In this document: piece after piece, positions 1-64,000 of the stretch
How the letters are laid out: each line of letters starts with the position of its first letter
Numbering within the stretch: the first letter of the stretch is position 1
Assembly (NCBI GenBank): GCA_964618765.1
Contig: CAZUDZ010000001.1
Span: 5,826-69,825, forward strand
Length of the DNA stretch: 64,000 bases
Direction: 5' to 3'
DNA from: an uncultured Candidatus Saccharibacteria bacterium
GTDB taxonomy: Bacteria; Patescibacteriota; Dojkabacteria; SC72
Translations under genes and position numbers: made by a program
The notes under the pieces: generated by a model
The model's database searches: none
Told to the model about the DNA's origin: nothing
What the model saw: the letters and a program-made list of their open reading frames with translations, nothing else

Positions 1-741
1 AGAAATATGGCGTATGGAGTACTGAATTTGAATGACGCAATAGCCGTTTCTTCGAATATTTACTTCTGTGAATTAATCAGGAACTGGGATATGAATAAGC
101 TTGTACCGTATTTGGAGAAGTTTGGTATAGGTAAATATACAGGAATAGATATTCCTGGGGAAGCCCCTGGTAGACTTCCTTCTCCAGAAAATAAAGTTGC
201 CCTTGCCAATAGTACTAGTCCATGGTTAGAACCTGTTTGGTATCCAGAGGGAGATTCTTGCAACTCTGTAATTGGACAGGGCATTACCTTAACTACACCA
301 ATCCAAATGGCAAATTGGACCTCAGCACTGGCTAACGAAGGAACTTTACACACACCCCATGTGGGTGACTATCTACTAGATGAGCGGGGAAACAGAGAAA
401 CTTTGGAGAATGAACCAATATATACAAATATTGTATCTAAGGATTCCATTAAAACAGTTAAGGAGGGTATGTGGTCAGCTGTAAATGGTCCTAGAGCTAC
501 AATTAGGAACCTAGCTGGCTTGTCAGTTAAGGTTGCTGCTAAAACAGGAACAGCAGAGTTTGGTCGTCTAAGTAAAGATGGGGTATATGAGAATACGCAT
601 GCATGGGCTACAAGCTTTTTCCCATATGAAAAGCCAGAATACACTTTAACTGTGTTCTTGGAGGATGGAGGAGAAAGTTACAATGCAGTAAGCTTAATTA
701 GGGAGATGATAGAGTGGATGACTAAGAATAAGTTCATCTAA
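1..741 (+). CDS. Penicillin-binding protein, C-terminal transpeptidase part. The gene is truncated at the 5' edge of the window.
   Basis: The frame is open from base 1. It contains the PBP KTG(T/S) box (KTGTAEF) and an SxN-like motif typical of transpeptidase domains. The N-terminus lies outside the window. Confidence 0.7.
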   Translation, partial: RNMAYGVLNLNDAIAVSSNIYFCELIRNWDMNKLVPYLEKFGIGKYTGIDIPGEAPGRLPSPENKVALANSTSPWLEPVWYPEGDSCNSVIGQGITLTTPIQMANWTSALANEGTLHTPHVGDYLLDERGNRETLENEPIYTNIVSKDSIKTVKEGMWSAVNGPRATIRNLAGLSVKVAAKTGTAEFGRLSKDGVYENTHAWATSFFPYEKPEYTLTVFLEDGGESYNAVSLIREMIEWMTKNKFI

Positions 742-769
742 TTTTAACAATTGAATGCCATAATTATGC

Positions 770-1435
770 ATGGCAATACTCCATGAGAGGGATTTTCCTT
801 TCCTCTTAAAACAGGCAGTTCCTAATCTTAAGAAATTATACTATGTAGGAGATGTATCTTTATTTCAGATGAGATGTGTAACTTTTGTTGGCACAAGAGA
901 TATTACGAATTACGGCCGATGGGTAATACAGCATCTCTTGGGAGATTTTCTTAAAAAAGCAGAGATAGCTGTAGTGAGTGGGCTTGCCAAGGGTGTAGAT
1001 GCATTTGTGCATGAGACTTGTCTTGAAAGAGGGATTAAGACGATAGCGATAGTCCCAGGATCCATATCTTCAGCTATCCCGCGTTGCAATATTAAGATAT
1101 TTGAAAATTTAAAAAGTAAGGGGTTAATCTTAGCGGAGTATCCAGAGGAAACTAACTTTAGGAAAGAGATGTTTGTTTTAAGAAACAGGCTTCTTGCGGC
1201 AATCTCCCAAACAGTTGTTGTAGTAGAGGCTGGAGTTAAGAGTGGCTCTTTGATAACGGCTAACATTGCGCTGGAGTACAATCGTGACATCTATACTATC
1301 CCAGGGAATATAAATAGTAAGGTTTCGCAGGGGTGCAATGTATTAGCTAAACAAGGAGCGGGTGTGATTACAGGCCTAAATGATTTCAAAGAATCTCTAG
1401 GAATTGAGAGTGATCAGGTGTTCCTGAGAATTTAA
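770..1435 (+). CDS. dprA: DNA-processing protein DprA/Smf, Rossmann-fold domain only
   Basis: Matches the DprA Rossmann core: VVSGLAKGVDAFVHE...IAIVPGS...FVLRNRLLAAISQTVVVVEAGVKSGSLITA...YTIPGNI. At 221 aa it lacks the N-terminal SAM and C-terminal DML1 domains. Confidence 0.7.
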   Translation: MAILHERDFPFLLKQAVPNLKKLYYVGDVSLFQMRCVTFVGTRDITNYGRWVIQHLLGDFLKKAEIAVVSGLAKGVDAFVHETCLERGIKTIAIVPGSISSAIPRCNIKIFENLKSKGLILAEYPEETNFRKEMFVLRNRLLAAISQTVVVVEAGVKSGSLITANIALEYNRDIYTIPGNINSKVSQGCNVLAKQGAGVITGLNDFKESLGIESDQVFLRI

Positions 1436-1499
1436 AATATTTGTATAAGGAAAATGAACAAATTTGACAAGTTTGAATTGATTAAGGTATTTTAGACCT

Positions 1500-3626
1500 A
1501 TGAGTAAAAAAGATTACAAAAATTTGTTAATAGTCGAGTCCCCATCTAAAGCCAAGACCATAAATAAATACTTGGGAGAAGACTTTAAGGTAATGGCAAC
1601 AGTAGGGCATGTAATTGATTTGCCTAAAAGTAAATTAGGAGTAGATGTGGAAAACGGATATGAGCCACAGCTTGAAACAATCTACGGTAAAGGTAAAGTT
1701 GTAAAAGAACTTAAGAAGGCAGTGCCTAAAGATGGGCAAGTATATTTAGCAATGGATCCAGATAGGGAGGGGGAGGCCATAGCATTTCATGTTTCTAACG
1801 CATTAGAGTTAAAACCATCTAAAACTAAAAGGGTAACATTCCATGAGATTACGCAAGATGCTGTAAAAGAAGCCGTAGATAATCCGGGAGACATTAATAT
1901 AAATCTTGTTGAAGCTCAAAAAGCCAGAAGAGTACTAGATAGGTTAGTAGGCTACAAGCTCTCTGAGTTAATATGGAAGAAGATATGGTACGGACTCTCT
2001 GCAGGTAGAGTTCAATCTGTTGCATTAAGGTTAGTTGTTGAAAAGGAAGAGGAGAGAGATGCTTTTAAAGAGGAGGAGTATTGGGAAGTATCAGTTAAGT
2101 TAAAAGATCAGGAGAAAAATATTGTTGTTGCAAAACTAGCTAAAAAGGATGGGAAAAAATATATTCCTAAAGATCAAAAGGAGGTAGATGATATCCAGGG
2201 GGGTATTGGGGAAAGTAGATTTCTGGTTAAAGAAGTAACTAAGAAAGAGTTAAGTAGACATGCATATCCTCCATTTACAACTTCAACACTTCAACAGACA
2301 GCCAATACAGTTTTGGGGTATACATCTAAAAGGACAATGGGTATGGCACAAGTACTGTACCAGTCAGGATACATCACATATATGCGTACAGACTCAGTAT
2401 ATCTTGCAGATAAAGCGATTAAAGAGATCAGGAAGTTGGTAGAGGAAAGGTATGGGAAAGAGTATATTCCTGCTAAACCTAATTACTACAAAAATAGGTC
2501 TAAAAATGCACAAGAAGCACATGAGGCCATAAGACCAACGGATTTTGGTGTTACTGTTTCTAAGATAGAAAAAGAGCATGGGAAAGCAGCAGCTAAATTG
2601 TATGAGTTAATATGGAAGAGGTCTGTTTCCAGTCAAATGGTTAGTAAAGAAGTAGAAGCCTTAAAAGTATCCTTGGTTCCTAAGGATTTAGATAATCCAG
2701 AATACATATTTACTTTAGGAGGAGAGAGAACAATTTTTGATGGCTTTAGAAAGGTGTTAGGAGGAAAGAAACAGGATGATGATTTGCAAGAAATTGCACT
2801 CTTAAAGGAGGGTGATGAATTAGAGAAAATAGAGTTTGTAAATGAGCAGAAGTTTACACAACCTCCAGCTAGGTATACAGAAGCCTCATTGATTAAGAAG
2901 CTTGAGGCCTTGGGGATTGGTAGGCCTTCGACATACTCTTCCATAATTTCTACTATTCGTTCAAGGGGGTATGTAGAATTTGAAGCTAGAGCGATTTTCC
3001 CAACAGATGTTGGAAGGGTTGTAACCCATTTTCTAAAAGATAATTTTAAACGATTACTTGATTACAAATATACAGCGAAGGTTGAAGATGAACTCGATAG
3101 TATTGCGTTAGGGAAAAAAGAATATTTCCCGGTAATAGATGAAGAGTACAGATCTTTAATGGACAATATCGGCAAAGCAGACAAGGGAGTAAACAAGGAG
3201 GATGTTGTAATACTAGGGGAGTCCGATGAGAGATGCCCCGAATGTAAGGGTGAAATGGTTGTAAGGATAGGGAGATACGGTAAGTTTTTAAGTTGTAAAA
3301 ACTTCCCAGAGTGTAAAGGGATGAAAGATTTAAGTGGAGGAGAGGAGAGTTTGGATTATGATAAATACTTTAAACCTAAAGAGTGTCCAAAATGTAAGTC
3401 TAGATTGATTCTTAAGAATGGTAAGTATGGGAAGTTTTGGGCTTGTGAGAAATATCCTGAATGTAAGGGTGTTGTGCCACTACTTCTGAATGAGAAGTGT
3501 CCAGAGTGTGGGCATCATTTGGTCGAAAGAAGAAGCAAATGGGGTAAATCATTTATTGGTTGTAGTAATTATCCCAATTGTAAATATATTAAGAAGAGTA
3601 AATCAAAGAAGAAGAGCAAGAGTTAA
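1500..3626 (+). CDS. topA: DNA topoisomerase I with four C-terminal zinc ribbons
   Basis: TOPRIM N-terminus (LLIVESPSKAKTI), active-site region GYITYMRTDS, four CxxC...CxxC zinc-ribbon repeats and a Lys/Ser-rich tail. Confidence 0.9.
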   Translation: MSKKDYKNLLIVESPSKAKTINKYLGEDFKVMATVGHVIDLPKSKLGVDVENGYEPQLETIYGKGKVVKELKKAVPKDGQVYLAMDPDREGEAIAFHVSNALELKPSKTKRVTFHEITQDAVKEAVDNPGDININLVEAQKARRVLDRLVGYKLSELIWKKIWYGLSAGRVQSVALRLVVEKEEERDAFKEEEYWEVSVKLKDQEKNIVVAKLAKKDGKKYIPKDQKEVDDIQGGIGESRFLVKEVTKKELSRHAYPPFTTSTLQQTANTVLGYTSKRTMGMAQVLYQSGYITYMRTDSVYLADKAIKEIRKLVEERYGKEYIPAKPNYYKNRSKNAQEAHEAIRPTDFGVTVSKIEKEHGKAAAKLYELIWKRSVSSQMVSKEVEALKVSLVPKDLDNPEYIFTLGGERTIFDGFRKVLGGKKQDDDLQEIALLKEGDELEKIEFVNEQKFTQPPARYTEASLIKKLEALGIGRPSTYSSIISTIRSRGYVEFEARAIFPTDVGRVVTHFLKDNFKRLLDYKYTAKVEDELDSIALGKKEYFPVIDEEYRSLMDNIGKADKGVNKEDVVILGESDERCPECKGEMVVRIGRYGKFLSCKNFPECKGMKDLSGGEESLDYDKYFKPKECPKCKSRLILKNGKYGKFWACEKYPECKGVVPLLLNEKCPECGHHLVERRSKWGKSFIGCSNYPNCKYIKKSKSKKKSKS

Positions 3627-3767
3627 ACTACTCTTAATAACTATTTATGTAAAACTGTACGAAATTGCTCAGGAGCTCTTTTAGAGAATGCCTCAATTAG
3701 ATTCTTATTGTCTGTTTCTCTTTAACAAAGGTTTGGGAGGAGCTTATAGTGTGATATACTTGTTGCT

Positions 3768-5123
3768 ATGTCTGCACTTTTAGAGCAACACAACCTAGAT
3801 ACTTCTCAATCGGAGAAAGGGAATTCCCCTTTTTTTGTTATCGGTTCAGAATCAATCTCTTCTGATAAGAAATTCAGTAGAAGAAGAAGGTATGAGTTAT
3901 GGGAGGGAGAATTAGATGAGCAGCTTTTCCGAGAATTAAGTCATATGACCTTGTTAAAATTTAATCCAAATAGGACGGTATATGACAATAAATATAGAAA
4001 AAGGCGCCAATATCAAGGAAATCTATTCTGGGATCAGGAGGGTCTAGGTTCTCTACCATTGGAGGAAGATGATTGTGAAAAAATTAAGAGTTTTTTAATG
4101 CCAAAGGAGAACATAACATATGATGAGGCAGAAGCAATATTAGCAGGAGACCCTAACTTGTTAGTTTCTACCATGACTCTTCTTGTTAGCAACTACCTAC
4201 GAGAAATGAAGAAGGCAGAGGAGAATTTACTTAAAACTATGAACCCTGATAGTGGGAGTCCTGTTTTCTTGCCATTTCTCTTTACAGACGAAGAGGAGAA
4301 AATCTTTTTTACGGGTAAGACATTACTTTTGGAATTAAATAGACATGTAAATAGTACTTATGTTGTTGATTTAATAACAAAAGCTGATGAAATAATTACT
4401 GCTTTTAATCTTTTACTAGTCGCAAGTCTTGTTAGCAAACACAATATATATCTTGCGAGAGAGGACGCTTTCCAAGATGGTTGCATTGGTCTGTTAAGGA
4501 GCTTGGAGGATTTCGATATTGATAAAGATAAGAAGTTTTCTACCTATGCCTCTTGGTGGATAAAGCAAAAAATAAAGAGAGCTAACAGTGATAAAGGTGC
4601 TGAAATAAGGGTCCCGACACACTTGGGGAATAGGGTTAACAGAATTCTTAAGGAGGTTAATACCAAGTACAAGATGAATTCTGGGTGTAGCCGAGAACAG
4701 ATTCTTGAAGAAATCTTAGAAAAATATTCTTCTACTCGGCGAAAGAATATTAAGGCTGCTATAAATAGCCGTAACATCTTCTCCTTAGACGAAAAGAGAA
4801 ACAGTGAAGATGATGAGTATTCCCTTTTAGATAGAATTGCTTCCAAGTCTGATAAGGTAATGAAGGCTCTAGAGGATATAGAGAGGAAAGAGATAGTTCG
4901 GCAGATATTTGATCACACAGATTTTACACCAATAGAAAGGAGAATAATAAAATATAGGTTTGGTATAGGGCAGCCTGATGGGGAGATCCTTCCTTTAAAA
5001 GAAATTGGGAGGAGAGAGGGTGTTACAGGAGAAGCAATTAGACAAACAGAAGTAAAAGCTCTAGAGAAATTGGGGAAAGGTTTAATCAAGTTAGGGCTAA
5101 AGAAAGAAGATATCCTGTATTAA
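3768..5123 (+). CDS. rpoD: RNA polymerase sigma-70 family factor, primary-sigma architecture
   Basis: Region 2 (IGLLRSLEDFDIDKDKKFSTYASWWIKQKIKRA), region 3, and a region 4 helix-turn-helix (GEAIRQTEVKALEKL). The long acidic N-terminal region is typical of group 1 sigmas. Confidence 0.75.
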   Translation: MSALLEQHNLDTSQSEKGNSPFFVIGSESISSDKKFSRRRRYELWEGELDEQLFRELSHMTLLKFNPNRTVYDNKYRKRRQYQGNLFWDQEGLGSLPLEEDDCEKIKSFLMPKENITYDEAEAILAGDPNLLVSTMTLLVSNYLREMKKAEENLLKTMNPDSGSPVFLPFLFTDEEEKIFFTGKTLLLELNRHVNSTYVVDLITKADEIITAFNLLLVASLVSKHNIYLAREDAFQDGCIGLLRSLEDFDIDKDKKFSTYASWWIKQKIKRANSDKGAEIRVPTHLGNRVNRILKEVNTKYKMNSGCSREQILEEILEKYSSTRRKNIKAAINSRNIFSLDEKRNSEDDEYSLLDRIASKSDKVMKALEDIERKEIVRQIFDHTDFTPIERRIIKYRFGIGQPDGEILPLKEIGRREGVTGEAIRQTEVKALEKLGKGLIKLGLKKEDILY

Positions 5124-5180
5124 AAAGAAAAAAGTAACGGTTAATCTCTTTTTAATAACTATTCACTATGATAGTTATAT

Positions 5181-5816
5181 ATGCTTCCTAGAGAGAAATA
5201 TTTAGAAAAAGGTATAGATAATCTTACGGATATGGATATCATTGCCATAATAGTTGGTAGTGGGATAAAAGGGAAGGATTTCTTAAGTGTATCAAGAAGT
5301 GTCATTAGTAAAATGAGAAAGATAGCTAAGGATGGTAAGGAGATAGAGATTTCAGATATTGTACAAATTAACGGTGTGGGTATTGTTACTGCCATGAGAA
5401 TCCTTTGCGGGATAGAGTTGGGTAAAAGGTTATACAATCTACAAAAGAATGATATGGCTTTGGTGAGGAATTCTCAGGAGGCCTACACTGCTCTTAGAGA
5501 TATTGGTAGTAGAAAGCAGGAGCATGTAGTTGCACTGTTTCTCAATTCTAGATTTGAGGTATTGGATAGAAGAGTTATATGCATTGGAAGTCTAGATGGA
5601 GTTACAGTATTACCTAGGGATATAATAATACCTGCATTAGAGCTTAATGCTAGTAGTGTTGTCGTTGCACACAATCACCCATCAGGAGATCCAACTCCTA
5701 GTCACGAGGATATTGTCATAACAAAAAGAATACAGGAAGGATTAGAATTGGTAGGTCTAAACTTATTGGACCACATCATTATTAGCAAAGAAAATTGGAG
5801 GAGGGTAGAGAGTTGA
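5181..5816 (+). CDS. radC: RadC-like JAB/MPN domain protein
   Basis: N-terminal HhH-like segment followed by the JAMM motif HNHPSGDPTPSHED. Confidence 0.85.
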   Translation: MLPREKYLEKGIDNLTDMDIIAIIVGSGIKGKDFLSVSRSVISKMRKIAKDGKEIEISDIVQINGVGIVTAMRILCGIELGKRLYNLQKNDMALVRNSQEAYTALRDIGSRKQEHVVALFLNSRFEVLDRRVICIGSLDGVTVLPRDIIIPALELNASSVVVAHNHPSGDPTPSHEDIVITKRIQEGLELVGLNLLDHIIISKENWRRVES

Positions 5817-5832
5817 ATAGGTATTAATAAAG

Positions 5833-5861
5833 TTGCCAAGAACTCTTTTACTTTGTATAAT
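5833..5861 (+). promoter_or_regulatory. Sigma-70-type promoter upstream of rpsB: -35 TTGCCA, 17-nt spacer, -10 TATAAT
   Basis: TTGCCA at 5833-5838 and a perfect TATAAT at 5856-5861 with exactly 17 nt between them, about 90 nt upstream of the rpsB start and its AGGAAAGGA Shine-Dalgarno. Confidence 0.55.
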
Positions 5862-5950
5862 CCAACTGTTCATTTAATATATCTCATATATCTTTGTTCC
5901 AATCCTGGACATAGTCCAACAAAGATATTAATAAAAGGAAAGGAAAAAAA

Positions 5951-7081
5951 ATGTCAGAAGTTAAAAAAGAAGTCTTAAAGGAAACTGAGACTAAAAATAA
6001 AAGTTTTCAGATACCAGAACTAATAGATTTTCTAAGAGCGGGAGCTCATTTCGGGCATAAAAAAAGTGCTTGGAATCCTCGTATGAAGAAATATATCTAC
6101 GAAGAAAGAAATGGTATCCATATAATTGATCTTGTTAAAACAAGAGAAATTCTCGAGAAGGTATTAAAAAAGTTAGAAGATTTTTCAAACAAAGGAAATG
6201 TTCTCATTGTTGGAACTAAAGGACAAGCTGCTTCCGTTATACAAAAGGTTGCAGAAGAGAACGGTATGTTTTACATTAACCAAAGATGGATGGGTGGTCT
6301 CTTTACTAATTTTGATGTAATTAAAAAGAGTGTTCATGATTTAGTTAAGATGGAGGAACAGCTAGCAAGTGGTTTGCAAGGATATGTTAAGAAGGAGAGG
6401 CTCCTTTTACAGAAAGATATTGAAAGGTTAGACAGAATATACAAAGGAATTAAATTTATGGAAAAGCTTCCTGAGGTAGTTTTGGTGATTGATAGCCAAG
6501 TTGAAAAGAATGCAATTAAAGAGGCAAATAAAGTAGGTGTCCCAATAATAGCTTTAATAGATACAAATTGTAATCCAGACTTAATAACCTACCCAATTCC
6601 CGCAAATGATGACTCAATTAAGAGTATTTCTCTTTTCGTAAAACTCTTTGGAGAAGTTGTTGGTAAGAGTAAAAAATCTCTCTCTGTCGTATCTTTAAGG
6701 AGAGACCATGAAGCAAAATTAGAGAAGATTAAAAGAGAGTATGAGGAAGAGAAAGAGAGGATGGAGAGAATAGAGGAGGAGGAAAGACGAAGAATGAAAG
6801 CGTTAAGGGAGGGTAAGGTAGAAACGAAAGAGGTAGGTTCTGTGGTGAGGGTTGTGAAGAAAGAGAAAGATATAGAGGCTGACGTAAAGGCAGCGGAAGA
6901 AGTCAAAGAGAGTTCCAAGGGTATTGAGGAGTTAGGTCTTTCAACCAGAACAGAGAATGCACTAAAAGGGGCAAAAATTAAAACAGTACGAGATCTTAAA
7001 GGATACTCCAAGGAAGAGATGAGGGAAATTAGTGGTATAGGTCCCAAGTCAATAGAGGAGATTCAGAAGGCGATAAAGTAG
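5951..7081 (+). CDS. rpsB: 30S ribosomal protein S2 with a long C-terminal extension: a charged coiled-coil linker plus an HhH domain resembling the RNA polymerase alpha C-terminal domain
   Basis: The S2 core occupies about aa 1-240 (FGHKKSAWNPRM, VLIVGTKGQA, PIIALIDTNCNPD). The 376 aa length compares with about 250 for typical S2. The tail reads GIEELGLSTRTENALKGAKIKTVRDL...EMREISGIGPKSIEEIQKAIK. Confidence 0.9.
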   Translation: MSEVKKEVLKETETKNKSFQIPELIDFLRAGAHFGHKKSAWNPRMKKYIYEERNGIHIIDLVKTREILEKVLKKLEDFSNKGNVLIVGTKGQAASVIQKVAEENGMFYINQRWMGGLFTNFDVIKKSVHDLVKMEEQLASGLQGYVKKERLLLQKDIERLDRIYKGIKFMEKLPEVVLVIDSQVEKNAIKEANKVGVPIIALIDTNCNPDLITYPIPANDDSIKSISLFVKLFGEVVGKSKKSLSVVSLRRDHEAKLEKIKREYEEEKERMERIEEEERRRMKALREGKVETKEVGSVVRVVKKEKDIEADVKAAEEVKESSKGIEELGLSTRTENALKGAKIKTVRDLKGYSKEEMREISGIGPKSIEEIQKAIK

Positions 7082-7105
7082 GTAATAATTTAAGTATATA
7101 AAGAT

Positions 7106-7819
7106 ATGGCAGTAACAGTTGAAGAAATTAAAGAATTAAGAGCTAAAACATCAGCTGGTATGGCTCTTTGTAAAGAAGCACTAGTTAAATCAGATGGAGA
7201 TATGGGTAAGGCTGTTGAGTACATAAACAAGAGGAGTGATGTTATTAGCCGATTAAGAAATTTAACTGGGGCAAAGATAGGATTATGTAAGTTAGCTTTT
7301 GAAGATGCGGGTAAAGATTTTGAGAAAGCAGTTGAAATTATAAAAGAAAGAGGATGGGATAAACCAGTAGGGGCAGAGGAAACAGAAAAAGCAGAGGGAA
7401 TCATAGAGGCATATGTTCATGGAAAAGATAAGCGATTAGCTGCTTTAGTAGAGATAAAGTGCAAAACAGACTTTGTTGCAAGAAATGAAGATTTTAGAGA
7501 ATTTGCTCACGAAGTAGTACTACAGGTCGCAGCAATGAAGCCTGAATATATATCGAAAGATGATATCTCAGAACCTGAGGTTGCTAAACTAAAAGACCTC
7601 TTCAAGAAGGAGGCCCAAGCAGAAGGCAGGCCTGGCAATATAATCGGCAAGATCGTGGAGGGTAAGTTAACAAAATACTATAGTGAGAAATGTTTACTTG
7701 AACAGAGGTGGTTTAAAGATGAGGAAAAAACTATAGGGAACCTCTTGGACACCGCCATTCAGAAATTAGGTGAGCCCATAGAGATATCGAGAATATTACT
7801 TTGGGAATTAGGTAAGTAA
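7106..7819 (+). CDS. tsf: Elongation factor Ts
   Basis: N-terminal UBA-like EEIKELRAKTSAGMALCKEAL and the EF-Ts core. It sits directly downstream of rpsB. Confidence 0.9.
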   Translation: MAVTVEEIKELRAKTSAGMALCKEALVKSDGDMGKAVEYINKRSDVISRLRNLTGAKIGLCKLAFEDAGKDFEKAVEIIKERGWDKPVGAEETEKAEGIIEAYVHGKDKRLAALVEIKCKTDFVARNEDFREFAHEVVLQVAAMKPEYISKDDISEPEVAKLKDLFKKEAQAEGRPGNIIGKIVEGKLTKYYSEKCLLEQRWFKDEEKTIGNLLDTAIQKLGEPIEISRILLWELGK

Positions 7820-7907
7820 TTATTAAAATTTCCTGTTTCATATATTTGTAATTTCTGAACACTTGTCAACCTCTCTCCATTGATATACAATTATTTGTTA
7901 ATAATAT

Positions 7908-8468
7908 TTGTATAAAGGCTTTATGAACGAAGATCTATTTAAAAAAGATATAGAGAAATGCATTGAATTTCTTCAAGAAGATCTCTCTCAAATTAGAACA
8001 GGAAGAGCAACTCCAGAACTGGTAGAAGAGGTTACTGTGAAGGCATATAACACAACATCTCCATTAAAGAATTTAGCAACAATTAGTATATTAGATGCTA
8101 AAAGTATAAATGTACAACCTTGGGACAAGGGTATTCTAGAGGATGTGGGGAAAGGTTTAGAAAGTGCTAATCTTGGTTTCTCTGTAATCATGGAAGGAGA
8201 AAGAGTCTTAGTTAAACTGCCAGATTTAACTGAGGAGAGAAGGAAAGAGTATGTAAAGATCATGAAAGAGAGGATTGAAGATGCAAGAGTAGCAGTAAGA
8301 CAAGTAAGACAGAAGTATATGAAGGAAATAGATGAAGAGGAGAAAGATGGTCTTTCTGAGGACATGGCAAGTAGACAGAGGGAGGATATAGAGAAAGTTG
8401 TAAAAGAGGTAAATGAAAGAATAGAAAGAATAAGAGAAGAGAAGGAAAAAGAGCTTACAACAATCTAA
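7908..8468 (+). CDS. frr: Ribosome recycling factor
   Basis: IRTGRATPELVEEV...LPDLTEERRKEY...ARVAVRQVRQ matches Frr along its full 186 aa. Confidence 0.9.
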   Translation: MYKGFMNEDLFKKDIEKCIEFLQEDLSQIRTGRATPELVEEVTVKAYNTTSPLKNLATISILDAKSINVQPWDKGILEDVGKGLESANLGFSVIMEGERVLVKLPDLTEERRKEYVKIMKERIEDARVAVRQVRQKYMKEIDEEEKDGLSEDMASRQREDIEKVVKEVNERIERIREEKEKELTTI

Positions 8469-8484
8469 ATTTTATTTGTAATAG

Positions 8485-9621
8485 ATGGTTTCCATTTTAA
8501 TAAACATAATTCTTTTCATCCTTGTAATAGGGTTTTTAACCTTTGTACATGAGTTAGGTCACTTCCTTGCTGCCAAGTCGATTGGGGCAAAGGTCTATGA
8601 ATTTTCATTAGGTTTTGGTCCTAAACTTCTTTCAAAGAAATATAAAGAGACTCTATACTGTATTAGAATCATTCCTTTGGGTGGATTTGTTAAGATATTG
8701 GGAGATGGTGATCCAAGTGAGTATGAAGGGAGTGTTAAGGATTTAGAGAATAGTAAATATAATTTAAACAATAAAAGTAAGATAGCTCAGATATTTGTTA
8801 TGTTGGCAGGTATCTTAATGAATATCTTGTTTGCAGTTGTCTTCTACTACGCAATCTTAGGACTTAATGGCTGGAAGAGTAATCCCATATATGTTGATTT
8901 AGAGAAAATAAATATAGTTGGTGCGAAGGTTGAGAAGGTAGTAGGTTATCAAGTTGTAGAGAAAGGGAATGCTTCTCAGGCAGGGTTGCCTACATACGGC
9001 ATAATTAAAGAGTTAGGGGGAGTAGAAGTCAATGACAAGGAGCAGCTAGTTGAGATGATCAAGGGTAGTGAGGAGGTTTCTCTTTTTGTTTGTGATGATT
9101 TGGAAGGTGAATGCAATGACTATACTGTAAAAGTAAATGGGGAGGGTCATATAGGGATATATATATCTCATGGTTTTGTTCTTAATTATGATGAAATGAA
9201 GGTTTTTGCTGGTCCTGTGTATTTGATAAATAATCTTAAAATTATAGGTAGAGTATTAGGTTCTTTAATAGGTTCAGCAAGAGAGACGGGTGATTACTCT
9301 GATCTTTCAAATACAGTGTCTGGCCCTATTGGCATATTTCTCTTAATAGATAGTTTGAAGGGCAGGGGTATAGTAGCGTTTCTTTCTTTAATAGCGGATC
9401 TTTCCATATCTCTAGCAATAATGAATCTTTTACCTATTCCTGCATTAGATGGGGGTAGGGTTATGATTGTAGTTTTGGAGGGGGTATTTAGAAAAAAGTT
9501 TAACGAGAAATTTAAAACGGTTGTTATTAACATCAGCATGGTATTGCTCATCCTGTTAGTGGTGTTGGTAATGGTTAAGGATGTTGTTAATATAGATAGT
9601 ATGAGGAGTATGTTTGAGTAG
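8485..9621 (+). CDS. rseP: Site-2 protease RseP-like M50 zinc metalloprotease with a PDZ domain
   Basis: HELGHFLAAK zinc motif in the first transmembrane (TM) helix, a central PDZ-like region, and a C-terminal LDGG motif (NLLPIPALDGGRV). Confidence 0.8.
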   Translation: MVSILINIILFILVIGFLTFVHELGHFLAAKSIGAKVYEFSLGFGPKLLSKKYKETLYCIRIIPLGGFVKILGDGDPSEYEGSVKDLENSKYNLNNKSKIAQIFVMLAGILMNILFAVVFYYAILGLNGWKSNPIYVDLEKINIVGAKVEKVVGYQVVEKGNASQAGLPTYGIIKELGGVEVNDKEQLVEMIKGSEEVSLFVCDDLEGECNDYTVKVNGEGHIGIYISHGFVLNYDEMKVFAGPVYLINNLKIIGRVLGSLIGSARETGDYSDLSNTVSGPIGIFLLIDSLKGRGIVAFLSLIADLSISLAIMNLLPIPALDGGRVMIVVLEGVFRKKFNEKFKTVVINISMVLLILLVVLVMVKDVVNIDSMRSMFE

Positions 9622-9682
9622 TGTAACTAAGTATAAAAGTGGGTGTAAAGTTTAGGTTGTTTGTTGTAATATAAGGATATAA

Positions 9683-11449
9683 ATGGAAATAAATCTGTCT
9701 AGTAAAAGAAGTAAATTAATAATCCTTATTATATTTTTTGTTATCTTTGCAGGTACAGGGGGATATCTGTTATGGAGAGTTAATCAACCTGAGAGTGTAG
9801 CTCCAGAGGACAGTGAGGCAGGAGGAGGTGCAGGTGCTTGTTGTATAGAGGGGATAGGGTGTGTAGCAGGATATCGATGTGATATGAAAGCCTCGTGTAC
9901 AGCCACTGAGAAAGCCTACGTTGGAGGCTATGGCCCCCCATGCGGAACCTCAAACGGGAAGACAGTTAATTGTAGAAGCTATTTCTACTGTCAAAATCCT
10001 GGTACTAATACCTGCGAACCTGAAGACTCAGCTAATTTGGGTACATGTCAGCCTCTAAGCCCTGGAACTCCTCCTTCGGAGGGTGATTGTAAGGACGTTA
10101 AGTGTGAATGGCCTAAGGTACTAATGAGTGGGAGATTGGATGCTAGTCAAGATGTGTGTAGATGTGAGTTATGTACTGGTAAAGTTGCAAATAATCCATA
10201 TTCTTGTGGTGGTAATCCTCCTACTTGTACTCCAGGCTCATGTCCCTCAGGAACAGTCTCTTGTGGAGACTCTACGAATCATGAAAGTGGTAGCGATTGT
10301 AAAAAGAAAAGCTCAATATCCTGTGTTACCTACCATCCAGATTGTAATAATTCGACATATGTATATAGATACTGTAAGCCCATGTCATCTACACCTCCAC
10401 CTACAAATGTCTGTGATGGTGGTAATTGGACAGGAAAACCCTCTGGAACATATCCATACTGTTCTAACATAGCATACAAATTTGTTGCCAAAGATTCTGA
10501 TGGTGTTAAAAAATCCTCCATAGTAGTTAAATTAAATGACACGGTTAGGACTAATTTAACTAAAAGTACAATAAAAGAGGCTGACAAGGAAGTTGAGGTA
10601 AAGGAAACACTCAGTACCTCTTCTGATTGTCTTAAACCAGGGGAGTATACAATTAAAGCTTCTTGGGCAGACACAAAAGACAAAACAGGTCCTGAATGTT
10701 CTCTTACTGCATCATTTACTGTCTTGGAAGAAGAGAAAAATCCAGATTGGGATATTAGTAAAAAAGTTACTGAGGTTTGTATAGATGAGAATACGGAAAA
10801 CCCTAAATCGAAGTTGCAGTATGTGGTAACAATTACAAATAGTGGGGAAGGAGCGGGTAAAATTACATCCATAGTAGACACATTAGACAGTAAAGTTCTT
10901 GAAGGATATATTGATAGCATAAGTGCTAATGGGAAGTTTCAAGGTGGGACAATAGTATGGCCTGTAGTGGCAGGTGATCAGGAATTTAATCCTGGACAGT
11001 CGAAAACATACACATACTCATACGTTGTACCTAGTACTGCTTTCGGGGTTTACAATAATACAGTAAAAGCAACCCCTGCTGTTGGGAATACTTTGATAGC
11101 TAATGCCACTATCTCTGCTGATTGTGAGGTTTTAGAACCAGAGGAAGAACCTGTACCCGATGAGGAGATACCAGTAGCTGAGGAGAGAGATCTTCCAGAA
11201 AGTGGTATCTTTGATGATTCTCAAGCCTCCATATTACTAGGGGTTGGTTTACTTCTTCTAGGTTTTACATGGAGGATTCTTGGTAGGGGTATGTATGTAT
11301 CTATTGAATTGTTAGGTAGTGTACCCAAGAAGGTATCTATACATATGAAGGATATAAAGGAGGATATAAGGGGAAGACAAAGGATTAGACTTTTACAAAA
11401 AAGAGAACAAAATAGAAAGAAATTTGAAAAGAGAGTAGTAAAGGAGTAG
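9683..11449 (+). CDS. Surface protein: N-terminal signal-anchor, Cys-rich region with about 45 Cys, a DUF11-like repeat domain, and a C-terminal LPESG + TM + extended basic tail
   Basis: N-terminal hydrophobic helix KLIILIIFFVIFAGTGGYLLW. DUF11-like segment ISKKVTEVC...VVTITNSGEGAGKITSIVDTLD. LPESG at 11192-11206 followed by ILLGVGLLLLGF, WRILGRG and a 60-aa K/R-rich tail. It is a paralog of the next gene. Confidence 0.8.
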   Translation: MEINLSSKRSKLIILIIFFVIFAGTGGYLLWRVNQPESVAPEDSEAGGGAGACCIEGIGCVAGYRCDMKASCTATEKAYVGGYGPPCGTSNGKTVNCRSYFYCQNPGTNTCEPEDSANLGTCQPLSPGTPPSEGDCKDVKCEWPKVLMSGRLDASQDVCRCELCTGKVANNPYSCGGNPPTCTPGSCPSGTVSCGDSTNHESGSDCKKKSSISCVTYHPDCNNSTYVYRYCKPMSSTPPPTNVCDGGNWTGKPSGTYPYCSNIAYKFVAKDSDGVKKSSIVVKLNDTVRTNLTKSTIKEADKEVEVKETLSTSSDCLKPGEYTIKASWADTKDKTGPECSLTASFTVLEEEKNPDWDISKKVTEVCIDENTENPKSKLQYVVTITNSGEGAGKITSIVDTLDSKVLEGYIDSISANGKFQGGTIVWPVVAGDQEFNPGQSKTYTYSYVVPSTAFGVYNNTVKATPAVGNTLIANATISADCEVLEPEEEPVPDEEIPVAEERDLPESGIFDDSQASILLGVGLLLLGFTWRILGRGMYVSIELLGSVPKKVSIHMKDIKEDIRGRQRIRLLQKREQNRKKFEKRVVKE

Positions 11450-11512
11450 AAGTTTATTGATATTTTAATAGTTTGTTGGTAAATTGTTTAATATATCTGA
11501 ATTTATGTAAGT

Positions 11513-12943
11513 ATGAATATAAATCTGTCCACTAAGAAGAGTAAATTAATAATACTTGTTTCATTATTTGTAGTTTTTGTTATATCTGGAGGCTATCTTT
11601 TATGGAGAATAAATCAACCTGAGACGGTAGCTCCGGATTATACGGAAGCATCTTTTGACAAGGATTGTACGATATACGGCAGTTGTTATATCGTGATGGG
11701 AGATTGTGTAGGTACTTGTTCAGATAAAGAGACTTGGAGATATTGTGATTCTTGTGGGGGAGGAACGGATCCAAGTAGTTGCAATAATAGAGTTGCCAGC
11801 GATGTCGGGAAACCGGTTGGGACCAGATGTATTGGAAAGGGTTCGTACACATATGAATGTGGGGCTTGGTGCTACTTGTCTTCCAATGGACCAAGCTGTT
11901 GTAGCTCTCCAACACCCACATACACCCTCAAATATACTGCTAGTACTGGTGGTGAAATATCTGGAAGTGCTTCTCAATCTGTTAAGAAAGGTAATTCAGG
12001 CACTCCGGTAACAGCTGTGGCTAAGGCAGGATATACTTTTTCTAAATGGAGTGATGGTAAAACAGATGCCAGTAGAACAGATACAAATATACAAGGCAAC
12101 ATTACTGTTAATGCAGAATTTACTGCTAAACAGTACACAGTCACATACAAAGCAGATAGTAATGGGAGTCTAACAGGGAAAAAGAACCAAACAGTTAACC
12201 ATGGAGCTTCTACTACCTCTGTAACTGCTGTTCCTAACCCAACATACTTTTTTGCTGGCTGGAGTGATGGTGAATCTGTTAACCCTAGGCAAGACACTGA
12301 TGTTAAAAAGGACATTACAGTTACTGCAACCTTCTCTCTGTCTTGTGGTAATGGTACCTGTGAAGTAGATGAGAATGCACAGACTTGTCCATCTGATTGT
12401 AAAGCAAAATGTGGTGATGGTTACTGTACTCATGATGAAACCGTTTTAACTTGTCCAAAGGATTGTAAAGCAAAATGTGGTGATGGTTACTGTACCCACG
12501 ACGAAACCTCCGTAACCTGTCCAGAGGACTGCTCCGCCGAGTGTGGAGATGGTTACTGTGATCCTAAAACAGAGACAGCTGCCAACTGCCCAGCAGACTG
12601 TGCTTCTAACTGTGGTGATGGTGCTTGTACACACGACGAAACATCTGCAACCTGTCCAGAGGACTGTGGTCCTGGAGTAGCAGTAGTACCTGAAACAGGC
12701 ATATTTGATGATGTACAAGATTCTGTCCTAGTAGGATTCGTATTACTCTTCCTCGGCTTTACATGGAGGATTCTAGGTAGGGGAATCTATATCTCCGTAT
12801 CCTTCCTAGGAACATTGCCTAGAAAGCTAACCATACAGTTTAAAGATGTAAAAGAAGATGTAAGAGCAAGACAAAGGATTAGACTTTTACAAAAAAGAGA
12901 ACAAAACAGAAAGAAATTTGAAAAGAAGGTAGTAAAAGATTAA
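11513..12943 (+). CDS. Surface protein paralog: the same N- and C-terminal modules, with a Cys-rich region, two Listeria/Bacteroides-type (InlB B-repeat-like) domains and five 22-aa Cys-rich repeats
   Basis: The N-terminus aligns with the previous gene (MNINLSTKKSKLIILVS...GGYLLWRINQPETVAPD). It has GYTFSKWSDG and TYFFAGWSDG repeat motifs, a CGDGYCTHDETxxTCPxDC unit five times, then VPETG at 12687-12701 followed by TM and a near-identical basic tail. Confidence 0.8.
   Translation: MNINLSTKKSKLIILVSLFVVFVISGGYLLWRINQPETVAPDYTEASFDKDCTIYGSCYIVMGDCVGTCSDKETWRYCDSCGGGTDPSSCNNRVASDVGKPVGTRCIGKGSYTYECGAWCYLSSNGPSCCSSPTPTYTLKYTASTGGEISGSASQSVKKGNSGTPVTAVAKAGYTFSKWSDGKTDASRTDTNIQGNITVNAEFTAKQYTVTYKADSNGSLTGKKNQTVNHGASTTSVTAVPNPTYFFAGWSDGESVNPRQDTDVKKDITVTATFSLSCGNGTCEVDENAQTCPSDCKAKCGDGYCTHDETVLTCPKDCKAKCGDGYCTHDETSVTCPEDCSAECGDGYCDPKTETAANCPADCASNCGDGACTHDETSATCPEDCGPGVAVVPETGIFDDVQDSVLVGFVLLFLGFTWRILGRGIYISVSFLGTLPRKLTIQFKDVKEDVRARQRIRLLQKREQNRKKFEKKVVKD
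12344..12675 (+). repeat. Tandem 66-nt coding repeat, 5 copies, encoding a 22-aa Cys-rich unit (CGDGxC-THDET-x-TCP-x-DC)
   Basis: tgtggtgatggttactgtac(t/c)ca(t/c)ga(t/c)gaaac... recurs head-to-tail. Copies 2 and 3 are nearly identical at the nucleotide level. Confidence 0.8.
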
Positions 12944-12990
12944 TAGTATGTGATATAATCAGCTCGCTATACTTAATTAAAACATACAAC

Positions 12991-13191
12991 ATGGCTGTAA
13001 TAGTACATTCTAACGAAAACATAGACAGTGCACTCAAAAGACTTCACAGGGAAGTCCTAAGGGAGAAGATACTGGAAACATACAGATCTAAACAGTACAG
13101 AGTTACCAAATCTGAAGAAGAAATTCAGAAAAGAAGAGAGTGGGCTAAGATGAAAAGAAGAAGAAGAAGTGCAGCTCGAAGAGCTAAGTAA
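12991..13191 (+). CDS. rpsU: 30S ribosomal protein S21
   Basis: 66 aa, matching the S21 profile (ALKRLHREV...YRSKQYRV) with a basic C-terminus. Confidence 0.85.
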   Translation: MAVIVHSNENIDSALKRLHREVLREKILETYRSKQYRVTKSEEEIQKRREWAKMKRRRRSAARRAK

Positions 13192-13209
13192 ATTTTCACA
13201 AAGTAATCA

Positions 13210-13653
13210 ATGTCTTTACTAGATACCCTAAGAAAAGATATGTTTGAGGCATCTAAAGAAGGTCTGAGGGAGAAGTCGGACATACTTAAGATGGCTTTAG
13301 CTTCTGTAAAGAATGCACAGATAGAGGTGGAGGAACAGTTAACTAATCAAGAGGTTGAGAAAATTCTTAACAAGGAAGTTAAGAAGATAAAAGATTCCAT
13401 AGAACAGTTTGAGAAAATGGGCAGGAATGACCTTGTTGCAAGAGAAGAAATACAGCTGGGGGTATTACAATCATATCTACCAAAACCTTTAAGTGAAGAT
13501 GAAGTAAAGAAAGTTGTAGAGGAGAAAATAGCTCAGACAAAGGCAGAGGGTATGAGTGATATGGGGAAGGTAATGGGAGCTGTAATGAAAGAATTAGAGG
13601 GCAAAACAGATGGAAATACAGTAAAGAATATAGTCCATCAGTTACTCAGCTAG
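13210..13653 (+). CDS. GatB/YqeY domain protein
   Basis: N-terminus MSLLDTLRKDM...ILKMALASVKNAQIE is typical of the YqeY family, which is often found next to rpsU. Confidence 0.75.
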   Translation: MSLLDTLRKDMFEASKEGLREKSDILKMALASVKNAQIEVEEQLTNQEVEKILNKEVKKIKDSIEQFEKMGRNDLVAREEIQLGVLQSYLPKPLSEDEVKKVVEEKIAQTKAEGMSDMGKVMGAVMKELEGKTDGNTVKNIVHQLLS

Positions 13654-13654
13654 T

Positions 13655-14125
13655 ATGGAATTAAATATCTACAATTGGCAAACATTAAAAAGACATTTTC
13701 CTCAGATTACTTTTTTAAAAAAAGATTTGCATAAAACCCTTTTTAAGCAAATATCTCAATACGATCTAAAGACACTCAAGAGCATTGGGAGAATAGATGT
13801 AATCAATATTGTTTTTGTTCCTCTCAAGGAGATTAAGCAATTAAACAAAGATTTTAGAAAAAAAGATGAGGTAACAGATGTTCTCTCCTTCATACTAGAA
13901 GAAAATCCTCTGATTGGTGAGATATATATTTGTCCTGAGTGTATAGCTAGGGAATATGACCATACAGAGATCCTCAGAGACATTGTACACGGCTTCTTAC
14001 ATCTTTTAGGGTATGAACACAGTAAGCATTTTACTGGAGCTGTAAAATCAAGAGAGAAGATGTTTGTAAAACAAGAGGATATGTTGCAAAATATATTACA
14101 TGAAATTAATAACAGGGCTAGGTAA
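13655..14125 (+). CDS. ybeY: Endoribonuclease YbeY
   Basis: HGFLHLLGYEH zinc-binding motif, matching the YbeY HGxLHLxGYDH. Confidence 0.85.
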   Translation: MELNIYNWQTLKRHFPQITFLKKDLHKTLFKQISQYDLKTLKSIGRIDVINIVFVPLKEIKQLNKDFRKKDEVTDVLSFILEENPLIGEIYICPECIAREYDHTEILRDIVHGFLHLLGYEHSKHFTGAVKSREKMFVKQEDMLQNILHEINNRAR

Positions 14126-14663
14126 TCCAGGAGAAAAATATTCAGAAACCAGGCATAATGTAGGTTTCCTTTTCTTAGATACTTTAAGAGAGAAATTCCT
14201 GTATCAAAGAGATATCTCTGCAACAGATTGGAAAAAGGAGAAAACCTTCTCTTCTGAAATATGTTTTTTAAAAGAAGGAAGTAAGGTTTTAGCGATGTTA
14301 CAAAAGCCCATGACATATATGAACAGGTCAGGAGAAGCTGTAAGTAAGGTGGTTAGGAAATATGAGATAGAGGATCTAGGTAACGATTTTATTCTCGTAC
14401 ATGATGATTTAGATATCCCTCTAGGGAAATTTAAAATTCAGAAAGGTAAATCTCCCTTTGGCCACAACGGTGTTAGAAGTGTAGAGGAGAGATTGAAGGG
14501 AGATGAATTTAAAAGAGTGAGAATTGGTATAGAGGGTAGGGACAATATGAATATTCCTGGGGAGGATTATGTTTTAATGAGATTTACTAGCTCCGAAAAG
14601 GAGATAGTAGATGAAGTTGTGCAAGATGCAGTAAGGGGTATATTGGCAGATATCCTAATCTAA
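14100..14663 (+). CDS. pth: Peptidyl-tRNA hydrolase
   Basis: N-terminal MKLITGLGNPGEKYSETRHNVGF and the Pth core. It overlaps ybeY by 26 nt. Confidence 0.9.
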   Translation: MKLITGLGNPGEKYSETRHNVGFLFLDTLREKFLYQRDISATDWKKEKTFSSEICFLKEGSKVLAMLQKPMTYMNRSGEAVSKVVRKYEIEDLGNDFILVHDDLDIPLGKFKIQKGKSPFGHNGVRSVEERLKGDEFKRVRIGIEGRDNMNIPGEDYVLMRFTSSEKEIVDEVVQDAVRGILADILI

Positions 14664-15896
14664 CTATTTCTGCATATATATTTTCTCTGTCTTGTTCCCA
14701 TAATACTCTCTTAAATACCTGTAGGAGTGCATAGATATGCTCTCATCTGTATCTAATACAGACGCTAAATAATTACCCTCCAAGGTAACCCCAAGATTAA
14801 GAATCTTCTCCTCTTTTACAAAAAATATCTTCCCAGGCGCTAGGTTTACATTTGCATCTAAATTTAATTCGATCAGTTGCTCCTCCTCTTGTAAATATTC
14901 AAAGAGGAGTGTGGGGTAATCATAATCAGTGTAAAAGTATGACTTAAATCCATACTTCTTGTTATGATAATCCCTTAGTACAGGGTCAATGGGTAAATGA
15001 ATATCATAGTAAGATTGTGCAATTAATCTGTAGGAGTCAAATCCTCCATAGAAATCTTTGACTTTAGCAAAAACATCCTTACTGTGATTGTTTGTCCACT
15101 TTCCACTATTAACAATATTTAAAGTTGCATCTAATACATTTCCGTGATCAGCTTTCTCAATATTACTCTTTCCAGTATTACCAATATCCATATCCAGCTT
15201 GTCAGAGATACCGTCATAATCAATATCATAGTTAACCTTGCCATCAGAGCCATACATCCTTGTACTATTATACGTATTCAAGGAGAGATACATGGAAAGT
15301 GGTAAATATATTACGGAAAGTGTAATTAAAGTCTTTAGTAGTATAGAGACACATCTGTTTCTCTTAAAATACTTCTTGTATACAGCAAGAAGGAATATAA
15401 ACACGAGAAGGAACTCTAATGCAAGAGCTGTTGTGAACAGAAATCCTACAAAGAGGTTTGATTCTAAAATATTTCGAAGAAGAAAAATCCGAACATTTGA
15501 GATTGGGTAGAGTAGCATAATACTTTCCACTAAAAAGTCAGCGATTAAATGGAAAAGGGTTGAAATGAGAAAGGTGTTTGCTAGTATGTTTAAGAGTCTT
15601 TTGTCTAAGACTTCTCCTGTTTTTCTGTTAAATAGTTTCTCTGTAAAAGAAATAGAGATTTTAAGAAATATCCAGATTACAATGTAGAAGATGGGAGTGT
15701 GAGTTATGATATCGTGATGTATAAAGCGAGGAACATTAAGCATTGAAAGAACTAATATATCGAAATCAGGTAAGATTCCAAAGAAAAGACTTAATAGGGC
15801 TACTAATATTTGTTCACTCATTTTAAGCTGTCTGATTTTCTTGTTCTGTATCGCCTCATTCGCTAGATACGATATTGGTCCGTGTGCTATATACAT
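14664..15896 (-). CDS. Polytopic membrane protein with a C-terminal extracytoplasmic domain; the N-terminal part resembles membrane-bound metal-dependent hydrolases (DUF457-like)
   Basis: Several hydrophobic helices in the first ~200 aa with a His-rich segment (RFIHHDIITHTPIF), followed by a ~200-aa hydrophilic domain. Confidence 0.55.
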   Translation of the reverse strand: MYIAHGPISYLANEAIQNKKIRQLKMSEQILVALLSLFFGILPDFDILVLSMLNVPRFIHHDIITHTPIFYIVIWIFLKISISFTEKLFNRKTGEVLDKRLLNILANTFLISTLFHLIADFLVESIMLLYPISNVRIFLLRNILESNLFVGFLFTTALALEFLLVFIFLLAVYKKYFKRNRCVSILLKTLITLSVIYLPLSMYLSLNTYNSTRMYGSDGKVNYDIDYDGISDKLDMDIGNTGKSNIEKADHGNVLDATLNIVNSGKWTNNHSKDVFAKVKDFYGGFDSYRLIAQSYYDIHLPIDPVLRDYHNKKYGFKSYFYTDYDYPTLLFEYLQEEEQLIELNLDANVNLAPGKIFFVKEEKILNLGVTLEGNYLASVLDTDESISMHSYRYLREYYGNKTEKIYMQK

Positions 15897-15963
15897 ATGT
15901 GTTTAGCTTTCAAATTAACCTTCAACATTATACATATTTTGTTAGTATTGATAAAATAGCCAT

Positions 15964-18390
15964 GTGCAAAAAGAAAATATTAAAAAGAACATGTTAGAGA
16001 TTCTGGCCAAAAGATACGAACCGTTAAAGGAAGAGATTCTCTCCACCCAAAATATCTCAGGAGTTGACTACGGTTTCTACGAATTAGCATGTGAGATATT
16101 GGGAATATTACTTGGTAATGTAGTATGGCTCTCTACACAGCAAGATACCCAGGGGAATGTAAAAGAAGAGAGTGTACAGGTGAGGAAAGGGAATCCGTTC
16201 AATATTGATTCCTTCCTTAAACTCGGATACGAGAGGGTGGAAAGAGTATGGAATGAAGGAGAAATTTCTGTACTTGGGGATGTAATCATAATATGGCCAT
16301 TTAGTATGAAGAATCTAGTAAGAGTAAGTCTCTTTGGTAAGGAAATAGAGAGCATCTTTGTGATTGATGCAGAAAGTAGGAAAAAGATAAAAGAGATAGA
16401 TGAAAGGATATTCCTCGGAATAAACAGTAAGCTTTTAGTTGGAAATGAGGAGTCTTCTGGGAGTGTTAAGATAAATTTAGTTAGTAATCTTACTGACGAT
16501 ATTGACAAGATAGATCTAGGTATTAGAAGTATCCCTAATATAGAGGAGTATACATCTAGGAAAGCTGTGCTAGAGATAGTAAATAATTACAAGAGTAGAG
16601 GATATAACATTTGGTATCTAACAAGTAGTTTAGATAAGTACGAATTGGAAGTTGGTAAGAGTATGAGAGAGGTAATAGATAGGGTATTTGCAGTTAAAAA
16701 CAGTATTGAAAGAGATATTCAGAGAGGTTTTGTATCGAGTGTTACCAAAGTTTTACTTCTGACAGATCTAGAGGTTCTAGGACAGTTAGATCTATCCATC
16801 TATGAGAAAAGAAACATTAATATCGATCCAAGTAGTGTTGAGATATTAAAGAAAATAGTCCCAGGAGAGTACATAGTGCATGAGGATCACGGTATTGGTA
16901 AGTTTGTTAAAGTAATCAGAAAAGAGCATGGCCCGTACATTGAGATAGCATACGCAGGAAAAGATAAACTGTATGTACCTCTTTCTGCTTCGGAGAAACT
17001 AACTAAATATATCGGGACTGGAAAGAAAAAACCGATATTAACAGGATTAAATAGTGGAGTCTGGAAGAGGATATCACAAAGAGCGAAGAAAGAAGCAGAA
17101 GATATTGCGAAAGAGTTACTTCAGCTATATGCCCTTAGGGCAAGTGCTAAATCTGACATAGTAATTGATTCTGGAGAATCTCTCGAAGAGTTAAAACTTT
17201 TCACAGATCAATTTGAATTTAAAGATACAGATGATCAGTTACTTGCTACAAAGAATATAGTAGATGATCTACAACGCTCTAAACCCATGGATAGACTTCT
17301 AGTAGGAGATGTAGGGTATGGGAAGACCGAGATTGCTGCAAGGGCAGTATTTGCAATAGTGAATGCAGGGTATCAGGTAGCAATTCTTGCTCCTACTACC
17401 ATATTAGTAAATCAGCATTTGAATGTCTTTAAAGAAAGGTTTAAGCAATATCCTGTAAATATTTCATCTCTGTCTAGGTTCTCTTCCTTAAAGGAGAAAG
17501 AAAGGGTTAAAAATGGTTTGAGAAGAGGGACAGTGGATATTGTCATAGGAACACATGCTCTCTTTGGGAAAGAGATCTCTTTCAAAAGGCTTGGTCTTTT
17601 AGTTATAGATGAGGAGCAAAAATTTGGAGTTAAACAGAAAGAAACTATTAAAAAGAAAAGAGTTGATACCCATATTCTTTCTTTAACAGCAACTCCAATT
17701 CCAAGAACCTTAAATATGGCACTCTCTGGTATTAGAGATATTTCTGTTCTAGCAACTCCTCCTGAGGGACGAAAGGAGGTGATTAATCACTTCGAAAGAT
17801 TTAGTTGGGAAAGTGTCTCTACTTCCATCTCACAGGAGTTAAAGAGGGGAGGGCAGGTATATTTCTTACATAACAGAGTAGAAACGATACAAGATATATA
17901 CAACAAGTTGACTACAATGTTTCCTCATGCAGTAGTAGGTATTGCCCATGGTCAAATGAGTGTTCAAAAATTGTCTAGTACAATGGATGCTTTTGTGAGG
18001 GGGGATATAGATATTTTAGTGTGTACTACTATCATTGAAAATGGACTCGATATACCTACCGTTAACACACTAATCATACAGGATGCCACCATGTTAGGAC
18101 TCTCTCAAATGTATCAAATCAGAGGTAGAATAGGGAGGTCATATACTCAGGCACATGCATACTTTTTCTTTGATAATCTCAAAGGAGATGCTCAGTTAAG
18201 ATTGGAGGCAATCAAAGAGTCTCAGGAATTGGGATCAGGTTTTTTGCTCTCAAACAAGGATTTAGAGATAAGGGGAGCTGGGGATATTTTAGGGAAAAAT
18301 CAATCAGGTACAATAAATTCCGTGGGGTACGGTCTGTATTCTCAAATGCTTGCAGATGCTGTAGAGAAACTCAAAAATCTGGGTAAATAA
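15964..18390 (+). CDS. mfd: Transcription-repair coupling factor Mfd, compact 808-aa form
   Basis: TRCF/CarD-like IVHEDHGIGKF, SF2 helicase motifs GDVGYGKTEIA, ILAPTTILVNQH and DEEQKFGV, and the RecG-like C-terminal half. It is shorter than the ~1150-aa canonical Mfd. Confidence 0.85.
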   Translation: MQKENIKKNMLEILAKRYEPLKEEILSTQNISGVDYGFYELACEILGILLGNVVWLSTQQDTQGNVKEESVQVRKGNPFNIDSFLKLGYERVERVWNEGEISVLGDVIIIWPFSMKNLVRVSLFGKEIESIFVIDAESRKKIKEIDERIFLGINSKLLVGNEESSGSVKINLVSNLTDDIDKIDLGIRSIPNIEEYTSRKAVLEIVNNYKSRGYNIWYLTSSLDKYELEVGKSMREVIDRVFAVKNSIERDIQRGFVSSVTKVLLLTDLEVLGQLDLSIYEKRNINIDPSSVEILKKIVPGEYIVHEDHGIGKFVKVIRKEHGPYIEIAYAGKDKLYVPLSASEKLTKYIGTGKKKPILTGLNSGVWKRISQRAKKEAEDIAKELLQLYALRASAKSDIVIDSGESLEELKLFTDQFEFKDTDDQLLATKNIVDDLQRSKPMDRLLVGDVGYGKTEIAARAVFAIVNAGYQVAILAPTTILVNQHLNVFKERFKQYPVNISSLSRFSSLKEKERVKNGLRRGTVDIVIGTHALFGKEISFKRLGLLVIDEEQKFGVKQKETIKKKRVDTHILSLTATPIPRTLNMALSGIRDISVLATPPEGRKEVINHFERFSWESVSTSISQELKRGGQVYFLHNRVETIQDIYNKLTTMFPHAVVGIAHGQMSVQKLSSTMDAFVRGDIDILVCTTIIENGLDIPTVNTLIIQDATMLGLSQMYQIRGRIGRSYTQAHAYFFFDNLKGDAQLRLEAIKESQELGSGFLLSNKDLEIRGAGDILGKNQSGTINSVGYGLYSQMLADAVEKLKNLGK

Positions 18391-18431
18391 TTTTCACTTG
18401 GCAAAGCATAGACTTTGTTCTAGTATGTACC

Positions 18432-20003
18432 ATGTCTTCAGTCCTCTATCAAAAATACAGATCGAAAGATTTTGATGAAATCATAGGTCAAGATTATGTC
18501 ACTAAGTTGTTAAAGAATACAATTAAGAGTGACCAGATTGCCCAAGCATATCTTTTCGTCGGCTCAAGAGGTACAGGGAAAACCTCTACAGCAAGGATAT
18601 TGGCAAAAGCCGTAAACTGTAAAAAACCTAAAAGAGATGGGAATCCATGTAATGAATGTGAGTACTGTGAGAGTATATCTAACGGGAGGTTTTTAGATTT
18701 AATTGAGATAGACGCAGCCTCAAACAGAGGGATAGATCAGATTAGGCAGTTAAAGGAGAAGATAGAGTTTTCTCCTTCTGAGGGAAAGTACAAGGTATAT
18801 ATCATAGATGAAGTCCATATGTTAACGACAGAGGCTTTTAATGCTCTTTTAAAGACCTTAGAAGAACCTCCTGCACATGTAATATTTATTCTAGCTACAA
18901 CAGATGTACATAAGCTTCCACCTACAATTCTTTCAAGGTGTCAGAGGTATGATTTTCGGTTAGGGACAGATAATGAGATTAAGAGTTTAATAAAGGACAT
19001 TATTAAAAAAGAGAAGATTACGATGGAAGATGAGGCACTTGATATCGTAGTTCAAAATGCAAAGGGTAGTTACCGAGATGCTCTTTCTACACTGGATGTA
19101 ATATATACAGGTCAAGAAACAAGAAAAGATGAGATTACCACAGAAGAGACAAGGAATATTTTAGGATTACCAGATTTTGATAGCGTAATATTTCTACTTA
19201 AAAACCTCATAGAAGGAAATGGTAGTAAAGCTCTCTCAGTAATTGAGGAGTTAGAGAGCAAAGGTGTTAATCTTCAGCAATTTACTAGCTATGTCTTAGA
19301 TATTTTAAGAAATATATTGATTGGGAAAATACGAAGGAAACTGGATAAGGAGTTTAGTTTTGTAGAGGATGTCGATATTAAACTGCTTCACAAGTTAATA
19401 AATCTGTTCTTGGAAGCAGAAAACCGAATTAGGTATGCAAATAACCAAGCCCTTGTTTTGGAAATGATAATTCCTGAAATGATGCAAAGCGGTGTTGGGC
19501 AAGATGTAGAGATTGTGAATAGGGATGTTAAAAAAAGAATCCCTCAGGAGAAGCAGGAGAGTAAGAAGGAGGAGGAGAAGGAAAGTAAAAATCATGAGGA
19601 TACAGAGTGTAGGGATATCCCAGTTAAGGATATTAAAGAGAAATGGGAAATATTTGTTAATGAAATTAAACCCTTCAACGGTCATCTGTATGCATTTCTA
19701 GGTAATGCCAACATTATTAATTTTGACAAAGGAACACTTTTCATAGAGGTTCCTTTTCAGTTCCATATGGAAAGAATTGAGGTGCCCAAGAGTAGAAATG
19801 CCATATCAGAAACTTTTAAGAAGGTGTATGGTACAAACTGTAAGATCTCGTGTGTGGTGAATGAGAAGATTAAACAGAAGAACAAATCAGATGCAGATTT
19901 TGTTTTAAGGAAATTACCGATAATTAAGAAGCCAAAAGAGAATAAAGAGAACAGCAGTAGCAAGGTTGTTACGAATATAGAGGCAATATTTGAGGGTATG
20001 TAG
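18432..20003 (+). CDS. dnaX: DNA polymerase III subunit gamma/tau
   Basis: AAA+ clamp-loader motifs GSRGTGKTSTARILAK, zinc module CxxC...CxxC, and box VII SRCQRYDF. Confidence 0.9.
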   Translation: MSSVLYQKYRSKDFDEIIGQDYVTKLLKNTIKSDQIAQAYLFVGSRGTGKTSTARILAKAVNCKKPKRDGNPCNECEYCESISNGRFLDLIEIDAASNRGIDQIRQLKEKIEFSPSEGKYKVYIIDEVHMLTTEAFNALLKTLEEPPAHVIFILATTDVHKLPPTILSRCQRYDFRLGTDNEIKSLIKDIIKKEKITMEDEALDIVVQNAKGSYRDALSTLDVIYTGQETRKDEITTEETRNILGLPDFDSVIFLLKNLIEGNGSKALSVIEELESKGVNLQQFTSYVLDILRNILIGKIRRKLDKEFSFVEDVDIKLLHKLINLFLEAENRIRYANNQALVLEMIIPEMMQSGVGQDVEIVNRDVKKRIPQEKQESKKEEEKESKNHEDTECRDIPVKDIKEKWEIFVNEIKPFNGHLYAFLGNANIINFDKGTLFIEVPFQFHMERIEVPKSRNAISETFKKVYGTNCKISCVVNEKIKQKNKSDADFVLRKLPIIKKPKENKENSSSKVVTNIEAIFEGM

Positions 20004-20046
20004 AAATCTCTCTTTTAGGATATAATGTACTCACTATTTAAGTTTT

Positions 20047-20352
20047 TTGTATACTACTATGTTAAATCCAGTAGAAGCATTAAAGATGCAAAGTGAAGCA
20101 AAGAAGCTTCAAAAGAAGTTAAGAGAAAGAAAGATTAAGGCTGAGTCAAAGAATGGAATGGTCGCTATATATATGAATGCGGCACAAGAATTTGAAGATG
20201 TTCATATTGATGAGGAGTATCTTTCTCCTGATATGTTAGATGCCATTAAGAGGGGCTTTAAGGAGGCTTTTAAAGAGTATCAGAAGAAATTACAGAAGGA
20301 AATGATCCAAGATATGGATATGGACCAATTAAAAAGTATGTTTAGTAAGTAG
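20047..20352 (+). CDS. ybaB: Nucleoid-associated YbaB/EbfC family protein
   Basis: About 100 aa, positioned between dnaX and recR as in most bacteria. Confidence 0.7.
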   Translation: MYTTMLNPVEALKMQSEAKKLQKKLRERKIKAESKNGMVAIYMNAAQEFEDVHIDEEYLSPDMLDAIKRGFKEAFKEYQKKLQKEMIQDMDMDQLKSMFSK

Positions 20353-20353
20353 T

Positions 20354-20989
20354 ATGTCAGTATTACCCAAGAGTGTAGAACAAGTTATAGAGGAGTTTAG
20401 TAGATTGCCAGGAGTAGGTCCTAAATCTGCTTCTCGGATGGCATATCATTACATCAGGTCTTCAAACCAGGATGCTACTAAGTTAGCATCTGCTCTTGTT
20501 GAAATGGATCAGGAAGTTAAATACTGTAAGGAGTGTTTTAATGTTACAGACAAGGAGGTTTGTGATCTATGCTCTTCCCCTTTAAGAAAGAAGAACAAAT
20601 TGTGTGTAGTAGAAGAGCCTTTAGATGTAGTGGCTTTTGAGAATAGTGCGGTCTACGATGGGCTTTACTTTGTTTTGGGAGGAGTGATATCTCCTGCCGA
20701 GGGTATAGGGGAGGATGAGCTGAGATTTAAAGATTTAGAAAAAAGGGTCAAGGAGCTTTTAAATTTATTAAATGAGAATGAAGCGCTAATTGAAGTAATC
20801 ATTGCTACCAATCCTAGCCTAGAAGGAGAAGCTACTGCTAGTTACATCATAGATCTTCTAAAAGAGTTATCTAAAGAAGGTAAGGTAAAGATTACTCGAT
20901 TGGCAATGGGTCTGCCTACAGGTGCTGATTTAGAGTATGCCGACAGGTTAACCTTAAAGAGAGCTTTAGAGGGTAGGAGGGATATCTAA
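20354..20989 (+). CDS. recR: Recombination protein RecR
   Basis: HhH motif (LPGVGPKSASRMAYH), C4 zinc finger (CKECFNVTDKEVCDLC) and a Toprim domain. Confidence 0.9.
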   Translation: MSVLPKSVEQVIEEFSRLPGVGPKSASRMAYHYIRSSNQDATKLASALVEMDQEVKYCKECFNVTDKEVCDLCSSPLRKKNKLCVVEEPLDVVAFENSAVYDGLYFVLGGVISPAEGIGEDELRFKDLEKRVKELLNLLNENEALIEVIIATNPSLEGEATASYIIDLLKELSKEGKVKITRLAMGLPTGADLEYADRLTLKRALEGRRDI

Positions 20990-21073
20990 TCCCCTTACTG
21001 TACTTTGTAATTGTTTCTCTGTTGTAAATTTCTAAATGGAAATTCCCCTAAATACAGTGTAAAATAACTCAGT

Positions 21074-22522
21074 ATGAAGCTATACAGTACTCTAGACAGA
21101 AAAGTAGTTGAGATTGAACCTTTGGAAGAAGGCAAAGTCTCCATATACAGCTGTGGACCAACAGTATATTACAGAATGCAAATAGGAAATATCAGGCCAT
21201 ATGTAAATTGGGATATACTACATAGGGCATACCTGTACCTAGGATATGATGTTAAAAGAGTAGTAAACTTAACAGATGTAGGGCATATGACATCTGATGA
21301 TGACTACGGTAGCGACTTTGGAGAAGACAAAATGGACAAACAGGCTGCGAAAGAAGGTCTTCAACCAATAGATATTGCAAATAAATATATAGATACAGTT
21401 TTAGATGACTTTAGGAAATTAAACATCTTAGCTCCTAACGGGGATATAATCTCAGAAGATTTAACCCACGAAGGAGTTTCTGAGTATGCTTTTTGTCGTG
21501 CTACAGAGTATGTAGATGAAATGATAGGGGTAATTAAAAAAATTGAAGAGAACGGATATGCTTACGAAACAAAACAGGCTCTCTATTTTGATGTTAGTAA
21601 GATAGAGGATTACACCATATTTACGGGACAGAAATTAGAAGAGAAAGAGATAGCGGTAAGAGAGGAGGTTGATATAGATCCACAAAAAAAACATCCAGCC
21701 GATTTTGTCCTGTGGATGAAGAGATATGGCAAATATGAGAATCATATAATGAATTGGAACTCTCCTTGGGGGAATGGTTTCCCTGGCTGGCACATTGAAT
21801 GTTCCGCTATGGGGACAGCTCTTCTAGGAGAAAACTTTGATATTCATACTGGAGGAGTGGATCACATCCCTGTTCATCATACTAATGAAAGGGCACAAAA
21901 TATTGGAGCTTTTGGTCATCCTGTTGTTAATTACTGGATACATAATGAATGGGTAGTTAACAAAGACGAGTCTAAACTCTCCAAGAGTAAGGGTAATTCC
22001 CCATATTTACCAAATATCTTAAAATTAGGATTTGATCCTATGGATGTAAGATATTATATCCTCTCCATTAATTACAGAACTAGAATTCAATTCTCAGTTG
22101 AGGCATTAGAAGGGGCAAAGAACGCTCGGAATGCTCTTTTGAGGAAAATAAAGGAATTACAGGCTCCAAAAGGTAGTTTAATAGAAGAGTATGTAGAAAG
22201 ATTTAAACAAGAGCTAGAAAACAATCTTAATATGTCCGGAGTTCTGGCGTTGATAAATGAACTTCTTAAATCAAAGTATCCCCAAGGTGACATATTAGCG
22301 ACAGTATTAGATTTTGATAGAGTACTAGGACTAAATTTGCATTTGGTGTTAGATAACAAGGAAGAAGAGATAGATACAGAATTAAAGCAACTATTAGAGC
22401 AGAGGAAAAAAGCGAGGGGGAGTGGGGAGTATGAGCAATCAGATCGTTTAAGAGATGAAATAATTAAAATGGGGTATGTGGTTAAAGATACTTCTGAAGG
22501 ACAAAAAATAGAGAAGAAATAA
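21074..22522 (+). CDS. cysS: Cysteinyl-tRNA synthetase with a non-canonical QIGN in the HIGH-motif position
   Basis: Aligns with CysS throughout ([24 protein letters not shown]). The segment corresponding to CHIGHGRT reads RMQIGNIRP. Confidence 0.85.
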
Positions 22523-22529
22523 CAGTTAA

Positions 22530-23423
22530 ATGAGTCAGAATACAGTTTCAATAAAATTAACAGCAAATGAGGCAGAACTCTTAAAAGGAATTCTTTTGGA
22601 AAAGGGTTGGAATGAACAGGAGATAAATAATGAGTATATTGCTCTTAGGATGAAAAATGATGAAGGCTCTGTTTGTACACTGTATACTAGTATGAAAGTA
22701 GTTTTTCAAGGGAAAGAAGATTTCAAGGATATATTGGGAATATTGAAGGATACAGAAGAGGATATCAATATAGTGGCACACATAGGCGTAGATGAGGTTG
22801 GTAAGGGTGATTACTTTGGTCCTTTAGTTGTAGTGGCTTGTTTTGTAAATAAGGATTTCTTAAATCAGATTCAAGGATTAGGTATAGGAGACTCTAAGAA
22901 GATCTCAGATAGAAGAATAATTGATATTTATGAAGAAATAAAAGAGTACCCATACTATTATGTCTCCATTGTACATCCTAAGGAATACAACAGACAAATC
23001 AAAGAGCTTAAGAATGTATCTATCCTTCTAGCTAAGCAGCACTCCAAGGTTATAGAGATGGGACTGAAGGACTTGAAAGAGGAAAACATAGAATGTACAG
23101 AGGTTGTCATAGATCAATTCTCTTCAAAGAAGAGTAGGGTAGTTGATGAGTTAGGGCCATTGGCACAAAAGGTAAATTTTGTACAATACCATAAAGGGGA
23201 GTCAGATATAGCAGTAGGATGTGCATCTGTTCTTGCTAGAGCAATATTTCTAAGAGAGTTAGATGAAATGGGTCGTAAGTATTACTTTACATTTCCCAAG
23301 GGGGCTTCAGCTGTCATAGATACTGCTCGAGAATTTGTTAGGAAAAATGGAGCGAAAGAGTTAGAGAATGTAGCAAAAACAGGCTTTAAGACAACAAAGA
23401 AGGTTATACAGGATTCTTTTTAG
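22530..23423 (+). CDS. rnhC: Ribonuclease HIII-like: an ~80-aa N-terminal domain plus an RNase HII-fold catalytic domain
   Basis: Catalytic GVDEVGKGDYFGPLVVVA (DEDD family). The N-terminal extension and ~300 aa length fit RNase HIII better than HII. Confidence 0.7.
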   Translation: MSQNTVSIKLTANEAELLKGILLEKGWNEQEINNEYIALRMKNDEGSVCTLYTSMKVVFQGKEDFKDILGILKDTEEDINIVAHIGVDEVGKGDYFGPLVVVACFVNKDFLNQIQGLGIGDSKKISDRRIIDIYEEIKEYPYYYVSIVHPKEYNRQIKELKNVSILLAKQHSKVIEMGLKDLKEENIECTEVVIDQFSSKKSRVVDELGPLAQKVNFVQYHKGESDIAVGCASVLARAIFLRELDEMGRKYYFTFPKGASAVIDTAREFVRKNGAKELENVAKTGFKTTKKVIQDSF

Positions 23424-24321
23424 GCTTCTTTTTTGAAAAGAGTACTTTCAAAAATATCACAGTAAGAAGTAATCCTAGTCCTACAAGAAGAAGAACTGTA
23501 TAGTTTGGTTGAATAATTACTTCTTTGACTATAATATTCTCATCTATTCCATTATAGAATCTCCCAACGACGATTTTCTCAGAGAAAAAATCAGATAAAT
23601 GATAATCATCTATCTCAAACTCTTCTTCTAATAACCCCTGGGGGTATAATTTTTGTTGCTTCTCATTAATCTTTAAGTAAATTGGGGGATAGTCACCTCT
23701 CTTGCTATACAGCTGTATCTCTCCCATAGGATTTAATACATAGTTAGTGTCATTTTTGTAAGAATACTTTATTGTAGTAGGGGACATAAAAGGTACTCCC
23801 TTTTCTATAACCTGTATATCAATAGTAGCAAACTTACTACTGATCCCATAAATATCGCTTTCTGAGTCCACTATATGAAGTACAACCAGCTGTGAGAGGC
23901 TCTCTACTGTCCCTACAGGGCTTGTCTCAGTGACAAATGTATCTTCCATCTGTCTTTCTAAAACTATCAGATTGAAGTAAGTTCCTGGCTTCATATTCGC
24001 GATAGGGACAACCTCGTACTCAATCTCTAGAGTTTCTTTAGGTTTAACTTTAAATATCTCCTTGTCTGCTCGTGTGAAGATAATGCCGTTACTGTCGGTC
24101 ATTTCCAATGTTTCAGGGTCATATGAGTGCACTATTGGTGTAATGAGAACATCTTTCTTAGAATCATTTTCGAAGTAAACGGATCCCTTTGTTCTTTCTT
24201 CATTTGAGATTAGAATCTCATTTTTGTATGGGTATATTGTACCCGCAAAGACTTCTTTGTGCTGTAAAAAATTTAGCATCAACAAAAACAAAACTGTTAG
24301 GAATACTGTTTTGAACTTCAT
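23404..24321 (-). CDS. Surface protein with N-terminal signal peptide and C-terminal TM anchor plus Lys-rich tail (gene A of a 4-gene surface operon)
   Basis: Signal MKFKTVFLTVLFLLMLNFL...VFA and C-terminus LLLVGLGLLLTVIFLKVLFSKKKPKKNPV. It has the same topology as DUF916/CscA-like anchors. Confidence 0.7.
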   Translation of the reverse strand: MKFKTVFLTVLFLLMLNFLQHKEVFAGTIYPYKNEILISNEERTKGSVYFENDSKKDVLITPIVHSYDPETLEMTDSNGIIFTRADKEIFKVKPKETLEIEYEVVPIANMKPGTYFNLIVLERQMEDTFVTETSPVGTVESLSQLVVLHIVDSESDIYGISSKFATIDIQVIEKGVPFMSPTTIKYSYKNDTNYVLNPMGEIQLYSKRGDYPPIYLKINEKQQKLYPQGLLEEEFEIDDYHLSDFFSEKIVVGRFYNGIDENIIVKEVIIQPNYTVLLLVGLGLLLTVIFLKVLFSKKKPKKNPV

Positions 24322-24328
24322 ATGTTCC

Positions 24329-25357
24329 TTATTTAGGTAGATTTTCTGATTTCTTCTTCTCCTTCTTTTTCCTGAGGGTTACTATTAATATTGTTGTTAG
24401 GATTATTATTAATGCTAGTAGGATGTATCTCCAAGGTAATATCCAGAAGGAGGCAGTTGCACTCAGTGGTGCGAAACCTGGTTGGAATGTACGATACATT
24501 AATATCAAGTTAGCATCTATTGGCCCCATTATGAGTTTCTTGTTTGCACTTAAGAAAGAACCGTAGTCCCATGGAGTTTCGTATTCGGCTGTATTGCCTC
24601 TTAATATACTCTGTCCATTTTCATTAAATATTATCTTACCTACTTCTTGCTTAAAGATATTTGTTAAAATGATCTCTCCGACAGGGCTAATGTGTGTATC
24701 TCCTAGGTTGTTAATTCTAGTTTCAAACTTAACAGTAGGAGTTTCGTAGAAATTTCTGTCTGTTGTAAATTTTAGCAACTCTGCATTCTCGGTAAATTCA
24801 TCTCCGATTTTTATTAGGATAGGGGTTCCTGAAGAAAGAGAAGTAAAAGCAGCTGTCCCTCCAAGGGCCGAATCTGTTTCTGAGATAAAGGCTACTATTA
24901 CAGTATATTCTCCCTTTGTTATATTCTTGGGGACATTAATTTCATAGAAGATTTTCTCATTCTTGTTTGGTATCAAAGTAATCTTCTCCCTACTTACTTT
25001 GGTCCAAGAAGCAGCAGAGTAGAGTGCTTTCTCTTCTTCCTCTTCTGTGAACATAATGGCAGTACCAGGCTGGTTTTCAATCTGTCTAAAACCTCTTACA
25101 TATACATTGTAAGTAGTTGTTTCTTCTGAGAGATTCCATACAACGATTTCCCCTTCATACTTTTCTCCTATTTCTAACTGTAATTTTTCAGAAACAGGTG
25201 CAGTGCCGATGTTTAGAGTTGTTTGTGCGTTAGCAGCTTTGCTGAAGAAAAAGAGAAGTACAATTGAGAAAATTGTGGCTAAAGAAACTATTCGTTTGTA
25301 GTACCTTGGGGCAGAGTATAGATTTTGATTTTTCATAATTAGTAGTAACCGCCACAA
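24329..25357 (-). CDS. Surface protein with N-terminal signal peptide and C-terminal TM anchor plus KKKEKKK tail (gene B)
   Basis: Signal and helix at the N-terminus; C-terminus ILLALIIILTTILIVTLRKKKEKKKSENLPK. Its start overlaps the upstream gene by 19 nt. Confidence 0.7.
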   Translation of the reverse strand: MWRLLLIMKNQNLYSAPRYYKRIVSLATIFSIVLLFFFSKAANAQTTLNIGTAPVSEKLQLEIGEKYEGEIVVWNLSEETTTYNVYVRGFRQIENQPGTAIMFTEEEEEKALYSAASWTKVSREKITLIPNKNEKIFYEINVPKNITKGEYTVIVAFISETDSALGGTAAFTSLSSGTPILIKIGDEFTENAELLKFTTDRNFYETPTVKFETRINNLGDTHISPVGEIILTNIFKQEVGKIIFNENGQSILRGNTAEYETPWDYGSFLSANKKLIMGPIDANLILMYRTFQPGFAPLSATASFWILPWRYILLALIIILTTILIVTLRKKKEKKKSENLPK

Positions 25358-26460
25358 ACATATGTGACATACTCGTTATATGTTCCTGCTAAAGCTGCAG
25401 AATCTGCTCTTGCTCCATAAGTAATGCCTGCACTGTGGGCAGGTGCGGTAGGTGTAGTTTTATATAGTAGTAATTTAGCACCAGTTGCATTTGCTACTAT
25501 TCCTCCAAAAGTCGTAGGTGCTGTTACTTGAAAGTTAGCTGCTGTAGTTGCGCCTGAGGGTGTTGTTGAAACTACCAAGCCGAACCCCTTTGTATCTGAT
25601 CCAGAAAGGTCAACAGTTGTAGCCCCAGAGTTAAGCGTATATCCTGCTCCTGTGGAGTTATAAAGACCTGCGGTGGTACCGTTACCTTTCCCATATACAG
25701 CCCAATAGTAACCACTATTCGTAGAAGACGTACTAATTTGTGTCGCCTCTTCTTTTGTTACTAAGGCACCTCCGGGAAACAGAGTTCCTATGGATACTGT
25801 AGTAGGAGCTACCGTACAATTGATAGTAGGAGCTGCAGTTACGGTGGCAGACACTTGAACAGTATCTTCAGCGATAAGATAAACTCCAAAGGCTTTAGAA
25901 TCTAAATTGTCATCATCAGAGACCTGTATTGTTATAGTTTTGGATCCAGAGGTTGCAGCAGTTCCTAATCTTCCTGTGCCATTGGATACTTTAACCCCGT
26001 ATGTAGTCCCACTAGTAAGAGAGCCAACATTGGTTATGGTTATCCTATCTGTAGTAGCTCCACTACCGATGGCACAAGTAGCGGCAAGGGTACTAGCTGC
26101 TTTTACTGGAAGAGCTGTAGTTATATCATAACCTGTAACATCAGGAGCTCCTGTTGCAACTCCTGTTACTGTTAGTGCGCCTGCATTTCTACACCAGTTG
26201 GTATTATCACTTTTTGGAAATAGTATCTCAATTTCAAGGTTCTTAGCTTCTGCGAAGGCCTGGCTAGGAGTAACTGCGAGAACCATTTCAACCTCATTGT
26301 TTGTTTGTCCATTTAAACCTGCCTTAATTCTACTTAGAAAAAGGTATGTGCTACCAAGAGTCCCTGCTTGGGTCTTAAAGTTTGGAAACAGCATAACAAA
26401 GAAAAATGTAGAGACCAAAAAAATCATTACAACGGAAATCAGTTTGTTTTTTTTCATCAC
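25339..26460 (-). CDS. Secreted Thr/Gly/Ala/Ser-rich beta-rich protein with no C-terminal anchor (gene C)
   Basis: Signal MMKKNKLISVVMIFLVSTFFFVML, then a low-complexity T/G/A/S-rich sequence with alternating patterns typical of surface beta-sandwich or fibre proteins. It ends ...YVCGGYY. Confidence 0.7.
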   Translation of the reverse strand: MMKKNKLISVVMIFLVSTFFFVMLFPNFKTQAGTLGSTYLFLSRIKAGLNGQTNNEVEMVLAVTPSQAFAEAKNLEIEILFPKSDNTNWCRNAGALTVTGVATGAPDVTGYDITTALPVKAASTLAATCAIGSGATTDRITITNVGSLTSGTTYGVKVSNGTGRLGTAATSGSKTITIQVSDDDNLDSKAFGVYLIAEDTVQVSATVTAAPTINCTVAPTTVSIGTLFPGGALVTKEEATQISTSSTNSGYYWAVYGKGNGTTAGLYNSTGAGYTLNSGATTVDLSGSDTKGFGLVVSTTPSGATTAANFQVTAPTTFGGIVANATGAKLLLYKTTPTAPAHSAGITYGARADSAALAGTYNEYVTYVCGGYY

Positions 26461-26566
26461 TTGAATAGGGCAGACCTTTAATGTTAATTAATGGTAGTAA
26501 AAAGATAACTGATTAATTCTAATATGTCAAGAGGTTTTACAACCTCCTCCGTAGTATTAAAGTTAT

Positions 26567-27766
26567 CTAGTATCTGGGTACTAATATAAAATAAATTAAC
26601 TCAGAGTAGTCTGTAGCAGAAGTTCTACTTGTGGAGGCTCTAGCTTTTAGGTATATACCCATTCTGCCAGTATTAATAGGTCCATCTCCATCATAGATTT
26701 TTTTAGCATCAGTAGAAACCTCTCCAACTACATTCGCACTTCCTGCATAGTTTGTCATACTAGTTATCTCTCCTAAATATGTAGAAACTTCGTAGTCAAT
26801 ATAGTAATTTTGTAAACCGAAACCTTCAGCTGCAGAAGAATCTAAGTCGATATTGGTTGATGGAATTAATTCTGTTGTGGTTGTACTGTACAACCCTCCA
26901 TTCTTTCCATACTGTATGACAGCCATCCCGCCAGAAGAGCTACTATCTACATCTAACCATATTAAACTAGAAGAAGTAACAACAGCTGCACCTCCGATCA
27001 ATTTCTCTCCTCCTGAGAAAGATACTGTGTATGGGGGAGAGGATTCTGTACTGTATCCTGTGCTAGTAGCAATATCTATATCAAAAAATAACTTTGCTAA
27101 AGCTGTCTTAGCATTTACTGAAATACTTGGATCGGATTGCGTAAAATCACCGTGTAATGCTGATGTTCTAATGTAGTAGGTGGTGTCAGGTTCTAATCCT
27201 TTAATATTGAAAGTTTCATCCTCCCAATATGTTTCGGTTCTAAAGTCATTAATATTACAGTTACTAGCTACCTTAGGTTGAAAGGTAGATGCATCGACGC
27301 ATCTGAAATCAGAAACGAAATTATCTAGAGATACCTGTATACCGTATAGGGTGTCAGAAGGGTTACTGTGGGGCTCTATCTCGAACCTTGCCTTGTCGTA
27401 ACAACCATTTCCTCCACATATCGCTACCATTCCTCCACTTAATAGCTCTGTAGGACCGGAAGTGCAGTTAGTAGATCCGTTACTACTTGTTTCAAAGCAC
27501 TGTATGGAAGGTTGTGCAGCCACAAATGCGTTAGAGGGATCTTGATCTACTCTGTAGGAAGTAGAGTAATTTCTAGGGTTTGCAGTGAGTCTTCCTACTT
27601 CCGAGAGCATCTGGAAATTACTGGATTCTAAAGTTCCTCCACCGCCAGATGTAGATACTCCAACCATTTTGAAGTTGGTTGAGTCTAATTCATATGCAAA
27701 AAGATTAGTAGTAAAAAAAAGGATAGGGAGGAAAAGGAAAGGAATTAAGATATTAGCAGATTTCAT
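26567..27766 (-). CDS. Secreted protein with a duplicated S(T/S)NF(K/Q)M motif after the signal peptide (gene D, first in the operon)
   Basis: Signal MKSANILIPFLFLPILFFTTNLFA. The mature N-terminus is YELDSTNFKM...GGGGTLESSNFQM. It has several Cys pairs and no C-terminal anchor. Confidence 0.7.
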   Translation of the reverse strand: MKSANILIPFLFLPILFFTTNLFAYELDSTNFKMVGVSTSGGGGTLESSNFQMLSEVGRLTANPRNYSTSYRVDQDPSNAFVAAQPSIQCFETSSNGSTNCTSGPTELLSGGMVAICGGNGCYDKARFEIEPHSNPSDTLYGIQVSLDNFVSDFRCVDASTFQPKVASNCNINDFRTETYWEDETFNIKGLEPDTTYYIRTSALHGDFTQSDPSISVNAKTALAKLFFDIDIATSTGYSTESSPPYTVSFSGGEKLIGGAAVVTSSSLIWLDVDSSSSGGMAVIQYGKNGGLYSTTTTELIPSTNIDLDSSAAEGFGLQNYYIDYEVSTYLGEITSMTNYAGSANVVGEVSTDAKKIYDGDGPINTGRMGIYLKARASTSRTSATDYSELIYFILVPRY

Positions 27767-27827
27767 ATGTCAATCATATTGTAAAATATGTTAATTAGTC
27801 AAATTTTGATATAATTCTAAAAGTTTT

Positions 27828-27914
27828 GGAGAGGTGCCAGAGTGGTCGAATGGGACGGTCTTGAAAACCGTTGTACAGGTTTCTGTACCGTGGGTTCGAA
27901 TCCCACCCTCTCCG
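27828..27914 (+). tRNA. tRNA-Ser (anticodon TGA)
   Basis: GGAGAGG...CCTCTCC acceptor stem, anticodon loop CTTGAAA, long variable arm (TGTACAGGTTTCTGTACC), T-loop GGTTCGAATCC. 87 nt. Confidence 0.85.
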
Positions 27915-28022
27915 TTTGTTCGTAATCATAATGTTAATACTTCCCTCTTAATACTCTACATTATGTACTACAAGATTGGTAAGGTGGATTTTAAATTAAC
28001 TTTAGCATAAAATACCTACACA

Positions 28023-29663
28023 ATGACATCTGAAAACAAGAAACAGAAAGACTCATTTGTAACAAGCCGATATAAACCAAAGGATAGGGATGGTGGATTT
28101 CCTTCTTCTATGCCTCGTTGGCAAAGAAGATTCTTTGAAATAATGCCAGGCCTTTTTGTTTGGACACTACTATTACTTCCAGTAATATTTGCAGTACTAA
28201 AGTTTGATATCGGAATGGTTGTATACATGTCTTTTCTTGTTATGTATTGGCTTTTTAGAACCTTCAAACTACTCATCGGGGTATATATAGGAGTAAAGAG
28301 GATGACTCTGCAGAGTAAAACTGACTGGGTTGGTGAAATTGAGAAGTTAAATTCTCCTAAACAGAAAGATTTAAGATACATATATCTCTGTCCTGTCTAC
28401 GCAGAAACATTAGAAATATTAGAACCCTCTTTTGAGAGTTGGGCAAACAGTGATATTGGTGCAGAGAAAATCGATGTAGTAGTAGCAATGGAGGAAAAGA
28501 AGAAGGATTTGCAGATTGAGAACTTTAATAAGCTTAAGAAGAAATATGGAGACAGATTTGGAAGCATGACATACTACATTCATCCTGCTGGAATAGTTGG
28601 TGAAGTGGCGGGGGTAAAAGGAGCAAATATCAATTGGGCAGCAAGGCATTTTGTAGAGAAGCTAGAGAAAGAAAACAAGAACTTAAGAAACTATCTTTTA
28701 ATAACCTGCGATTCTGATTTAAGAGCGCATCCTAAATACCTTTCTGCTGTAACATATAAATATCTAACGGTAGAAGACCCGGAGCGTACCTTCTATGCCT
28801 CTGCGATTCACTCTTTTAACAACAACATTTGGAATGTTCCTCCAATAATTAGAACTCAATCCAATATGTTAACTTTAGTAGTTTTGCATCTTTGGGTTTT
28901 TGATAGGTCATATAAATTTCCTTTCACCCAAGACAGGGTATATACAAAAGACACATTCTCTTCTTACATAGTCAATTTAAACACTTTAAAAGAGATACAG
29001 TTCTGGGATCCTGAGATTCCAAATGATGATACTGCCTTCTACTGGAACTCAATACTTAGATCAAAAGGCGAGTTTAAAAGTCAGGAGGTGTATGTTCCTA
29101 CATATAATGATGCGGTAGAAAACAAAACATTTCTTCAATCTCACGTATCTTTTTACAAACAACAGTACAGGTGGGGCTGGGGAATTATCAATTTCCCAAT
29201 ATCCTTAGCAGTAATGTTTTCTGACAAAAAGGATTTTCCTGCTTACAGAAAGATGCTCATGTTAAAAATGATGTTTGACTACCTCTGGGTACTTACAGTT
29301 GTTTTTGTTCTTACATTTGGACTGAATATAGTGGGTTGGATAAATCCTTCTTACCAATATACTGTTTTTGCATACAATCTACCAAGAATTCTCAGCTATA
29401 TATTCACTGTAGTAGTGTTTCTTAACATTCCGTTGGTTCTGTTTAGAAGAAAGATAACCCCAATCCCTAAAAATTGGAAATGGTGGAGACATATTCTAGA
29501 TTTCTTAGAGACATTTCTAATTGCTGTAAATATGTTAACTTTTGCCTTCATCCCATATATCCAAGCGATTACAGAAATGATGCTAGGTAGAACTCGCTTT
29601 AAACGCAATTTCTATGTTACGGAGAAGGTTAGAATAGAGGGAAAGGAAAAAGGAGATAGTTAA
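28023..29663 (+). CDS. Polytopic membrane glycosyltransferase, family 2-like (cellulose-synthase-like topology)
   Basis: N-terminal TM helices, a central cytoplasmic GT-A-like region (CDSD, GxKGxNxN-like segment), then five or more C-terminal TM helices with a QxxRW-like segment (QQYRWGWG). Confidence 0.6.
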   Translation: MTSENKKQKDSFVTSRYKPKDRDGGFPSSMPRWQRRFFEIMPGLFVWTLLLLPVIFAVLKFDIGMVVYMSFLVMYWLFRTFKLLIGVYIGVKRMTLQSKTDWVGEIEKLNSPKQKDLRYIYLCPVYAETLEILEPSFESWANSDIGAEKIDVVVAMEEKKKDLQIENFNKLKKKYGDRFGSMTYYIHPAGIVGEVAGVKGANINWAARHFVEKLEKENKNLRNYLLITCDSDLRAHPKYLSAVTYKYLTVEDPERTFYASAIHSFNNNIWNVPPIIRTQSNMLTLVVLHLWVFDRSYKFPFTQDRVYTKDTFSSYIVNLNTLKEIQFWDPEIPNDDTAFYWNSILRSKGEFKSQEVYVPTYNDAVENKTFLQSHVSFYKQQYRWGWGIINFPISLAVMFSDKKDFPAYRKMLMLKMMFDYLWVLTVVFVLTFGLNIVGWINPSYQYTVFAYNLPRILSYIFTVVVFLNIPLVLFRRKITPIPKNWKWWRHILDFLETFLIAVNMLTFAFIPYIQAITEMMLGRTRFKRNFYVTEKVRIEGKEKGDS

Positions 29664-29720
29664 TCTAGATTTCATATCCGTTTTGTAAAATATCTTTGAA
29701 TAAATTTAAAAGATATTATT

Positions 29721-30896
29721 ATGCTTCTAATTCTCTTTTTTCTACTACTCCTCACATCGCCCATATATGGAGATGGTTTTGATATGATAGGCAACTGTAG
29801 TTTTAATAGATACAGGCAAACTACAGCTATTTCTCTGTTCTTTCTTCCGGAGAGTGTAAGTAACGGGAATTTTGGGATCTCTTACGATACGAACTTAGTA
29901 GAGGGTACTAAAACAGAAGATGTTTGGGAAAATATTTCTCTAGGGACTTTAACAGAGAATGATTATTGGAGAAGAATACCAGGAGTTTTAGATAATGTTA
30001 GTGGGCCTCCTGGGACTGAGATAGATATCCTGTATTTCTTTCTTAACCAGACAGGTCATGCAGTAGAGGTTAGTAAAATAGCTCTCCCTTTCAGCAGGAC
30101 AAATTTAGATCAAGGTAATTGGCTAAAGCTAGCCTCTATGTATGGAAATTCTCCAATATACAGGGAGATACCAATTCCTTGGGAGCAACTTGTTCTTGGG
30201 AGGAAATCTCTTACTAAAGAGTATTCAGGTCCTGGTCTACTATACGATGGGCAGGGAGGATCAGAAGTAGTAGATTCATTGACCATCTCGGATCCGATAC
30301 TAATTAAGGATATCCAAGTAGTAAGGCAGCAAGATGGAGTTAAGATAACACTTTGGTTAGAAAATATCACAACTGAACCCTTGGAGGATATTCTTTTAGA
30401 ACATTTTAAATATGTAAAGGAAGTAACAATTCCTGCTCTTGAAGAGATAGAGGTTAGCTATCTACTTAAGGATTTTTCTGGCTCTGAGGTATTAAGGATA
30501 ACGAATCCTAATAGTGCACAGGAGTGTATAATCTATGGTAATTCATTCTCTGATTGGACTAAGACAGAAGCAATAACAGTTCTAGCATACAGAGAGGATG
30601 GTGGATGGGTAAATGGTTCATATGTACAGCCTGAGGTTGAAAGTTTCTGTATTAGGCAAATACCATATACGACAAACATCATATTAAGAGGATACGAAGA
30701 TATGTGGGATGAAACAGCTGTAAGTCAAAAAGAAGAAAAAGAGACAGCAGAAGGGGAAGCTACAGAGGAGGAGAGTAGTGTTAAAGAAGATAAGGAAGAG
30801 ATATTAGGTATATCTAGAGAGGCCTTAGATGATCAGGGGGTGCGAATAAAGAGGGATAACTTTTTACTACCTAAAACAGGCGTGGTAATATATTAG
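29721..30896 (+). CDS. Secreted protein ending in LPKTG followed by only five residues
   Basis: Signal MLLILFFLLLLTSPIYG. The C-terminus is ...NFLLPKTGVVIY*, with LPKTG at 30867-30881. Confidence 0.65.
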   Translation: MLLILFFLLLLTSPIYGDGFDMIGNCSFNRYRQTTAISLFFLPESVSNGNFGISYDTNLVEGTKTEDVWENISLGTLTENDYWRRIPGVLDNVSGPPGTEIDILYFFLNQTGHAVEVSKIALPFSRTNLDQGNWLKLASMYGNSPIYREIPIPWEQLVLGRKSLTKEYSGPGLLYDGQGGSEVVDSLTISDPILIKDIQVVRQQDGVKITLWLENITTEPLEDILLEHFKYVKEVTIPALEEIEVSYLLKDFSGSEVLRITNPNSAQECIIYGNSFSDWTKTEAITVLAYREDGGWVNGSYVQPEVESFCIRQIPYTTNIILRGYEDMWDETAVSQKEEKETAEGEATEEESSVKEDKEEILGISREALDDQGVRIKRDNFLLPKTGVVIY

Positions 30897-30897
30897 A

Positions 30898-32322
30898 ATG
30901 AAAATAGAAATAAAGGTTCCAGAATATGTACAAAAGGTAGGCAGAATTCTACTAAAAGAGGGCTATGATGCATATATCGTAGGTGGTGCTTTGAGGGATA
31001 TTGTAATAGGGAAAGAACCTCACGATTATGATTTGGCTACAAACGCTCTCCCAGATGAAATGTTAAATATGTTTCCTAAGGCTGTTTCTACTGGAGCGAA
31101 ATTCGGAACGATAGTAGTTTTAATGCAGGACAGGCATGGGGAGACACACGAAGTAGAAGTAACAACCTTCAGGAGCGAGTCTAACTATGTAGATGGTAGA
31201 TGGCCAGAGAGAGTAGATTTTGTAGAGGATATAGATAGAGATTTAGGTAGAAGAGACTTCACATTCAATGCCATGGCATTAGATCTTTCCCAATTGGATC
31301 TTAAAGGATCGGATGGACCACAGAAAGCTAACATATATGATCCATATGGAGGAATTAAGGATATTGAGAATAAGATAGTTAGGGCGGTAGGTACCCCCAT
31401 TGAGAGATTTAAAGAGGACGGGCTTAGGGCATTTAAGGCATGCAGGATGGCAGCCCAATTAGGGTTTGATATAGAGGGGGATACGCTTGAAGCAATAAAA
31501 AAGTCTACTCCAATTGCTTCTCAAGTATCTATGGAAAGGATAAGGGATGAATTTATGAAAATGCTTCTTAACTCACCAAAACCATCGGTAGGAATAGAAC
31601 TAATGAGGCAAACAGAACTTTTAAATATATTTATGCCAGAGCTATTAGAAGCTGTAGGTGTGGAACAGAAACTGTATCATGCTCACGATGTATATTGGCA
31701 TGCTCTTAAAACATGTGATGTAGCTCATGATAGTGTCAAACTTGCGGCATTACTACATGATATCGCAAAGCCCAGAACAGATATGGGGAACGGTCATTTT
31801 TACGGACATGACAAAATGGGGGCAGATATTGCTGAACAGATAATGAAGAGGATGAAGTTTTCACAAGCTGAAATAAACAGAGTGAAGATATTAATAGAGA
31901 ATCATATGTTCTACTATCCACATGTACAGGAGGACATGACTGAGGAAGAAAGAGAGAATATAGAGAAACATGAGTGGTCTGATTCTGCAGTTAGAAGATT
32001 CATACAAAGGGTAGGGGAAGAGAATATAGATGATCTTTTCAAATTAAGATTGGCTGATGCACAGTCCAATCCTTCTACAGCATTTAAGCCAGAAGAGATA
32101 ACAATACTGCAAAGAAGAATCTCAGAGGTTAGGAAACAGGATATGGCTCTTAAAATTACCGATTTAAATATAACGGGAGATGATTTAACAAACATAGGTG
32201 TGCAGAAGGGTCCTAGGATGGGTATCATATTAAACCAATTATTAGATATGGTAATAGAAGATCCACTTCTTAATAGTAAAGATAAACTGCTTGAAAAAGC
32301 AAAGGAATTGGCAACTAAATAA
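30898..32322 (+). CDS. cca: CCA-adding tRNA nucleotidyltransferase / poly(A) polymerase family with an HD domain
   Basis: Pol-beta nucleotidyltransferase motif GGALRDIVIGKEPHDYDLAT and an HD domain (HDIAKP...HD). Confidence 0.8.
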   Translation: MKIEIKVPEYVQKVGRILLKEGYDAYIVGGALRDIVIGKEPHDYDLATNALPDEMLNMFPKAVSTGAKFGTIVVLMQDRHGETHEVEVTTFRSESNYVDGRWPERVDFVEDIDRDLGRRDFTFNAMALDLSQLDLKGSDGPQKANIYDPYGGIKDIENKIVRAVGTPIERFKEDGLRAFKACRMAAQLGFDIEGDTLEAIKKSTPIASQVSMERIRDEFMKMLLNSPKPSVGIELMRQTELLNIFMPELLEAVGVEQKLYHAHDVYWHALKTCDVAHDSVKLAALLHDIAKPRTDMGNGHFYGHDKMGADIAEQIMKRMKFSQAEINRVKILIENHMFYYPHVQEDMTEEERENIEKHEWSDSAVRRFIQRVGEENIDDLFKLRLADAQSNPSTAFKPEEITILQRRISEVRKQDMALKITDLNITGDDLTNIGVQKGPRMGIILNQLLDMVIEDPLLNSKDKLLEKAKELATK

Positions 32323-32397
32323 ATGAGCCCTTGTAAAGAGTTACTTAAATCCTCTATTATATATACATCCTAACTTAGTTAAAAGTTAACTGCTTAA

Positions 32398-33804
32398 ATG
32401 ACCATACAATTTCTAGGAGCTGCTAAAACAGTAACAGGATCATGCTTTTACATAGAAACTGATCAGACAAAATTTCTTGTAGATTGCGGAGCATTTCAAG
32501 GACCCGAAGAGATAGAGGAAAGAAACTATGAACCTTTTCCATTTAGTCCAAGTGATATAGATTTTGTATTTCTTACTCATGCCCATTTTGATCACTGTGG
32601 GAGAATTCCTCTTCTTGTAAAACAAGGTTTCAAAGGGAGGATAATATCTACTCAGCCTACGAGAGATTTAGTTAGAATAATTCTTTTAGATTCAGCTAGT
32701 CTTCAAAAAGAAGAGTACGAGAGGTGGCTAGCCAGGCCGAAAGGTTCTTCAAATTCAGAAGAAGATAAGCGTAAAAAGCCTTTGTATACGGAGGAAGATG
32801 TTGAAGAGGCTATGAAATTTTTTGAAGTATACCCATATAGCGATTCTGTTAATTTGGCTGAAGGGTGTGAATTTAGAATGAGAGATGCAGGACATATTTT
32901 GGGATCAGCAATATTTGAACTTTGGGTGAAAAATGAAGCAGGAAGGATGAGAAAGCTGGTTTTCTCAGGAGATCTAGGCCAACCTGGAGCAAGAATTGTA
33001 AAAGACCCAGACCTCATAAGAGAGGCAGATTATGTTATCTGTGAATCTACATATGGGAATAGGTTACATAAAAACAGAAATGAAACAGTCTTAGAATTCC
33101 TAACAGCTCTTAAAAGTGCTCAAAAAGTTGGAGGGAACATTTTAATACCATCTTTTGCAATAGAAAGAACTCAAGAGATACTCTATGAATTAAACCTTTT
33201 TGTAGAAAACAAGTTAATAGAGAATATTCCAGTATATTTAGACAGTCCAATGGCAGCGAAGGCAACAGAAGTATTCAAACAGTATCCTAACTTCTATGAC
33301 GAGGATGCAAAAAGATTACTCAAACAGGGAGATGACCCTTTTGAATTCCAAGGGTTTCAGAAAATAGAATCAGTAGACGAGTCCAAGAGATTAGCTGCTA
33401 AAAAGGGAGTCATAATAATAGCTGGTAGTGGGATGTGCACAGGAGGGAGAATTCTCCATCATCTTAAAAATAACATAGAAGATCCTTCAACTCATTTAAT
33501 AATTGTAGGTTACCAAGTAAAAGGGACTTTGGGAAGAAGGTTTGTAGATCAGGAGAAGGTTGTGAAGATTTTTGGGAAGGAGTACGAAAATGTTGTTAAA
33601 CTATTTACCCTTGGAGGATTCTCAGGTCATGGAGATCAAAGAGATTTAAGATATTGGTTAAGAAGTTTTGGACATACTCCTAGAAAGATATTTTTGGTAC
33701 ATGGAGATGAGGATGTTATTACCGATTTCAAAAAGGGCTTAGAGGAGGAAATCCCTACGGAAATACAAGTACCAGACCATGGAGAATTAGTTAAATTAGA
33801 GTAA
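32398..33804 (+). CDS. Metallo-beta-lactamase / beta-CASP ribonuclease (RNase J / CPSF-like)
   Basis: HAHFDHCGRIP (HxHxDH), a beta-CASP region, and a C-terminal HGD motif (FLVHGDED). Confidence 0.75.
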   Translation: MTIQFLGAAKTVTGSCFYIETDQTKFLVDCGAFQGPEEIEERNYEPFPFSPSDIDFVFLTHAHFDHCGRIPLLVKQGFKGRIISTQPTRDLVRIILLDSASLQKEEYERWLARPKGSSNSEEDKRKKPLYTEEDVEEAMKFFEVYPYSDSVNLAEGCEFRMRDAGHILGSAIFELWVKNEAGRMRKLVFSGDLGQPGARIVKDPDLIREADYVICESTYGNRLHKNRNETVLEFLTALKSAQKVGGNILIPSFAIERTQEILYELNLFVENKLIENIPVYLDSPMAAKATEVFKQYPNFYDEDAKRLLKQGDDPFEFQGFQKIESVDESKRLAAKKGVIIIAGSGMCTGGRILHHLKNNIEDPSTHLIIVGYQVKGTLGRRFVDQEKVVKIFGKEYENVVKLFTLGGFSGHGDQRDLRYWLRSFGHTPRKIFLVHGDEDVITDFKKGLEEEIPTEIQVPDHGELVKLE

Positions 33805-33822
33805 TTGTTTTAGACACAACCT

Positions 33823-34770
33823 ATGGATAAATATCCAGAGATAGAGAAAATATATAATGATATAAAAGATTTGAACATTCAGGGTGCTACCAATGTTGCA
33901 ATCGCAACATTCGAAGGAATGAATCTGTATGAAGAAATAAGTAAACAGGAGGAGAAAGAGCTGTTTTACAAAGAGTTCTTTGAGGTAGGGGACAAGCTTT
34001 CTCATGCTAGGGTAAATGAGCCTCTAGCTACAAATGGTGTTAAATATGTGAAATACTCTTTTGATAAAAAATATTCCGTTTTACCAGAGTTAGCAACCAT
34101 GAAACGAGAGTTAGTGAAGCTCTCTGAGGATTTTCTTGATATTATCGGACAATCTAAGAAGGATCTGATAGATAAATCATGGAGGTTCTTCTCTAACTAC
34201 AACAAGATATTTACTCACTGTCACTCTTCTACCGCTGTATCATTAATTAAATCAATTTCTAAAAACAAGCCTAAATTCGAAGCAGTTTGTACAGAGACAA
34301 GACCAAAACTACAAGGGAGAATCACAGCTAAGAGTTTACTTGAGGCCAAAATTAAAACTACCCTCATTGTAGATAATGCTGGAGAATCATTCATCATAAA
34401 TAGAGGTACTGTTCCAGTAGAGATAATTTTCATCGGTTGTGATCAGATTACTTTACAAGGTCATGCCATTAACAAGATAGGTAGCTGGGGATTAGGAATG
34501 GCTGCACATTTTGCAGACAAACCGTTCTATGTAGTTACACCTTTTCTTAAACTTGATGTAGACTCTTATCATGGCAGTGTAGAGATTGAAGTGAGAGAAA
34601 ACGATGAACTATGGAAGGATGCTCCAAAGGGATTGAATATGCATAATCCTGCATTTGAAGTTGTAGATAAGGCATTGATTACTGGTTATGTAACAGAGTT
34701 GGGGATTATAAGGGCAGATGATATTAAAAAAACAGCTAAAGAGCACTATCCTTGGCTGTTTACTACTTAA
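33823..34770 (+). CDS. eIF-2B alpha/beta/delta-like (e2b2) protein, ribose-1,5-bisphosphate isomerase-like
   Basis: GCDQITLQGHAINKIGSWGLGMAAHFADKPFYVVTP matches the e2b2/MtnA family core. Confidence 0.7.
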   Translation: MDKYPEIEKIYNDIKDLNIQGATNVAIATFEGMNLYEEISKQEEKELFYKEFFEVGDKLSHARVNEPLATNGVKYVKYSFDKKYSVLPELATMKRELVKLSEDFLDIIGQSKKDLIDKSWRFFSNYNKIFTHCHSSTAVSLIKSISKNKPKFEAVCTETRPKLQGRITAKSLLEAKIKTTLIVDNAGESFIINRGTVPVEIIFIGCDQITLQGHAINKIGSWGLGMAAHFADKPFYVVTPFLKLDVDSYHGSVEIEVRENDELWKDAPKGLNMHNPAFEVVDKALITGYVTELGIIRADDIKKTAKEHYPWLFTT

Positions 34771-34788
34771 GTTGTGTAATAAATTAAT

Positions 34789-36300
34789 ATGGCTTTCTAT
34801 TTAAGAAGTAAAAATTTAGATTTGGGAGAAGATAGTGATTTGAATATTGTTTTAAATCGTAAAGATGCAGAAAGATTAGGAGTAAGGGAGGGGGAGATTG
34901 CTCTTGTTGGCTTAGGAGAGGTAGAACTGCATGTTAATGTAATGGAAACAGACTCGAATGTTGCTGAGGGTGAAATCGGTCTTTTCGAAGAAATATGGAA
35001 GGAGTACAGAATAGAGAGTGGATCTTCTGTTTTTGTGGATATACCTAATCCTACGGAATCTTTAGGATTAATAAGTAAGAAGCTATTAGGACACAATCTT
35101 AAGGAAGAGGAATTGAAATTGATCATGAAGGACATAGGAAGTCGGAAGTTAAGGGAAACAGAGATAGCTTTTTTCATTTCAACATTCTTTAACCCTGGAT
35201 TTAATGATGATGAAATATATTGGATGACCAAGGGAATGGCAGGCTCTGGTGATATTCTAGACTTTAAGGGCATAAGGGGGAATGGTCATTTAGTAGCGGA
35301 CAAACACTCCATTGGGGGAGTAGCAGGAAAAGCAATAACACCAACCTTGGTCCCAATATTAGTCTCTGGAGGATTGATAGTTCCTAATACTTCTACCAGA
35401 GCAATAACCTCTCCTGCTGGGACATCAGATATTTTGGAAGTAGTAATGCCCGTAGCACTGTCTAAAGAGAAAGTAATGGAAGTGGTCAAGCAAACAGGAG
35501 GGTGTATGTTCTGGGGTGGTTCTTTAGATCTTTCTCCTGCAGATGATGTAATTATTAATGTTGAACGATCTTTAAGAATACAGGAATTCCAAAAGGTTCT
35601 AGTTAGTATCGTTGCTAAGAAAATCTCAATGGGTGTTACCCATATCCTCATAGATTTGCCATATGGAAAAGGTTCTAAGATAGAGAGAGTAGATGATGTC
35701 CAGATGTTAGACAGGGAGTTTAAGAAACTATTCAAGAAATTCAACATCCATTGTGAAACGATCAAGAGAGTTATTAAAGGTCCTGATGGGAGAAGCATTG
35801 GACCAAACATGGAGATTAAAGAGGCTCTGAAGATTTTGGAAGGAGATCAGGGTAAGTCTCAGGAGTTAGAGGACTCCGTCATAGAGATGGCGACTCGGTT
35901 GTTTGAAGGAACAAAAACAGTTGAGAGAGGGCAGGGTAAGAAATTTGCACAAGAAATTTTAAGCTCAGGGAAAGCTTTGGATAAATTCTGGGAGATAGCT
36001 TTTGCTCAGGGGGCAATTAAAAGGGTTAATTCATCTGAGATAAAGTCTGGGAATTTACAGTATGATGTTATTTCAGATCGAAATGGAGTGGTAAAATCGT
36101 TGGATAATACTGGATTGGTGAGTATTGCGAAGGCATTAGGTAACCCTAAGATAAAGGAGGCAGGAATATATATGCATAAAGTGCAGGGTGAACAGGTTAG
36201 CAAGGGTGATGTTTTAATAACACTGTATGCCACAACAGAGGCTAGACTAGGAAGTGCGAAGGAGATTTTAGATATAAATAAACTATATACTTTTAAATAG
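34789..36300 (+). CDS. AMP phosphorylase (thymidine phosphorylase family, archaeal-type with an N-terminal extension)
   Basis: Pyrimidine-nucleoside phosphorylase core (HSIGGVAGKAITPTLVPILVSGGLIVPNTSTRAITSPAGTSDILE) plus an ~90-aa N-terminal domain typical of archaeal AMPpase. Confidence 0.7.
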   Translation: MAFYLRSKNLDLGEDSDLNIVLNRKDAERLGVREGEIALVGLGEVELHVNVMETDSNVAEGEIGLFEEIWKEYRIESGSSVFVDIPNPTESLGLISKKLLGHNLKEEELKLIMKDIGSRKLRETEIAFFISTFFNPGFNDDEIYWMTKGMAGSGDILDFKGIRGNGHLVADKHSIGGVAGKAITPTLVPILVSGGLIVPNTSTRAITSPAGTSDILEVVMPVALSKEKVMEVVKQTGGCMFWGGSLDLSPADDVIINVERSLRIQEFQKVLVSIVAKKISMGVTHILIDLPYGKGSKIERVDDVQMLDREFKKLFKKFNIHCETIKRVIKGPDGRSIGPNMEIKEALKILEGDQGKSQELEDSVIEMATRLFEGTKTVERGQGKKFAQEILSSGKALDKFWEIAFAQGAIKRVNSSEIKSGNLQYDVISDRNGVVKSLDNTGLVSIAKALGNPKIKEAGIYMHKVQGEQVSKGDVLITLYATTEARLGSAKEILDINKLYTFK

Positions 36301-38173
36301 AACCTATTGGTCTTTTCCTTTCTTTTCCCTTCTTTCCTTTCTTCTTTCTAACAAGGTAAGAGATTGTAGATATAAGGGATATCAGAATAGTTAATAGTAT
36401 CAATATTGGTATAGAGACTAAAAGAGCTTTTCCTAATACGGTGGTTTTTAATGCAGTAGTTATCAAGGAAATAACTTTAGGAGATGTAGCTTCTCGGATT
36501 TCACCTTTAGCAACAAGATCTGTATATGTCTTTAATTCATCCAAGTTGATCTCATCTTCAACACCATGAATCCTTATACTAAATCCTTCGGTTGTTAAAT
36601 CCACAATATCATTTGCAGAGTATATTCGTATATTTGAAAGCGAATCATTATTAAAAACTTCCCACAAAACTCTGTCTACCATTTGACCAATCTTAAAATT
36701 GTTGCTCTCAAAAGTAGGGTCTACGGAAAGCCATCCATACTCAGGAATCCAGATTTGTACCCATTGATGCCTTACTTGATTTGCAGTTGCAGTATTTCTA
36801 AGATTTGCGTACCCAATTGCAGCTCTTGTAGGAACCCCCTGTGCTCTTAATAGTGAAATCATTACATCAGCGTACTCCATACACACGGATGCTCCTCCCA
36901 GAAGAGCTTCCTTGGCTCCGATTCTTTCATTCTCGGAAGTTGCCTTCTGTTGATCATACTCTAGTTTTTCATTAATATATTGATAATTAGTTTGGACTAG
37001 ACTCAACAGAGTCTCTTGATTCTCTTTTAATGCCTGTGCTTCTTGCCTGATGAAATCATCATTACTTTGCCAGTATTTTGTAGCAGCAAGATATCTTTTT
37101 ACATATTCGCTTTTTCCTACAGCTTCTAGATATTGGTCATACCTCATATCAAAAGAATCCCAATCCTCTGTATATTCCTCCTGCTTGACGGAGATATATC
37201 CAGAGATATTAATACTACTTTTTTGATTAGCTGGTACTTCAAAAAGTGCCAGAATATTCCCCTCCTTGTCTTTGTAAATGTCTTTTGGAGGAGGAGATAC
37301 TTTTTCGAAATATACCTGCTGATTTGTTTCCGAGAACTCTCGTGGCAAAGATAGCTCGTAGATGTTTGTAGAGAGAGCTTTAAATGTAGAAGAGTATTTC
37401 TCAGAAATGAGAGAATCTGTTTTAGGGGTTACATAGTTTAAGTCAAATTTGTAAAGAACAGAGGTCCCAAATTCTAAGGAGGGAGAATTTGAAATTCTGT
37501 CTGTTTGTTTAAATTCAAAGTGGGTTTTGTCACTCTCATCTGTTTTTGTAAACTTAGGAAAAGCTTTGGCTAGAGGAGCAATATCTTGGTCTACTACGAT
37601 GGTAAAATAGTAGTTAAATACTGTTACTGTTCCATTTTCTTCATCTTTTCTTTCGAAGATAGTGTCTTTAGGTAAAGATGTTCCAACTATGTTAACAAAA
37701 CTACCAATTTTGGTAATATAGTCGTGGGAATTGTACTGCATGATAATATGGTATGGAGAGGTGGAGGTTGTGGATTTGTAGTTTGGCACAGTAATGTAAA
37801 TACCTTCCCCTGAGTCTTTTTCCTCAATAGAATATTTAACACTGTTTCCTTTGGAGTCTTTAACTGTGAGGGAATCCAGCTTGTATTTTCTTTCTAATTG
37901 AATTTCCTCCTCTTGATTGGTAGAGAGATCGGGGATATGGAATACCTTTTCTCCCGATGGGGAGAAGTAATAGGTGCTATTTTTTACAGTTCTAATGTAC
38001 TCTGTTTTTATGGTAGCAAAATCTTCTCCTGTGTTGTACTGCACTTCTGTTTTAGTATCAACTACAAAGTCTTCGTCTGAATCAGCTGCGACTGCCTTTT
38101 GTGAGAAAAGTAAGAGTAAGGATCCTAAAAGGAGTATAGGGAGGAGTATTTTTTGTGAATTCTTCATTCTCAA
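36293..38173 (-). CDS. Large surface protein with a transglutaminase-like cysteine-protease core, an N-terminal signal and a C-terminal TM plus poly-basic tail
   Basis: Core Cys motif ASVCMEYADVMISLLRAQGVPTRAAIGY. C-terminus ...LLVSIPILILLTILISLISTISYLVRKKKGKKGKERKRPIGSI. Confidence 0.75.
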   Translation of the reverse strand: MRMKNSQKILLPILLLGSLLLLFSQKAVAADSDEDFVVDTKTEVQYNTGEDFATIKTEYIRTVKNSTYYFSPSGEKVFHIPDLSTNQEEEIQLERKYKLDSLTVKDSKGNSVKYSIEEKDSGEGIYITVPNYKSTTSTSPYHIIMQYNSHDYITKIGSFVNIVGTSLPKDTIFERKDEENGTVTVFNYYFTIVVDQDIAPLAKAFPKFTKTDESDKTHFEFKQTDRISNSPSLEFGTSVLYKFDLNYVTPKTDSLISEKYSSTFKALSTNIYELSLPREFSETNQQVYFEKVSPPPKDIYKDKEGNILALFEVPANQKSSINISGYISVKQEEYTEDWDSFDMRYDQYLEAVGKSEYVKRYLAATKYWQSNDDFIRQEAQALKENQETLLSLVQTNYQYINEKLEYDQQKATSENERIGAKEALLGGASVCMEYADVMISLLRAQGVPTRAAIGYANLRNTATANQVRHQWVQIWIPEYGWLSVDPTFESNNFKIGQMVDRVLWEVFNNDSLSNIRIYSANDIVDLTTEGFSIRIHGVEDEINLDELKTYTDLVAKGEIREATSPKVISLITTALKTTVLGKALLVSIPILILLTILISLISTISYLVRKKKGKKGKERKRPIGSI

Positions 38174-38256
38174 GGCAGTAAATTAATATAAATGGTACAC
38201 ACTCTTCTATTTATTACTGAGCTACATTATATATATCATATCATCTATTATTATTA

Positions 38257-38262
38257 TATAAT
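38257..38262 (+). promoter_or_regulatory. -10 TATAAT hexamer 6 nt upstream of the ychF ATG (candidate leaderless transcript)
   Basis: tataat at 38257-38262, ccaccta, then ATG at 38269. There is no Shine-Dalgarno sequence and the upstream region is AT-rich. Confidence 0.35.
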
Positions 38263-38268
38263 CCACCT

Positions 38269-39375
38269 ATGTCAATTAAACAGTCACACTCCTTTTCGTT
38301 GGGTATTGTGGGATTACCCAATGTAGGAAAGTCAACAATATTTAATAATTTAACCAAAATGTCTGTCCCTGCAGAAAATTTCCCATTCTGTACGATAGAT
38401 AAGAATGTAGGTGTTGTTGAAATACCAGACAAAAGATTAAGTAAGCTAGCTAGGCACTTTCAAGCTCAGAAAATAGTGCCTTCTGCCATGACATTTGTAG
38501 ACATTGCTGGCCTAGTAAAGGGTGCTTCCAAAGGAGAGGGGCTAGGAAATCAATTTCTGTCTCACATCAGAGAGGTCGATGTAATTATGTATGTTTTAAG
38601 GGGTTTTGAGAGCGAGAAGGTGTCTCATGTATATGACAGAATTGATCCTGTTGCAGATTTTGAAATTGTACAATCTGAATTAATTCTGAAAGATATTGAG
38701 AGTGTAGAGAAAAGAATGCTAAATACTGAGAAAATGAGTAGAATAGGGGATAAAGAATCAATTAATGAGTATGAGGTGATTAAGAAGGTCTTAGAGGGTT
38801 TAAATAATGATATCCCCGTAATTGATATGAATTTGTCCAAAGAGGAGAAAGAAGTAATTGATGATCTATGGCTTTTAACAGGTAAGAAACGACTCTTTGT
38901 ACTTAATACAAAAGCAGATATTGACATGGAGAAGGTAGGAAGATGGAAAGAAGAGTTAGAAGAGAGAACAGGGGATATGGTTTTAGTAGTTGATATTAAA
39001 CTTCTTGCGGATATGGCAGATATGGGTGAGAGTGAAATGGAGGAGTACATTTCGATATTAGAGGAGAAGGTTTTTACAATAAAGGATGTCATAGAGGCCT
39101 CTTTTAAAACTCTGAATTTAATAACTTTCTATACCGGTTCTCAGAAAGAGTGTAATGCTTGGAGTATTGTAAATGGTAGTACGATAAAACAAGCTGCTGG
39201 AGCTATTCATACAGATTTAGAAAAAGGATTCATAACAGCGGATGTAGTTAATTTAGACAGTATGATTGAGGCAGGAGGGTGGGTAGGTGCGAAGGAGAAA
39301 GGGTTGATTAAAAACCATGGCAAGGAGTATGAGGTTAAGGATGGCGACTATGTTGTTGTATTAGCGAATAAGTAA
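38269..39375 (+). CDS. ychF: Ribosome-binding ATPase YchF (Obg-family GTPase)
   Basis: GIVGLPNVGKSTIFNNLT G1 motif and a C-terminal TGS domain. Confidence 0.9.
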   Translation: MSIKQSHSFSLGIVGLPNVGKSTIFNNLTKMSVPAENFPFCTIDKNVGVVEIPDKRLSKLARHFQAQKIVPSAMTFVDIAGLVKGASKGEGLGNQFLSHIREVDVIMYVLRGFESEKVSHVYDRIDPVADFEIVQSELILKDIESVEKRMLNTEKMSRIGDKESINEYEVIKKVLEGLNNDIPVIDMNLSKEEKEVIDDLWLLTGKKRLFVLNTKADIDMEKVGRWKEELEERTGDMVLVVDIKLLADMADMGESEMEEYISILEEKVFTIKDVIEASFKTLNLITFYTGSQKECNAWSIVNGSTIKQAAGAIHTDLEKGFITADVVNLDSMIEAGGWVGAKEKGLIKNHGKEYEVKDGDYVVVLANK

Positions 39376-39505
39376 ATTACTTTTTGAAATTCTTGCTTTT
39401 AAGTGATATATTCTCATATCGTAAGCATGGAGTATGTAGTTAGGTTATTGTTAAAAGTAACTTTTTCTGTTAGAATCCATTCTTGAGTTAAATTATACTG
39501 TTTAA

Positions 39506-39859
39506 GTGTTAATGGTCGCTAAGAAACTAAAAAACTATGAAATGATTGTGGCTTTAAAACCCCTCTTGCCAGATGATTTGAGGAAGGAAATACATACAGA
39601 ATTTGTAGATATGGTTAAGACAGATGGGGGAGAGGTGGTAGATGTCGATGTTTGGGGTAAGAGGTATCTTTCTTACCAGATAAAAGGGCACAACGAAGGC
39701 TACTATATTGTCTATGACTTTAAGACTTTTCCTAAGCAGGTTGCAGAGATAAAGAGACAAATGCAACTTAAACAGGAGATTCTTCGTTTTATGATTGTAG
39801 AGGTAGAAGATGTTGATAGGATAGGGAAAAGTATAAAGAAGAAAGAGTTAAAGATTTAA
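39506..39859 (+). CDS. rpsF: 30S ribosomal protein S6
   Basis: YEMIVALKP...WGKRYLSYQIKG matches S6 and heads the rpsF-ssb-rpsR operon. Confidence 0.85.
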   Translation: MLMVAKKLKNYEMIVALKPLLPDDLRKEIHTEFVDMVKTDGGEVVDVDVWGKRYLSYQIKGHNEGYYIVYDFKTFPKQVAEIKRQMQLKQEILRFMIVEVEDVDRIGKSIKKKELKI

Positions 39860-39920
39860 TCAGAATTTAATAATTGGTGTGTATAGTTAAAGGTAAGTTA
39901 AATTATAAATATATATAAAA

Positions 39921-40385
39921 ATGGCAGCAAGATCTTTAAATAAGGTTCTCCTAATAGGAAACTTAACTAGGGATCCAGAGATGAGGTATACAAACTCTGG
40001 GGTTCCTGTGGTTACATTTGGGATAGCTACAAATAAGTCTTGGAAGGATTCTGATGGGGAAACAAAAGAGTTAGCAGAGTTCCATAACTTAGTTGCGTGG
40101 AATAAGATGGCGGAAATCTGTCAACAACTTCTTGCAGTAGGGATGAAGGTATATGTAGAGGGTTCTCTAAATACTAGATCCTGGGAAGGGGATGATGGAG
40201 TAAAAAGATATAAAACTGAAGTAAGAGTTGATGAAATGATACTTTTAGACAGTAAAGGAAAAGATGGAGCAGGGATAGATGAGAACTCAAAACCCTCTCA
40301 GGAAGATGAAAACAAGGAAGAAGCTCCCGTAGAGGAAGAAGCACCTAAGGATGAAGATCCATTAGAGGAAGATTTACCATTTTAA
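39921..40385 (+). CDS. ssb: Single-stranded DNA-binding protein
   Basis: OB-fold (LNKVLLIGNLTRDPEMRYT), an acidic C-terminal tail ending in DLPF. Confidence 0.9.
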   Translation: MAARSLNKVLLIGNLTRDPEMRYTNSGVPVVTFGIATNKSWKDSDGETKELAEFHNLVAWNKMAEICQQLLAVGMKVYVEGSLNTRSWEGDDGVKRYKTEVRVDEMILLDSKGKDGAGIDENSKPSQEDENKEEAPVEEEAPKDEDPLEEDLPF

Positions 40386-40405
40386 TTTGAGTGTAATATT
40401 GATTA

Positions 40406-40759
40406 ATGGCTGATGAAATAAAAGATACAAATGAGAAAGTAAAGTCTTCGTTAAGTGATACTTTTGATGATTCAAAAATCACACAAGATGAAGAGGAAAC
40501 AGTAGAACACACAAAAAGAAGACCCAGAAGGAGAAGAAGGGTTGTTCAGAACTTAAAATGTCCACTATGTGAGTCAGGAGTAGGTGCTAAAGGTGTTAGC
40601 TACAAAGACATCTATCAGTTAAAGAAATATACCTCAGTAAGAGGAAAGATAATCTCTACAGAGAAATCTGGAGTTTGTAACAAACATCAAAGACAGATTA
40701 CAAGGGCTATTAAAAGAGCTAGATATATGGCATTACTTCCTTACTCTTTAGATGAGTAA
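40406..40759 (+). CDS. rpsR: 30S ribosomal protein S18 with an N-terminal extension
   Basis: S18 core (YKDIYQLKKYTSVRGKI...TRAIKRARYMALLPY) preceded by an ~40-aa extension. Confidence 0.85.
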   Translation: MADEIKDTNEKVKSSLSDTFDDSKITQDEEETVEHTKRRPRRRRRVVQNLKCPLCESGVGAKGVSYKDIYQLKKYTSVRGKIISTEKSGVCNKHQRQITRAIKRARYMALLPYSLDE

Positions 40760-40807
40760 ATTGTAGGGAAGGTAAGTTAATAACGTATTAATGTAAGAAG
40801 TTAATAA

Positions 40808-40838
40808 AAAGAGGGGTTTTAAACCCCTCTTCTTTGTT
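40808..40838 (+). terminator. Rho-independent terminator after rpsR
   Basis: Perfect inverted repeat agaggggttt/aaacccctct (10-nt arms) followed by tctttgtt. Confidence 0.75.
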
Positions 40839-40871
40839 GAAAACAAAGCTACTTTTAAGTAATATATAGCA

Positions 40872-42230
40872 ATGCCAAAACTGCCTTTACTAGAAAAAAA
40901 TGCGTACTTAAGTGTTGTGATTAAAGATAATGGGATATGGTCCCATTTGGCTTATACAGACCACAACGCAACAAGGGAATATATTCTCTCTGACTTTACA
41001 GATCTATATCCTTTAAGACATCGTTTAGACGATGAAGTTTTTTCAAGTGAGTTTTGGGGAGAGTATTTTGATAATTTAGAAAAGGTATTTAACTGGGATA
41101 TTGTGGACAGGAACAAGAACACCATATTTACGTTTAGAAAATTTAAGAATGAGGGAGATGGAATCAACGGTATTAGGGTGCAAATAGATGATAACCAGAA
41201 GTTTTTTGACAAGATATTCTCATCAGTTAGAAGTTTTTCTAAAGATGTGTCTCTTAGGGTAGTAGATGATCAATATATGTACAAAACATTACAAGAATTA
41301 GCACACAAGAGTGAGTATGACGATATCATATATGTAGATATGGATCTTATGGACTTCTCGGTATTTCGTGTAAGAAAAGTGTATGACAGAAGGAGTAAGC
41401 AGAGTAAAAATATTTTCTCTAGGTCAAAGGTGAATTGGAAGGACACTGTGTCTTTAATTGATTCTCTCCGAGATGCAAGATTTGGAGCCTTCTTGGCCAC
41501 GGATATAGGGAGAAAGGAAGTACTGAATTATTGGAGCAACTTCGTTTTTAACAGAATTTTCTCTTCCGAAGACCCTAACCTTTTAGATATTCTCAGATCG
41601 TATTGTACTATACAAAATCATTCGATATATAGGGATAATAGTGAGAAGATAGAGGGTTTCGGAGTCTCTGGTCAGGAGAGTTGCTTGATTGTCTCTGGAT
41701 ACATCCCTCGTGTTTTGGGGAAGTCAATAACTATGTTGACACTAATAGACGGATTAGAATTAAAAGGAGTTTTTGATTGCTGTTGGGATCTAGATGCTAA
41801 GTTGCTTTCGTATGGTAGAAGTTATGTGGATGGAGTTAATACAGCGGATATTATTTTAACAAGGAGTGAGATACTCTCCGACTTTACAAAGGTAGTACTT
41901 CCATATATAAAATCCTCAATAGCTTCAAACAAAGTAATTTTCTCGGGTACTGTAGAATCATTAAGCACCAAAAAGAATGAAATCTTTACACTCTCAAACA
42001 AATACTCTTATATAGATTTGCCAGTGAGTAATAATGAGAAATTTGTAGTGGAGGGACAGTTGAAAGAAGGTTTGTACATTCCTCCTAGCAAAAACAGGTT
42101 TGTAAACTTTGTGTCTGCTCCCAATGGTAAACAGTATGAGTCTATTCTTGTAGATGCAAGAGCTAGGCCGGTTGTGTATGGGCCTGATAGTAGTGCCAAT
42201 AAATTAAAGTTGCAAGAGTGGATAAAATGA
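40872..42230 (+). CDS. Hypothetical protein (452 aa)
   Basis: Long ORF with no recognised domain. The only noted feature is a DIGRK segment. It overlaps the next ORF by 13 nt. Confidence 0.6.
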   Translation: MPKLPLLEKNAYLSVVIKDNGIWSHLAYTDHNATREYILSDFTDLYPLRHRLDDEVFSSEFWGEYFDNLEKVFNWDIVDRNKNTIFTFRKFKNEGDGINGIRVQIDDNQKFFDKIFSSVRSFSKDVSLRVVDDQYMYKTLQELAHKSEYDDIIYVDMDLMDFSVFRVRKVYDRRSKQSKNIFSRSKVNWKDTVSLIDSLRDARFGAFLATDIGRKEVLNYWSNFVFNRIFSSEDPNLLDILRSYCTIQNHSIYRDNSEKIEGFGVSGQESCLIVSGYIPRVLGKSITMLTLIDGLELKGVFDCCWDLDAKLLSYGRSYVDGVNTADIILTRSEILSDFTKVVLPYIKSSIASNKVIFSGTVESLSTKKNEIFTLSNKYSYIDLPVSNNEKFVVEGQLKEGLYIPPSKNRFVNFVSAPNGKQYESILVDARARPVVYGPDSSANKLKLQEWIK

Positions 42231-43258
42231 TAGTAAGAAGGAAGATATTTGAAAGATATACAGATTACAGGTTTAATATCCCATATAAACCAGGGGATAG
42301 AGTATTGGTAAAAAGGGGAGATACTCTAAAGGAGAGTTCAGACCTTATTACTAAGAGGGGTAGTAATATTAAGCAATCTTTCTATTTGCCCGAGAAGATA
42401 GGAGTTGAAATATCAAAATTGCCAGAATATATAAAGTGTATGGATGGTGTGTTTGTAAATAAGGGAGATATTTTAGCAGAGAAAACTTTAGCAGGAGGCT
42501 TGAGTGTAAAAAGAGTTCTCTCTCCTGCACAGGGTGTGGTAGATCTTTCTAGGTTAGGTAGTGGCTATCTAGACTTACTGGGGGAGGAGAGTGAGATAGT
42601 TGTAAAAAGTACCTTTGGGGGAATAGTAGAAGGAGTGGACCCTGTCGAGGGAATAAATATTGTCTCAGATTCGTATGCTTTAGACCTCCTTTCTATTTCA
42701 GATATTCTTACAAGGTCGAAAGAAGAAAGGAAAATTTTTGGAGAGTTTATTGTCCTAGGAGATGGCAAGGATCTTGTTTTACATGCGGATAACTCAGACT
42801 ATCAGGACAAAATAGTGTTTGTTGGAAAATATCTCCACACCAGCCTACTTAATGATCTGTTCGAAAAAGGAGCTCTCTTTGTTTTAACATACTCCATGGA
42901 TTACGAGGATTTTAGAAGACAAGGCTTACCAGTTGGTGTAATCGGGGGATTTGGGGAGATATATTCTAGCAAGCAGATAATAGAGTTGATATCTTCCATG
43001 AGAGGGAAATTTGCTGTGCTAGATTATGATGAGAACCAAATATTCTTTATCACCAAAGATAAAACCTTCCTTTCTAAAGAAGAATTGTTTGTCAGAGTAG
43101 CATCTGGGAGCACCATACTCTCTCGTTCTCTTTCGAATTACGGAATGCTTGGGAAAATATTGTCAGTAGAGGAGGAAGGCCTCTATGTAAATGTCCAATG
43201 GGAGGGTGGTCAGAGAAGTATCATAAGTTTAGCAAGTGTCGAATTTGTGTCTCTTTGA
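42218..43258 (+). CDS. Hypothetical protein (346 aa)
   Basis: Long ORF with no recognised domain. Its start overlaps the upstream hypothetical gene, suggesting translational coupling. Confidence 0.6.
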   Translation: MDKMIVRRKIFERYTDYRFNIPYKPGDRVLVKRGDTLKESSDLITKRGSNIKQSFYLPEKIGVEISKLPEYIKCMDGVFVNKGDILAEKTLAGGLSVKRVLSPAQGVVDLSRLGSGYLDLLGEESEIVVKSTFGGIVEGVDPVEGINIVSDSYALDLLSISDILTRSKEERKIFGEFIVLGDGKDLVLHADNSDYQDKIVFVGKYLHTSLLNDLFEKGALFVLTYSMDYEDFRRQGLPVGVIGGFGEIYSSKQIIELISSMRGKFAVLDYDENQIFFITKDKTFLSKEELFVRVASGSTILSRSLSNYGMLGKILSVEEEGLYVNVQWEGGQRSIISLASVEFVSL

Positions 43259-43331
43259 GTATGGAGTATAATAAATATGTTTTTGTACATATAGTTGACA
43301 GAATCTTAACTTTAATTAAATAATTACAATC

Positions 43332-44558
43332 GTGAAAGAGCAAGAAAAAGAGCAAAATAGTTTCAAGAAGGTTTTAGGGATAGGAATTCTCGTTGTAACG
43401 GTTTTTACATTAGGTTTAGTTGTAGGAAGAAGTTTCCAAATTGATTCTACTATGTTGAATTTTGGTGTATCTCGTGATTTAGATCTAGGCGTATTTTGGA
43501 AAGTGCTTGATATTACTAAACGAGAGTATGTCAATTCCGGAGAAATAGATAACAAAAAGCTAGTCTATGGCGCTACCAAAGGTCTAATCAATGCTCTCGA
43601 TGATCCTGGTACAGCCTTTTTAACTCCTGAAGAGACACAGGAGTTTGATAATGCTAGCCAAGGGAAGTATTTTGAGGGAATTGGAGCAGAGTTAGGTTAT
43701 GATGATGGTCAGGTGATAGTAGTATCGCCTTTAGAAGGTTCTCCTGCAAAAGAGGCTGGTATAAGGTCTGGAGACTATATTCTTAAAGTAGATGATTACG
43801 AAATTACCCTAAAGGATACAGTGTATGATATCGTCGCAAAGATAAGAGGGGAGGGAGGAACAGAAGTAGTGCTAACAGTCTTACACCGAGGGGAAAAGGA
43901 TCCTGTCGAGATAACTGTTAAAAGGAGAGAAATTACAGTCCCTAGTATGTCCTTGGAGTTTAAAGGAGAGAATGGGCAGATTGCATATCTTAAGGTAGGA
44001 AGATTTACGGAGAATAGCTATAACGAATGGGTTAAGAACTGGGATAGGAAGATAGATGAAATAGTTGTTTCAGAAAGTAAAAAAGTAATTCTTGATTTAA
44101 GAGGTAATCCTGGAGGGTTTTTTGATGCAGCCATATATGCAGCTGACGAGTTTTTGGGTGATGGCTATGTAATATCCAAACAGAAAGATTCACAAGACAG
44201 TATAAAAGAGTATAACTCAACGAGTAAGGGTAAACTCTTAGATGTAGAGCTGGTAGTTTTAGTTAACTCCGGTAGTGCTTCGGCATCAGAGATCCTTACT
44301 GGTGCACTACAACATGCCGATAGGGCGACAGTAATAGGGGAAAATACTTTCGGGAAAGGAACAGCACAGAGGATCTTTAGTTTGCAAGATGGCTCCTCTT
44401 TACACTTAACCATCTTAAAGTGGTTATTACCTAACGGTTCAATTATCGAGAGAGAAAATCCTGTTGTCCCAGATATTAAGGTAGAATTAACTAATGATGA
44501 CTTTATTGAAGGAAATGATCCTCAGTTGGATAAAGCTATTGAGGTTTTAAATAAATAA
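43332..44558 (+). CDS. ctpA: Carboxyl-terminal processing protease (S41) with a PDZ domain
   Basis: N-terminal TM, a PDZ domain, and the S41 catalytic region (GNPGGF...SGSASASEIL...K). Confidence 0.85.
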   Translation: MKEQEKEQNSFKKVLGIGILVVTVFTLGLVVGRSFQIDSTMLNFGVSRDLDLGVFWKVLDITKREYVNSGEIDNKKLVYGATKGLINALDDPGTAFLTPEETQEFDNASQGKYFEGIGAELGYDDGQVIVVSPLEGSPAKEAGIRSGDYILKVDDYEITLKDTVYDIVAKIRGEGGTEVVLTVLHRGEKDPVEITVKRREITVPSMSLEFKGENGQIAYLKVGRFTENSYNEWVKNWDRKIDEIVVSESKKVILDLRGNPGGFFDAAIYAADEFLGDGYVISKQKDSQDSIKEYNSTSKGKLLDVELVVLVNSGSASASEILTGALQHADRATVIGENTFGKGTAQRIFSLQDGSSLHLTILKWLLPNGSIIERENPVVPDIKVELTNDDFIEGNDPQLDKAIEVLNK

Positions 44559-44576
44559 ATTATTACTTAAATAAAG

Positions 44577-45737
44577 ATGGATAAGGAAGTAAAGGATAAG
44601 AAAACAAGAATTCCCAATAAACAGGTTTTAATGTTTGTAGGGATATTTCTTGTTACCTTGGGAACCTTCTTTTTAATATTCTTCGCAGCTTACATAGGAG
44701 TTACTTACTCTTCAGCAATTCGTCAGTATGCTACCAATATCGAAGATAAAGAGAACAAAGATCAGAAACAAATAGTTATAACAGAAGCAGAGAAGAATAC
44801 TGTAGAGATAATAGAAGAAGCAAGTCACTCTGTTGTAAGTATTGCAATGTCTACTTTAGCTCTTACACAAGAGCAGGGGATAATAGATAAGAGTCAAAAT
44901 ATCGGGACTGGGTTTGTAGTGGACAAGGAGGGTTTGATAATAACTAATCAGCATGTAGTATCAGATTTAAATGCAGAGTATATGGTAGTAACAGAAGATG
45001 GTAAGGAGTATGGAGTTTTAGAAATTTTAAGAGATGATTTAAATGATATCGCAATAGTGAAAGTAGATCCTAAGGAGCAAGAGAATGATCTAAATCCTCT
45101 CTCTCTGGGTGATTCAGATACTCTTCTTGTTGGTCAAAGTGTTGTTGCCATAGGGACTCCTTTAGGAGAGTACGCTGGAAGTGCTACAACGGGGATAATA
45201 AGTGGATTAGATAGGTCAGTAACTGCAAGTTCTGGTTGGTTTGGTTCGACAGCCAAGACATATGAAGATGTGATACAAACAGATGCTGCAGTGAATCCAG
45301 GAAACTCTGGAGGGCCTTTAATTAACTCTCAGGGGGAGGTTATAGGGATTAATTTTGCAACGACTTCTGGAGCGGATAACATCTCTTTTGCAATACCAAT
45401 AAACAAGGCAAAGGGAAGACTAGAAGAGTATAGGACATATGGTAAATTTATCAGACCTTTCCTAGGAGTTACCTATCAAATGATTTCTCAGTATGAGGCT
45501 CTGTACTATTCTGATGTTGTCCCCGGGGCATTAATCTTAAGAGTAGATCCGACCTCTCCTGCGTATGAAGGTAAGTTAAAAAGGGGTGATATTATAACAA
45601 AATTTGGTGAGTATGAGGTTAACAAGTCATTAGCAGATATAATACAGCAACATGAAGTAGGACAGGAAATTGAAATTAAAATATTTCGAGATGGCAAGGA
45701 AGAAAAGGTGACGATTATACTAGGAGAGATGGATTAG
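44577..45737 (+). CDS. htrA: HtrA/DegP-family trypsin-like serine protease with a PDZ domain
   Basis: N-terminal TM, a catalytic triad context (HVV..., D, GNSGGPLINSQGEVIGIN) and a C-terminal PDZ domain. Confidence 0.85.
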   Translation: MDKEVKDKKTRIPNKQVLMFVGIFLVTLGTFFLIFFAAYIGVTYSSAIRQYATNIEDKENKDQKQIVITEAEKNTVEIIEEASHSVVSIAMSTLALTQEQGIIDKSQNIGTGFVVDKEGLIITNQHVVSDLNAEYMVVTEDGKEYGVLEILRDDLNDIAIVKVDPKEQENDLNPLSLGDSDTLLVGQSVVAIGTPLGEYAGSATTGIISGLDRSVTASSGWFGSTAKTYEDVIQTDAAVNPGNSGGPLINSQGEVIGINFATTSGADNISFAIPINKAKGRLEEYRTYGKFIRPFLGVTYQMISQYEALYYSDVVPGALILRVDPTSPAYEGKLKRGDIITKFGEYEVNKSLADIIQQHEVGQEIEIKIFRDGKEEKVTIILGEMD

Positions 45738-46526
45738 AACAAATCTGTTTAGACCTCTAAAATCATTTACAATCTGGTATTTGTAGCTGTTGAATAACTC
45801 TTTAACATTCCCTAAGGTAGAAGGTTCTATCTCTATTAGTAAAGTAAGCTTTTTGTCTTCAGCTTCAATCCTTTTTAGTTGTTCTAACATCTCTTTGTAA
45901 TATTTAAGCCCATCTTCTCCTCCATCAAGGGCTTGTTCAGGTTCAAATTCCTTTATACTTCTGTCTAATTTGTTATACATATCTGTAGGTATATATGGCA
46001 GATTGGCAACAACAAGGGTAGGGGAATCTATATTAAGATGCTCTAGAAGATTACCCCTTAAAAAGGAGACTTTCTTGTTAACTTTATGTAACAGGGCATT
46101 TCTCTTTGCTATCTTTAGAGTCTTCTCACTTATATCTACTCCTGTGAATTTGATGTCTTTTTCTTTACGCAAATTTTTAGCAATAGAAATAATGATACAA
46201 CCAGACCCAGTACCTACATCGATTACATGTTTGAAAGGAGGATTTTTTGATAATAAATCTAAAGTAATACTGACTAGCTCTTCCGTCTCCACCCTTGGTA
46301 TCAAGGTGTTTCTGTCTACTAGGAAGTCATATCCGTAGAAACTACTAACACCTCTAATATATTCCCACGGCTCGCCACTTTCTATCCTTTCCAAAACAGC
46401 AGGAAGTTCAATATCGTTTTCTTCACAATATTCTAATATTTCTTTGGAAATTCTAGAGAGATCAAAATAGGCATTACTCTCTAGCACTTTTTGAATATGA
46501 TATATATCTTTAAGACTCTTTCTCAC
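45720..46526 (-). CDS. prmC: Release-factor glutamine methyltransferase PrmC/HemK-like, with NLPY in place of NPPY
   Basis: SAM-binding VIDVGTGSGCI. Motif IV reads VANLPYIP. It is co-directional with prfA, with a 17-nt overlap. Confidence 0.65.
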   Translation of the reverse strand: MRKSLKDIYHIQKVLESNAYFDLSRISKEILEYCEENDIELPAVLERIESGEPWEYIRGVSSFYGYDFLVDRNTLIPRVETEELVSITLDLLSKNPPFKHVIDVGTGSGCIIISIAKNLRKEKDIKFTGVDISEKTLKIAKRNALLHKVNKKVSFLRGNLLEHLNIDSPTLVVANLPYIPTDMYNKLDRSIKEFEPEQALDGGEDGLKYYKEMLEQLKRIEAEDKKLTLLIEIEPSTLGNVKELFNSYKYQIVNDFRGLNRFVLIHLS

Positions 46527-47634
46527 TTTCCTCTGCTTCCTTTAATAATTGAGTCATGATATCTTCTCTAACACTCTCAATTATCTCCTCTAAATTGCCA
46601 CTTAGGACACTTTCTATATTAAACCAAGATTTTTTAATCCTATGGTCTGTAATACGGTTTTGTGGGAAGTTATATGTTCTAATCTTCTCAGACCTCATAG
46701 CAGATCCGATCATTCCGGATCTTAAGCTATCTCGTTTGGAGGCTTGCTCCTCTTTCTGCTTGTCATAAAGTCGTGCTCTGAGGGTAACCATCGCCTTCTC
46801 TTTATTTTGTGACTGATGTTTAGTTTCTTGGCAGCTTACAACTATCCCTGAAGGGATATGTGTTATTCTTACGGCTGAGTCTGTCTTGTTTACACACTGA
46901 CCTCCTGCACCAGATGCCCTCATTACCTCTATTTTTAAATCTTCAGAATTGATTTGTACATCAACTTCTTTTGCCTCAGGAAGAATAGCTACAGATGCTG
47001 TAGAGGTATGTATCCTTCCAGAAGACTCAGTAGTTGGAACCCTTTGTACTCTGTGTACGCCACTCTCATACTTGAGATCTTTAAACACATTCTTTCCACT
47101 AATATGGGCAACAACCTCTTTGTAACCACCTGACTCTGAGACACTACTATCTATCATCCCTATATCCCATCCCTTTTTAGTGGCATAGTTTTTGTACATC
47201 CTAAAGAGATCCGCAGCAAAAAGAGAAGCTTCATCTCCTCCTGCACCTGCTCGAATTTCTAAGATTGCAGATCTATCATCGTCTTCTTCTTCAAATTGCC
47301 TAGAGATCTTCAACTTCCTAATCTCCTCATCTAGTGATAGGATCTCTTCTTCTAAGCTAGTAAGCTCTTCTAAGGCCATCTCCTTTATATCCGCTGCACT
47401 TTCATTCTCAACCATGTACTGAGCGTCTTTAAAATCCTTGATCTTTTTCTTTATGCTACTAATCTTGTTTGACAACTCTGAGTAGTAAGAGAGATCTTTA
47501 CTTAATTTAGAAATATCATCGGAATTCCCCTTTAAAGTAGCAAGTTCTTCCTCAAACTCTTTTACTTTCTTTTGAGCAGAGTTATCTTCGTATTTTCTTT
47601 CTAATGCAACAATATCCATAGTGGATGATATCAC
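46510..47634 (-). CDS. prfA: Peptide chain release factor 1
   Basis: GGQ motif (RASGAGGQCVNKT) and the RF1-type recognition loop (QRVPTTESSGRIHTS, a PxT variant). Confidence 0.9.
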   Translation of the reverse strand: MISSTMDIVALERKYEDNSAQKKVKEFEEELATLKGNSDDISKLSKDLSYYSELSNKISSIKKKIKDFKDAQYMVENESAADIKEMALEELTSLEEEILSLDEEIRKLKISRQFEEEDDDRSAILEIRAGAGGDEASLFAADLFRMYKNYATKKGWDIGMIDSSVSESGGYKEVVAHISGKNVFKDLKYESGVHRVQRVPTTESSGRIHTSTASVAILPEAKEVDVQINSEDLKIEVMRASGAGGQCVNKTDSAVRITHIPSGIVVSCQETKHQSQNKEKAMVTLRARLYDKQKEEQASKRDSLRSGMIGSAMRSEKIRTYNFPQNRITDHRIKKSWFNIESVLSGNLEEIIESVREDIMTQLLKEAEESEKES

Positions 47635-47657
47635 TTTAAATTACTTAATGGAATTCG

Positions 47658-47996
47658 CTATTTTGAAACTTTTGCGTTTTCTAACATATCTCGTAATGTT
47701 AGAGTAGAAGAGGGCTTACCTGTAGATTCGTCCATTTTCTCTCTTCTTTTTGCCATCTTCTCTTTCTTGCTCTTAAAAGACATCTTTTTAGACTTCTCAA
47801 CTCTCTCTTCATACTTTTTAACAAGGTTGTCTGTATCAACGATCTTTTGCTCACCTGTATAGAATGGGTGACATTTAGAACATACCTCTATATTAAAAGT
47901 GTCCTCTTGTAATGTAGAGCCAGTTTTAAATGTGTTGCCACATGAGCAAACTATTTTTAAGCTTTCATTATACTGTGGATGAATATCTTTCTTCAT
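47658..47996 (-). CDS. rpmE: 50S ribosomal protein L31 with a Lys/Glu-rich C-terminal extension
   Basis: [23 protein letters not shown]...[10 protein letters not shown] matches L31. The 112-aa length compares with ~70 typical. Confidence 0.85.
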
Positions 47997-48071
47997 AACG
48001 AGTGGATTATATCAGAAGGATATTGGAGTGTCTAGCATTAAGTTTTAATTAAATCCTTTTAAGAGGGTGTT

Positions 48072-48353
48072 TTGATTAAAACAAATTATTATAGGGCTTT
48101 AAGCAAGCTTTCTAAAATGGTATATTCAGATATGCAATATCCTAAGCATATTCAAAATAGAATCAAGAGAGTAGAAGGGCAGGTAAGTGGTGTAAGGAAA
48201 ATGATTGTTTCCGCAGAGGGTGAAGACAGGATAATGACACAACTTCAGGCTAGTATATCTTCCTTGGAGAGTCTTAAAACGGAGCTGATTAAGCAACAGA
48301 TGAAAGAATCTATGGTTAAAGATGTAAAGAAATCTTTAGGATTGAGTGATTAA
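48072..48353 (+). CDS. CsoR/RcnR/FrmR-fold (DUF156-like) small protein lacking the canonical Cys/His metal ligands
   Basis: RIKRVEGQVSGVRKMI...IMTQLQASISSLESL follows the CsoR-family helix pattern, but there is no Cys or His at the ligand positions. Confidence 0.5.
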   Translation: MIKTNYYRALSKLSKMVYSDMQYPKHIQNRIKRVEGQVSGVRKMIVSAEGEDRIMTQLQASISSLESLKTELIKQQMKESMVKDVKKSLGLSD

Positions 48354-48429
48354 AAAAATTAACTGCCCCCTGAGATAATTTGATATACTTACTACATATA
48401 TATTTGTATTTTAAAACTTCAAACTAGAT

Positions 48430-49074
48430 ATGAAAATTAGAAAAGTTGGATGGACGAGCTTCTTAATAACGAGTGATAATATCTCAGTAATGACAGATCC
48501 CTTGTTACTATCAGAAATAGGTATTAGTTTTCCTAAGACAAAGGCGGATGTATGCCTTTATACGAACTATTCAAAGAAGATAAAAAATGGAATATTGAAA
48601 GATAACGGATTAAAAGAGAAGGTAGTTGCTGATAGTAGGGAAGAGATTATGGAAATTAGTACTCCCGGAGAATATGAAGTAGGTGGGATAATGATCAGGA
48701 GGGCAATTGGAGAAGATTTCTTCATTATCGATGAAAAAACAACCAGAGTGGTATATATGGGTGGTACAGATCAGAGTTTTGACCCAGAGAAGCTTTCAGA
48801 CCTTGGTGATGTTGATGTTTTGATTGTTCCTGTGGGTGATGGTGTTAACTTCATGAGTTTTGAGAAGATAGAGAGAGTAATTTCTAAAACAGACCCTGCG
48901 ATACTAATCCCTTGCGCATACAAAGAGGAGGGGAATAAAAATCAAGACCTTAGGAGTCGAGAAGAATTCATAAAGCATTTTGGGTTTGTAAACATACGCG
49001 ATGAGAGCTACTTAAATGTTAGCAAGAAAAAGGTAGAAAAAGATCAACAGAGTGTAGAGGTAATATTTTTGTAA
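48430..49074 (+). CDS. MBL-fold hydrolase-like protein (COG2220-like) without an intact HxHxDH motif
   Basis: N-terminus KVGWTSFLITSDNISVMTDPLL resembles the beta-lactamase-fold UPF0173 family. No HxHxDH motif was found. Confidence 0.45.
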   Translation: MKIRKVGWTSFLITSDNISVMTDPLLLSEIGISFPKTKADVCLYTNYSKKIKNGILKDNGLKEKVVADSREEIMEISTPGEYEVGGIMIRRAIGEDFFIIDEKTTRVVYMGGTDQSFDPEKLSDLGDVDVLIVPVGDGVNFMSFEKIERVISKTDPAILIPCAYKEEGNKNQDLRSREEFIKHFGFVNIRDESYLNVSKKKVEKDQQSVEVIFL

Positions 49075-49091
49075 TAAAATAAAAAACAAAC

Positions 49092-50402
49092 ATGGATAAA
49101 GTGCCACCACAAAACATAGAGGTAGAGCAATCCTTACTAGGTTGTATGTTAATAGATAAGGATTCCATTATTTCAGTTTCTGGTTGGCTTCTACCGGACC
49201 ACTTCTATGATGAGCGACATATGCAGATATATTCTAGTATATTAGAACTTTTTAATGAAGGTTTACCTGTAGATCTAATTACCCTAACGGATCAATTGAA
49301 AAAGAGGAAAAAACTTTCCTCCATAGGGGGAAGATCATATATAGCGGATCTTACTACCATGGTAGCTACTTCTGCTCATGCAGAAGAGTACGGTCAAATT
49401 ATCAAAGAAAGCGCAACAAGAAGAGGTTTGATTTCTGCAGCTAGAAACATCACAGAGATGGCCTACAAAGAGTCAGTAAATATTGATGAGGTTATAGATA
49501 GCTCTGAAAGGGAGGTTTTCGATGTGGCACAAAGTGGGACAAGGACTAACTTTGTACATATTAAAGATCTTCTTAAGGATGCATATGAAAGGGCAGAAAG
49601 GGCAGATAAGGATGAAGCGTATTTAGGAATCTCTACAGGATTTAAGGATCTTGATGATCTCTTAGGAGGTTTCCAAAAATCAGACCTTGTTATCCTTGCC
49701 GCAAGACCATCAGTAGGGAAAACAGCTCTTGCATTAGATATGATGAGACACGCAGCATTAGTAGAAGGCAAAACTGTAGCTTTCTTCTCTTTAGAAATGT
49801 CTAAAACACAAATTATGGACAGACTTCTTGGTATGCAATCAGGAATTCCTTTTTGGGAAATTAGAACAGGAAGATTAAGTGACAAGAAATTCATGAAGCT
49901 TGCAGACACAATGGGGGAGTTGGCAGATGGGAATATTTTCATAGATGACCAGGCAGGTCAACATATTAATGCTTTAAGGACAAAGGCTAGAAGATTAGCA
50001 CTTGAAAGAGGTTTGGATATAATATTTGTTGACTATTTACAGTTAATGCATGGTAACAGTAAAGAAAGTAGAACATTGGAAGTCGGAGAGATATCTCAAG
50101 GGCTTAAAAATATTGCTAAAGAGTTAGACATCCCAGTAGTAGGACTATCTCAATTATCCAGAGCGATAGAGCAAAGACAGAGTAGGAGACCTCAACTTTC
50201 GGACTTGAGAGAGTCAGGATCTATAGAGCAGGATGCTGATGTCGTTATGTTTATAGATAGAGAAGAAGTCTGGGACCCAGATACAGATGACAAGGGAACA
50301 GGGGAGTTAATAATAGCAAAACATAGGAATGGGCCTACTGGATATGTAAAACTTGCGTTTGTCAATGAGATCGCTAGCTTTAGGAACCTGTATAAAAAAT
50401 AG
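49092..50402 (+). CDS. dnaB: Replicative DNA helicase DnaB
   Basis: N-terminal DnaB domain (PPQNIEVEQSLLGCML), Walker A AARPSVGKTALAL, and RecA-like motifs. Confidence 0.9.
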   Translation: MDKVPPQNIEVEQSLLGCMLIDKDSIISVSGWLLPDHFYDERHMQIYSSILELFNEGLPVDLITLTDQLKKRKKLSSIGGRSYIADLTTMVATSAHAEEYGQIIKESATRRGLISAARNITEMAYKESVNIDEVIDSSEREVFDVAQSGTRTNFVHIKDLLKDAYERAERADKDEAYLGISTGFKDLDDLLGGFQKSDLVILAARPSVGKTALALDMMRHAALVEGKTVAFFSLEMSKTQIMDRLLGMQSGIPFWEIRTGRLSDKKFMKLADTMGELADGNIFIDDQAGQHINALRTKARRLALERGLDIIFVDYLQLMHGNSKESRTLEVGEISQGLKNIAKELDIPVVGLSQLSRAIEQRQSRRPQLSDLRESGSIEQDADVVMFIDREEVWDPDTDDKGTGELIIAKHRNGPTGYVKLAFVNEIASFRNLYKK

Positions 50403-50417
50403 TAAAGCAAACCGTAT

Positions 50418-50447
50418 TTCACAAAATACCCCTCATTAAGGTATAAT
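50418..50447 (+). promoter_or_regulatory. Candidate promoter for tRNA-Leu: -35 TTCACA, 18-nt spacer, -10 TATAAT
   Basis: ttcaca at 50418-50423 and tataat at 50442-50447, 20 nt upstream of the tRNA 5' end. Confidence 0.45.
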
Positions 50448-50467
50448 CCACCAGTACTGTGATTTTA

Positions 50468-50551
50468 GGTCGAGTGGTGGAACTGGCAGACACGCGGGAC
50501 TCAAAATCCCGTGCTAGCGATAGCGTGAGGGTTCAATTCCCTCCTCGACCA
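50468..50551 (+). tRNA. tRNA-Leu (anticodon CAA)
   Basis: Acceptor GGTCGAG/CTCGACC, anticodon loop CTCAAAA, long variable arm, T-loop GGTTCAATTCC. Confidence 0.85.
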
Positions 50552-50576
50552 TTCTAATTAAATAAAGTTAAATATT

Positions 50577-51335
50577 ATGGAAGAATTTGTTCTTAATCTG
50601 CTTGAAAGTATAGGGAGTATGGATTTTCAGATAGTATGGCAAATTTTTGCCTATGGATTGATTGTCTTCTGGTTTGTAGTTTTGTATTGGGTATGGCTTG
50701 ACTCAGGGGACAGAACATCTAAGAAGTCTGTTAGATGGTTGCTTGTCCTTCTTGTAGCTATTCTAAATGTTGTAGGATTGGTAATATATTTGATAATAAG
50801 GCCCCCTCAAACAATAGAAGAAATATATTGGTCTGATTTAGAAAGAAGATATCTTAAATATGAAACAGCGGAATTAGGAGATTGTCCTAAGTGCGGTTCT
50901 CAACTTTTCCCAGGATTTAATTACTGTCCAAGCTGTAGGTATAAAATAAAAGTAAGGTGTACAAGATGCCAAGTGCTAGTGGACAGGAAGCATAAATTTT
51001 GTCCTCACTGTGGACAAGAGATGAGGAAAAGGAAAAGTTCCGAACAAACATCTCCTACAAAAGAGGTTATGCAACAACAAATAGATGCGACAAAGGAAGA
51101 AGCAAAAGATGTAGTAGAATCTAAGAAAACTAGGTACTCTAGTAAAAAAGGCTTTGCTCTTAGGATAGGGGAATCCGTAGTTGGTGGGTACGAGATTATG
51201 TATACAAAACTGAAGGCTCTCTTTTCCAAATCAAACGATCGTGCTCTTAGTAAAAAATCAGAATCCAAACAACAGGACAAAAAGAAATCAAAAAACAGAG
51301 AGAAGAAAGAGCAATCAAAAAATCATAAAAAATAG
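50577..51335 (+). CDS. Membrane protein with a double zinc-ribbon domain and a Lys-rich C-terminal tail
   Basis: Two N-terminal TM helices, then CPKCGSQL...CPSCRYKI...CTRCQVLV...CPHCGQEM, two CxxC pairs twice. Confidence 0.6.
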   Translation: MEEFVLNLLESIGSMDFQIVWQIFAYGLIVFWFVVLYWVWLDSGDRTSKKSVRWLLVLLVAILNVVGLVIYLIIRPPQTIEEIYWSDLERRYLKYETAELGDCPKCGSQLFPGFNYCPSCRYKIKVRCTRCQVLVDRKHKFCPHCGQEMRKRKSSEQTSPTKEVMQQQIDATKEEAKDVVESKKTRYSSKKGFALRIGESVVGGYEIMYTKLKALFSKSNDRALSKKSESKQQDKKKSKNREKKEQSKNHKK

Positions 51336-51382
51336 CCTATTTGTGTTATCATAAGTTATTGTAATTTAGATTTTAAATCTCG

Positions 51383-52219
51383 GTGTATACAGCCATTTTG
51401 GGAAAATTCCAGGAGATACTAAACAATATAAATCCATTGCTACTGTTTCTTGTTGTAGTCACATTTGGGATGTATGTTTTTTGGAGAGGTTGTATGGAGA
51501 GTAGGAAAAACCCATCCTCCATATACGATACTTTTCTTCTCTCCCTTTTCGGAGGAGTAGTCGTTAGTAGAATTTCCCATATAATATCCAATTGGTCCAG
51601 ATTTTCACCCTACATATGGTATTGGCTACCATACGAGAAGTATGGTGACGAAATACACCTTTTTAGGGTACTTCCTTGGAGATTCCTAAGAGTCTGGGAT
51701 TGGGGGATAGACATATTGGCTCTTTTTCTAGGGTTCCTTTTAATAGCAACCTTTTGGATTTTAGTTGTCAAAAAGTGGAAATGGAGTCATCTTTTCTCAA
51801 CTATCTTCTTTACAGCACAAACTATGCTTGCGATATCATTCGTATTACTAGGTAGTGCCACGAAAAACGAACAGTGGCTTGTACAGGGAGTAATAATGTC
51901 TCTTCTACCAGCAGTACTTCTTTTTCTTAAAAACTCAGTTAAAAGAGTTATGATGGGTAAAAAAGAGAGTAAAGTATTAGCAAGTTTGGATGTTATCTTT
52001 ATTCTCTTAACTTCAGTATTTATCTCTCATACATATCTTACAATAGGTGTTAACAGTGTAGAGAGAATAGAGATAATAACATTCATACTCTGGGTTGCAT
52101 TTGGAATTCTTTATTACCTTCTTGATTTACGCAAGGACAACGTTACCATCGAGAAAGTCTCTTCTGTTAGAATTGTATCCCCCATAGACATTAATCAACC
52201 AATTAAATTACCTAAGTAA
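51383..52219 (+). CDS. Polytopic membrane protein, possibly Lgt-like (weak)
   Basis: 6-7 hydrophobic helices. There is loose resemblance to prolipoprotein diacylglyceryl transferase segments (FGMYVFWRG, LFGGVVVSRISHII) but no clear Lgt signature. Confidence 0.45.
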   Translation: MYTAILGKFQEILNNINPLLLFLVVVTFGMYVFWRGCMESRKNPSSIYDTFLLSLFGGVVVSRISHIISNWSRFSPYIWYWLPYEKYGDEIHLFRVLPWRFLRVWDWGIDILALFLGFLLIATFWILVVKKWKWSHLFSTIFFTAQTMLAISFVLLGSATKNEQWLVQGVIMSLLPAVLLFLKNSVKRVMMGKKESKVLASLDVIFILLTSVFISHTYLTIGVNSVERIEIITFILWVAFGILYYLLDLRKDNVTIEKVSSVRIVSPIDINQPIKLPK

Positions 52220-52222
52220 TCT

Positions 52223-53203
52223 ATGATAGAAATAACGGAGAAACAGCTTAACAAGAGAGTAGATCTTTTCCTACTTGAATATCTAGAAAGTAAAGAGGGG
52301 GAACTGTTTTCCCGGAATTTCCTTGTTAACAATTGGGGTGGAATAATGAAAGTAAATGGGAATAGTGTAAAACAGTCATACAAATTAAAAATGGGAGACA
52401 AGGTAGAGGTAGATATGGAAAAGGTTGAGAAATTAAAAGAGCTCTTAAATAGGACTTCTACAATAGAAGGAGAGAATTCAGCATTAGATATCCTTTTTGA
52501 AAATGAAGATTTTTTGGTAATAGAAAAGCCTAAAGGAATGGTTGTACATCCTGGAATAGGGAATAGAGAAGGAACGCTAGCAAATTATGTAAAAGGATAC
52601 CTTGAGAAGAACGAGGAATTTGACAGTAAGATGAGCAGAGCAGGTTTAGTTCATAGGTTGGACAAGGGGGTTGGAGGTTTAATAGTTTTTGCAAAAAATC
52701 TTTCAACACAAAGATATTTACAAGAGCAATTTGAGAGACACCAAGTAAGGAAGATATATTTGGCTGAAATAGAATTTAAACAGCTTAAAGAAGGATTAGA
52801 TAAGTATTTTCCACAGAAACAGCTAGATATTGATGAGGAGATAAAGAGCCTAGAGGAGGATGACTTTAAACCCGGCAAGAGTTGGTTTAAAGCGGAAGGA
52901 TATATAGCAAGGAGTAAAAGCAATAGGATGAAGATGGAATTTAAAAGATTTGTCGGACGAAACGGAAAGGAAGCGATATCATATATAAAGCCAATAAGTG
53001 AAGAACAAGTGTTAATTGTCATAAAAACAGGAAGAATGCACCAAATCAGAGCTACTTTAGAACATTTTGGGGTAGGAATTAAAGGGGATACTCTTTACGG
53101 TCTTTCCAAAACATCCCTGTTACCAGAGAAGATAGGGTTGAGATCAATATTCTTAGGCTTTAGGGAGGCAAATGGGGAAGAATTTACCATTATTAAGTAT
53201 TAA
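52223..53203 (+). CDS. rluD: RluA-family pseudouridine synthase (RluD-like, with an N-terminal S4-like domain)
   Basis: GMVVHPGIGNREGTLAN and the catalytic Asp motif LVHRLDKGVGGLIVFAKN. Confidence 0.85.
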   Translation: MIEITEKQLNKRVDLFLLEYLESKEGELFSRNFLVNNWGGIMKVNGNSVKQSYKLKMGDKVEVDMEKVEKLKELLNRTSTIEGENSALDILFENEDFLVIEKPKGMVVHPGIGNREGTLANYVKGYLEKNEEFDSKMSRAGLVHRLDKGVGGLIVFAKNLSTQRYLQEQFERHQVRKIYLAEIEFKQLKEGLDKYFPQKQLDIDEEIKSLEEDDFKPGKSWFKAEGYIARSKSNRMKMEFKRFVGRNGKEAISYIKPISEEQVLIVIKTGRMHQIRATLEHFGVGIKGDTLYGLSKTSLLPEKIGLRSIFLGFREANGEEFTIIKY

Positions 53204-53212
53204 ATTAGTAGT

Positions 53213-54421
53213 ATGAAGAGAAAGAGAAGGGAGAGAAAAAAGAAAACAAGAAGATTTAAGAAAGATTCTTTTAATTTTAAAAAGTTGCTTTTGCTATTAC
53301 TGCCATTCTTACTCCTAATGTACTTGATATACTCAGTAATTACTCTCTTCGGTATTAAGAGTGTAGATCCTCTTTCTCAAAACATCTCAAGTCAAAGATT
53401 CCTTTCTAATTCAGAGGGTGATCTGGAGAAGACAATATTCATAATAGAAAGAGGTACTGGTGATAAAAGAGCTATTTCCGATGTATATGTTTTCCTTAAC
53501 AATGTTAGGAAAAGTAACTCAATTTTAATATATATCCCTGGAACTATATTCTTCAATGGTTTAGAGGGAGATTTTGGAAGTCCAATTCCAATATCCTCTT
53601 TAAGATATGCGGGAGATTTCTTACAGGAAGACAGGGGGGTGGAATATACCCTTTGGCAGTTAAATGAGATTTTGGGATTCCGAGCAGATACTTATGTGTG
53701 GTTAACAACAGAGGCAAATGAGGTTATGCAGCAGATATATGGAGACCCCACCATTGTCAAAGAGAAATACAAGGAAGGATATACTGTAGAGGAGGATTTC
53801 TCCCTGTCCGATTCTTTACTAAAACTACATGCCATTTCCTCACATTTTTCATACCCAAAGAGCTTATTTAACAGCTCAAAGCTAAAGGAAGTACATGAGC
53901 AGATATACTCTAATCTGAGCTTCCCCAAAGTGCTGTCAAAAATTGCAAGTTTTAAAACCATTGTTAATAGCTCAGAAACCTATGTTATGGATCTCAGTTG
54001 GTCTAAATACGCTACAGAAGAATTTTCAGACCAGGGTGGTCCTATTGCTACAATAAATATAGCTGAGTATGACAAAGCATTAAGAAGACGGCTAGTAGAT
54101 GTTATAGATAGAGATTTAGAAAAGGAGAGAGTCAGGATTGAGGTGTATAACGGAAGTGGAGGTGAAGGAAAAGCTGGTATATACGCCAGAAAGATCTTAA
54201 ATAATGGTTGTGATGTAGTAAGATTCGGGAATGCACCTGATCCTTTAGAGAAAACAAAAGTCTTTATCTCTGATAAGAACGAGTTTGGTGCATCTCTTGC
54301 TGTAGTAGAGGAAGTCCTCTTTGGTAGGTATGAAATTCTTGAGGAAAGACCTTCCTTTATGACAACAGGGGACATTGTCATATTACTAGGGAAAGAGGTT
54401 TTACAATTGGAGATATTTTAA
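53213..54421 (+). CDS. LytR-CpsA-Psr (LCP) family protein with a LytR_C-like C-terminal domain
   Basis: N-terminal TM, a central LCP-like region, and a C-terminal ERVRIEVYNGSGGEGKAGIYARKILNNGCDV typical of the LytR C-terminal domain. Confidence 0.65.
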   Translation: MKRKRRERKKKTRRFKKDSFNFKKLLLLLLPFLLLMYLIYSVITLFGIKSVDPLSQNISSQRFLSNSEGDLEKTIFIIERGTGDKRAISDVYVFLNNVRKSNSILIYIPGTIFFNGLEGDFGSPIPISSLRYAGDFLQEDRGVEYTLWQLNEILGFRADTYVWLTTEANEVMQQIYGDPTIVKEKYKEGYTVEEDFSLSDSLLKLHAISSHFSYPKSLFNSSKLKEVHEQIYSNLSFPKVLSKIASFKTIVNSSETYVMDLSWSKYATEEFSDQGGPIATINIAEYDKALRRRLVDVIDRDLEKERVRIEVYNGSGGEGKAGIYARKILNNGCDVVRFGNAPDPLEKTKVFISDKNEFGASLAVVEEVLFGRYEILEERPSFMTTGDIVILLGKEVLQLEIF

Positions 54422-54430
54422 CTATATAAT

Positions 54431-56905
54431 TTGCTTAAAACCTATTTTTCATCTAAAATTTCCATTATGTTAACGATTTGGATACTTCTTGGACTATTAA
54501 TATTCGCATTGGCCTTTCTAGGTTTTGTTCTTTTTCTAGGAGGGAAGAATACAGATGACACAATGTTGTATGAGGAAGTTAGAAGCCCCATATTTATGCA
54601 GATCTTAGTACCTCGGGAAAATGAGAAGGCTTCTCTTGCTGCAGAGCAGATGTTTGCCTCTATTCATGGAATTCTTGAAAACTATTCTAAATGTCCGGAT
54701 GTTGTTAGTTTTGAAATAGCATCAACAGAGGAGGATGGTATTCGCTTCTATGTTGTAGCGCCCCAACATCTCTCTAGATTCATAGAGGGCCAGATCTATG
54801 CTCAGTATCCCAATGCCGATATCCAGTATGTGGAAGACTATACTAAGAAAGATTCTCTCTTGTCTGAAACTTTTGTAACAACCGGAGAGATAGAGATGGA
54901 GAAAGATTATATATTCCCAATAAAAACATTTAGAAGCTTTGAAGTGGATCCCTTAGCAGCAATAACAGGGGCAATTTCAGAGCTAAATAGGGGAGAGAAG
55001 GCTTGGTTACAGGTTGTCATTCGTCCAGTCTCTAACTATTGGCAAGATCGTTCAAAAGAATATATTACATCAGTTCGAGAGGGTAAAAGTTTAAATGGAG
55101 GTGGCCTCATTAGCTTTGTATCAGATATGGTAAAGAATATGGGGAAGGTATTATCTCAAACATCAGAAACAAAAGTACAAAAGGAAGTTGTTAAACTTCT
55201 TCCAGGACAGGAGGAAGAATTGTCAGAAATTGAGAACAAGATGCTAAAGGTAGGTTTTGAATTTAAAGTGAGAGTTGCTACTAAGGCAGACACGCAGATA
55301 AGATCGGAACAGATACTACGAGACATAGTAGCTAGCTTTAAGCAATTTACTACAGCACATCTTAATAGTTTTATCCATATTCTTCCGGATAAAACAGGCA
55401 AAGAGATATATGAAGACTATATTAAAAGATATATATCACAAGAAGAGCCGGATGTTATAAATATAGAGGAATTAGCCTCTTTGTATCATCTTCCTAATAT
55501 TTCTGTAGAAACTCCCAACATTGCTTGGAGTAGGGCTAAGAAGTTAGAACCTCCTATGAATGTTCCCAAAGCAACAGATGGTGAAGTTACAATATTTGGG
55601 GAGACAGATTACCGAGATGTAAAATTAGAGTTTGGTATCAAAAGGAAAGATAGACAAAGGCATTTCTATCTTTTGGGGAAAACAGGAACAGGAAAATCAA
55701 CTCTGTTTAAGAATATGTTCATATCAGATGTTTTGGCAGGTGAAGGAGCTTGCTTTGTAGATCCACACGGAGATACTGTTGATGAGCTCCTAAGCTATAT
55801 CCCCCCCAACCGTGTAAAAGATGTTGTATATTTTAATCCTACAGATATTGACCATCCAGTTGGTTTTAACCTTCTAGAATTAAAAGACAAGTCGCAAAGG
55901 GACTTAATAGCAGATGGAGTGGTAGAGGTGTTTAAAAAGCAGTTTGGTGACTCTTGGGGGCCTAGATTACAGTACATACTAACTAACACAGTAGCTACAG
56001 CTCTAGAAGCACAGGGGACTACACTCTTAGCAATACTTCGTTTACTTTTAGATAATAATTACCGTAAATTCATACTGAAACAGGTAGATGACCCAATACT
56101 TTACAAATTCTGGACAGATGAATATGCTCAGATGAGTCAAAATAACAGATTGTTAACAGAATCTGTATCTCCGATACAAAATAAAGTCGGTCGCTTCATA
56201 TCCTCCGCAGTCATTAGGAATATAATAGGGCAAGTAAAATCAACAATAGACTTAAGAGATATAATGGACAATCAGAAGATCCTGCTTGTCAATTTAGCTC
56301 AAGGAAAACTAGGAGAGGAGACAGCTTCTTTACTTGGTGGTATGGTCATAACAAGATTGCAATCGACAGCAATGGAAAGAGTAGATATCCCGATAGACGA
56401 AAGGAAGGATTTTTTTCTGTATGTTGATGAGTTTCAGAATTTCGCAACGGAATCTTTTGCTAAAATTTTGTCCGAAGCTAGAAAGTACAAACTTAATCTA
56501 ACAATGACAAATCAGTACATTGATCAATTACCCTTAACTGTAAGACAAGCCATATTTGGTAATGTTGGAACAATGGGTTCTTTTGTAGTCAGTCCAGCGG
56601 ATGCTGCAATATTGGAGAAGGAATTTGCTCCAGTCGTATCTGCAGATGATCTTGTCTCTTTAGATGCTTGGGCTATGTATGTCAAACTGTGCATCGATGG
56701 CATGACCTCTGTACCTTTTAGTGCAAAATCATTGCCAGTTAGATATCACAATTTCAACCTTAAGGATGAAATTATCTCAGAATCTCGTATAAAATATGGT
56801 GTCCCAAAAGAGGTAATAGAGGAGAAAATCAACAAATGGAGTGCTCAGGAGTATAGTGATAAGGGAAATAGGTCTATAAACAAGACGGAAGAAAAGTCTA
56901 AGTAA
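54431..56905 (+). CDS. Membrane-anchored P-loop ATPase of the VirD4/TraD/TrwB - HerA/FtsK superclass (DUF87/AAA_10-like)
   Basis: N-terminal TM. Walker A HFYLLGKTGTGKSTLF, Walker B FFLYVDEFQNFAT, and a downstream ARKYKLNLTMTNQY motif. 824 aa. Confidence 0.6.
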   Translation: MLKTYFSSKISIMLTIWILLGLLIFALAFLGFVLFLGGKNTDDTMLYEEVRSPIFMQILVPRENEKASLAAEQMFASIHGILENYSKCPDVVSFEIASTEEDGIRFYVVAPQHLSRFIEGQIYAQYPNADIQYVEDYTKKDSLLSETFVTTGEIEMEKDYIFPIKTFRSFEVDPLAAITGAISELNRGEKAWLQVVIRPVSNYWQDRSKEYITSVREGKSLNGGGLISFVSDMVKNMGKVLSQTSETKVQKEVVKLLPGQEEELSEIENKMLKVGFEFKVRVATKADTQIRSEQILRDIVASFKQFTTAHLNSFIHILPDKTGKEIYEDYIKRYISQEEPDVINIEELASLYHLPNISVETPNIAWSRAKKLEPPMNVPKATDGEVTIFGETDYRDVKLEFGIKRKDRQRHFYLLGKTGTGKSTLFKNMFISDVLAGEGACFVDPHGDTVDELLSYIPPNRVKDVVYFNPTDIDHPVGFNLLELKDKSQRDLIADGVVEVFKKQFGDSWGPRLQYILTNTVATALEAQGTTLLAILRLLLDNNYRKFILKQVDDPILYKFWTDEYAQMSQNNRLLTESVSPIQNKVGRFISSAVIRNIIGQVKSTIDLRDIMDNQKILLVNLAQGKLGEETASLLGGMVITRLQSTAMERVDIPIDERKDFFLYVDEFQNFATESFAKILSEARKYKLNLTMTNQYIDQLPLTVRQAIFGNVGTMGSFVVSPADAAILEKEFAPVVSADDLVSLDAWAMYVKLCIDGMTSVPFSAKSLPVRYHNFNLKDEIISESRIKYGVPKEVIEEKINKWSAQEYSDKGNRSINKTEEKSK

Positions 56906-56946
56906 AAGATCTGGTTTGGAACCTTTTGTTTGTGTTAGAATATACT

Positions 56947-57729
56947 ATGTCAGGACATTCTAAGTGGTCAACAATTAAACATAAAAAAGCCATCCTAGAT
57001 GCTAAGAAAGGTAAAGTTTTCTCAAGAGTTTCTACTCAAATAACACATGCTGCAAGAGAAGGTGGTGGTGATCCAGAGATGAATCCTTCCTTGAGGATGT
57101 ATATAGATAAGGCAAAGGAAGTAAGTTTTCCTCAGGACAAAATAGAGAAGGCAATACAGAAAGGAGTAGGTGAGGATGGTGAAAATATTACTTTTGACAG
57201 TTCCACATACGAAGGTTTTGGTCCCTTTGGGATACAGGTGATAGTAGATACTTTAACAGACAACAAGAATAGAACGATAGCGGAATTAAGAAGACTTTTT
57301 GAAGATATTGGTGGGAATATGGGAGAGGAGGGGAGTGTAGGTTGGAACTTTGATCTCAAGGGCTTGATACTAATTAAAAGTGGACATATGGAAAAATCTA
57401 AGAAGTATGGAGAGGATGACAAATTTGTAGAGGAAGATGTAGAGGAAGTAATGCTTAATATTATGGAGATAGAGGGGGTACTGGACATACAGGAAGTAGA
57501 TTTAGATGGTATAAAAGGATTAGAAATATACACTGAGTACTCTGATTGGGGTAAGGTTAGAGATGCCATTAGTAAATTAGGTTATGTATTAAAGGAAGCT
57601 GGAATTGTGAAAGAAGCAAAGACATTCAAAGAGTTAAAAGGAGGGGAGTTAGAGAAAGCCAAGCAAGCTTTGGAGAAATTAGAAGATCAAGAGGATGTTC
57701 AAGAGGTTTGGAGTAATTTAAAAGAGTAA
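56947..57729 (+). CDS. yebC: YebC/PmpR family transcriptional regulator
   Basis: MSGHSKWSTIKHKKA N-terminus. The likely true start is 56947 rather than the upstream Met at 56926. Confidence 0.9.
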   Translation: MSGHSKWSTIKHKKAILDAKKGKVFSRVSTQITHAAREGGGDPEMNPSLRMYIDKAKEVSFPQDKIEKAIQKGVGEDGENITFDSSTYEGFGPFGIQVIVDTLTDNKNRTIAELRRLFEDIGGNMGEEGSVGWNFDLKGLILIKSGHMEKSKKYGEDDKFVEEDVEEVMLNIMEIEGVLDIQEVDLDGIKGLEIYTEYSDWGKVRDAISKLGYVLKEAGIVKEAKTFKELKGGELEKAKQALEKLEDQEDVQEVWSNLKE

Positions 57730-57734
57730 AAAGA

Positions 57735-58199
57735 ATGCGTATTTTAGGTATAGATCCAGGTTTAGCTACAACAGGATGGTCTGTGGTAGATTTTGACAAT
57801 GATGGAAACCCAAAACCCATTGACTATGGTGCAATCGTTACTAAAAAGGGCCTAAGTGTCTCTGTTAGGTTAGCAGAGATATATGAGGATATGAATGAAT
57901 TAATAGAGAAATTTAAACCTGATTTAGCAGGAATAGAGACATTGATATTTTGTAATAATGCAAAAACAGTAATGTCTGTGGGAGAGGCTAGGGGAGTTGT
58001 GAGATTGGCCCTAGAGCAGAACAGCATCGATATTAAAGAGTTTACACCTCTACAGGTAAAAAATGCTGTAACAGGGTATGGTAAAGCTTCTAAAGAACAG
58101 GTACAAAAAAGTGTCAAGATAATCTGTAATTTGAAGGAAATTCCCAAACCAGATGATGCTGCGGATGCAATTGCTGTGGCTATTGCATGTTATTTTTAA
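57735..58199 (+). CDS. ruvC: Holliday junction resolvase RuvC
   Basis: MRILGIDPGLATTGW...DAADAIAVAI. Confidence 0.9.
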   Translation: MRILGIDPGLATTGWSVVDFDNDGNPKPIDYGAIVTKKGLSVSVRLAEIYEDMNELIEKFKPDLAGIETLIFCNNAKTVMSVGEARGVVRLALEQNSIDIKEFTPLQVKNAVTGYGKASKEQVQKSVKIICNLKEIPKPDDAADAIAVAIACYF

Positions 58200-58238
58200 C
58201 GAGATCTATACCTTCCCAAAATCCTGTATAATATAACC

Positions 58239-58820
58239 ATGATTTCTTATATAACAGGTACAGTTCTAAAAGCTAACATATCCAAAGAGTCTTACGTAGA
58301 CATCTTAACAGACAGTGGAATCGCTTATAGAATAAGCATACCTAGTACATACTCCATCCCTGCTAAGGGTGAGAAGTACTCATTATATACTCATTTTCAT
58401 GTCAGAGATGACAGACAAACACTCTTTGGTTTCAAGACCGAACAGGAGAGGGATTTTTTTGAACAGTTAATATCTGTATCCGGAGTTGGTCCTAAAACGG
58501 GGATATCCATAATAACAACATTCTCTAGGAAAGAGTTAGAAAGTATTATACTAAAAGGAGATGCAAGATCACTAAGTAAAGTTTCTGGACTAGGTATGAA
58601 AGGAGCACAAAAGATAATATTGGAATTAAGAGGAAAGATAGAGTTTGAGCAGAAGGATGGACCTGAAGAAGATATAATTAAAGAACTAAATCAAGCCCTT
58701 AAAACCTTGGCTTTCTCAGGAGAGCAATTAAAGGAAAGGATTAAAGTAGGGGAGGACATCTTAAAGAAGAAGAAAGATATTAGTATAGAAGAATTAATTA
58801 AGGAAGTATTAAGTAAATGA
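58239..58820 (+). CDS. ruvA: Holliday junction branch-migration protein RuvA
   Basis: MISYITG N-terminus and an HhH domain (VSGVGPKTG). Confidence 0.9.
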   Translation: MISYITGTVLKANISKESYVDILTDSGIAYRISIPSTYSIPAKGEKYSLYTHFHVRDDRQTLFGFKTEQERDFFEQLISVSGVGPKTGISIITTFSRKELESIILKGDARSLSKVSGLGMKGAQKIILELRGKIEFEQKDGPEEDIIKELNQALKTLAFSGEQLKERIKVGEDILKKKKDISIEELIKEVLSK

Positions 58821-59848
58821 TAGAATCCACAGCCGATACTGTGAGTAAAAAGATAAAGAAAAAGAGATTAAAAGCATCTTCCTCTGGAGAAACTTCCGAA
58901 CTAGAACAAAGTATTCGACCTAGCAGCCTAGATGAAATGATTGGAAGAAAACTAGAGAAACAGACACTCAAGATGATGATAGACTCTGCCAAAAAAAGAA
59001 AAGAAGTTATCGATCATGTACTTTTCTACGGCCCTCCCGGATTGGGTAAAACCACATTCGCTATGGCTATTGCAAACGAAATAGGTGCTTCTATTAAAAT
59101 AACCTCCGGACCAGCAGTGGAGCGACAAGGAGATCTAGCTGCTATTTTAACAGGACTAAAGAAAGGCGATGTACTCTTCATCGATGAAATACACAGATTG
59201 TCTAAAGTAGTGGAAGAGATACTTTATCCTGCGATGGAAGATGGAGTCCTAGACATTATTATGGGCAAAGGAACCTCTGCAAAGACCATCAGGCTAACAC
59301 TAGAATCATTTACCCTCATAGGTGCTACTACACAAGTTGGGAAAATAAGTTCCCCTATGAGAGAAAGATTTGGACTGGTTCAAAGACTGGATTTTTTTAC
59401 ACAAGAAGATCTTGTTTCCATTTTAGAAAGGGCAAGTAAATTATGGGATATAAGCATAGACAAAAAATCTCTTAAAATGCTTGCCGATAGCTCCAGAGGC
59501 ACTGCTAGAATAGGTTTAAGACTACTAAGAAGAACAAGAGATTATGCCCAAAGTAGGGGAGCAGAAGAGGTAAACTCAGAGGTAGTGTTGAAAACTATGA
59601 AGTTGCTTGGAGTAGATGAACAAGGATTAGAAGAAATAGATAGAATGATACTTAAAACATTATTAAATAACTTCAATGGAGGGCCAATAGGGCTATCCAC
59701 CTTAGCCGCATCTATTTCAGAGGATGAAATAACCCTCGCTGATGTATATGAGCCATTTCTAATGAAGTGTGGATATATTAAAAGAACCTCCAGAGGAAGA
59801 GTACTAACACAAAAGGGATTAAAATATTTAGAAAGCATCAATGGATAA
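58817..59848 (+). CDS. ruvB: Holliday junction helicase RuvB
   Basis: AAA+ motifs GPPGLGKTT and DEIHRL, and the RuvB C-terminal winged helix. There is a 4-nt overlap with ruvA. Confidence 0.9.
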   Translation: MIESTADTVSKKIKKKRLKASSSGETSELEQSIRPSSLDEMIGRKLEKQTLKMMIDSAKKRKEVIDHVLFYGPPGLGKTTFAMAIANEIGASIKITSGPAVERQGDLAAILTGLKKGDVLFIDEIHRLSKVVEEILYPAMEDGVLDIIMGKGTSAKTIRLTLESFTLIGATTQVGKISSPMRERFGLVQRLDFFTQEDLVSILERASKLWDISIDKKSLKMLADSSRGTARIGLRLLRRTRDYAQSRGAEEVNSEVVLKTMKLLGVDEQGLEEIDRMILKTLLNNFNGGPIGLSTLAASISEDEITLADVYEPFLMKCGYIKRTSRGRVLTQKGLKYLESING

Positions 59849-60656
59849 AGCCGTATCAACGACAGATGAGGAGAAAAGAGGAAAGCTTCTTATCCTTGCA
59901 GCAATAATCGCTATCGCAATATTTATATCAAAAATAACCCAGGCCCAAACACAGGTAGTAGTTGGAAAAGTATATCTGAATGCCGCGATATACTTTGTAG
60001 CAACATTCGTAGGTCTTCTCTGGGCATTCGATTTTAAGGTAAAGAAGAAATCCACACTCTTTCTTCTCCAATCGTCTCTTTATGTCTTCTCACAAGGAGT
60101 ATTTATTGAATTCTTCTTCTTTCAAAAGTTTAGTCGAATATATGAAGCCTTCATACTTCTATTCTTAATGGCACTAGTCTTTCTTGGTAACTACATATCA
60201 TTTCTTATGGCCAATGTATTAAATGTAGATCTCTTTAAAAAGATTCCTCTCGCACAAGTTGGGAGAACCTCCTCTTACCTCATATCCCTTCTGATGATGT
60301 ATTTTTTTACATTTAGCCTTTTAGTCACAGGACTACAAATCTATTTCCTCTTACCATTAGTACTACTCTCTTTTGTATTCATAATTACAACTCACTACTT
60401 AAATGTAGGTATAGAAGGAGGAGAACTATACAAGAAGAGTCTTTTGACCACACTAATAACCTTCATACTCTTCTTAGGAATATTCCTAACCGGAGATTCC
60501 CATGAGATTGTCGCAATTATCCCTGTAATCGGCTACTACTTCTCAGTAGGGGTAGTTAGTCAGGAGAGAGTTGTATATGGTAAAAGTAAAGGAACATATT
60601 TCTATCTTTCAATCTTAGTAATAATTTTCCTCTTAGGTGTTTTCTTGAACATCTAG
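59841..60656 (+). CDS. Polytopic membrane protein, hypothetical
   Basis: Seven or more hydrophobic helices. It overlaps the ruvB stop by 8 nt. Confidence 0.55.
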   Translation: MDKAVSTTDEEKRGKLLILAAIIAIAIFISKITQAQTQVVVGKVYLNAAIYFVATFVGLLWAFDFKVKKKSTLFLLQSSLYVFSQGVFIEFFFFQKFSRIYEAFILLFLMALVFLGNYISFLMANVLNVDLFKKIPLAQVGRTSSYLISLLMMYFFTFSLLVTGLQIYFLLPLVLLSFVFIITTHYLNVGIEGGELYKKSLLTTLITFILFLGIFLTGDSHEIVAIIPVIGYYFSVGVVSQERVVYGKSKGTYFYLSILVIIFLLGVFLNI

Positions 60657-60674
60657 ATTTAAAAAGAAAAAACA

Positions 60675-60808
60675 AGTGTGCTGTTTCATGGAGAGTAGGG
60701 GTAGAGGCCAGGCCTCAAGGGCCTATAGTGTGTGGTGGCCCATAGTTTGTCACTGTGGATAAGGTTTTGCTAGATTTAGACCTTTAAGAATGCAGTTGCA
60801 GCACAGAG
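60675..60808. ncRNA. Candidate structured RNA of unknown class in a 463-bp intergenic region
   Basis: Local GC rise. The 5' tgtgctg (~60676-60682) pairs with 3' cagcaca (~60799-60805). Internal hairpins ggcc-tcaag-ggcc and gggcc(13 nt)ggccc. No tRNA, tmRNA or RNase P signature motifs were found. Confidence 0.25.
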
Positions 60809-61119
60809 TAAGGTGACTCTAAAATCATTGTAGTTTAAAGAAGTTTACGATACTACCTCAATACCAAGGAGAGATGCTTCTACCCTTTACGAAAATGTGT
60901 TATGATTTAAAACATACCAACCGAGTATAATCACCCTTATATGCGGTCTGCTGGTAGTGGATTTGAGATGGGAGAAAAGAATACATTATTTAAGATACAA
61001 AATAAAAATGAGAATCTATTCCTTTCCAAGAATCTCTTCTTTTCTTAACCTAAAACTTCATCTACTTCCCTTTTCTATTCGAAGGCCAAATTTCTTAAAA
61101 ATAGTCCCCCTACCCCTAT

Positions 61120-62517
61120 TTGTCAAAATTTAAGTTTAATATACAATACAGTATGAAAGAATTCCCTAAATTAAATGATCAAGATGATTTTCTCCTCTCA
61201 TTGCAGAACAACAACTACAGTCTGCAAACCATATACAATTATGCTCGGGATCTTTGCATATTCGCTACTTTCCTACATTTTCGAAAAACGGAATTTAAAG
61301 ATATTAACAAAAAAGAAATAGACACATTCAAAGGATACCTAGTTGCAGGACAACACTTGAGAGATTTGGGTAAATTTAGAGAGAAAAGTGTCAAAAAGGT
61401 TGATGTAGTGCAGCTCGAGGGCAACAAGGCTCTAAACGCTGATTTAAGGCATGTCAAATCATTTAGTGATATAGACACACCTAGAAAAGAGAATGAAAAT
61501 GTGGTGAAACCCTCAGGAGCATTTGAAAGTGATTTTTTGACAGATGTGTACTCCAAGGTCTACGGAACTCTTGGACAATATTCAAACTCATCCAAATCTG
61601 CTAACAAAAAAAACAAAGGACTCAGTCCAAGAAGTATAAACAGAATGCTTTCATCTTTAAGATCGTTTCTAAAATTCAGAATCTCCTATGACTTAGAAAT
61701 CCCGTTACCCCCAGATGCTGTAGATTTAATGAAGGGAGAAAAGAAAATAAAAAAGGTTGCAAGTCTAGATCAGCTTGTTAAATTGATTGAAGCACCAATG
61801 CTTTTCGAGAAAGATGAAAAAGTGGCATTACGAAATAGATGCATGTTAGAAATGTTATTTGCCACCGGTATGAGGATATCGGAACTGGTTAACCTAGATC
61901 TAGAACAACTAAATGTTGAAGGGAAAATATATATTATCGGGAAAGGTAAGAAAGAGAGATCTGTCTATATGACCTCAAGAAGTTTAGATTGGCTAAATAA
62001 ATATCTAGTTGTTAGACTGAAATATGCATTTTTAGATAGGGATGAAAGTGAACAACCCGCAGAGATGGAGAAGTTTTTTATAGAAAACCCCAAGGAAAAA
62101 GACCGTGAAACATCTGGGAGTTCTGGGTTAAACTTAGAGATTTTCGATAAGGGTAATCGAAAATATATTAAACTAATCGAAAATTATAGAAAAAGTGGAA
62201 TGTTAAATAAATTTGACTCCCCTGCTCTCTTTATCCCTTTCTCTGGAAGAAAAGCTGGGAAGCCGAATGCCAGAATATCAACTAACTATTTTCAGGAGAG
62301 AATTGTGGTCTACAGAAAGAAACTGGGAATACAAATTCCTACCTCTGCACATAGCTTGAGGCATGGTTTTGCTACGTATTTAGCAGAAGAAGGTGCTAGC
62401 CCAGCTGCTTTACAAGTACTACTTGGTCATGAAAGTCTCAATACCACAACGAAATATGTACATGCAAGCGAGAAATTTGCTGAAGAAACAGTTAGGAAAA
62501 ATCATCCCTTGAAGTAG
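61120..62517 (+). CDS. Tyrosine recombinase (XerC/XerD-like integrase) with a ~100-aa insertion, 465 aa
   Basis: C-terminal catalytic box HSLRHGFATYLAEEGASPAALQVLLGHESLNTTTKYVH (R..H..R..Y). It also has an N-terminal SAM-like core-binding domain. Confidence 0.8.
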   Translation: MSKFKFNIQYSMKEFPKLNDQDDFLLSLQNNNYSLQTIYNYARDLCIFATFLHFRKTEFKDINKKEIDTFKGYLVAGQHLRDLGKFREKSVKKVDVVQLEGNKALNADLRHVKSFSDIDTPRKENENVVKPSGAFESDFLTDVYSKVYGTLGQYSNSSKSANKKNKGLSPRSINRMLSSLRSFLKFRISYDLEIPLPPDAVDLMKGEKKIKKVASLDQLVKLIEAPMLFEKDEKVALRNRCMLEMLFATGMRISELVNLDLEQLNVEGKIYIIGKGKKERSVYMTSRSLDWLNKYLVVRLKYAFLDRDESEQPAEMEKFFIENPKEKDRETSGSSGLNLEIFDKGNRKYIKLIENYRKSGMLNKFDSPALFIPFSGRKAGKPNARISTNYFQERIVVYRKKLGIQIPTSAHSLRHGFATYLAEEGASPAALQVLLGHESLNTTTKYVHASEKFAEETVRKNHPLK

Positions 62518-62545
62518 GTAGGAAAAGATTTGCCTCAATTTTTAC

Positions 62546-63379
62546 TTAATATGCATTTAGGCTAGTGTGTGAAGCTTTATTTCTTTCTACTCTCTCTATC
62601 TCAGCTCTCCATTTGTTTACCTGTTCTTTAGTACATTTATAAAATTTTGGTTCTGGACTACTACCATCCTTTCTTATCCTTCCACTCAAGTATTTTAGTA
62701 TATATGTATCTTCATTTAGAGCTAGTGGATTCTCCAAGGCTTTCTTAAATTCTGGATATCCGAATCTAACTGTCATGATCCCAAATGGTTTAATCATCTC
62801 TCTCGTTGAGTCTTCAGGGGTATAAATTTCTGGATTTACCATCTCCATTGGATAGTTTGTGAAATCTTTTACCTTCTTGTCCTCTAAAACTAGAGATAAC
62901 ATCTCTTTAACAGAGTTTAATTGTTCCTGTAAACTCTGCTCCTTTTCTCTAGATTCGGGAGTGGCTAGAGGAGCCTCTGGAGCAATCTCTGGCTGGTAGC
63001 TACTAGTAGGAGTAACAGGATTAGGCTCGACAGTGGGTTCTTGTGAAGGGATTTCTGCCTGCATGGCAACATTCGGAGTATCATTGCTAGGTGTATTTTC
63101 TCTAATATATCCTAAAGGATCATCTGTTTCTGATGGCTGTTGAGGTGTTTGAGACTCTAAATTTTGTTGACTCTGTTGGTTTGCCCAAGGGTTTGGTATC
63201 TCTGCTCCTTGTTGAGAAGCTAAAGGCTCGTTAGTGGCTTCTGCTACTGGAGGCTCATTAAAGTTTTGAGGTTGGTTTATATTACTCATTGGGACATCAG
63301 AAGGGTTCTGAGCTTGAGAATATGGATATTGATCAGGTGTCATAATATTGGCAGATTTAAAATTTATTCTACACTTCAT
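62546..63379 (-). CDS. Hypothetical protein: Pro/Gln/Glu-rich disordered N-terminal half plus a C-terminal globular domain
   Basis: 277-aa ORF. The N-terminal ~160 aa is low complexity (PQNFNEPP..., QQSQQNLESQTPQQP). Confidence 0.5.
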   Translation of the reverse strand: MKCRINFKSANIMTPDQYPYSQAQNPSDVPMSNINQPQNFNEPPVAEATNEPLASQQGAEIPNPWANQQSQQNLESQTPQQPSETDDPLGYIRENTPSNDTPNVAMQAEIPSQEPTVEPNPVTPTSSYQPEIAPEAPLATPESREKEQSLQEQLNSVKEMLSLVLEDKKVKDFTNYPMEMVNPEIYTPEDSTREMIKPFGIMTVRFGYPEFKKALENPLALNEDTYILKYLSGRIRKDGSSPEPKFYKCTKEQVNKWRAEIERVERNKASHTSLNAY

Positions 63380-63427
63380 TAAACATTAGGAAGGAAGATA
63401 TGTCAAGAAATTAACAAGTAAAAGGTG

Positions 63428-64000
63428 CTAGAATTTTCTCTTAATCTTCTCCCCTCTATACATTTCCTCTACTACAAAGGAATTAGTATTAAAGTACAGT
63501 ATCTCTAGCAAAGCTTCAAAACCATGTTGAAACCATTTCATCTTCTTTCCTTGAGAGATATCTCTAGGTTTGTAATATATATCTACCTCCTTAAAACTCA
63601 ACTTTCTTCCATTAAATTTTCTGTATCGTGCTAATTTAGCTGTTAGCTCAGGCTCTAAACCGAAATTGGATTCAGATTCCAATGACTGAAAAAGAGATTT
63701 CATAACATTTCCTCTAACCATCTTATAACAGGTCTCCATATCTTTTGGAGCAAAACCCTTCGATCTGGTAAGCAAATTGGAGGTAGCGGTCACAAACCTA
63801 TTCCCTAAGCTGTGTACTAGATTGTAAAACTCATTTTTTTTGTTAAACCTGTTCCCGTATATTACATCTAAGTGTGGATCTGACAAAAATATTTTTGTAA
63901 ACTTAACCAAGTCGTTAGGATCATATTCCAAATCTGCATCTTGTACTACCACTAAATCTCCGGTAGAGTGTAGAACTCCCTTTTTAACAGTTTGAGATTT
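63428..64000 (-). CDS. Glycosyltransferase family 2 (dolichol-phosphate mannosyltransferase-like), N-terminus beyond the window end
   Basis: VVQDADLEYDPND is the GT2 DxD/DAD motif region. The frame is open to base 64000. Confidence 0.6.
   Translation of the reverse strand, partial: KSQTVKKGVLHSTGDLVVVQDADLEYDPNDLVKFTKIFLSDPHLDVIYGNRFNKKNEFYNLVHSLGNRFVTATSNLLTRSKGFAPKDMETCYKMVRGNVMKSLFQSLESESNFGLEPELTAKLARYRKFNGRKLSFKEVDIYYKPRDISQGKKMKWFQHGFEALLEILYFNTNSFVVEEMYRGEKIKRKF

Follow-up and report, generated by a model that had tools for sequence, protein, structure and literature searches.

The locus examined here lies within a stretch of 64 kb, referred to below as the window, and all of its features are on the + strand. 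Its central gene is rpsB (5951..7081, with the stop codon at 7079-7081), which Pfam and NCBIfam matches identified as encoding a 376-aa fusion of ribosomal protein uS2 with the C-terminal domain of the RNA polymerase (RNAP) alpha subunit (alpha-CTD). A sigma-70-type promoter for rpsB-tsf was recognised at 5833..5861 (TTGCCA, 17 nt, TATAAT; 11 of 12 consensus matches), and many orthologous leaders had the TATAAT box at an identical distance. The tsf gene, encoding EF-Ts (7106..7819; PF00889), begins 24 nt 3' of rpsB and no terminator-like site was detected in 5700-7300, indicating that the two genes are co-transcribed. The order rpsB-tsf-frr was kept in nearly all of 47 orthologous loci. A functional tie to the sigma-70-like gene upstream was rejected, as none of the other loci had this gene at the syntenic position. 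Ribosomal protein S18, encoded in the same window, also bears an extension.

The uS2 core comprised residues 25-242 (6023..6676) and matched PF00318 (Ribosomal_S2) over residues 28-236 (E=4.5e-77; 258.6 bits vs a cut-off of 26.1; model positions 2-212 of 216) as well as TIGR01011 (rpsB_bact; 272 bits vs a cut-off of 76.3). The core had the uS2 fold, in which an alpha/beta globular domain is accompanied by a coiled-coil hairpin, with target-normalised Foldseek TM scores of 0.86-0.90 and an rmsd of ~2 Å relative to uS2 chains from ribosomes, including those of S. aureus and T. thermophilus (target-normalised TM ~0.89; 42% identity). Preceding the core was a conserved N-terminal extension (residues 1-24; 5951..6022), in which E13, T14, S18, F19 and Q20 were invariant in 33 sequences and which AF2 predicted to be disordered (pLDDT <50). 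No second S2 was found in the window or its flanks, and a protein identical to the fusion was present in public assemblies (P0001).

Positions 6670-7081, corresponding to approximately residues 240-376, encode the entire post-core tail. From the uS2 core onwards, the protein consisted of a charged helix, a hinge, an SVVRVVKKxK motif, a short amphipathic helix and the alpha-CTD; it is thus an S2 core followed by a conserved tail of ~134 residues that ends in a canonical RNAP alpha-CTD. The two stretches quoted in the original prediction, KLEKIKREYEEEKERMERIEEEERRRMKALREGK and GIEELGLSTRTENALKGAKIKTVRDL...SGIGPKSIEEIQKAI, exactly matched residues 256-289 and 324-375 of the rpsB product, respectively. 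The alpha-CTD itself (an HhH domain; residues 324-376; 6920..7078) was identified by PF03118, PDB matches, superposition and conservation. PF03118 (RNA_pol_A_CTD) matched residues 316-375 of the full protein over model positions 6-65 of 67 (E=4.1e-16; 58.9 bits vs a gathering score of 23.8) and matched the 59-aa tail on its own with E=1.9e-17 and 63.2 bits, which is far above chance. NCBIfam rpoA models aligned over residues ~298-375, with starts at 298-306, and 26 of 26 PDB sequence matches were RNAP alpha subunits, over their CTD. The AF2 model of the tail had a compact alpha-CTD fold with two HhH motifs and superposed on isolated alpha-CTD chains (1z3e_B, 3gfk_B, 1lb2_E, 3k4g, 9zum and others) with an rmsd of 0.5-1.0 Å over 51-52 residues, while its top 39 Foldseek matches were all RNAP alpha. 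These results bear out the earlier reading of the gene product as an S2 core that a charged helical linker joins to a true alpha-CTD/HhH domain, for which a significant alignment to PF03118 had been proposed as a check. RNA_pol_A_bac and RNA_pol_L domains were absent from the fusion ORF according to Pfam, and since the alpha-CTD follows a uS2 core without an alpha N-terminal domain, the protein is a member of the alpha-CTD family rather than an RNA polymerase alpha subunit.

Both PF00318 and PF03118 were present in all of the best 120 protein clusters (64-100% identity), which were drawn from NCBI, JGI, ENA and Logan assemblies, and the fusion was found at 47 independent genome or metagenome loci from Dojkabacteria/WS6. 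Reading frames were uninterrupted at 45 of the 47 loci where the contig allowed; L049, a short metagenomic contig, carried a frameshift within the tail and L050 was a contig-truncated, tail-only fragment. Among 20 species-level genomes, 19 encoded an uninterrupted ORF of 376-389 aa and the 20th was cut by the contig end. Near-complete Dojkabacteria assemblies with the fusion include JAGPFQ010000001.1 (645 kb), DUTP01000001.1 and the 760-kb and 749-kb contigs of P0027 and P0062. The length of the tail was 134-138 aa, even at 46-50% identity, and it was about as well conserved as the S2 core. The fusion is therefore a fixed lineage feature of Dojkabacteria (candidate division WS6, CPR/Patescibacteria) that is under purifying selection. 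The frameshift in L049 is the one observation in favour of an assembly chimera or frameshift artefact joining rpsB to an rpoA fragment, the possibility that the original prediction had named as fatal to it. We regard this as having a negligible probability, given the intact ORF across 19 of 20 species-level genomes, the metagenome loci and the 120 nearest clusters, and the position of tsf directly 3' of the fusion, as in ordinary rpsB-tsf operons. Misassembly was excluded because the same fusion is conserved in so many independent assemblies.

A search of the six-frame translation with an HMM built from the S2 tails revealed no second alpha-CTD ORF in the 64-kb window. Such an ORF was also absent within 10 kb past either window edge and from all 47 orthologous loci, examined together with up to 10 kb of flanking sequence. 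The best 150 matches of a search with the CTD only were dominated by multi-repeat alpha-CTD proteins, because their summed scores outrank single domains. Neither rpoA nor an S2 fusion of other than the Dojkabacteria type was among these 150, and the S2-type matches were only fragments of the Dojkabacteria fusion family. We found no published description of an S2/alpha-CTD fusion in a literature search that covered few subscription journals.

The long charged helix of the tail (residues 241-286; 6671..6808), which would measure ~69 Å if straight, was delimited by AF2 and conservation and formed one continuous helix (pLDDT ~90) in both full-length and tail-only models. Of its residues 29/47 were charged; its middle was rich in E, R and K, conserved hydrophobic positions marked the two ends (L244-L260, M282-V290) as well as M274, and R250, R270, R281 and M282 were invariant. 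The continuous, highly charged helix resembles an ER/K-type single alpha-helix spacer, although the conserved hydrophobic residues at the helix ends and M274 argue for partial docking. A coiled-coil dimer is an unlikely reading of this helix, since there were few conserved hydrophobic a/d positions. The hinge (residues 287-296; 6809..6838; pLDDT <50) began with the conserved residues E287, G288 and K289 and continued into the sole variable stretch of the tail. It was followed by the invariant motif S-V-V-R-V-V-K-K-x-K-D (residues 297-307; 6839..6871), in which S297, R300, V302, K303 and K306 were 100% conserved in 120 sequences. The SVVRVVKKxK segment was invariant in a 16-sequence tail alignment and disordered in AF2 models, and is probably a docking or binding strand. 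An amphipathic pre-CTD helix (residues 308-321) and a junction (together 6872..6919), defined by AF2 and NCBIfam rpoA alignments, led into the alpha-CTD, and the counterpart of this whole segment in the rpoA models was their interdomain region. The view of the linker as a passive spacer was not sustained, in light of the invariant SVVRVVKKxK motif and a near-constant length.

The '265 determinant' through which alpha-CTD binds DNA consists of R265, N268, C269, G296, K298 and S299 (E. coli numbering). Residues R333, G364 and K366 of the fusion, which we take to be the equivalents of R265, G296 and K298 of the E. coli sequence, were invariant in 120 sequences. By the same numbering, the N268-equivalent position was K in 89 and N in 31 of these 120 sequences, the C269-equivalent position was A, S or L, and the S299-equivalent position was A in 88 and S in 29. 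Because these latter three equivalents were not conserved, sequence specificity of the UP-element type is doubtful. The acidic pair equivalent to E. coli D258/D259 was kept in the fusion alpha-CTDs, the E261 equivalent was mostly G, and the 287-determinant region was not conserved.

The retained acidic positions would suit a tail that mediates ribosome-ribosome association or recruits another protein, such as a 30S-30S hibernation contact (uS2 being located at 100S interfaces) or the binding of a sigma factor or activator via alpha-CTD surfaces. The alpha-CTD is a known protein-contact hub for which fusions with sigma region 4 occur elsewhere, and uS2 chains of solved 100S structures were among the fold matches (5ngm, 6h58). 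Nevertheless, we consider such a role very improbable: conserved hydrophobic a/d positions are too scarce in the helix to support a coiled-coil dimer, E261 and the 287 determinant have not been retained, and other genomes do not share the sigma-like neighbour in synteny.

We tentatively prefer a reading in which the ligands of the arm on uS2 are A/T-rich duplex DNA, a component of the elongating transcription complex, or both. We infer that a ribosome-borne arm of this kind is the most likely function of the tail, and that a ribosomal role in RNA handling is nearly as likely. In its position on the solvent face of the 30S subunit, at the head-body hinge, with the mRNA exit (anti-SD) chamber to one side of it and the mRNA entry to the other, uS2 would display one alpha-CTD per ribosome on an arm that could extend roughly 100-150 Å. 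The proposal, made in the original prediction, that the fusion would place a module for contacting nucleic acid or protein on the ribosome is supported, with the solvent face of the 30S subunit as its site. The residues that were kept, equivalent to R265, G296 and K298, are those most important for minor-groove and backbone contact in RNA polymerase. NusA would be the best candidate for a partner of a ribosome-borne alpha-CTD: it binds alpha-CTD through its N-terminal domain, and its KH1 domain is already located on uS2/uS5 in the E. coli coupled complex. In the NusA-NusG-TTC-B complex, NusA KH1 touches S2 and S5, and NusA-N and AR2 bind the two RNAP alpha-CTDs (bioRxiv 10.1101/2020.03.01.972380); in a 30S-RNAP complex, the zinc finger of RNAP beta' binds S2 (PMC5655137). 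Binding of the arm would keep the 30S subunit or the lead 70S ribosome beside RNA polymerase or the nucleoid, and such tethering would help ribosomes to load co-transcriptionally and would promote the coupling of translation to transcription in a cell that is very small and has a reduced set of factors. A probable task of the SVVRVVKKxK motif is to anchor the arm to a partner or to the surface of the ribosome, fixing the site at which the CTD works.

The linker has conserved, apparently docking features, which are as compatible with a fixed structural role in the ribosome as with a roaming arm. A purely ribosomal extension is nearly as plausible as the preferred reading, though likewise tentative; in it, the CTD and the motif would bind 16S rRNA, the SD-antiSD duplex, mRNA or a neighbouring r-protein. 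This would help to hold or steer mRNA on the exit/platform side, or offset losses in the reduced CPR ribosome, by analogy with the lineage-specific extensions of uS2, uS3 and uS5 from which the arch of the chloroplast ribosome of Chlamydomonas is built. Fixed docking is suggested by the near-constant linker length and by the invariance of the SVVRVVKKxK motif and the helix-end residues. The HhH GxG-K hairpin is a generic binder of phosphate backbones, bL9 is missing from Dojkabacteria, CPR ribosomes are generally reduced, and S18 of the same window is likewise extended. Moreover, uS2 borders the SD-aSD duplex, adjoining its chamber, and anchors bS1 (PMC10983998), and large uS2 extensions that build mRNA-channel architecture are on record. 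Against this explanation, the scores of the domain were those of a canonical RNAP alpha-CTD and not of an RNA-binding HhH that has diverged, and it has kept R265, a residue that is inserted into the narrow minor groove of B-DNA and for which A-form RNA has no equivalent groove; in addition, AF2 showed no packing of the CTD or the motif on the S2 core.

The 5' UTR of rpsB contained a two-stem hairpin (5888..5928), identified by folding and covariation, which is a candidate cis-regulatory RNA. Stem P1 paired 5888-5898 with 5918-5928 and stem P2 paired 5907-5910 with 5914-5917; the internal loop on the 5' side (5899-5906) read CCAAUCCU. A Shine-Dalgarno region (AGGAAAGGA; 5936..5944), read from the sequence, was located 8-16 nt downstream of the hairpin and was conserved in orthologous leaders. 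The structure was derived from single-sequence folds, a trimmed alignment with explicit structure and a register-corrected count. The two-stem architecture was the MFE fold in 17 of 17 distinct leaders, with MFE z-scores of -3.9 to -5.3 in the four type-1 leaders tested and -2.2 in one type-2 leader (L007). Of the cells, 90.4% were paired, vs 39-59% in slid controls, compensatory double changes occurred at 5 pairs, and the observed covariation score was reached by 0 of 500 shuffles, although the sample of leaders was small and its sequences were related, so that the covariation is supportive rather than conclusive. RNAalifold returned no structure from the MAFFT leader alignment, because the stem halves were out of register in it. 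No Rfam family matched the leader at gathering or permissive thresholds, and the exact hairpin core was unique within the window. The leader resembles the autoregulatory leader of E. coli rpsB-tsf in being a structured 5' UTR directly upstream of rpsB in an rpsB-tsf operon, but differs from it in its simplicity, having only two stems and an internal loop of 8 nt, and shows no Rfam similarity. We regard it as a candidate S2 operator, and as such a candidate for a new r-protein regulatory RNA.

This hairpin, which combines covariation and a conserved internal loop near the rpsB SD and occurs only there in the window, raises the possibility of extraribosomal regulation, in which free S2 would bind nucleic acid via its CTD. 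With its own 5' UTR as the target, the outcome would be translational autorepression of rpsB-tsf; with A/T-rich promoter-upstream DNA as the target, S2 would rival RNA polymerase alpha and couple the status of ribosome assembly to transcription. The DNA-contact residues kept in the CTD are compatible with this role, and uS2 is the autogenous repressor of rpsB-tsf in E. coli, but there the S2 core (with bS1) is sufficient without an extra domain (PMC10931766). Nothing ties the CTD specifically to the leader RNA, and type-2 leaders (L007, L032, L034, L043) differ in loop sequence while the CTD is just as conserved. Operator binding would also leave the rigid 46-residue helix and the fixed length of the tether unexplained. 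Overall, we consider extraribosomal regulation unlikely.

The original prediction suggested that the fusion serves as a coupling device or an autoregulation module, and the invariant DNA-contact residues, the contacts of uS2 with NusA and beta', and the conserved structured rpsB leader count in favour of such a function. In a bolder form, transcription-translation coupling in Dojkabacteria would be hard-wired into the ribosome by an alpha-CTD that has moved onto uS2 and binds the NusA-NTD or DNA just upstream of the elongating polymerase, so tethering the 30S subunit or the lead ribosome to the transcription machinery; we view this form as speculative and rather unlikely. If true, no earlier case would be known in which a domain of the polymerase serves as a constitutive part of the ribosome. 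Were the CTD of RpoA itself missing or altered in this clade, the stronger version would apply, namely that the domain was relocated from the polymerase to the ribosome. Association between ribosomes and RNA polymerase is an active question that has been studied almost wholly in E. coli, Mycoplasma and Bacillus, and a whole lineage with a polymerase contact domain on uS2, the protein that faces RNAP and NusA in E. coli complexes, represents a natural experiment. The fusion supplies a defined and testable reagent in the form of an 80-residue tail with three invariant contact residues, for which the predicted partners are A/T-rich DNA, the NusA-NTD and rRNA. Should the coupling reading be wrong, the fusion would still show that an alpha-CTD can be taken up as a ribosomal structural or RNA-handling module, adding to the unusual features of CPR ribosomes. 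Independently of the fusion, the rpsB leader with its covariation is a directly testable candidate.

Compared to the alpha-CTD of RNA polymerase (PF03118), the domain in the fusion shared the fold, the sequence family (~43-44% identical to the alpha-CTDs of B. subtilis and T. thermophilus), the invariant R265/G296/K298 equivalents and a linker that tethers it to a larger body. It differed in that it is carried by uS2 rather than the alpha N-terminal dimerisation domain, would be present in one copy per ribosome rather than two per polymerase, and is tethered by a rigid helix of ~46 residues and a conserved motif instead of a short flexible linker. Furthermore, N268, C269 and S299 were not conserved, and the domain ended at the equivalent of E. 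coli A308, without the C-terminal segment that holds R317 and L318 (287 determinant). Other proteins in which alpha-CTD is reused outside alpha included beta'-alphaCTD (NF011498/PRK14906), BREX PglW, standalone PRK07758 and metagenomic tandem-alphaCTD proteins. In many of these the domain is repeated 3-12 times in tandem or accompanied by sigma region 4, a helicase or a TIR domain, consistent with a portable module, but none of those found is a ribosomal protein. The NusA/NusG bridges of E. coli TTC-B use a route between RNAP and the 30S subunit via uS2 and the alpha-CTDs, and the function proposed for the fusion would use the same surfaces; the E. coli bridge is, however, made of separate factors with alpha-CTDs that belong to the polymerase, whereas the alpha-CTD of the fusion would be covalently ribosomal. 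A normal uS2 core with a large extra segment on the solvent side is also found in NF051451 (S2, sunset domain variant), in NF008966/PRK12311 and in Chlamydomonas uS2c, the extension of which builds architecture around the mRNA channel of the chloroplast ribosome. Membership of the fusion in either long-S2 family was ruled out, since NF051451 gave 188.8 bits vs a cut-off of 710 (model positions 8-252 of 382) and NF008966 gave 231.7 bits vs 526 (positions 10-222 of 334), with the tail unmatched beyond the core. Among the uS2 extensions compared, it is only in the Dojkabacteria fusion that the extra domain is a recognisable RNA polymerase module.

The protein encoded by rpsB (5951..7081, + strand), a single long ORF of 376 aa, contained a Pfam Ribosomal_S2 domain at residues 28–236 (E = 4.5e-77) and an RNA_pol_A_CTD domain (PF03118) at residues 316–375 (E = 4.1e-16; 58.9 bits relative to a gathering score of 23.8), and its last 59 residues by themselves scored 63.2 bits against PF03118. 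The original prediction that S2 is fused here to an alpha-CTD-like domain thus held in place as well as in kind, with a PF00318-type core and a significant tail match above the gathering score, and both peptide stretches on which it drew were located in the ORF (residues 256–289 and 324–375). The NCBIfam model for bacterial rpsB (TIGR01011) gave 272 bits, and eight NCBIfam rpoA equivalog models aligned to residues ~298–375. When residues 300–376 were searched against PDB sequences, all 26 distinct sequences recovered were RNAP alpha, aligned over their C-terminal domains, the top matches being cyanobacterial, B. subtilis and T. thermophilus alpha. The protein genuinely belongs to the uS2 family and not to the RNA polymerase alpha subunits; its tail is a genuine alpha-CTD domain. 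No rpoA was found in the window, in the 10 kb past either window edge, or at the 47 related loci.

PF00318 and PF03118 occurred together in 120 of the 120 best protein clusters (64–100% identity), which derived from NCBI, JGI, ENA and Logan assemblies and were 372–397 aa in length, except for one entry of 348 aa; named entries among them were Candidatus Dojkabacteria and, once, ‘Microgenomates’. An alignment search with only the tail recovered at least 20 species-representative genomes, mostly labelled Dojkabacteria or WS6 (including a WS6 MAG from 2015) with some automatic ‘Saccharibacteria’ labels, as well as at least 27 metagenome contigs. S2 core and CTD shared one open frame of 376–389 aa in every complete locus except L049, a 2.5-kb metagenomic contig with a frameshift in the S2 tail directly before the CTD (L049:1436–1836), reflecting a sequencing error or else a truncated allele that is rare. 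An assembly chimera, the artefact against which the prediction had to be checked, was ruled out by the recurrence of the fusion in all of these clusters, in all complete loci bar L049, and across four assembly sources and at least 47 loci. The fusion is fixed in a clade and is no artefact.

Gene order around rpsB was conserved (PBP, DprA, TopA, RadC, S2, Tsf, Frr, M50 protease), and one locus (L025:4750–9320) differed from the others by an insertion of ~3.8 kb separating radC from rpsB. Upstream of rpsB, between topA and radC, lay a sigma-70-family gene (3768–5123, + strand, 451 aa) in which only regions 2 and 4 were recognised, the N-terminal ~228 residues having no Pfam match. This gene was also present at that position in the near-identical contig L022 and is a lineage-specific insertion, since it was missing there in all other Dojkabacteria loci; we rejected it as part of the fusion system because it was not syntenic in other loci. 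The scanned remainder of the window was ordinary housekeeping (topA, mfd, dnaX, recR, cysS, rnhB, ychF, S6-ssb-S18, dnaB and others). Ribosomal protein S18 (40406–40759, + strand, 117 aa) matched the Pfam S18 domain over residues 62–111 only and had an N-terminal extension of ~60 residues, and the S6-SSB-S18 cluster was without L9, in line with reports that Dojkabacteria lack bL9. Three sizeable ORFs had no Pfam match at E ≤ 1e-4 (40872–42230 and 42218–43258, + strand, and 14664–15896, − strand; 452, 346 and 410 aa, respectively). A phage-integrase-family tyrosine recombinase (61120–62517, + strand; 454 aa in the gene call for contig L021) was adjoined on L021, on the window's high-coordinate side, by several small ORFs without a recorded Pfam match, a possible sign of an integrated element.

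In an AlphaFold2 model of the fusion built from 33 homologues, the S2 core (pLDDT ~85–95) was followed by a single unbroken helix (residues 241–286, pLDDT ~90), a disordered stretch (287–307), a helix at 308–321 and then a compact helical domain (324–375), with pLDDT of 71–81. The core matched uS2 chains of ribosome structures with a TM of ~0.89 (normalised to target). Because the matched solved chains comprised 195–237 residues (4toi, an entry of 307 residues, represents an S2-S1 complex) and no alignment extended beyond the core, a comparable tail occurs in none of the solved ribosomes among these matches. The tail-only model superposed on isolated alpha-CTD chains over 51–52 residues with an rmsd of 0.5–1.0 Å, and its first 39 Foldseek matches were all RNAP alpha.

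The segment joining the two domains had been described as a charged helical linker and was indeed helical and charged (29/47 residues over helix 241–286, with an E/R/K-rich centre), but it appears not to be a passive spacer, given conserved hydrophobic positions at both helix ends and an invariant motif beyond them. R250, R270, R281 and M282 were invariant in the helix, and E287, G288 and K289 were conserved in the hinge (287–296), of which residues 291–296 were the sole variable part of the tail. The motif S-V-V-R-V-V-K-K-x-K-D (297–307) was essentially invariant in 120 sequences and more conserved than the CTD, yet disordered in the AlphaFold2 model, a combination that would be the signature of a motif folding on a partner. 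Contacts made by the tail between ribosomes, or with other proteins, seem very improbable. Tail length was constant (134–138 residues) even at 46–50% identity, and column identity was almost as high in the tail (0.74–0.80) as in the S2 core (0.85). This fixed length and docking-type conservation favour a purely ribosomal role in which the tail would bind rRNA, the SD duplex or mRNA, as does the precedent of a chloroplast ribosome, where uS2 extensions build mRNA-channel architecture; we regard this role as the main rival to the reading that we prefer below, and as only slightly less probable.

The CTD itself was mapped to E. coli alpha numbering, by which R333, G364 and K366, invariant in the 120 sequences, correspond to R265, G296 and K298. 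In the same numbering, position N268 was K or N and S299 either A or S, the 258/259 acidic pair was retained, E261 was mostly G, the 287-determinant region was not conserved, and the domain stopped at the A308 equivalent. Since R265, G296 and K298 are retained and the A+T content of the genome is 64%, we tentatively prefer a reading in which a ribosome-borne CTD arm would grip A/T-rich DNA and/or NusA or RNAP, and this grip would keep the 30S subunit or lead ribosome at the transcription complex. Comprising the 46-residue helix (~69 Å), hinge, docking motif and 14-residue helix, the arm would give the CTD a reach of ~100–150 Å from the S2 body, sufficient to bring it near the mRNA channel at either end. 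On the 30S, uS2 occupies the back of the subunit by the head-body hinge, where it touches h26 and h35–h37, anchors bS1 and adjoins the SD-antiSD chamber (PMC10983998, PMC10931766). In E. coli complexes the transcription machinery also lands on uS2: S2 is bound by the beta' zinc finger in the 30S-RNAP complex (PMC5655137). The fusion protein also had an N-terminal extension of ~24 residues (5951–6022, + strand), disordered in the model and with E13, T14, S18, F19 and Q20 invariant; in E. coli, the N-terminal region of S2 (Phe16) is where the RNAP beta' zinc finger makes contact (PMC5655137).

Testing the idea of autoregulation uncovered a leader element. A near-consensus rpsB promoter (5833–5861, 11/12 matches) preceded a two-stem hairpin in the 5' UTR (5888–5928), identified by fold and covariation and present at orthologous positions in L003–L043, and the Shine-Dalgarno region (5936–5944) lay 8–16 nt beyond the hairpin. 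The hairpin had an outer stem of 10–11 bp, an inner stem of 4–5 bp, a variable loop and a conserved 8-nt internal loop on the 5' side (CCAAUCCU), with another loop variant in the type-2 leaders L007, L032, L034 and L043. Folding gave the same two-stem architecture in 17/17 distinct orthologous leaders. In the trimmed alignment, 90.4% of cells were paired relative to 39–59% with slid partners, both stems covaried with compensatory double changes at five pairs, and the observed covariation score was reached by 0 of 500 shuffles in a small sample of related sequences. A register-corrected count found individual positions with as many as four pair types, and MFE z-scores ranged from −3.9 to −5.3 in four tested type-1 leaders, with −2.2 in L007. 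No Rfam family matched the hairpin, and its exact core had no second copy in the window. The hairpin is a promising rpsB-tsf operator candidate and a potential new r-protein leader, with the E. coli rpsB leader as its counterpart in role (PMC10931766). Nothing found ties the leader specifically to the S2 CTD, and extraribosomal regulation by the S2 tail is unlikely.

The sequences are public and both Pfam domains auto-annotated; the fusion architecture is new as far as a literature search of incomplete coverage shows, in which no published description of an S2/alpha-CTD fusion was found and uS2 went unmentioned in a survey devoted to CPR ribosomal proteins. That architecture is solid and would surprise researchers of transcription-translation coupling; its function is inferred, and the organisms are uncultivated. 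The protein fits neither of the NCBIfam long-S2 models, NF051451 (the ‘sunset domain’ S2 variant) and NF008966 (PRK12311). When the CTD only was searched against 1.8 billion representative proteins, the top matches (among P0121–P0270) were not rpoA but long metagenomic proteins with 3–12 tandem PF03118 repeats; others joined sigma-70 region 4 to three alpha-CTDs, a TIR domain to two, or a ResIII/Helicase_C helicase to sigma region 4 and three alpha-CTDs (examples of multi-alpha-CTD proteins are P0121, P0123, P0124, P0130, P0144 and P0169). Weak alpha-CTD-like NCBIfam matches included the beta' fusion model NF011498, BREX PglW and a 95-residue standalone protein. Because PF03118 occurs in tandem, sigma, helicase and TIR architectures, the S2 fusion is one instance of an interaction domain in wide reuse. 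Among the matches listed, no other alpha-CTD protein is ribosomal, and the fusion is a lineage-specific r-protein extension built from a known domain.

Follow-up and report, generated by a model that had tools for sequence, protein, structure and literature searches.

A tandem pair of Cys-rich, probably sortase-anchored surface proteins with a long conserved cytoplasmic tail in Candidatus Dojkabacteria

The locus lies in a 64,000-nucleotide stretch of DNA, here called the window, from an uncultured bacterium with a tiny genome and comprises two adjacent genes, W1 and W2, placed between rseP and rpsU. Its features are collected in Table 1. Both ORFs are present exactly where a first-pass annotation, made from the sequence alone, had placed them, and its picture of two proteins with common ends and unrelated middles was borne out: BLASTP of W1 against W2 aligned 46 aa at the N-terminus (67% identity, E 3e-18) and 85 aa at the C-terminus (69% identity, E 4e-41), with no significant match between the middles. 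Every string that it quoted from the C-terminal end (LPESG/VPETG-IFDD, FTWRILGRG and RQRIRLLQKREQNRKKFEK-x-VVK-x) was found.

Table 1. Features of the W1/W2 locus, in window coordinates.
Feature	Position	Strand	Basis or remarks
rseP, M50 site-2 protease, upstream neighbour	8485..9621	+	Pfam M50; TIGR00054 RseP E 6.6e-63; context alone, no functional link implied
Gene W1, 588 aa: leader, Cys-rich variable region, Ig-like domain, DUF11 domain, acidic/Pro linker, C-terminal module	9683..11449	+	ORF
W1 N-terminal module, aa 1-46: basic n-region, 20-aa hydrophobic helix ending GGYLLWR, then VNQPESVAPEDSEA	9683..9820	+	67% identical to W2 aa 1-46
W1 variable Cys-rich region, aa 47-244, ~24 Cys	9821..10414	+	Cys counts; AF2 pLDDT <50
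W1 conserved stalk: Ig-like 'CDGGNW...' domain (~aa 245-347) and DUF11 beta-sandwich (~aa 355-480)	10415..11125	+	Orthologue alignment, AF2, Pfam
W1 acidic Pro/Glu-rich spacer (EVLEPEEEPVPDEEIPVAEERD), upstream of the motif	11126..11191	+	Translation
W1 pentapeptide LPESG (LPXTG-like)	11192..11206	+	BLASTP, family consensus
W1 IFDD box and transmembrane helix, aa 509-530; conserved G520, L526-G527, W530	11207..11272	+	Invariant columns; AF2 module-only model pLDDT 85-91
W1 cytoplasmic tail, 58 aa, 18 K+R, 7 D+E: RILGRG stop, YVSIE..KKVSIHM segment, charged helix, terminal RKKFEKRVVKE	11273..11446	+	Composition
Gene W2, 476 aa: leader as in W1, Cys-rich region, two Listeria-Bacteroides repeats, five Cys repeats, C-terminal module as in W1	11513..12943	+	ORF
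W2 N-terminal module, aa 1-46	11513..11650	+	BLASTP and family alignment
W2 two InlB B-repeat / Listeria-Bacteroides repeat domains, aa 137-272	11921..12328	+	Pfam, NCBIfam
W2 five ~22-aa four-Cys repeats, CGDGYCTHDETxxTCPxDCxAx	12344..12667	+	Translation
W2 pentapeptide VPETG	12686..12700	+	BLASTP, family set
W2 IFDD box and transmembrane helix, aa 397-418	12701..12766	+	BLASTP, family alignment
W2 cytoplasmic tail, 58 aa, 18 K+R, 6 D+E, end RKKFEKKVVKD	12767..12940	+	Composition
rpsU, ribosomal protein S21, downstream neighbour	12991..13191	+	Pfam S21; conserved synteny; context alone

The N-terminal module is a leader with the family motif GGYLLWRVNQPE in the alignment, where G26, L29, L30, W31, Q35, P41 and A46 are invariant in 15 family members; a search with its profile matched solely family-like fragments. 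The candidate cleavage site S-E-A, with the invariant residues A46 and P41, is located 15 residues past the 20-aa hydrophobic core, so the leader may be an uncleaved signal anchor, the protein then being tethered at both ends. The N- and C-modules occur together in every full-length member of the locus. Two relatives, L033 and L036, carry ordinary signal peptides. The YSIRK-G/S and KxYKxGKxW leaders, which direct the site of secretion, offer an analogy only, as conserved leaders paired with a sortase-type C-terminal signal on unrelated ectodomains: the family leader resembles neither of them in sequence and has no NCBIfam match at E <= 1, and its conserved part includes the end of the hydrophobic core, GGYLLWR, and 15 residues past it (NQPETVAPExSEA).

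The ectodomain of W1 begins with the variable Cys-rich region. The ~45-Cys knot first ascribed to this protein was an overcount: 29 Cys are present in the whole of W1, ~24 of them within aa 53-244. In orthologues this region is swapped for other Cys-rich modules or for modules resembling DUF4114 by eye. The stalk that follows has many invariant columns in the orthologue alignment and is the only part of the W1 AF2 model predicted with confidence, as two beta-sandwich domains (~aa 245-480, pLDDT 70-92, beta strands). The DUF11-like domain of the first-pass annotation was recovered by Pfam at aa 367-466 (PF01345, E 3.2e-5) as a marginal match, 24.7 bits against a gathering threshold of 24.6. At the position of the W1 spacer the orthologues have PE-rich spacers of variable length. 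Foldseek returned generic Ig-like adhesin-stalk matches for W1 (PrgB, intimin, SpaP). With PrgB and SpaP/antigen I/II (8beg, 3opu, 6tqd; E ~1e-6 to 1e-5) it shares a tandem beta-sandwich stalk and a variable distal region; however, this is a likeness of generic Ig-like fold only (TM 0.1-0.3, ~10-14% identity), and the tips in W1 and W2 are Cys-rich knots or Listeria-Bacteroides repeats.

W2 contains 32 Cys in total. The two Listeria/Bacteroides-type repeats proposed for it are matched by Flg_new_2 (85.8 bits, E 1.9e-24) and Flg_new (45.9 bits, E 6.2e-12), each in two stretches above gathering within aa 137-272 (PF09479 / PF18998), and by TIGR02543 of NCBIfam with 23.5 bits against a cutoff of 20.95. 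The five Cys repeats of 22 aa are likewise present in the translation, four Cys in each, and TRF detected a tandem repeat with a period of 66 nt at 12383-12559.

The C-terminal module is formed by a pentapeptide, a hydrophobic helix and a basic tail, and the suggested fit to an LPXTG sortase signal extends to the whole family. Over 34 distinct modules the consensus is [LVIAM]-P-x-T/S-G followed by (I/L)FD, where P and G are invariant, T is present in >=90% and x is free (E, G, D, A, S, Q, K or V). The most frequent pentapeptide was VPETG (9 modules), followed by LPGTG (6), VPDTG (4), IPETG and LPETG (3 each) and APDTG (2), the rest being single variants. The helix starts 7-8 residues after the motif in all modules, bears a conserved G and LG, plus W in the core set, and is followed by basic residues. 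The additional conserved tail noted in the first-pass annotation is present throughout: family tails are basic, 36-58 aa long after the helix, with a net charge of +4 to +17, and the whole module measures 60-89 aa. The tail end is nearly always RKKxFE(K/R)KVVKD, its F-E being invariant in an 18-member alignment (F581-E582 in W1); the middle varies in length and sequence by indels and the GRGxYxS box is conserved. AF2 predicted the transmembrane helix with pLDDT 85-91 and the last 30 aa of the tail as helical with pLDDT 80-91; an alternative fold of the W1 tail in the full model is a low-confidence hairpin plus helix. No relation was found between the tail and ribosomal protein S21.

An exhaustive HMMER search with the C-module over 1.84 billion representative proteins identified just 19 clusters, belonging to Candidatus Dojkabacteria (WS6), a CPR lineage, in keeping with the episymbiotic lineage supposed in the first-pass annotation; relatives supply at least 34 distinct proteins that carry the module. 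The gene order rpsB-tsf-frr-rseP-[family]-rpsU-yqeY-ybeY-pth is found in the related loci, with 1-3 tandem family copies in nearly all of those holding the flanking genes and rseP upstream in every one reaching that far. No terminator-like sites above chance were identified between the genes of the locus. The earlier idea of a variable-ectodomain surface family holds as to the mosaic ectodomains, which evolve faster than the flanking housekeeping genes, but not as to a large dispersed paralogous family: the genes stand in tandem, 1-3 together, at a single conserved housekeeping locus, and extra copies elsewhere, such as L033, are rare.

The contig that bears W1 and W2 also encodes a sortase. 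Neither outcome that would have counted against the first-pass annotation's reading was observed: the C-module is not absent from other proteins, nor is it limited to a recently duplicated pair in a genome devoid of sortase. The contig L015 overlaps the window at 52546-64000 with 99.97% identity and contains a protein of 215 aa identified as PF04203 sortase (E 2e-10, 40.9 bits, cutoff 26.6), whose gene maps to window coordinate ~69.9-70.6 kb, ~57 kb from W1 and W2; an NCBI contig of 136,959 bp is recorded for an identical sortase and for W1 and W2 each. All of 10 homologues from Dojkabacteria keep the catalytic residues H135, C198 and R206/R209. Against the models of sortase classes A-F the best scores were ~15-22 bits, below all NCBIfam class cutoffs (39-165). 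A VanY/LdcB-like peptidoglycan carboxypeptidase adjoins the sortase gene in 4 genomes, and a PBP transpeptidase is encoded in the window. A small ORF adjoining the sortase gene contains HIP(E/R)(D/E)TG, in which P and T are separated by two residues, unlike the spacing in the family.

The LPXTG signal consists of a pentapeptide, a hydrophobic helix directly after it and then basic residues (PMC4155245). The family module shares with this signal (PF00746 / TIGR01167) the fixed P, T and G with a free third position, the helix and basic residues, a Pro-rich wall-spanning spacer upstream and a sortase in the genome. It differs in the length of the module (60-89 aa versus ~35) and in that of the tail, which ends in the conserved RKKxFEKKVVKD and, at 36-58 aa versus a few residues, exceeds the tails of known sortase substrates ~5-10-fold in length. 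The helix and the IFD after G are also conserved in sequence, beyond what sortase recognition is known to require, and the first motif position is often V, I or A. Neither W1 nor W2 matched the anchor profiles PF00746 and TIGR01167 at E <= 1. In L036, from another CPR-like contig, LPESGIFDN is followed by an ordinary short tail of 4 residues; L033 has the long-tail module together with an ordinary signal peptide.

The anatomy of the module, its conservation over the family, the single conserved locus and the same-contig sortase are best explained, with a probability that we put at about 0.6 from sequence evidence, if W1 and W2 are sortase-anchored, adhesin-like surface proteins with a variable Cys-rich tip on a conserved beta-sandwich (Ig-like) stalk, whose sorting signal is prolonged into the cytoplasm by a lineage-specific segment that serves a separate function. 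Both proteins would be exported by Sec through the family-specific leader, signal peptidase probably cutting after S-E-A46 (P at -6, S at -3 and A at -1), and the C-terminal helix and basic tail would hold them in the membrane. The single sortase detected in the genome would then cut the T/S-G bond of [L/V]PE[S/T]G and move the ectodomain onto peptidoglycan, as the anatomy of the motif and the presence of the enzyme suggest. The constraint on tail and helix exceeds the need for retention alone, which suggests that the membrane remnant of ~80 aa, or the tail before cleavage, has been given a second role. The tail may position the precursor for the sortase or for the secretion site, or it may act as a membrane-tethered 'C-peptide' docking a cytoplasmic or membrane partner.

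The same modules could be read otherwise. We regard as unlikely that W1 and W2 stay uncleaved and doubly anchored, with both ends inside the cell, the ectodomain looping out, the tail serving as a docking or signalling domain and the LPXTG-like string being a juxtamembrane structural element. The leader core is long enough for a transmembrane segment, the two modules always go together at the locus, the tail resembles a domain in length and conservation, the anchor HMMs give no match, and the invariant small residues in both helices (G26 of the leader; G, LG and W of the C-helix) suggest a specific helix packing. However, the substitutions in the pentapeptide, with free x, fixed P/T/G and a hydrophobic first position, are those predicted from sortase recognition, a sortase with intact catalytic residues is at hand, and an adhesin would be poorly served, in its geometry, by a variable N-terminal 'tip' fixed to the membrane. 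In L033, moreover, the C-module is combined with an ordinary cleavable signal peptide and is thus independent of the leader. A tail acting mainly as spacer or translation brake, with no partner, is less plausible still. The length of the ribosome exit tunnel is ~36 residues, and a tail of at least that length would allow the stop-transfer helix to emerge from it and reach the translocon while translation is still under way, Lys and Arg aiding retention and slowing release, which would give a slow or scarce sortase time. The minimum of 36 aa kept despite the variable middle, the always positive charge and the position of the genes among translation genes, free of above-chance terminator-like sites, agree with such a brake; yet a spacer needs neither the invariant F-E and the near-fixed terminal RKKxFEKKVVKD nor the GRGxYxS box, and L036, in a related organism, does with 4 residues.

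Processing by an exosortase, archaeosortase, rhombosortase or myxosortase type of enzyme is very improbable. The tripartite layout of motif, helix and basic residues is common to all such signals (10.1101/2023.06.07.544157, PMC3237569), but the signature here is P-x-T-G and not PEP, PGF, GlyGly or an invariant Cys, the NCBIfam CTERM models did not match W1 or W2, and no such protease was identified in the 64-kb window or ~10 kb beyond it, where the sortase was found instead. It is hardly credible, finally, that the shared ends are a mere residue of recent tandem duplication or gene conversion with no meaning as modules. W1 and W2 are adjacent, their last 25 codons have 92% DNA identity with just 2/22 identical-residue codons differing, and in other genomes two paralogues differ in tail type, which suggests local homogenisation in the W1/W2 lineage. 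The high identity at the end is, however, due in part to an A-rich codon bias for K, R, E and Q, and different codons are used at 9/31 conserved residues of the leader and, synonymously, at 19/37 identical residues in the first 60 codons of the C-module, a divergence that indicates purifying selection on the protein sequence. The modules are moreover conserved across genomes where RseP is just ~50% identical. A recent W1/W2 duplication is ruled out by the 19/37 synonymous differences together with the occurrence of the modules in at least 34 distinct proteins of relatives.

For the sortase-anchored reading a precedent exists in Streptococcus gordonii, where, according to PMC11502775, which cites the S. 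gordonii work, the helix-plus-tail remnant of a sortase-cleaved adhesin ('C-pep') has its own function and interacts with a histidine kinase. This would be a model for selection on a sorting-signal remnant, but the streptococcal C-peps are short and act via the membrane helix; in W1 and W2 conservation falls on a long basic helix in the cytoplasm, and the W1/W2 locus has no two-component kinase. A tentative extension is a two-in-one module: its outer part would be the sortase signal and, after cleavage, the helix and the 36-58-aa basic tail would remain as a conserved membrane-tethered cytoplasmic peptide whose nearly fixed RKKxFEKKVVKD end docks a partner. Through it the inside of an ultra-small symbiont cell would be informed of the display of a fast-evolving host-contact protein, or would direct its position. 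If so, the position next to rseP in a translation and envelope-housekeeping operon would be functional and not historical.

CPR bacteria live attached to other microbes and, to our knowledge, their contact proteins are almost uncharacterised apart from type IV pili. The locus provides a concrete Dojkabacteria candidate for such proteins, one conserved slot with 1-3 rapidly diversifying, probably wall-anchored proteins. It also indicates that a sortase-type signal can bear a long, sequence-constrained cytoplasmic extension; if this has its own function, the use of sorting-signal remnants by the cell would be wider. The N- and C-modules are compact and specific markers by which such surface proteins can be traced in Dojkabacteria bins; they also flag a strain-variable locus where assemblies break. 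A protein identical to W2 is present in a public collection as P0002.

The two adjacent genes W1 and W2 of this Candidatus Dojkabacteria (CPR) bacterium encode proteins with the same ends and different middles. In pairwise BLASTP the C-terminal 85 residues (the C-module) are 69% identical (E 4e-41) and the N-terminal 46 residues (the leader) 67% identical (E 3e-18), with no significant similarity between the middles. This arrangement had been proposed in the first-pass annotation, which also placed both plus-strand ORFs exactly. The DUF11-like domain it read in W1 and the Listeria/Bacteroides repeats in W2 are Pfam matches, the former scoring only just over threshold and the latter being two Listeria-Bacteroides/InlB-B repeats, and the five ~22-aa four-Cys repeats of W2 are real, being detected by TRF. 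Its sole factual slip was the ~45 Cys ascribed to W1, where 29 were counted, about 24 of them within aa 53-244. The NCBIfam search added nothing on the common ends.

Location of the features in the window and in related loci
Feature	Location	Strand	Description
W1	window 9683-11449	+	588-aa ORF
W2	window 11513-12943	+	476-aa ORF
Repeats of W2	window 12383-12559		66-nt period (TRF)
Last 25 codons of W1	window 11372-11446
Last 25 codons of W2	window 12866-12940
Tandem family genes	L031:1211-5639		three genes in the rseP-rpsU slot
Outlier gene	L033:3500-4204		235-aa protein with ordinary signal peptide and long-tail C-module
Outlier gene	L036:3482-4114		ordinary signal peptide; LPESGIFDN, helix, 4-residue tail
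Small ORF	L015:3550-3768		directly downstream of sortase
Small ORF	L016:3725-3949		directly downstream of sortase
Small ORF	L017:3792-4046		directly downstream of sortase
Small ORF	L037:3238-3468		directly downstream of sortase
S2 fusion	window 5951-7081	+	ribosomal protein S2 with C-terminal RNA-polymerase alpha-CTD / helix-hairpin-helix domain
Secreted-protein cluster	window 23404-27766	-	four clustered genes without family assignment
LPKTG protein	window 29721-30896	+	391-aa secreted-looking protein
Isomerase and phosphorylase pair	window 33823-36300	+	e2b2-type ribose-1,5-bisphosphate isomerase homologue adjoining AMP-phosphorylase-like gene
DUF8128 protein	window 54431-56905	+	824 aa; weak TrwB/coupling-protein ATPase match
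Recombinase	window 61120-62517	+	tyrosine recombinase (Phage_integrase)

The C-module was compared in 34 distinct examples and comprises six parts. A Pro/Glu-rich spacer is followed by a pentapeptide [LVIAM]-P-x-T/S-G with P and G invariant (VPETG 9, LPGTG 6, VPDTG 4, IPETG 3, LPETG 3, APDTG 2 and several single variants), a post-motif box (I/L)-F-D-(D/N/E), a helix with invariant G, L-G and W, a basic stop that often reads W-R-x-x-G-R-G, and a tail of 36-58 aa with a net charge of +4 to +17. Indels make the middle of the tail variable, and the end hardly departs from RKKxFE(K/R)KVVKD; the invariance of this F-E, of the F of the box and of the helix residues refers to an 18-member alignment. 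No Pfam family, NCBIfam model or solved structure matches the module. The AlphaFold (AF2) run suggested by the first-pass annotation predicts, from 18 sequences, one continuous helix from the motif G to the end (pTM 0.30); the membrane part has a pLDDT of about 88 and the final 30 residues 80-91, as against about 60 for the juxtamembrane stretch. The full-length model instead places a beta-hairpin of low confidence (YVSIE / KVSIHM) in this stretch, and then a helix. A strongly amphipathic in-plane membrane helix is unsupported, since the helical hydrophobic moment of the tail is modest (0.2-0.4). Kinship of the tail with a solved structure (no meaningful sequence match, best E 0.35) and its descent from the adjacent S21 gene (hhalign probability 0.8%) were also rejected.

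The leader comprises a basic n-region, a 20-aa hydrophobic stretch ending in GGYLLWR and then VNQPE(T/S)VAPExSEA, being G26, L29, L30, W31, Q35, P41 and A46 invariant. A profile search with it matches solely family-like fragments, and it is analogous to the YSIRK-type leaders without sequence kinship. The pattern P(-6), small(-3), A(-1) fits a putative signal-peptidase I site after A46, although cleavage is only inferred because this site sits 15 residues past the hydrophobic core.

The family is not confined to W1 and W2. An HMM search had been proposed in the first-pass annotation, and exhaustive HMMER over 1.84 billion representative proteins found the C-module in 19 clusters, with E values below 1e-10 for 13. 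Pattern scans of genomes, built from a 7-sequence alignment of the module, gave 13 loci among one genome per species and 19 loci in metagenomes. The census rests on these two approaches because the word-indexed protein searches were too insensitive (one truncated match for the C-module and seven short fragments for the leader). Leader and C-module are both present in every full-length member, around unrelated or mosaic middles. The loci are recorded as Candidatus Dojkabacteria (UBA4813, UBA2177 and others), with some automatic MAGs named uncultured Ca. Saccharibacteria; the gene content of the window fits Dojkabacteria, with rpsB-tsf-frr-rseP, the AMP-phosphorylase/R15P-isomerase nucleoside pathway and small housekeeping genes (PMC5113843).

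Nearly every locus with flanks has the order rpsB-tsf-frr-rseP-[1 to 3 tandem family genes]-rpsU-yqeY-ybeY-pth, the exceptions being the outliers L033-L036, and the slot persists down to an RseP identity of about 50% with the window protein. In the closer relatives, identity to the window is 70-83% for the flanking housekeeping proteins and 43-58% for the W1 orthologues, whose N-terminal halves are swapped. The two downstream copies at L031 have identical short tails (…NNRSRFEKRISKR). The locus often lies at contig ends or on short contigs (L001, L003, L006, L008, L009-L011, L014, L019, L022, L025 and L030), and a single MAG (CAYRDH01) carries two different versions, L006 and L008; both observations would be compatible with strain-level (hyper)variability breaking assemblies at the locus. 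The adjacency to rseP, though conserved, may reflect history alone. As S2P proteases act on N-in helices, only the leader remnant, and not the C-peptide, would be a natural substrate for RseP.

The common ends do not stem from a recent duplication. Compared codon by codon, W1 and W2 use different synonymous codons at 19 of the 37 identical residues within the C-module's first 60 codons and at 9 of 31 in the leader, and therefore selection acts on the protein sequence. A simple recent duplication without a sortase, named in the first-pass annotation as a possible outcome, is ruled out by this divergence and by the sortase on the same contig. Within the last 25 codons only 2 of 22 identical residues use different codons, with 92% DNA identity against 67% in the preceding 60 codons, which suggests a probable local gene-conversion tract aided by A-rich codon bias; convergence through codon bias, alongside gene conversion between tandem paralogues, is suggested as the alternative. 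In other genomes the two paralogues bear different tail subtypes. An RNA element or terminator behind the DNA-identical gene ends was rejected, the region containing no Rfam family and only chance-level promoter/terminator matches.

The window contains no TLxTC-like motif and no PF04203 match among its Pfam-scanned ORFs. A co-occurring sortase, which the first-pass annotation had proposed to look for, was found on L015, a 32.7-kb contig reached via a protein near the window end and overlapping window 52546-64000 with 99.97% identity. At L015:2803-3450, about 6 kb beyond the window, this contig encodes a 215-aa protein (PF04203, E 2e-10). The identical sortase protein and W1/W2 are each recorded on an NCBI contig of the same length, 136,959 bp, which puts the enzyme and the two genes on one replicon piece, about 57 kb apart. 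The 210 close relatives of the sortase belong to Dojkabacteria or WS6 where named. Its His, Cys and Arg are invariant in 10 Dojkabacteria homologues, and its scores are under all NCBIfam class cutoffs. Sortases are common in CPR (PMC6744442). A second genome appears to pair module and sortase, L033 and the sortase P0067 both being on 760,270-bp contigs, whose identity is taken from equal length only.

In four genomes the sortase cluster is gyrA, a VanY/LdcB-like carboxypeptidase, the sortase and a small conserved ORF of 72-84 aa, with a signal peptide, HIP(E/R)(D/E)TG(I/L), a helix and a short tail. Its mature part before the helix is 12-25 aa, Tyr/Pro-rich and ends in this motif, whose P-to-T spacing is one residue wider than in LPXTG. 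Its role could be that of a mini-substrate or of an accessory to the sortase.

W1 and W2 are best read, with a probability of roughly 0.6, as surface proteins that a sortase anchors through an extended sorting signal. The leader would be cleaved off and the motif cut at T/S-G, followed by wall linkage. The evidence comprises the substitution pattern and position of the motif, the hydrophobic helix with its basic residues, a sortase gene on the same contig, the peptidoglycan context (a PBP encoded in the window and the carboxypeptidase adjoining the sortase) and, throughout the family, constraint on both helix and tail. The fit of motif, helix and basic residues to an LPXTG signal claimed in the first-pass annotation holds, and the module would work like such a signal; it departs from one in tail length and in the match to anchor profiles. 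The outliers L036 and L033 suggest that in relatives PxTG-IFD would serve as a sorting signal of ordinary appearance, and together show that motif and long tail are separable. L033, with its ordinary signal peptide, also separates the long tail from the leader; its gene lies at another genomic site, where it adjoins a RuBisCO-like gene (judged by eye).

The fixed terminal motif of the tail speaks for a specific partner or for a function of the remnant, with a precedent in streptococcal C-peptides, which are described as signalling after sortase cleavage (PMC11502775); a spacer or translation brake is a weaker alternative for this segment. An uncleaved, doubly anchored receptor-like protein would keep the leader, and is a possible but less likely reading of W1 and W2. 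The full-length AF2 model of W1 is confident solely for two beta-sandwich domains (aa ~245-480), being of low confidence in the Cys-rich tip, the leader-proximal segment and the tail, with helix-helix packing unreadable. Foldseek relates this stalk to generic Ig-like stalks, including the ones in PrgB and SpaP, which are sortase-anchored adhesins, and the swapped N-terminal halves of the orthologues include several kinds of Cys-rich knot and one DYDFND-containing module. A variable tip on a conserved stalk is, by analogy, the layout of adhesins, sensible only with a cleaved leader and attachment through the C-terminus. The literature search found no description of the C-module or of Dojkabacteria surface proteins.

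Other genes of the window were also recorded. The LPKTG protein has no Pfam/NCBIfam match and ends in FLLPKTGVVIY, with LPKTG only 4 residues before the stop and neither helix nor basic tail; the near-identical relatives P0023 and P0024 keep this ending, which may represent a sorting signal that is truncated or unconventional. The secreted-protein cluster is reminiscent of Firmicutes WxL/Csc surface-protein loci, with one weak WxL-interacting peptidoglycan-binding match (PF06030, below threshold) and two proteins ending in a helix and Lys-rich tail. The S2 fusion is unusual, with Pfam placing S2 at aa 28-236 and RNA_pol_A_CTD at aa 316-375. The isomerase and phosphorylase pair represents the nucleoside/RuBisCO pathway of archaeal type that has been reported from Dojkabacteria and other CPR. 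The DUF8128 and recombinase genes, whose annotations were taken from L015, are possible mobile-element remnants or may have a DNA-uptake function. Almost all genes of window 1-46000 are on the plus strand and the GC skew is strongly positive (0.1-0.4), falling only at the minus-strand genes at 24-28 kb and 46-48 kb.

Follow-up and report, generated by a model that had tools for sequence, protein, structure and literature searches.

The four-gene minus-strand cluster described here, from a 64,000-nucleotide stretch of DNA (the window), on balance probably encodes an undescribed, divergent WxL/Csc-like surface adhesion complex, a core locus of Dojkabacteria whose products would assemble non-covalently. 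We propose a WxL/Csc-like plan because the putative anchored proteins A and B are paralogs within the DUF916/WxLIP family, the order D-C-B-A is syntenic, and C-like and B-like genes are paired across CPR; the adhesion or binding reading is proposed because of lectin inserts in D, dockerin and cohesin in relatives, and adhesin- and pilin-class models. The initial annotation had described four genes, and the ORF list agrees with it:

23404-24321, minus strand: gene A, ORF of 305 aa
24329-25336, minus strand: gene B, 335 aa with the ATG at 25336 as start (342 aa, to 25357, if TTG is the start)
25339-26460, minus strand: gene C, ORF of 372-373 aa
26567-27766, minus strand: gene D, ORF of 399 aa

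Hydropathy analysis detected a hydrophobic N-terminal segment in all four products and a second, C-terminal segment only in A (about aa 275-295, with the tail SKKKPKKNPV) and B (about aa 304-321, with the tail RKKKEKKKSENLPK). These profiles bear out the earlier assignment of a signal peptide, C-terminal transmembrane (TM) helix and lysine tail to A and B, and of a signal peptide without an anchor to C and D. No cysteine was found near the signal-peptide cleavage site of A, B, C or D, and A and B have zero cysteines over their full length; the four proteins are therefore not lipoproteins, and the generic-lipoprotein identity raised in the initial annotation was rejected. T/G/A/S residues make up 47% of C, as its earlier description as T/G/A/S-rich implied, and 38% of D. 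Judging by the signal peptides, Sec would export all four products, and the C-terminal helix with its positive-inside lysine tail would keep A and B in the cytoplasmic membrane.

The cluster is single-copy within the window by profile search, and its neighbours are cysS, rnhC, tRNA-Ser, a gene for a GT2-like membrane protein and one for a CCA-adding enzyme. Database homologs and genome loci place the organism in Candidatus Dojkabacteria/WS6, to which the named relatives belong, in agreement with the CPR-type genome previously suspected. The D-C-B-A order is kept in 60 of 80 retrieved genome loci (about 60 species-level genomes), the remaining 20 being truncated contigs or distant lineages, and rnhC and cysS adjoin it in Dojkabacteria genomes in fixed synteny; every Dojkabacteria genome covered by the analysis has the cluster. 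Because the order is kept in these 60 loci, the four-gene association is beyond chance. That the genes are mere neighbours without a functional link is highly improbable: a possible own promoter for D would fit such a reading, but the conserved order argues against it, as does the C-like/B-like pairing, which holds in distant CPR lineages whether the search starts from B or from C-like proteins.

A core locus among housekeeping genes, single-copy in the window, could also be a sign that the products serve envelope structure and not adhesion, forming a wall-spanning or S-layer-like layer for envelope integrity instead of a ligand-binding adhesin. The universal presence of the locus in Dojkabacteria, its fixed synteny and single copy in the window, the high mean column identity of the B (62%) and D (65%) family alignments and the T/G/A/S-rich composition of C, typical for abundant surface proteins, are consistent with such a scaffold. 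We nevertheless regard it as distinctly unlikely, given that D tolerates lineage-specific lectin insertions and one genome (L017) carries a duplicate of C, features typical of binding proteins and not of lattice subunits, and that dockerin, cohesin and Big adhesion modules occur in relatives.

On profile evidence, A is a divergent paralog of B, and both belong to the DUF916/WxLIP family. Three elements were located in them:

24905-25183, minus strand: DUF916 (PGBD-like) domain region of B, Pfam match at residues 59-151 of the 342-aa reading
24374-24427, minus strand: C-terminal TM helix of B, from hydropathy and sequence
23437-23499, minus strand: C-terminal TM helix of A, from hydropathy

B comprises a signal peptide, two Ig-like domains, an FWILPW motif, the TM helix and an RKKKEKKK tail. 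Its direct match to Pfam PF06030 (E = 1.7e-4) is under threshold; relatives in other CPR exceed that threshold, among them the protein at L076:9797-10852 (44.5 bits on PF06030), which B matches at 2e-34 in BLASTP. Hhalign aligned the B family with seven annotated DUF916 proteins at 99.7% (E = 1.7e-25, 248 columns) and the DUF916 domain of B with Firmicutes WxLIP at 96.2%, and B matched the DUF916 reference HMM at 3.4e-18. For A, no direct Pfam or BLAST match was found; its family aligned with that of B at 98.9% (E = 2.9e-17) and with the DUF916 references at 98.5% (E = 3.7e-15), and reciprocal HMM matches between A and B were about 1e-6. The DUF916-like character first proposed for both proteins is thereby upheld; neither has a Pfam match to DUF3324, and the conserved NQIDKxxxYFDLK motif is absent from both.

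C, a secreted protein without an anchor and with 127 homologs, gave a complete and confident fold (AF2 pLDDT 90.2) of two beta-sandwich domains. The second of these has a counterpart in D:

25873-26370, minus strand: N-terminal beta-sandwich domain of C, about aa 30-195, with invariant C89 and C128
25342-25818, minus strand: C-terminal beta-sandwich of C, a "WxL-analogous" module, about aa 214-372, with invariant C214, W252 and C368
26570-27094, minus strand: C-terminal beta-sandwich of D, aa 225-399, homolog of the corresponding domain in C

The C-terminus reads ...AGTYNEYVTYVCGGYY in C and ...SATDYSELIYFILVPRY in D. Within the window, the C-terminal-domain HMM matches D at E = 1e-9 and the C-family HMM at 6e-6; C and D match each other in BLASTP at E = 0.002, and their families align in hhalign at E = 7.7e-4 over 203 columns. 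By these matches, C and D have in common a C-terminal beta-sandwich domain of about 175 aa. The C family also aligns with relatives in other CPR (hhalign 99.1%, E = 8e-19), and the domain family is CPR-restricted, with 201 representatives at E <= 1e-3 among 1.84 billion. [quoted passage not shown]

WxL identity was considered for this domain and is unsupported: Pfam PF13731 (WxL) has no match in C, D or 91 relatives, and hhalign of the C and D families against the WxL reference gave P = 0.004-0.4 with a probability <= 11%. Only the last strand motif resembles WxL, and there Cys replaces Leu, in keeping with the earlier remark that the soluble members lack a literal WxL motif. Of the searches proposed at the outset for C and D, Foldseek returned adhesin- and pilin-class folds, for C exclusively tandem Ig-like adhesin and pilin classes, and the WxL profile returned no match.

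The pairing of these genes extends beyond Dojkabacteria. C-like secreted genes lie directly beside B-like anchored genes in distant CPR (L072-L080, found via B), and the reciprocal search via C-like proteins recovered the same pairing at L089-L092. In other CPR the N-terminal domain of C is fused to dockerin and Big domains (Dockerin_1 in 11 and Big_6 in 10 of 71 distant members), and cohesin was found in related clusters. WxL/Csc clusters are defined by an anchored WxLIP beside small and large secreted proteins (PMC9772566, PMC10599100), and the csc/WxL-like layout initially noted, WxLIP-like anchored genes beside secreted small or large beta-rich proteins, holds here.

D has 258 homologs, all annotated as hypothetical, and a signal peptide at aa 1-24; its AF2 model has a pLDDT of 80.8, with residues 1-73 below 50. 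Two regions precede its C-terminal domain:

27548-27694, minus strand: N-terminal extension of D, aa 25-73, three strand-like S-x-N-F/Y-x-L/M repeats with Gly-rich linkers
27101-27547, minus strand: middle domain of D, aa 74-222, fn3-like and Cys-rich, with invariant C90, C101, C117 and C122

The initial annotation had reported a duplicated S(T/S)NF(K/Q)M motif; the motif is real, but there are three copies (STNFKM, SSNFQM and STSYRV). The family consensus of the extension is ELDSTNYKIVG..GGG..DSxNYSL....G.ISADPRNYSTNYRL, with invariant S29, P64, Y67, S68 and Y71, and AF2 predicts the extension to be disordered in the monomer. At least two copies of the strict pattern in the first 100 residues occur in 33 of 1946 ORFs; D orthologs account for 31 of these, and another is a small protein from a CPR3 cluster. 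The repeats are candidate donor or docking strands.

Such strands raise a rather unlikely alternative, a monoderm analogue of chaperone-usher assembly in which C subunits would join by strand exchange to form a thin pilus-like fibre, with D at its tip or as its initiator and the disordered SxNYxL strands of D as donors, and with A and B as membrane-anchored chaperone and base. The conserved, strand-like residues 25-73 of D would suit this role, as would Foldseek matches of C and D to the CFA/I pilins CfaB and CfaE and the CupB6 tip adhesin, a C-terminal strand motif (aG.Y...lTY) like that of fimbrial subunits, two Ig domains in A and B as in PapD-like chaperones, and a weak SCPU match (E = 0.83) in one small relative. 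However, TM-scores are low (0.1-0.4) and many non-pilus adhesins appeared in the same searches, C lacks a disordered N-terminal extension and its model is complete and confident, and neither an usher-like nor a sortase gene was found in the cluster. The invariant C214 and C368 also suggest disulfide-locked first and last strands in the C-terminal domain of C, which argues against strand exchange. Class 5 (CFA/I) chaperone-usher and sortase-assembled Gram-positive pili likewise have tandem or single Ig-like subunits, Foldseek matches to C and D that include EbpB, and a strand-like N-terminal extension as in D; they differ in that the cluster holds no PapD-family match and C and D have no LPXTG or pilin motif.

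The fn3 signals of the D middle domain are weak. In some lineages a ConA-like lectin domain is inserted at its C90-C101 loop, with Laminin_G_3 (PF13385) insertions in D orthologs of 627-652 aa (E down to 3e-23). These inserts, the dockerin and cohesin of related CPR clusters, and the GH43 and sugar ABC transporter genes that adjoin actinobacterial DUF916 genes would accord with a surface assembly binding plant or microbial glycans for uptake, the polysaccharide-capture hypothesis originally put forward for csc clusters by Siezen et al. 2006 (PMC1534035). For the present cluster that role is quite improbable, since no glycoside hydrolase or transporter gene adjoins it in Dojkabacteria and the D of the window has no lectin insert.

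In the WxL/Csc systems of Lactobacillales and Bacillales, CscA is the DUF916-DUF3324 "WxLIP", CscB and CscC are small and large WxL proteins, and CscD is an LPXTG protein; in Firmicutes such clusters belong to the accessory genome and occur in multiple copies. Our comparison drew on Siezen 2006 and on Hassan & Williamson 2022 and 2023. A and B resemble WxLIP in homology, signal peptide, two Ig-like domains, TM helix, basic tail and size (305-335 aa vs 320-380 aa), and in both systems anchored genes lie beside two or more secreted beta-sandwich proteins. The last strand motif of the C/D domain, aG.Y...(L/V)T(Y/W)x(C/L), is also alike, Y for W occurring in some annotated Bacillus and Paenibacillus WxL proteins as well. 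The differences are a partner domain not detectably PF13731, the missing NQIDK...YFDLK motif and DUF3324 match, two tandem WxLIP paralogs instead of one, and a CPR host in which the locus is core and, in the window, single-copy. The LPXTG-type gene, whose product has lost its membrane-spanning tail in this genome, lies on the opposite strand two genes past D, with the GT2-like gene and tRNA-Ser between.

B is closer to Actinobacteria/Paenibacillus DUF916 loci (Clavibacter, Streptomyces, Paenibacillus plasmids) than to the Lactobacillales type: these have the same (V/L)PW motif leading into the TM helix, and hhalign of B against the mixed reference spans both domains. Their partners also diverge from WxL, the Clavibacter neighbour having no Pfam match and the Paenibacillus neighbour only 30 bits on Pfam WxL; the WxL HMM detects actinobacterial partners (E = 1e-5 and 1.5e-4) but not those of CPR (E about 1-5).

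Under the WxL/Csc-like model, A and B would extend two DUF916/WxLIP-family Ig-like domains into the wall zone, and C and D, once released, would be retained non-covalently at the surface through their common C-terminal domain. Given gene adjacency and by analogy with WxLIP-WxL pairs, for which AlphaFold predicts strand insertion (PMC10599100), C and D would most likely be held by beta-strand augmentation from the A/B ectodomains. The N-terminal domains of C and D would face outward as binding modules, D being the variable member whose Cys-bridged loop takes up lectin domains, and its SxNYxL strands may bind to C or to A/B. Attachment to a host cell or polymeric substrate would be the likely role. 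Among the papers searched, none links DUF916 to CPR, and the initial reading as a surface fibre or adhesion complex not yet described is still fair.

The initial annotation had also proposed a single four-gene operon; the gene set and order stand, but D may be transcribed on its own, with two promoter-like sites flanking it:

27773-27802, minus strand: promoter-like site upstream of D, TTGACT-18-TATGAT, putative, from a consensus scan
26502-26530, minus strand: promoter-like site in the 106-nt D-C spacer, TTGACA-17-TATCTT, putative, from a consensus scan

Both come from consensus matching only, with site counts not above those of shuffled sequence. The -10 of the first ends 6 nt ahead of the ATG, so a leaderless mRNA for D is possible, and an 8-bp hairpin of non-significant fold (z = -1.56) precedes the second. 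A 19-nt overlap of B and C with co-translation, as previously claimed, is a longest-ORF artefact that arises only with the upstream TTG start of B. All B homologs start MKN... in the alignment consensus, an identical database gene call is 335 aa long, and 2 nt separate the C stop from the ATG at 25336, a spacing repeated in the closest genomes (L001, L002, L003, L005, L006 and L009-L012). The C/B junction is tight enough for coupling, yet without overlap.

The cluster comprises four consecutive minus-strand genes transcribed in the order D-C-B-A, in agreement with the initial annotation, and is placed in the window with its flank as follows.

Features of the cluster and its flank
23404-24321, minus strand: A, ORF of 305 aa
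24329-25357, minus strand: B, longest ORF of 342 aa from TTG (335 aa from the ATG at 25336)
25339-26460, minus strand: C, ORF of 373 aa from GTG, with an ATG one codon further
26567-27766, minus strand: D, ORF of 399 aa
27827-27915, plus strand: tRNA-Ser(tga), the only RNA family found around the cluster
28023-29663, plus strand: GT2-like 546-aa multi-pass membrane protein with a weak PF13632 match (E = 0.0012)
29721-30896, plus strand: secreted 391-aa LPXTG-like protein ending ...LPKTGVVIY

Hydropathy scans with a 19-residue window demonstrated an N-terminal hydrophobic segment in all four proteins and a second, C-terminal segment in A and B only; the C-terminal tails are SKKKPKKNPV in A and RKKKEKKKSENLPK in B. 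All four thus carry export signals and A and B have the topology of membrane anchors, exactly as annotated from the outset (signal peptides in all, a C-terminal TM helix in A and B alone). Thr, Gly, Ala and Ser make up 47% of C and 38% of D. The opposing reading, that these are generic lipoproteins, was rejected: none of A-D has a lipobox cysteine near the signal-peptide cleavage site. The reported 19-nt overlap of B and C did not survive. It is an artefact of choosing the longest ORF, because all B homologs start with MKN..., the public gene call identical to B (P0001) is 335 aa long, the ATG at 25336 lies 2 nt past the C stop codon, and this spacing recurs in the closest genomes.

Promoter-like hexamers lie immediately upstream of D and within the 106-nt D-C spacer, by consensus match and at a site frequency no higher than in shuffled sequence; they provide a lead, and only a lead, that D may be transcribed separately from C-B-A. 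At the best D site (27766-27802, minus strand; consensus match only), the -10 hexamer is only 6 nt ahead of the ATG, and the D mRNA would be leaderless if this site were used. Rfam searches and folding of the intergenic regions gave no RNA family or significant structure besides the tRNA-Ser. Antisense to that tRNA (27863-27914, minus strand), a sub-threshold Rfam match to 'Plastid-psbl-rps4 3UTR' (55 bits vs 68) almost certainly arises artefactually, from tRNA-like sequence that the Rfam model contains.

Pfam returned a single, sub-threshold match for A-D: PF06030 (WxLIP_PGBD, DUF916) as the top match of B (E = 1.7e-4; 22.1 bits, under the gathering threshold of 27.3), with no match at all for A. 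NCBIfam assigned none of the four, BLASTP detected no similarity between A and B, and a PDB sequence-profile search with the B family gave nothing significant. Family profiles of A and B were built from genome loci. Compared by hhalign, the two families aligned over 215 columns (98.9% probability, E = 2.9e-17), a paralogy visible with profiles only. As reference we used seven proteins annotated DUF916, or DUF916 plus DUF3324, from plasmids of Bacillus, Companilactobacillus, Paenibacillus, Clavibacter and Streptomyces. Compared with these seven, the B family aligned over 248 columns across both Ig-like domains (99.7%, E = 1.7e-25) and the A family at 98.5% (E = 3.7e-15), and among the ORFs of the window the reference HMM matched B at 3.4e-18 and A at 2.3e-5. 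For remoter B-like proteins of other CPR genomes the top Pfam match is PF06030, above the gathering score in two of them (44.5 and 31.2 bits); B aligned with the best relative passing PF06030 at a BLASTP E of 2e-34 over 290 residues, and the alignment shares an FWI(I/L)PW motif entering the membrane helix. Taken together, the profile comparisons, the reference HMM and the CPR relatives above the PF06030 threshold show A and B to be, by sequence, two paralogous anchors of the WxL-interacting protein (WxLIP) type, which bears out their original description as DUF916-like.

WxLIPs are defined by a signal peptide, a C-terminal TM helix and a length of about 320-380 aa (PMC10599100). Both proteins have this layout, B at 335 aa and A, at 305 aa, slightly short. 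[quoted passage not shown] (PMC10599100) lay weight, and at that position of the hhalign alignment B has TAPVSEKLQLEIGE; and against three canonical Firmicutes proteins the first domain alone aligns. With the mixed DUF916 reference, the 248-column alignment continues through the second domain of B.

The secreted partners C and D received no Pfam or NCBIfam assignment and have no sequence relative in PDB. AlphaFold2 models from alignments of 60-65 sequences predicted a signal helix and two beta-sandwich domains for C (pLDDT 90.2; about aa 30-195 and 214-372) and, for D (pLDDT 80.8), a disordered stretch over residues 1-73 ahead of domains at about aa 74-222 and 225-399. Foldseek against PDB, the check proposed with the initial annotation, matched both models to tandem Ig-like surface adhesins and pilins only, at TM-scores of 0.1-0.4, including ClfA, SdrD, FnBPA, Bap, Esp, PrgB, antigen I/II, CupB6, CfaE, CfaB, EbpB and integrin alpha legs. 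On the models, this search would place C and D in a fold class, adhesin/pilin, and yields no family assignment.

Comparison of the two proteins by BLASTP (E = 0.002), of their family profiles by hhalign (E = 7.7e-4, 203 columns) and of D with an HMM of the C-type C-terminal domain (1e-9) shows that C and D have their C-terminal domain in common. Because C214 and C368 are invariant in the C family, they suggest a disulfide that would join the first and last strands of this docking domain. At the disordered N-terminus of D the motif first described as duplicated is indeed present, as three units rather than two: conserved, strand-like S-x-N-(F/Y)-x-(L/M) repeats with glycine-rich linkers between them. 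At least two copies near the N-terminus (strict pattern) were found almost only in D orthologs and a small protein of a CPR3 cluster. D reaches 627-652 aa in some ten lineages and there includes a ConA-like lectin domain (PF13385, E down to 3e-23), which is an insertion into the C90-C101 loop in some of them and sits further downstream in others. In the retrieved loci L002, L007, L024, L038, L057 and L067, about 600 bp of additional coding sequence interrupt D; in database orthologs this part corresponds to a ConA-like lectin (Laminin_G_3) domain.

Under the definition of Hassan, Chaudhuri & Williamson (2023), a WxL cluster has two or more WxL-domain proteins (PF13731) no further than four genes from a WxLIP, and the C-terminal domain carries Trp-x-Leu motifs twice, on two of its strands. 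Its minimal form is a large partner, a small partner and a WxLIP anchor (PMC9772566; PMC10599100), and according to the 2022-23 papers no WxL or WxLIP structure has been solved (PMC9772566). Distant CPR contexts have the same combination of large and small partner with a WxLIP-like anchor; their domain is C-terminal and occurs in small and large forms within one cluster, a correspondence by analogy only. In the window, C and D are both of the large type, each with one extra N-terminal domain predicted by its model. At the motif sites, C has GYYWAVYG (W252 invariant) and YVTYVCGGYY, and D has GGMAVIQYG and LIYFILVPRY: the pattern resembles the dual Trp-x-Leu and the motif is not literal, as had been noted of the soluble members. 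In canonical Bacillus WxL proteins the corresponding stretches read ...GQGWTLQV... and, at the end, ...AGEYVSTLTWTLLDAP; in annotated Paenibacillus and B. thuringiensis WxL proteins the Trp is already Tyr or Phe (GEGYRVNV ... LTYSVVTGP; IAGTYKSVFTYTATSGI); the CPR partners, C-like secreted proteins of distant CPR loci, have ...GY.VTV... and ...AGDYTNTLTYICT. By eye, the resemblance of the CPR partners to WxL is suggestive.

Pfam (E <= 1-10) found no PF13731 match in C, D, 10 CPR partners or 10 small relatives, and for 71 distant family members PF13731 is missing from the list of 25, out of 52, families at E <= 0.1. An HMM built here from 11 annotated WxL proteins gave E values of about 1-5 on CPR proteins, which is not significant; a 12-bit match on one small relative covers the last strand only and was discounted. 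Three successively larger alignments compared with the WxL set by hhalign gave P = 0.004-0.4 and a probability of at most 11%, with the last strand alone confidently aligned, and none of the 72,556 plasmids searched by tblastn with two CPR partners yielded a WxL gene. Of the csc/WxL-like layout originally proposed, the anchors beside beta-sandwich secreted proteins stand, and the two or more PF13731 proteins that define a WxL cluster were not found; profile searches likewise supported DUF916 in A and B and detected no WxL domain in C and D. Because no WxL test reached significance, we treat the C/D domain as WxL-analogous, perhaps a remote homologue.

The same HMM matched two neighbours of DUF916 genes: a Clavibacter 'hypothetical protein' (L081, 5101-5727; 1e-5) with no Pfam WxL match, and the C-terminus of a Streptomyces protein annotated as RICIN-domain only (L087, 2879-4810; 1.5e-4). 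Judged by the HMM, these genes are unannotated actinobacterial WxL-like proteins.

A search of 1.84 billion representative proteins with the C-family profile retrieved only 201 at E <= 1e-3, 135 of them at E <= 1e-10. They include domain-only small forms of 205-214 aa, large forms of 800-1280 aa with the domain at the C-terminus, and members in which the N-terminal domain of C is fused to dockerin, Big_6, Big_13 or SpaA-type modules. By these searches, the family of the partner domain is confined to CPR and carries no annotation. Distant loci found via B, labelled CPR3, Falkowbacteria or, in some doubtful cases, 'Gammaproteobacteria' or 'Nanoarchaeia', have one to three B-like anchored genes adjoining one to four T/G/A/S-rich secreted proteins. 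The latter end in ...QEAG.Y...LTY(I/T)C(T)..(Y/F); C has the same ending (AGTYNEYVTYVCGGYY), D matches more loosely, and hhalign aligned them with the C family over its full length (99.1%, E = 8e-19). Reciprocal retrieval via small and large C-like proteins gave, in all three contexts, a larger and a small C-like gene with a B-like anchored gene directly next (family HMM 1e-50 to 1e-64; DUF916 reference HMM 4e-15 to 3e-21), and a cohesin protein in two of the three gene orders. These results show that the two kinds of gene, B-like anchor and C-like partner, are linked strictly over long evolutionary distances.

A scan with one genome per species found a B relative in 218 genomes. In a tblastn map of the best 80 of these loci, every sufficiently long Dojkabacteria locus has D-C-B-A and then, on the opposite strand, rnhC and cysS, and HMM searches recovered all four genes in 60/80; the synteny in relatives that the initial annotation left to be checked is therefore kept. 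By HMM search, each of the four families is present just once in the 64-kb window. Such a core, single-copy, syntenic locus would also suit a housekeeping envelope scaffold. In genome L017 (7604-9990), C is present in two tandem copies. The 206 database relatives of B are all hypothetical proteins, and those with a named source belong to Candidatus Dojkabacteria / candidate division WS6, which confirms the suspected CPR-type genome. Many MAG records with a clear Dojkabacteria locus (among L001-L080) are titled 'uncultured Candidatus Saccharibacteria' and are plainly the same lineage; distant CPR-like loci in that set carry 'Gammaproteobacteria' or 'Nanoarchaeia' titles, and these bulk-submitted MAGs seem to be unreliably labelled as to taxonomy.

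On the D side, the neighbours are the GT2-like membrane protein (in part of the phylum), the secreted 391-aa protein and a CCA-adding enzyme. The GT2-like gene, which separates the cluster from the LPXTG-type gene, is kept in this place in part of the phylum at 59-80% identity, and its product might glycosylate surface proteins or wall polymers. Other Dojkabacteria orthologs of the 391-aa protein have LP(K/Q)T(G/S/A/N), then a hydrophobic helix and basic tail, a classic sortase signal; here, as in several close relatives, the protein stops a few residues past LPKT(G/A), so that the sorting signal looks degenerate.

We propose that A and B would hold C and D at the surface through the shared C-terminal domain, by analogy with the WxLIP loop that AlphaFold predicts to insert into the WxL sandwich (PMC10599100) and with DufA-SwpA/LwpA binding, reported as cited in PMC10599100. 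The N-terminal domains of C and D would face outward; D, because its loop accepts a lectin domain, would be the variable ligand-binding member, and its N-terminal strands would dock onto a partner. The lectin, dockerin and cohesin modules of relatives would favour a rival reading, a complex for glycan capture. A strand-exchange fibre is a further alternative, favoured by the N-terminal extension of D and the CfaB/CfaE matches. The comparison with chaperone-usher pili is unfavourable: A-D have no usher or PapD Pfam match, the C model is a complete rather than an incomplete Ig fold, the extension occurs in D only, and CfaB and CfaE match at TM-scores of 0.2-0.4. Sortase-pilus and TasA-like readings were rejected for lack of motifs or matches: the subunits have no LPXTG (C ends ...CGGYY, D ends ...VPRY), and the sole LPXTG-like gene is the neighbour at 29721-30896.

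There is a more far-reaching reading that we consider rather unlikely: the C-terminal domain of C and D as a wall-/anchor-docking module replacing WxL throughout CPR, the cluster as a conserved Dojkabacteria host-attachment organelle, A and B as membrane-anchored chaperone-anchors, and the SxNYxL strands of D driving strand-complemented assembly. If true, monoderms would here have their own equivalent of chaperone-usher assembly, and the episymbiotic lifestyle would depend on it.

A life attached to other cells is assumed for CPR bacteria, and to our knowledge little is known of their attachment machinery apart from type IV pili. D-C-B-A is one of few multi-gene surface loci universally conserved in a whole CPR phylum; it offers host-binding candidates (D with its lectin-accepting loop, and C), a testable interaction model and a good experimental handle on surface decoration by such a phylum. 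In a full-text literature search no paper turned up that treats DUF916 together with CPR, Patescibacteria, Saccharibacteria or Dojkabacteria, and the two papers defining WxL clusters report them as >91% Firmicutes (PMC9772566; PMC10599100). The anchors add new members to a known family, DUF916/WxLIP, likewise described as >91% Firmicutes, and extend it into CPR; the family of the partner domain is unannotated. Because the CPR anchors pair with a different partner domain, our results suggest that the ancient, portable element of the system is the anchor rather than the WxL domain.

In related CPR clusters there are also a cohesin-domain protein and proteins with dockerin-like C-termini (...DLPDFSIMLYHWTG; L089 5722-7479 and 3735-4766, L092 6644-8371 and 4712-5740), which hints at a possible cellulosome-style cohesin-dockerin assembly on CPR surfaces. 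A Deinococcus plasmid (L088, 3851-9536) encodes a DUF916-like protein without a TM anchor, flanked by small secreted proteins (...AVNFKLTGTF, ...AVLSWSVEAR) and a 1090-aa CarboxypepD_reg protein; this locus may be the diderm counterpart of such an arrangement.
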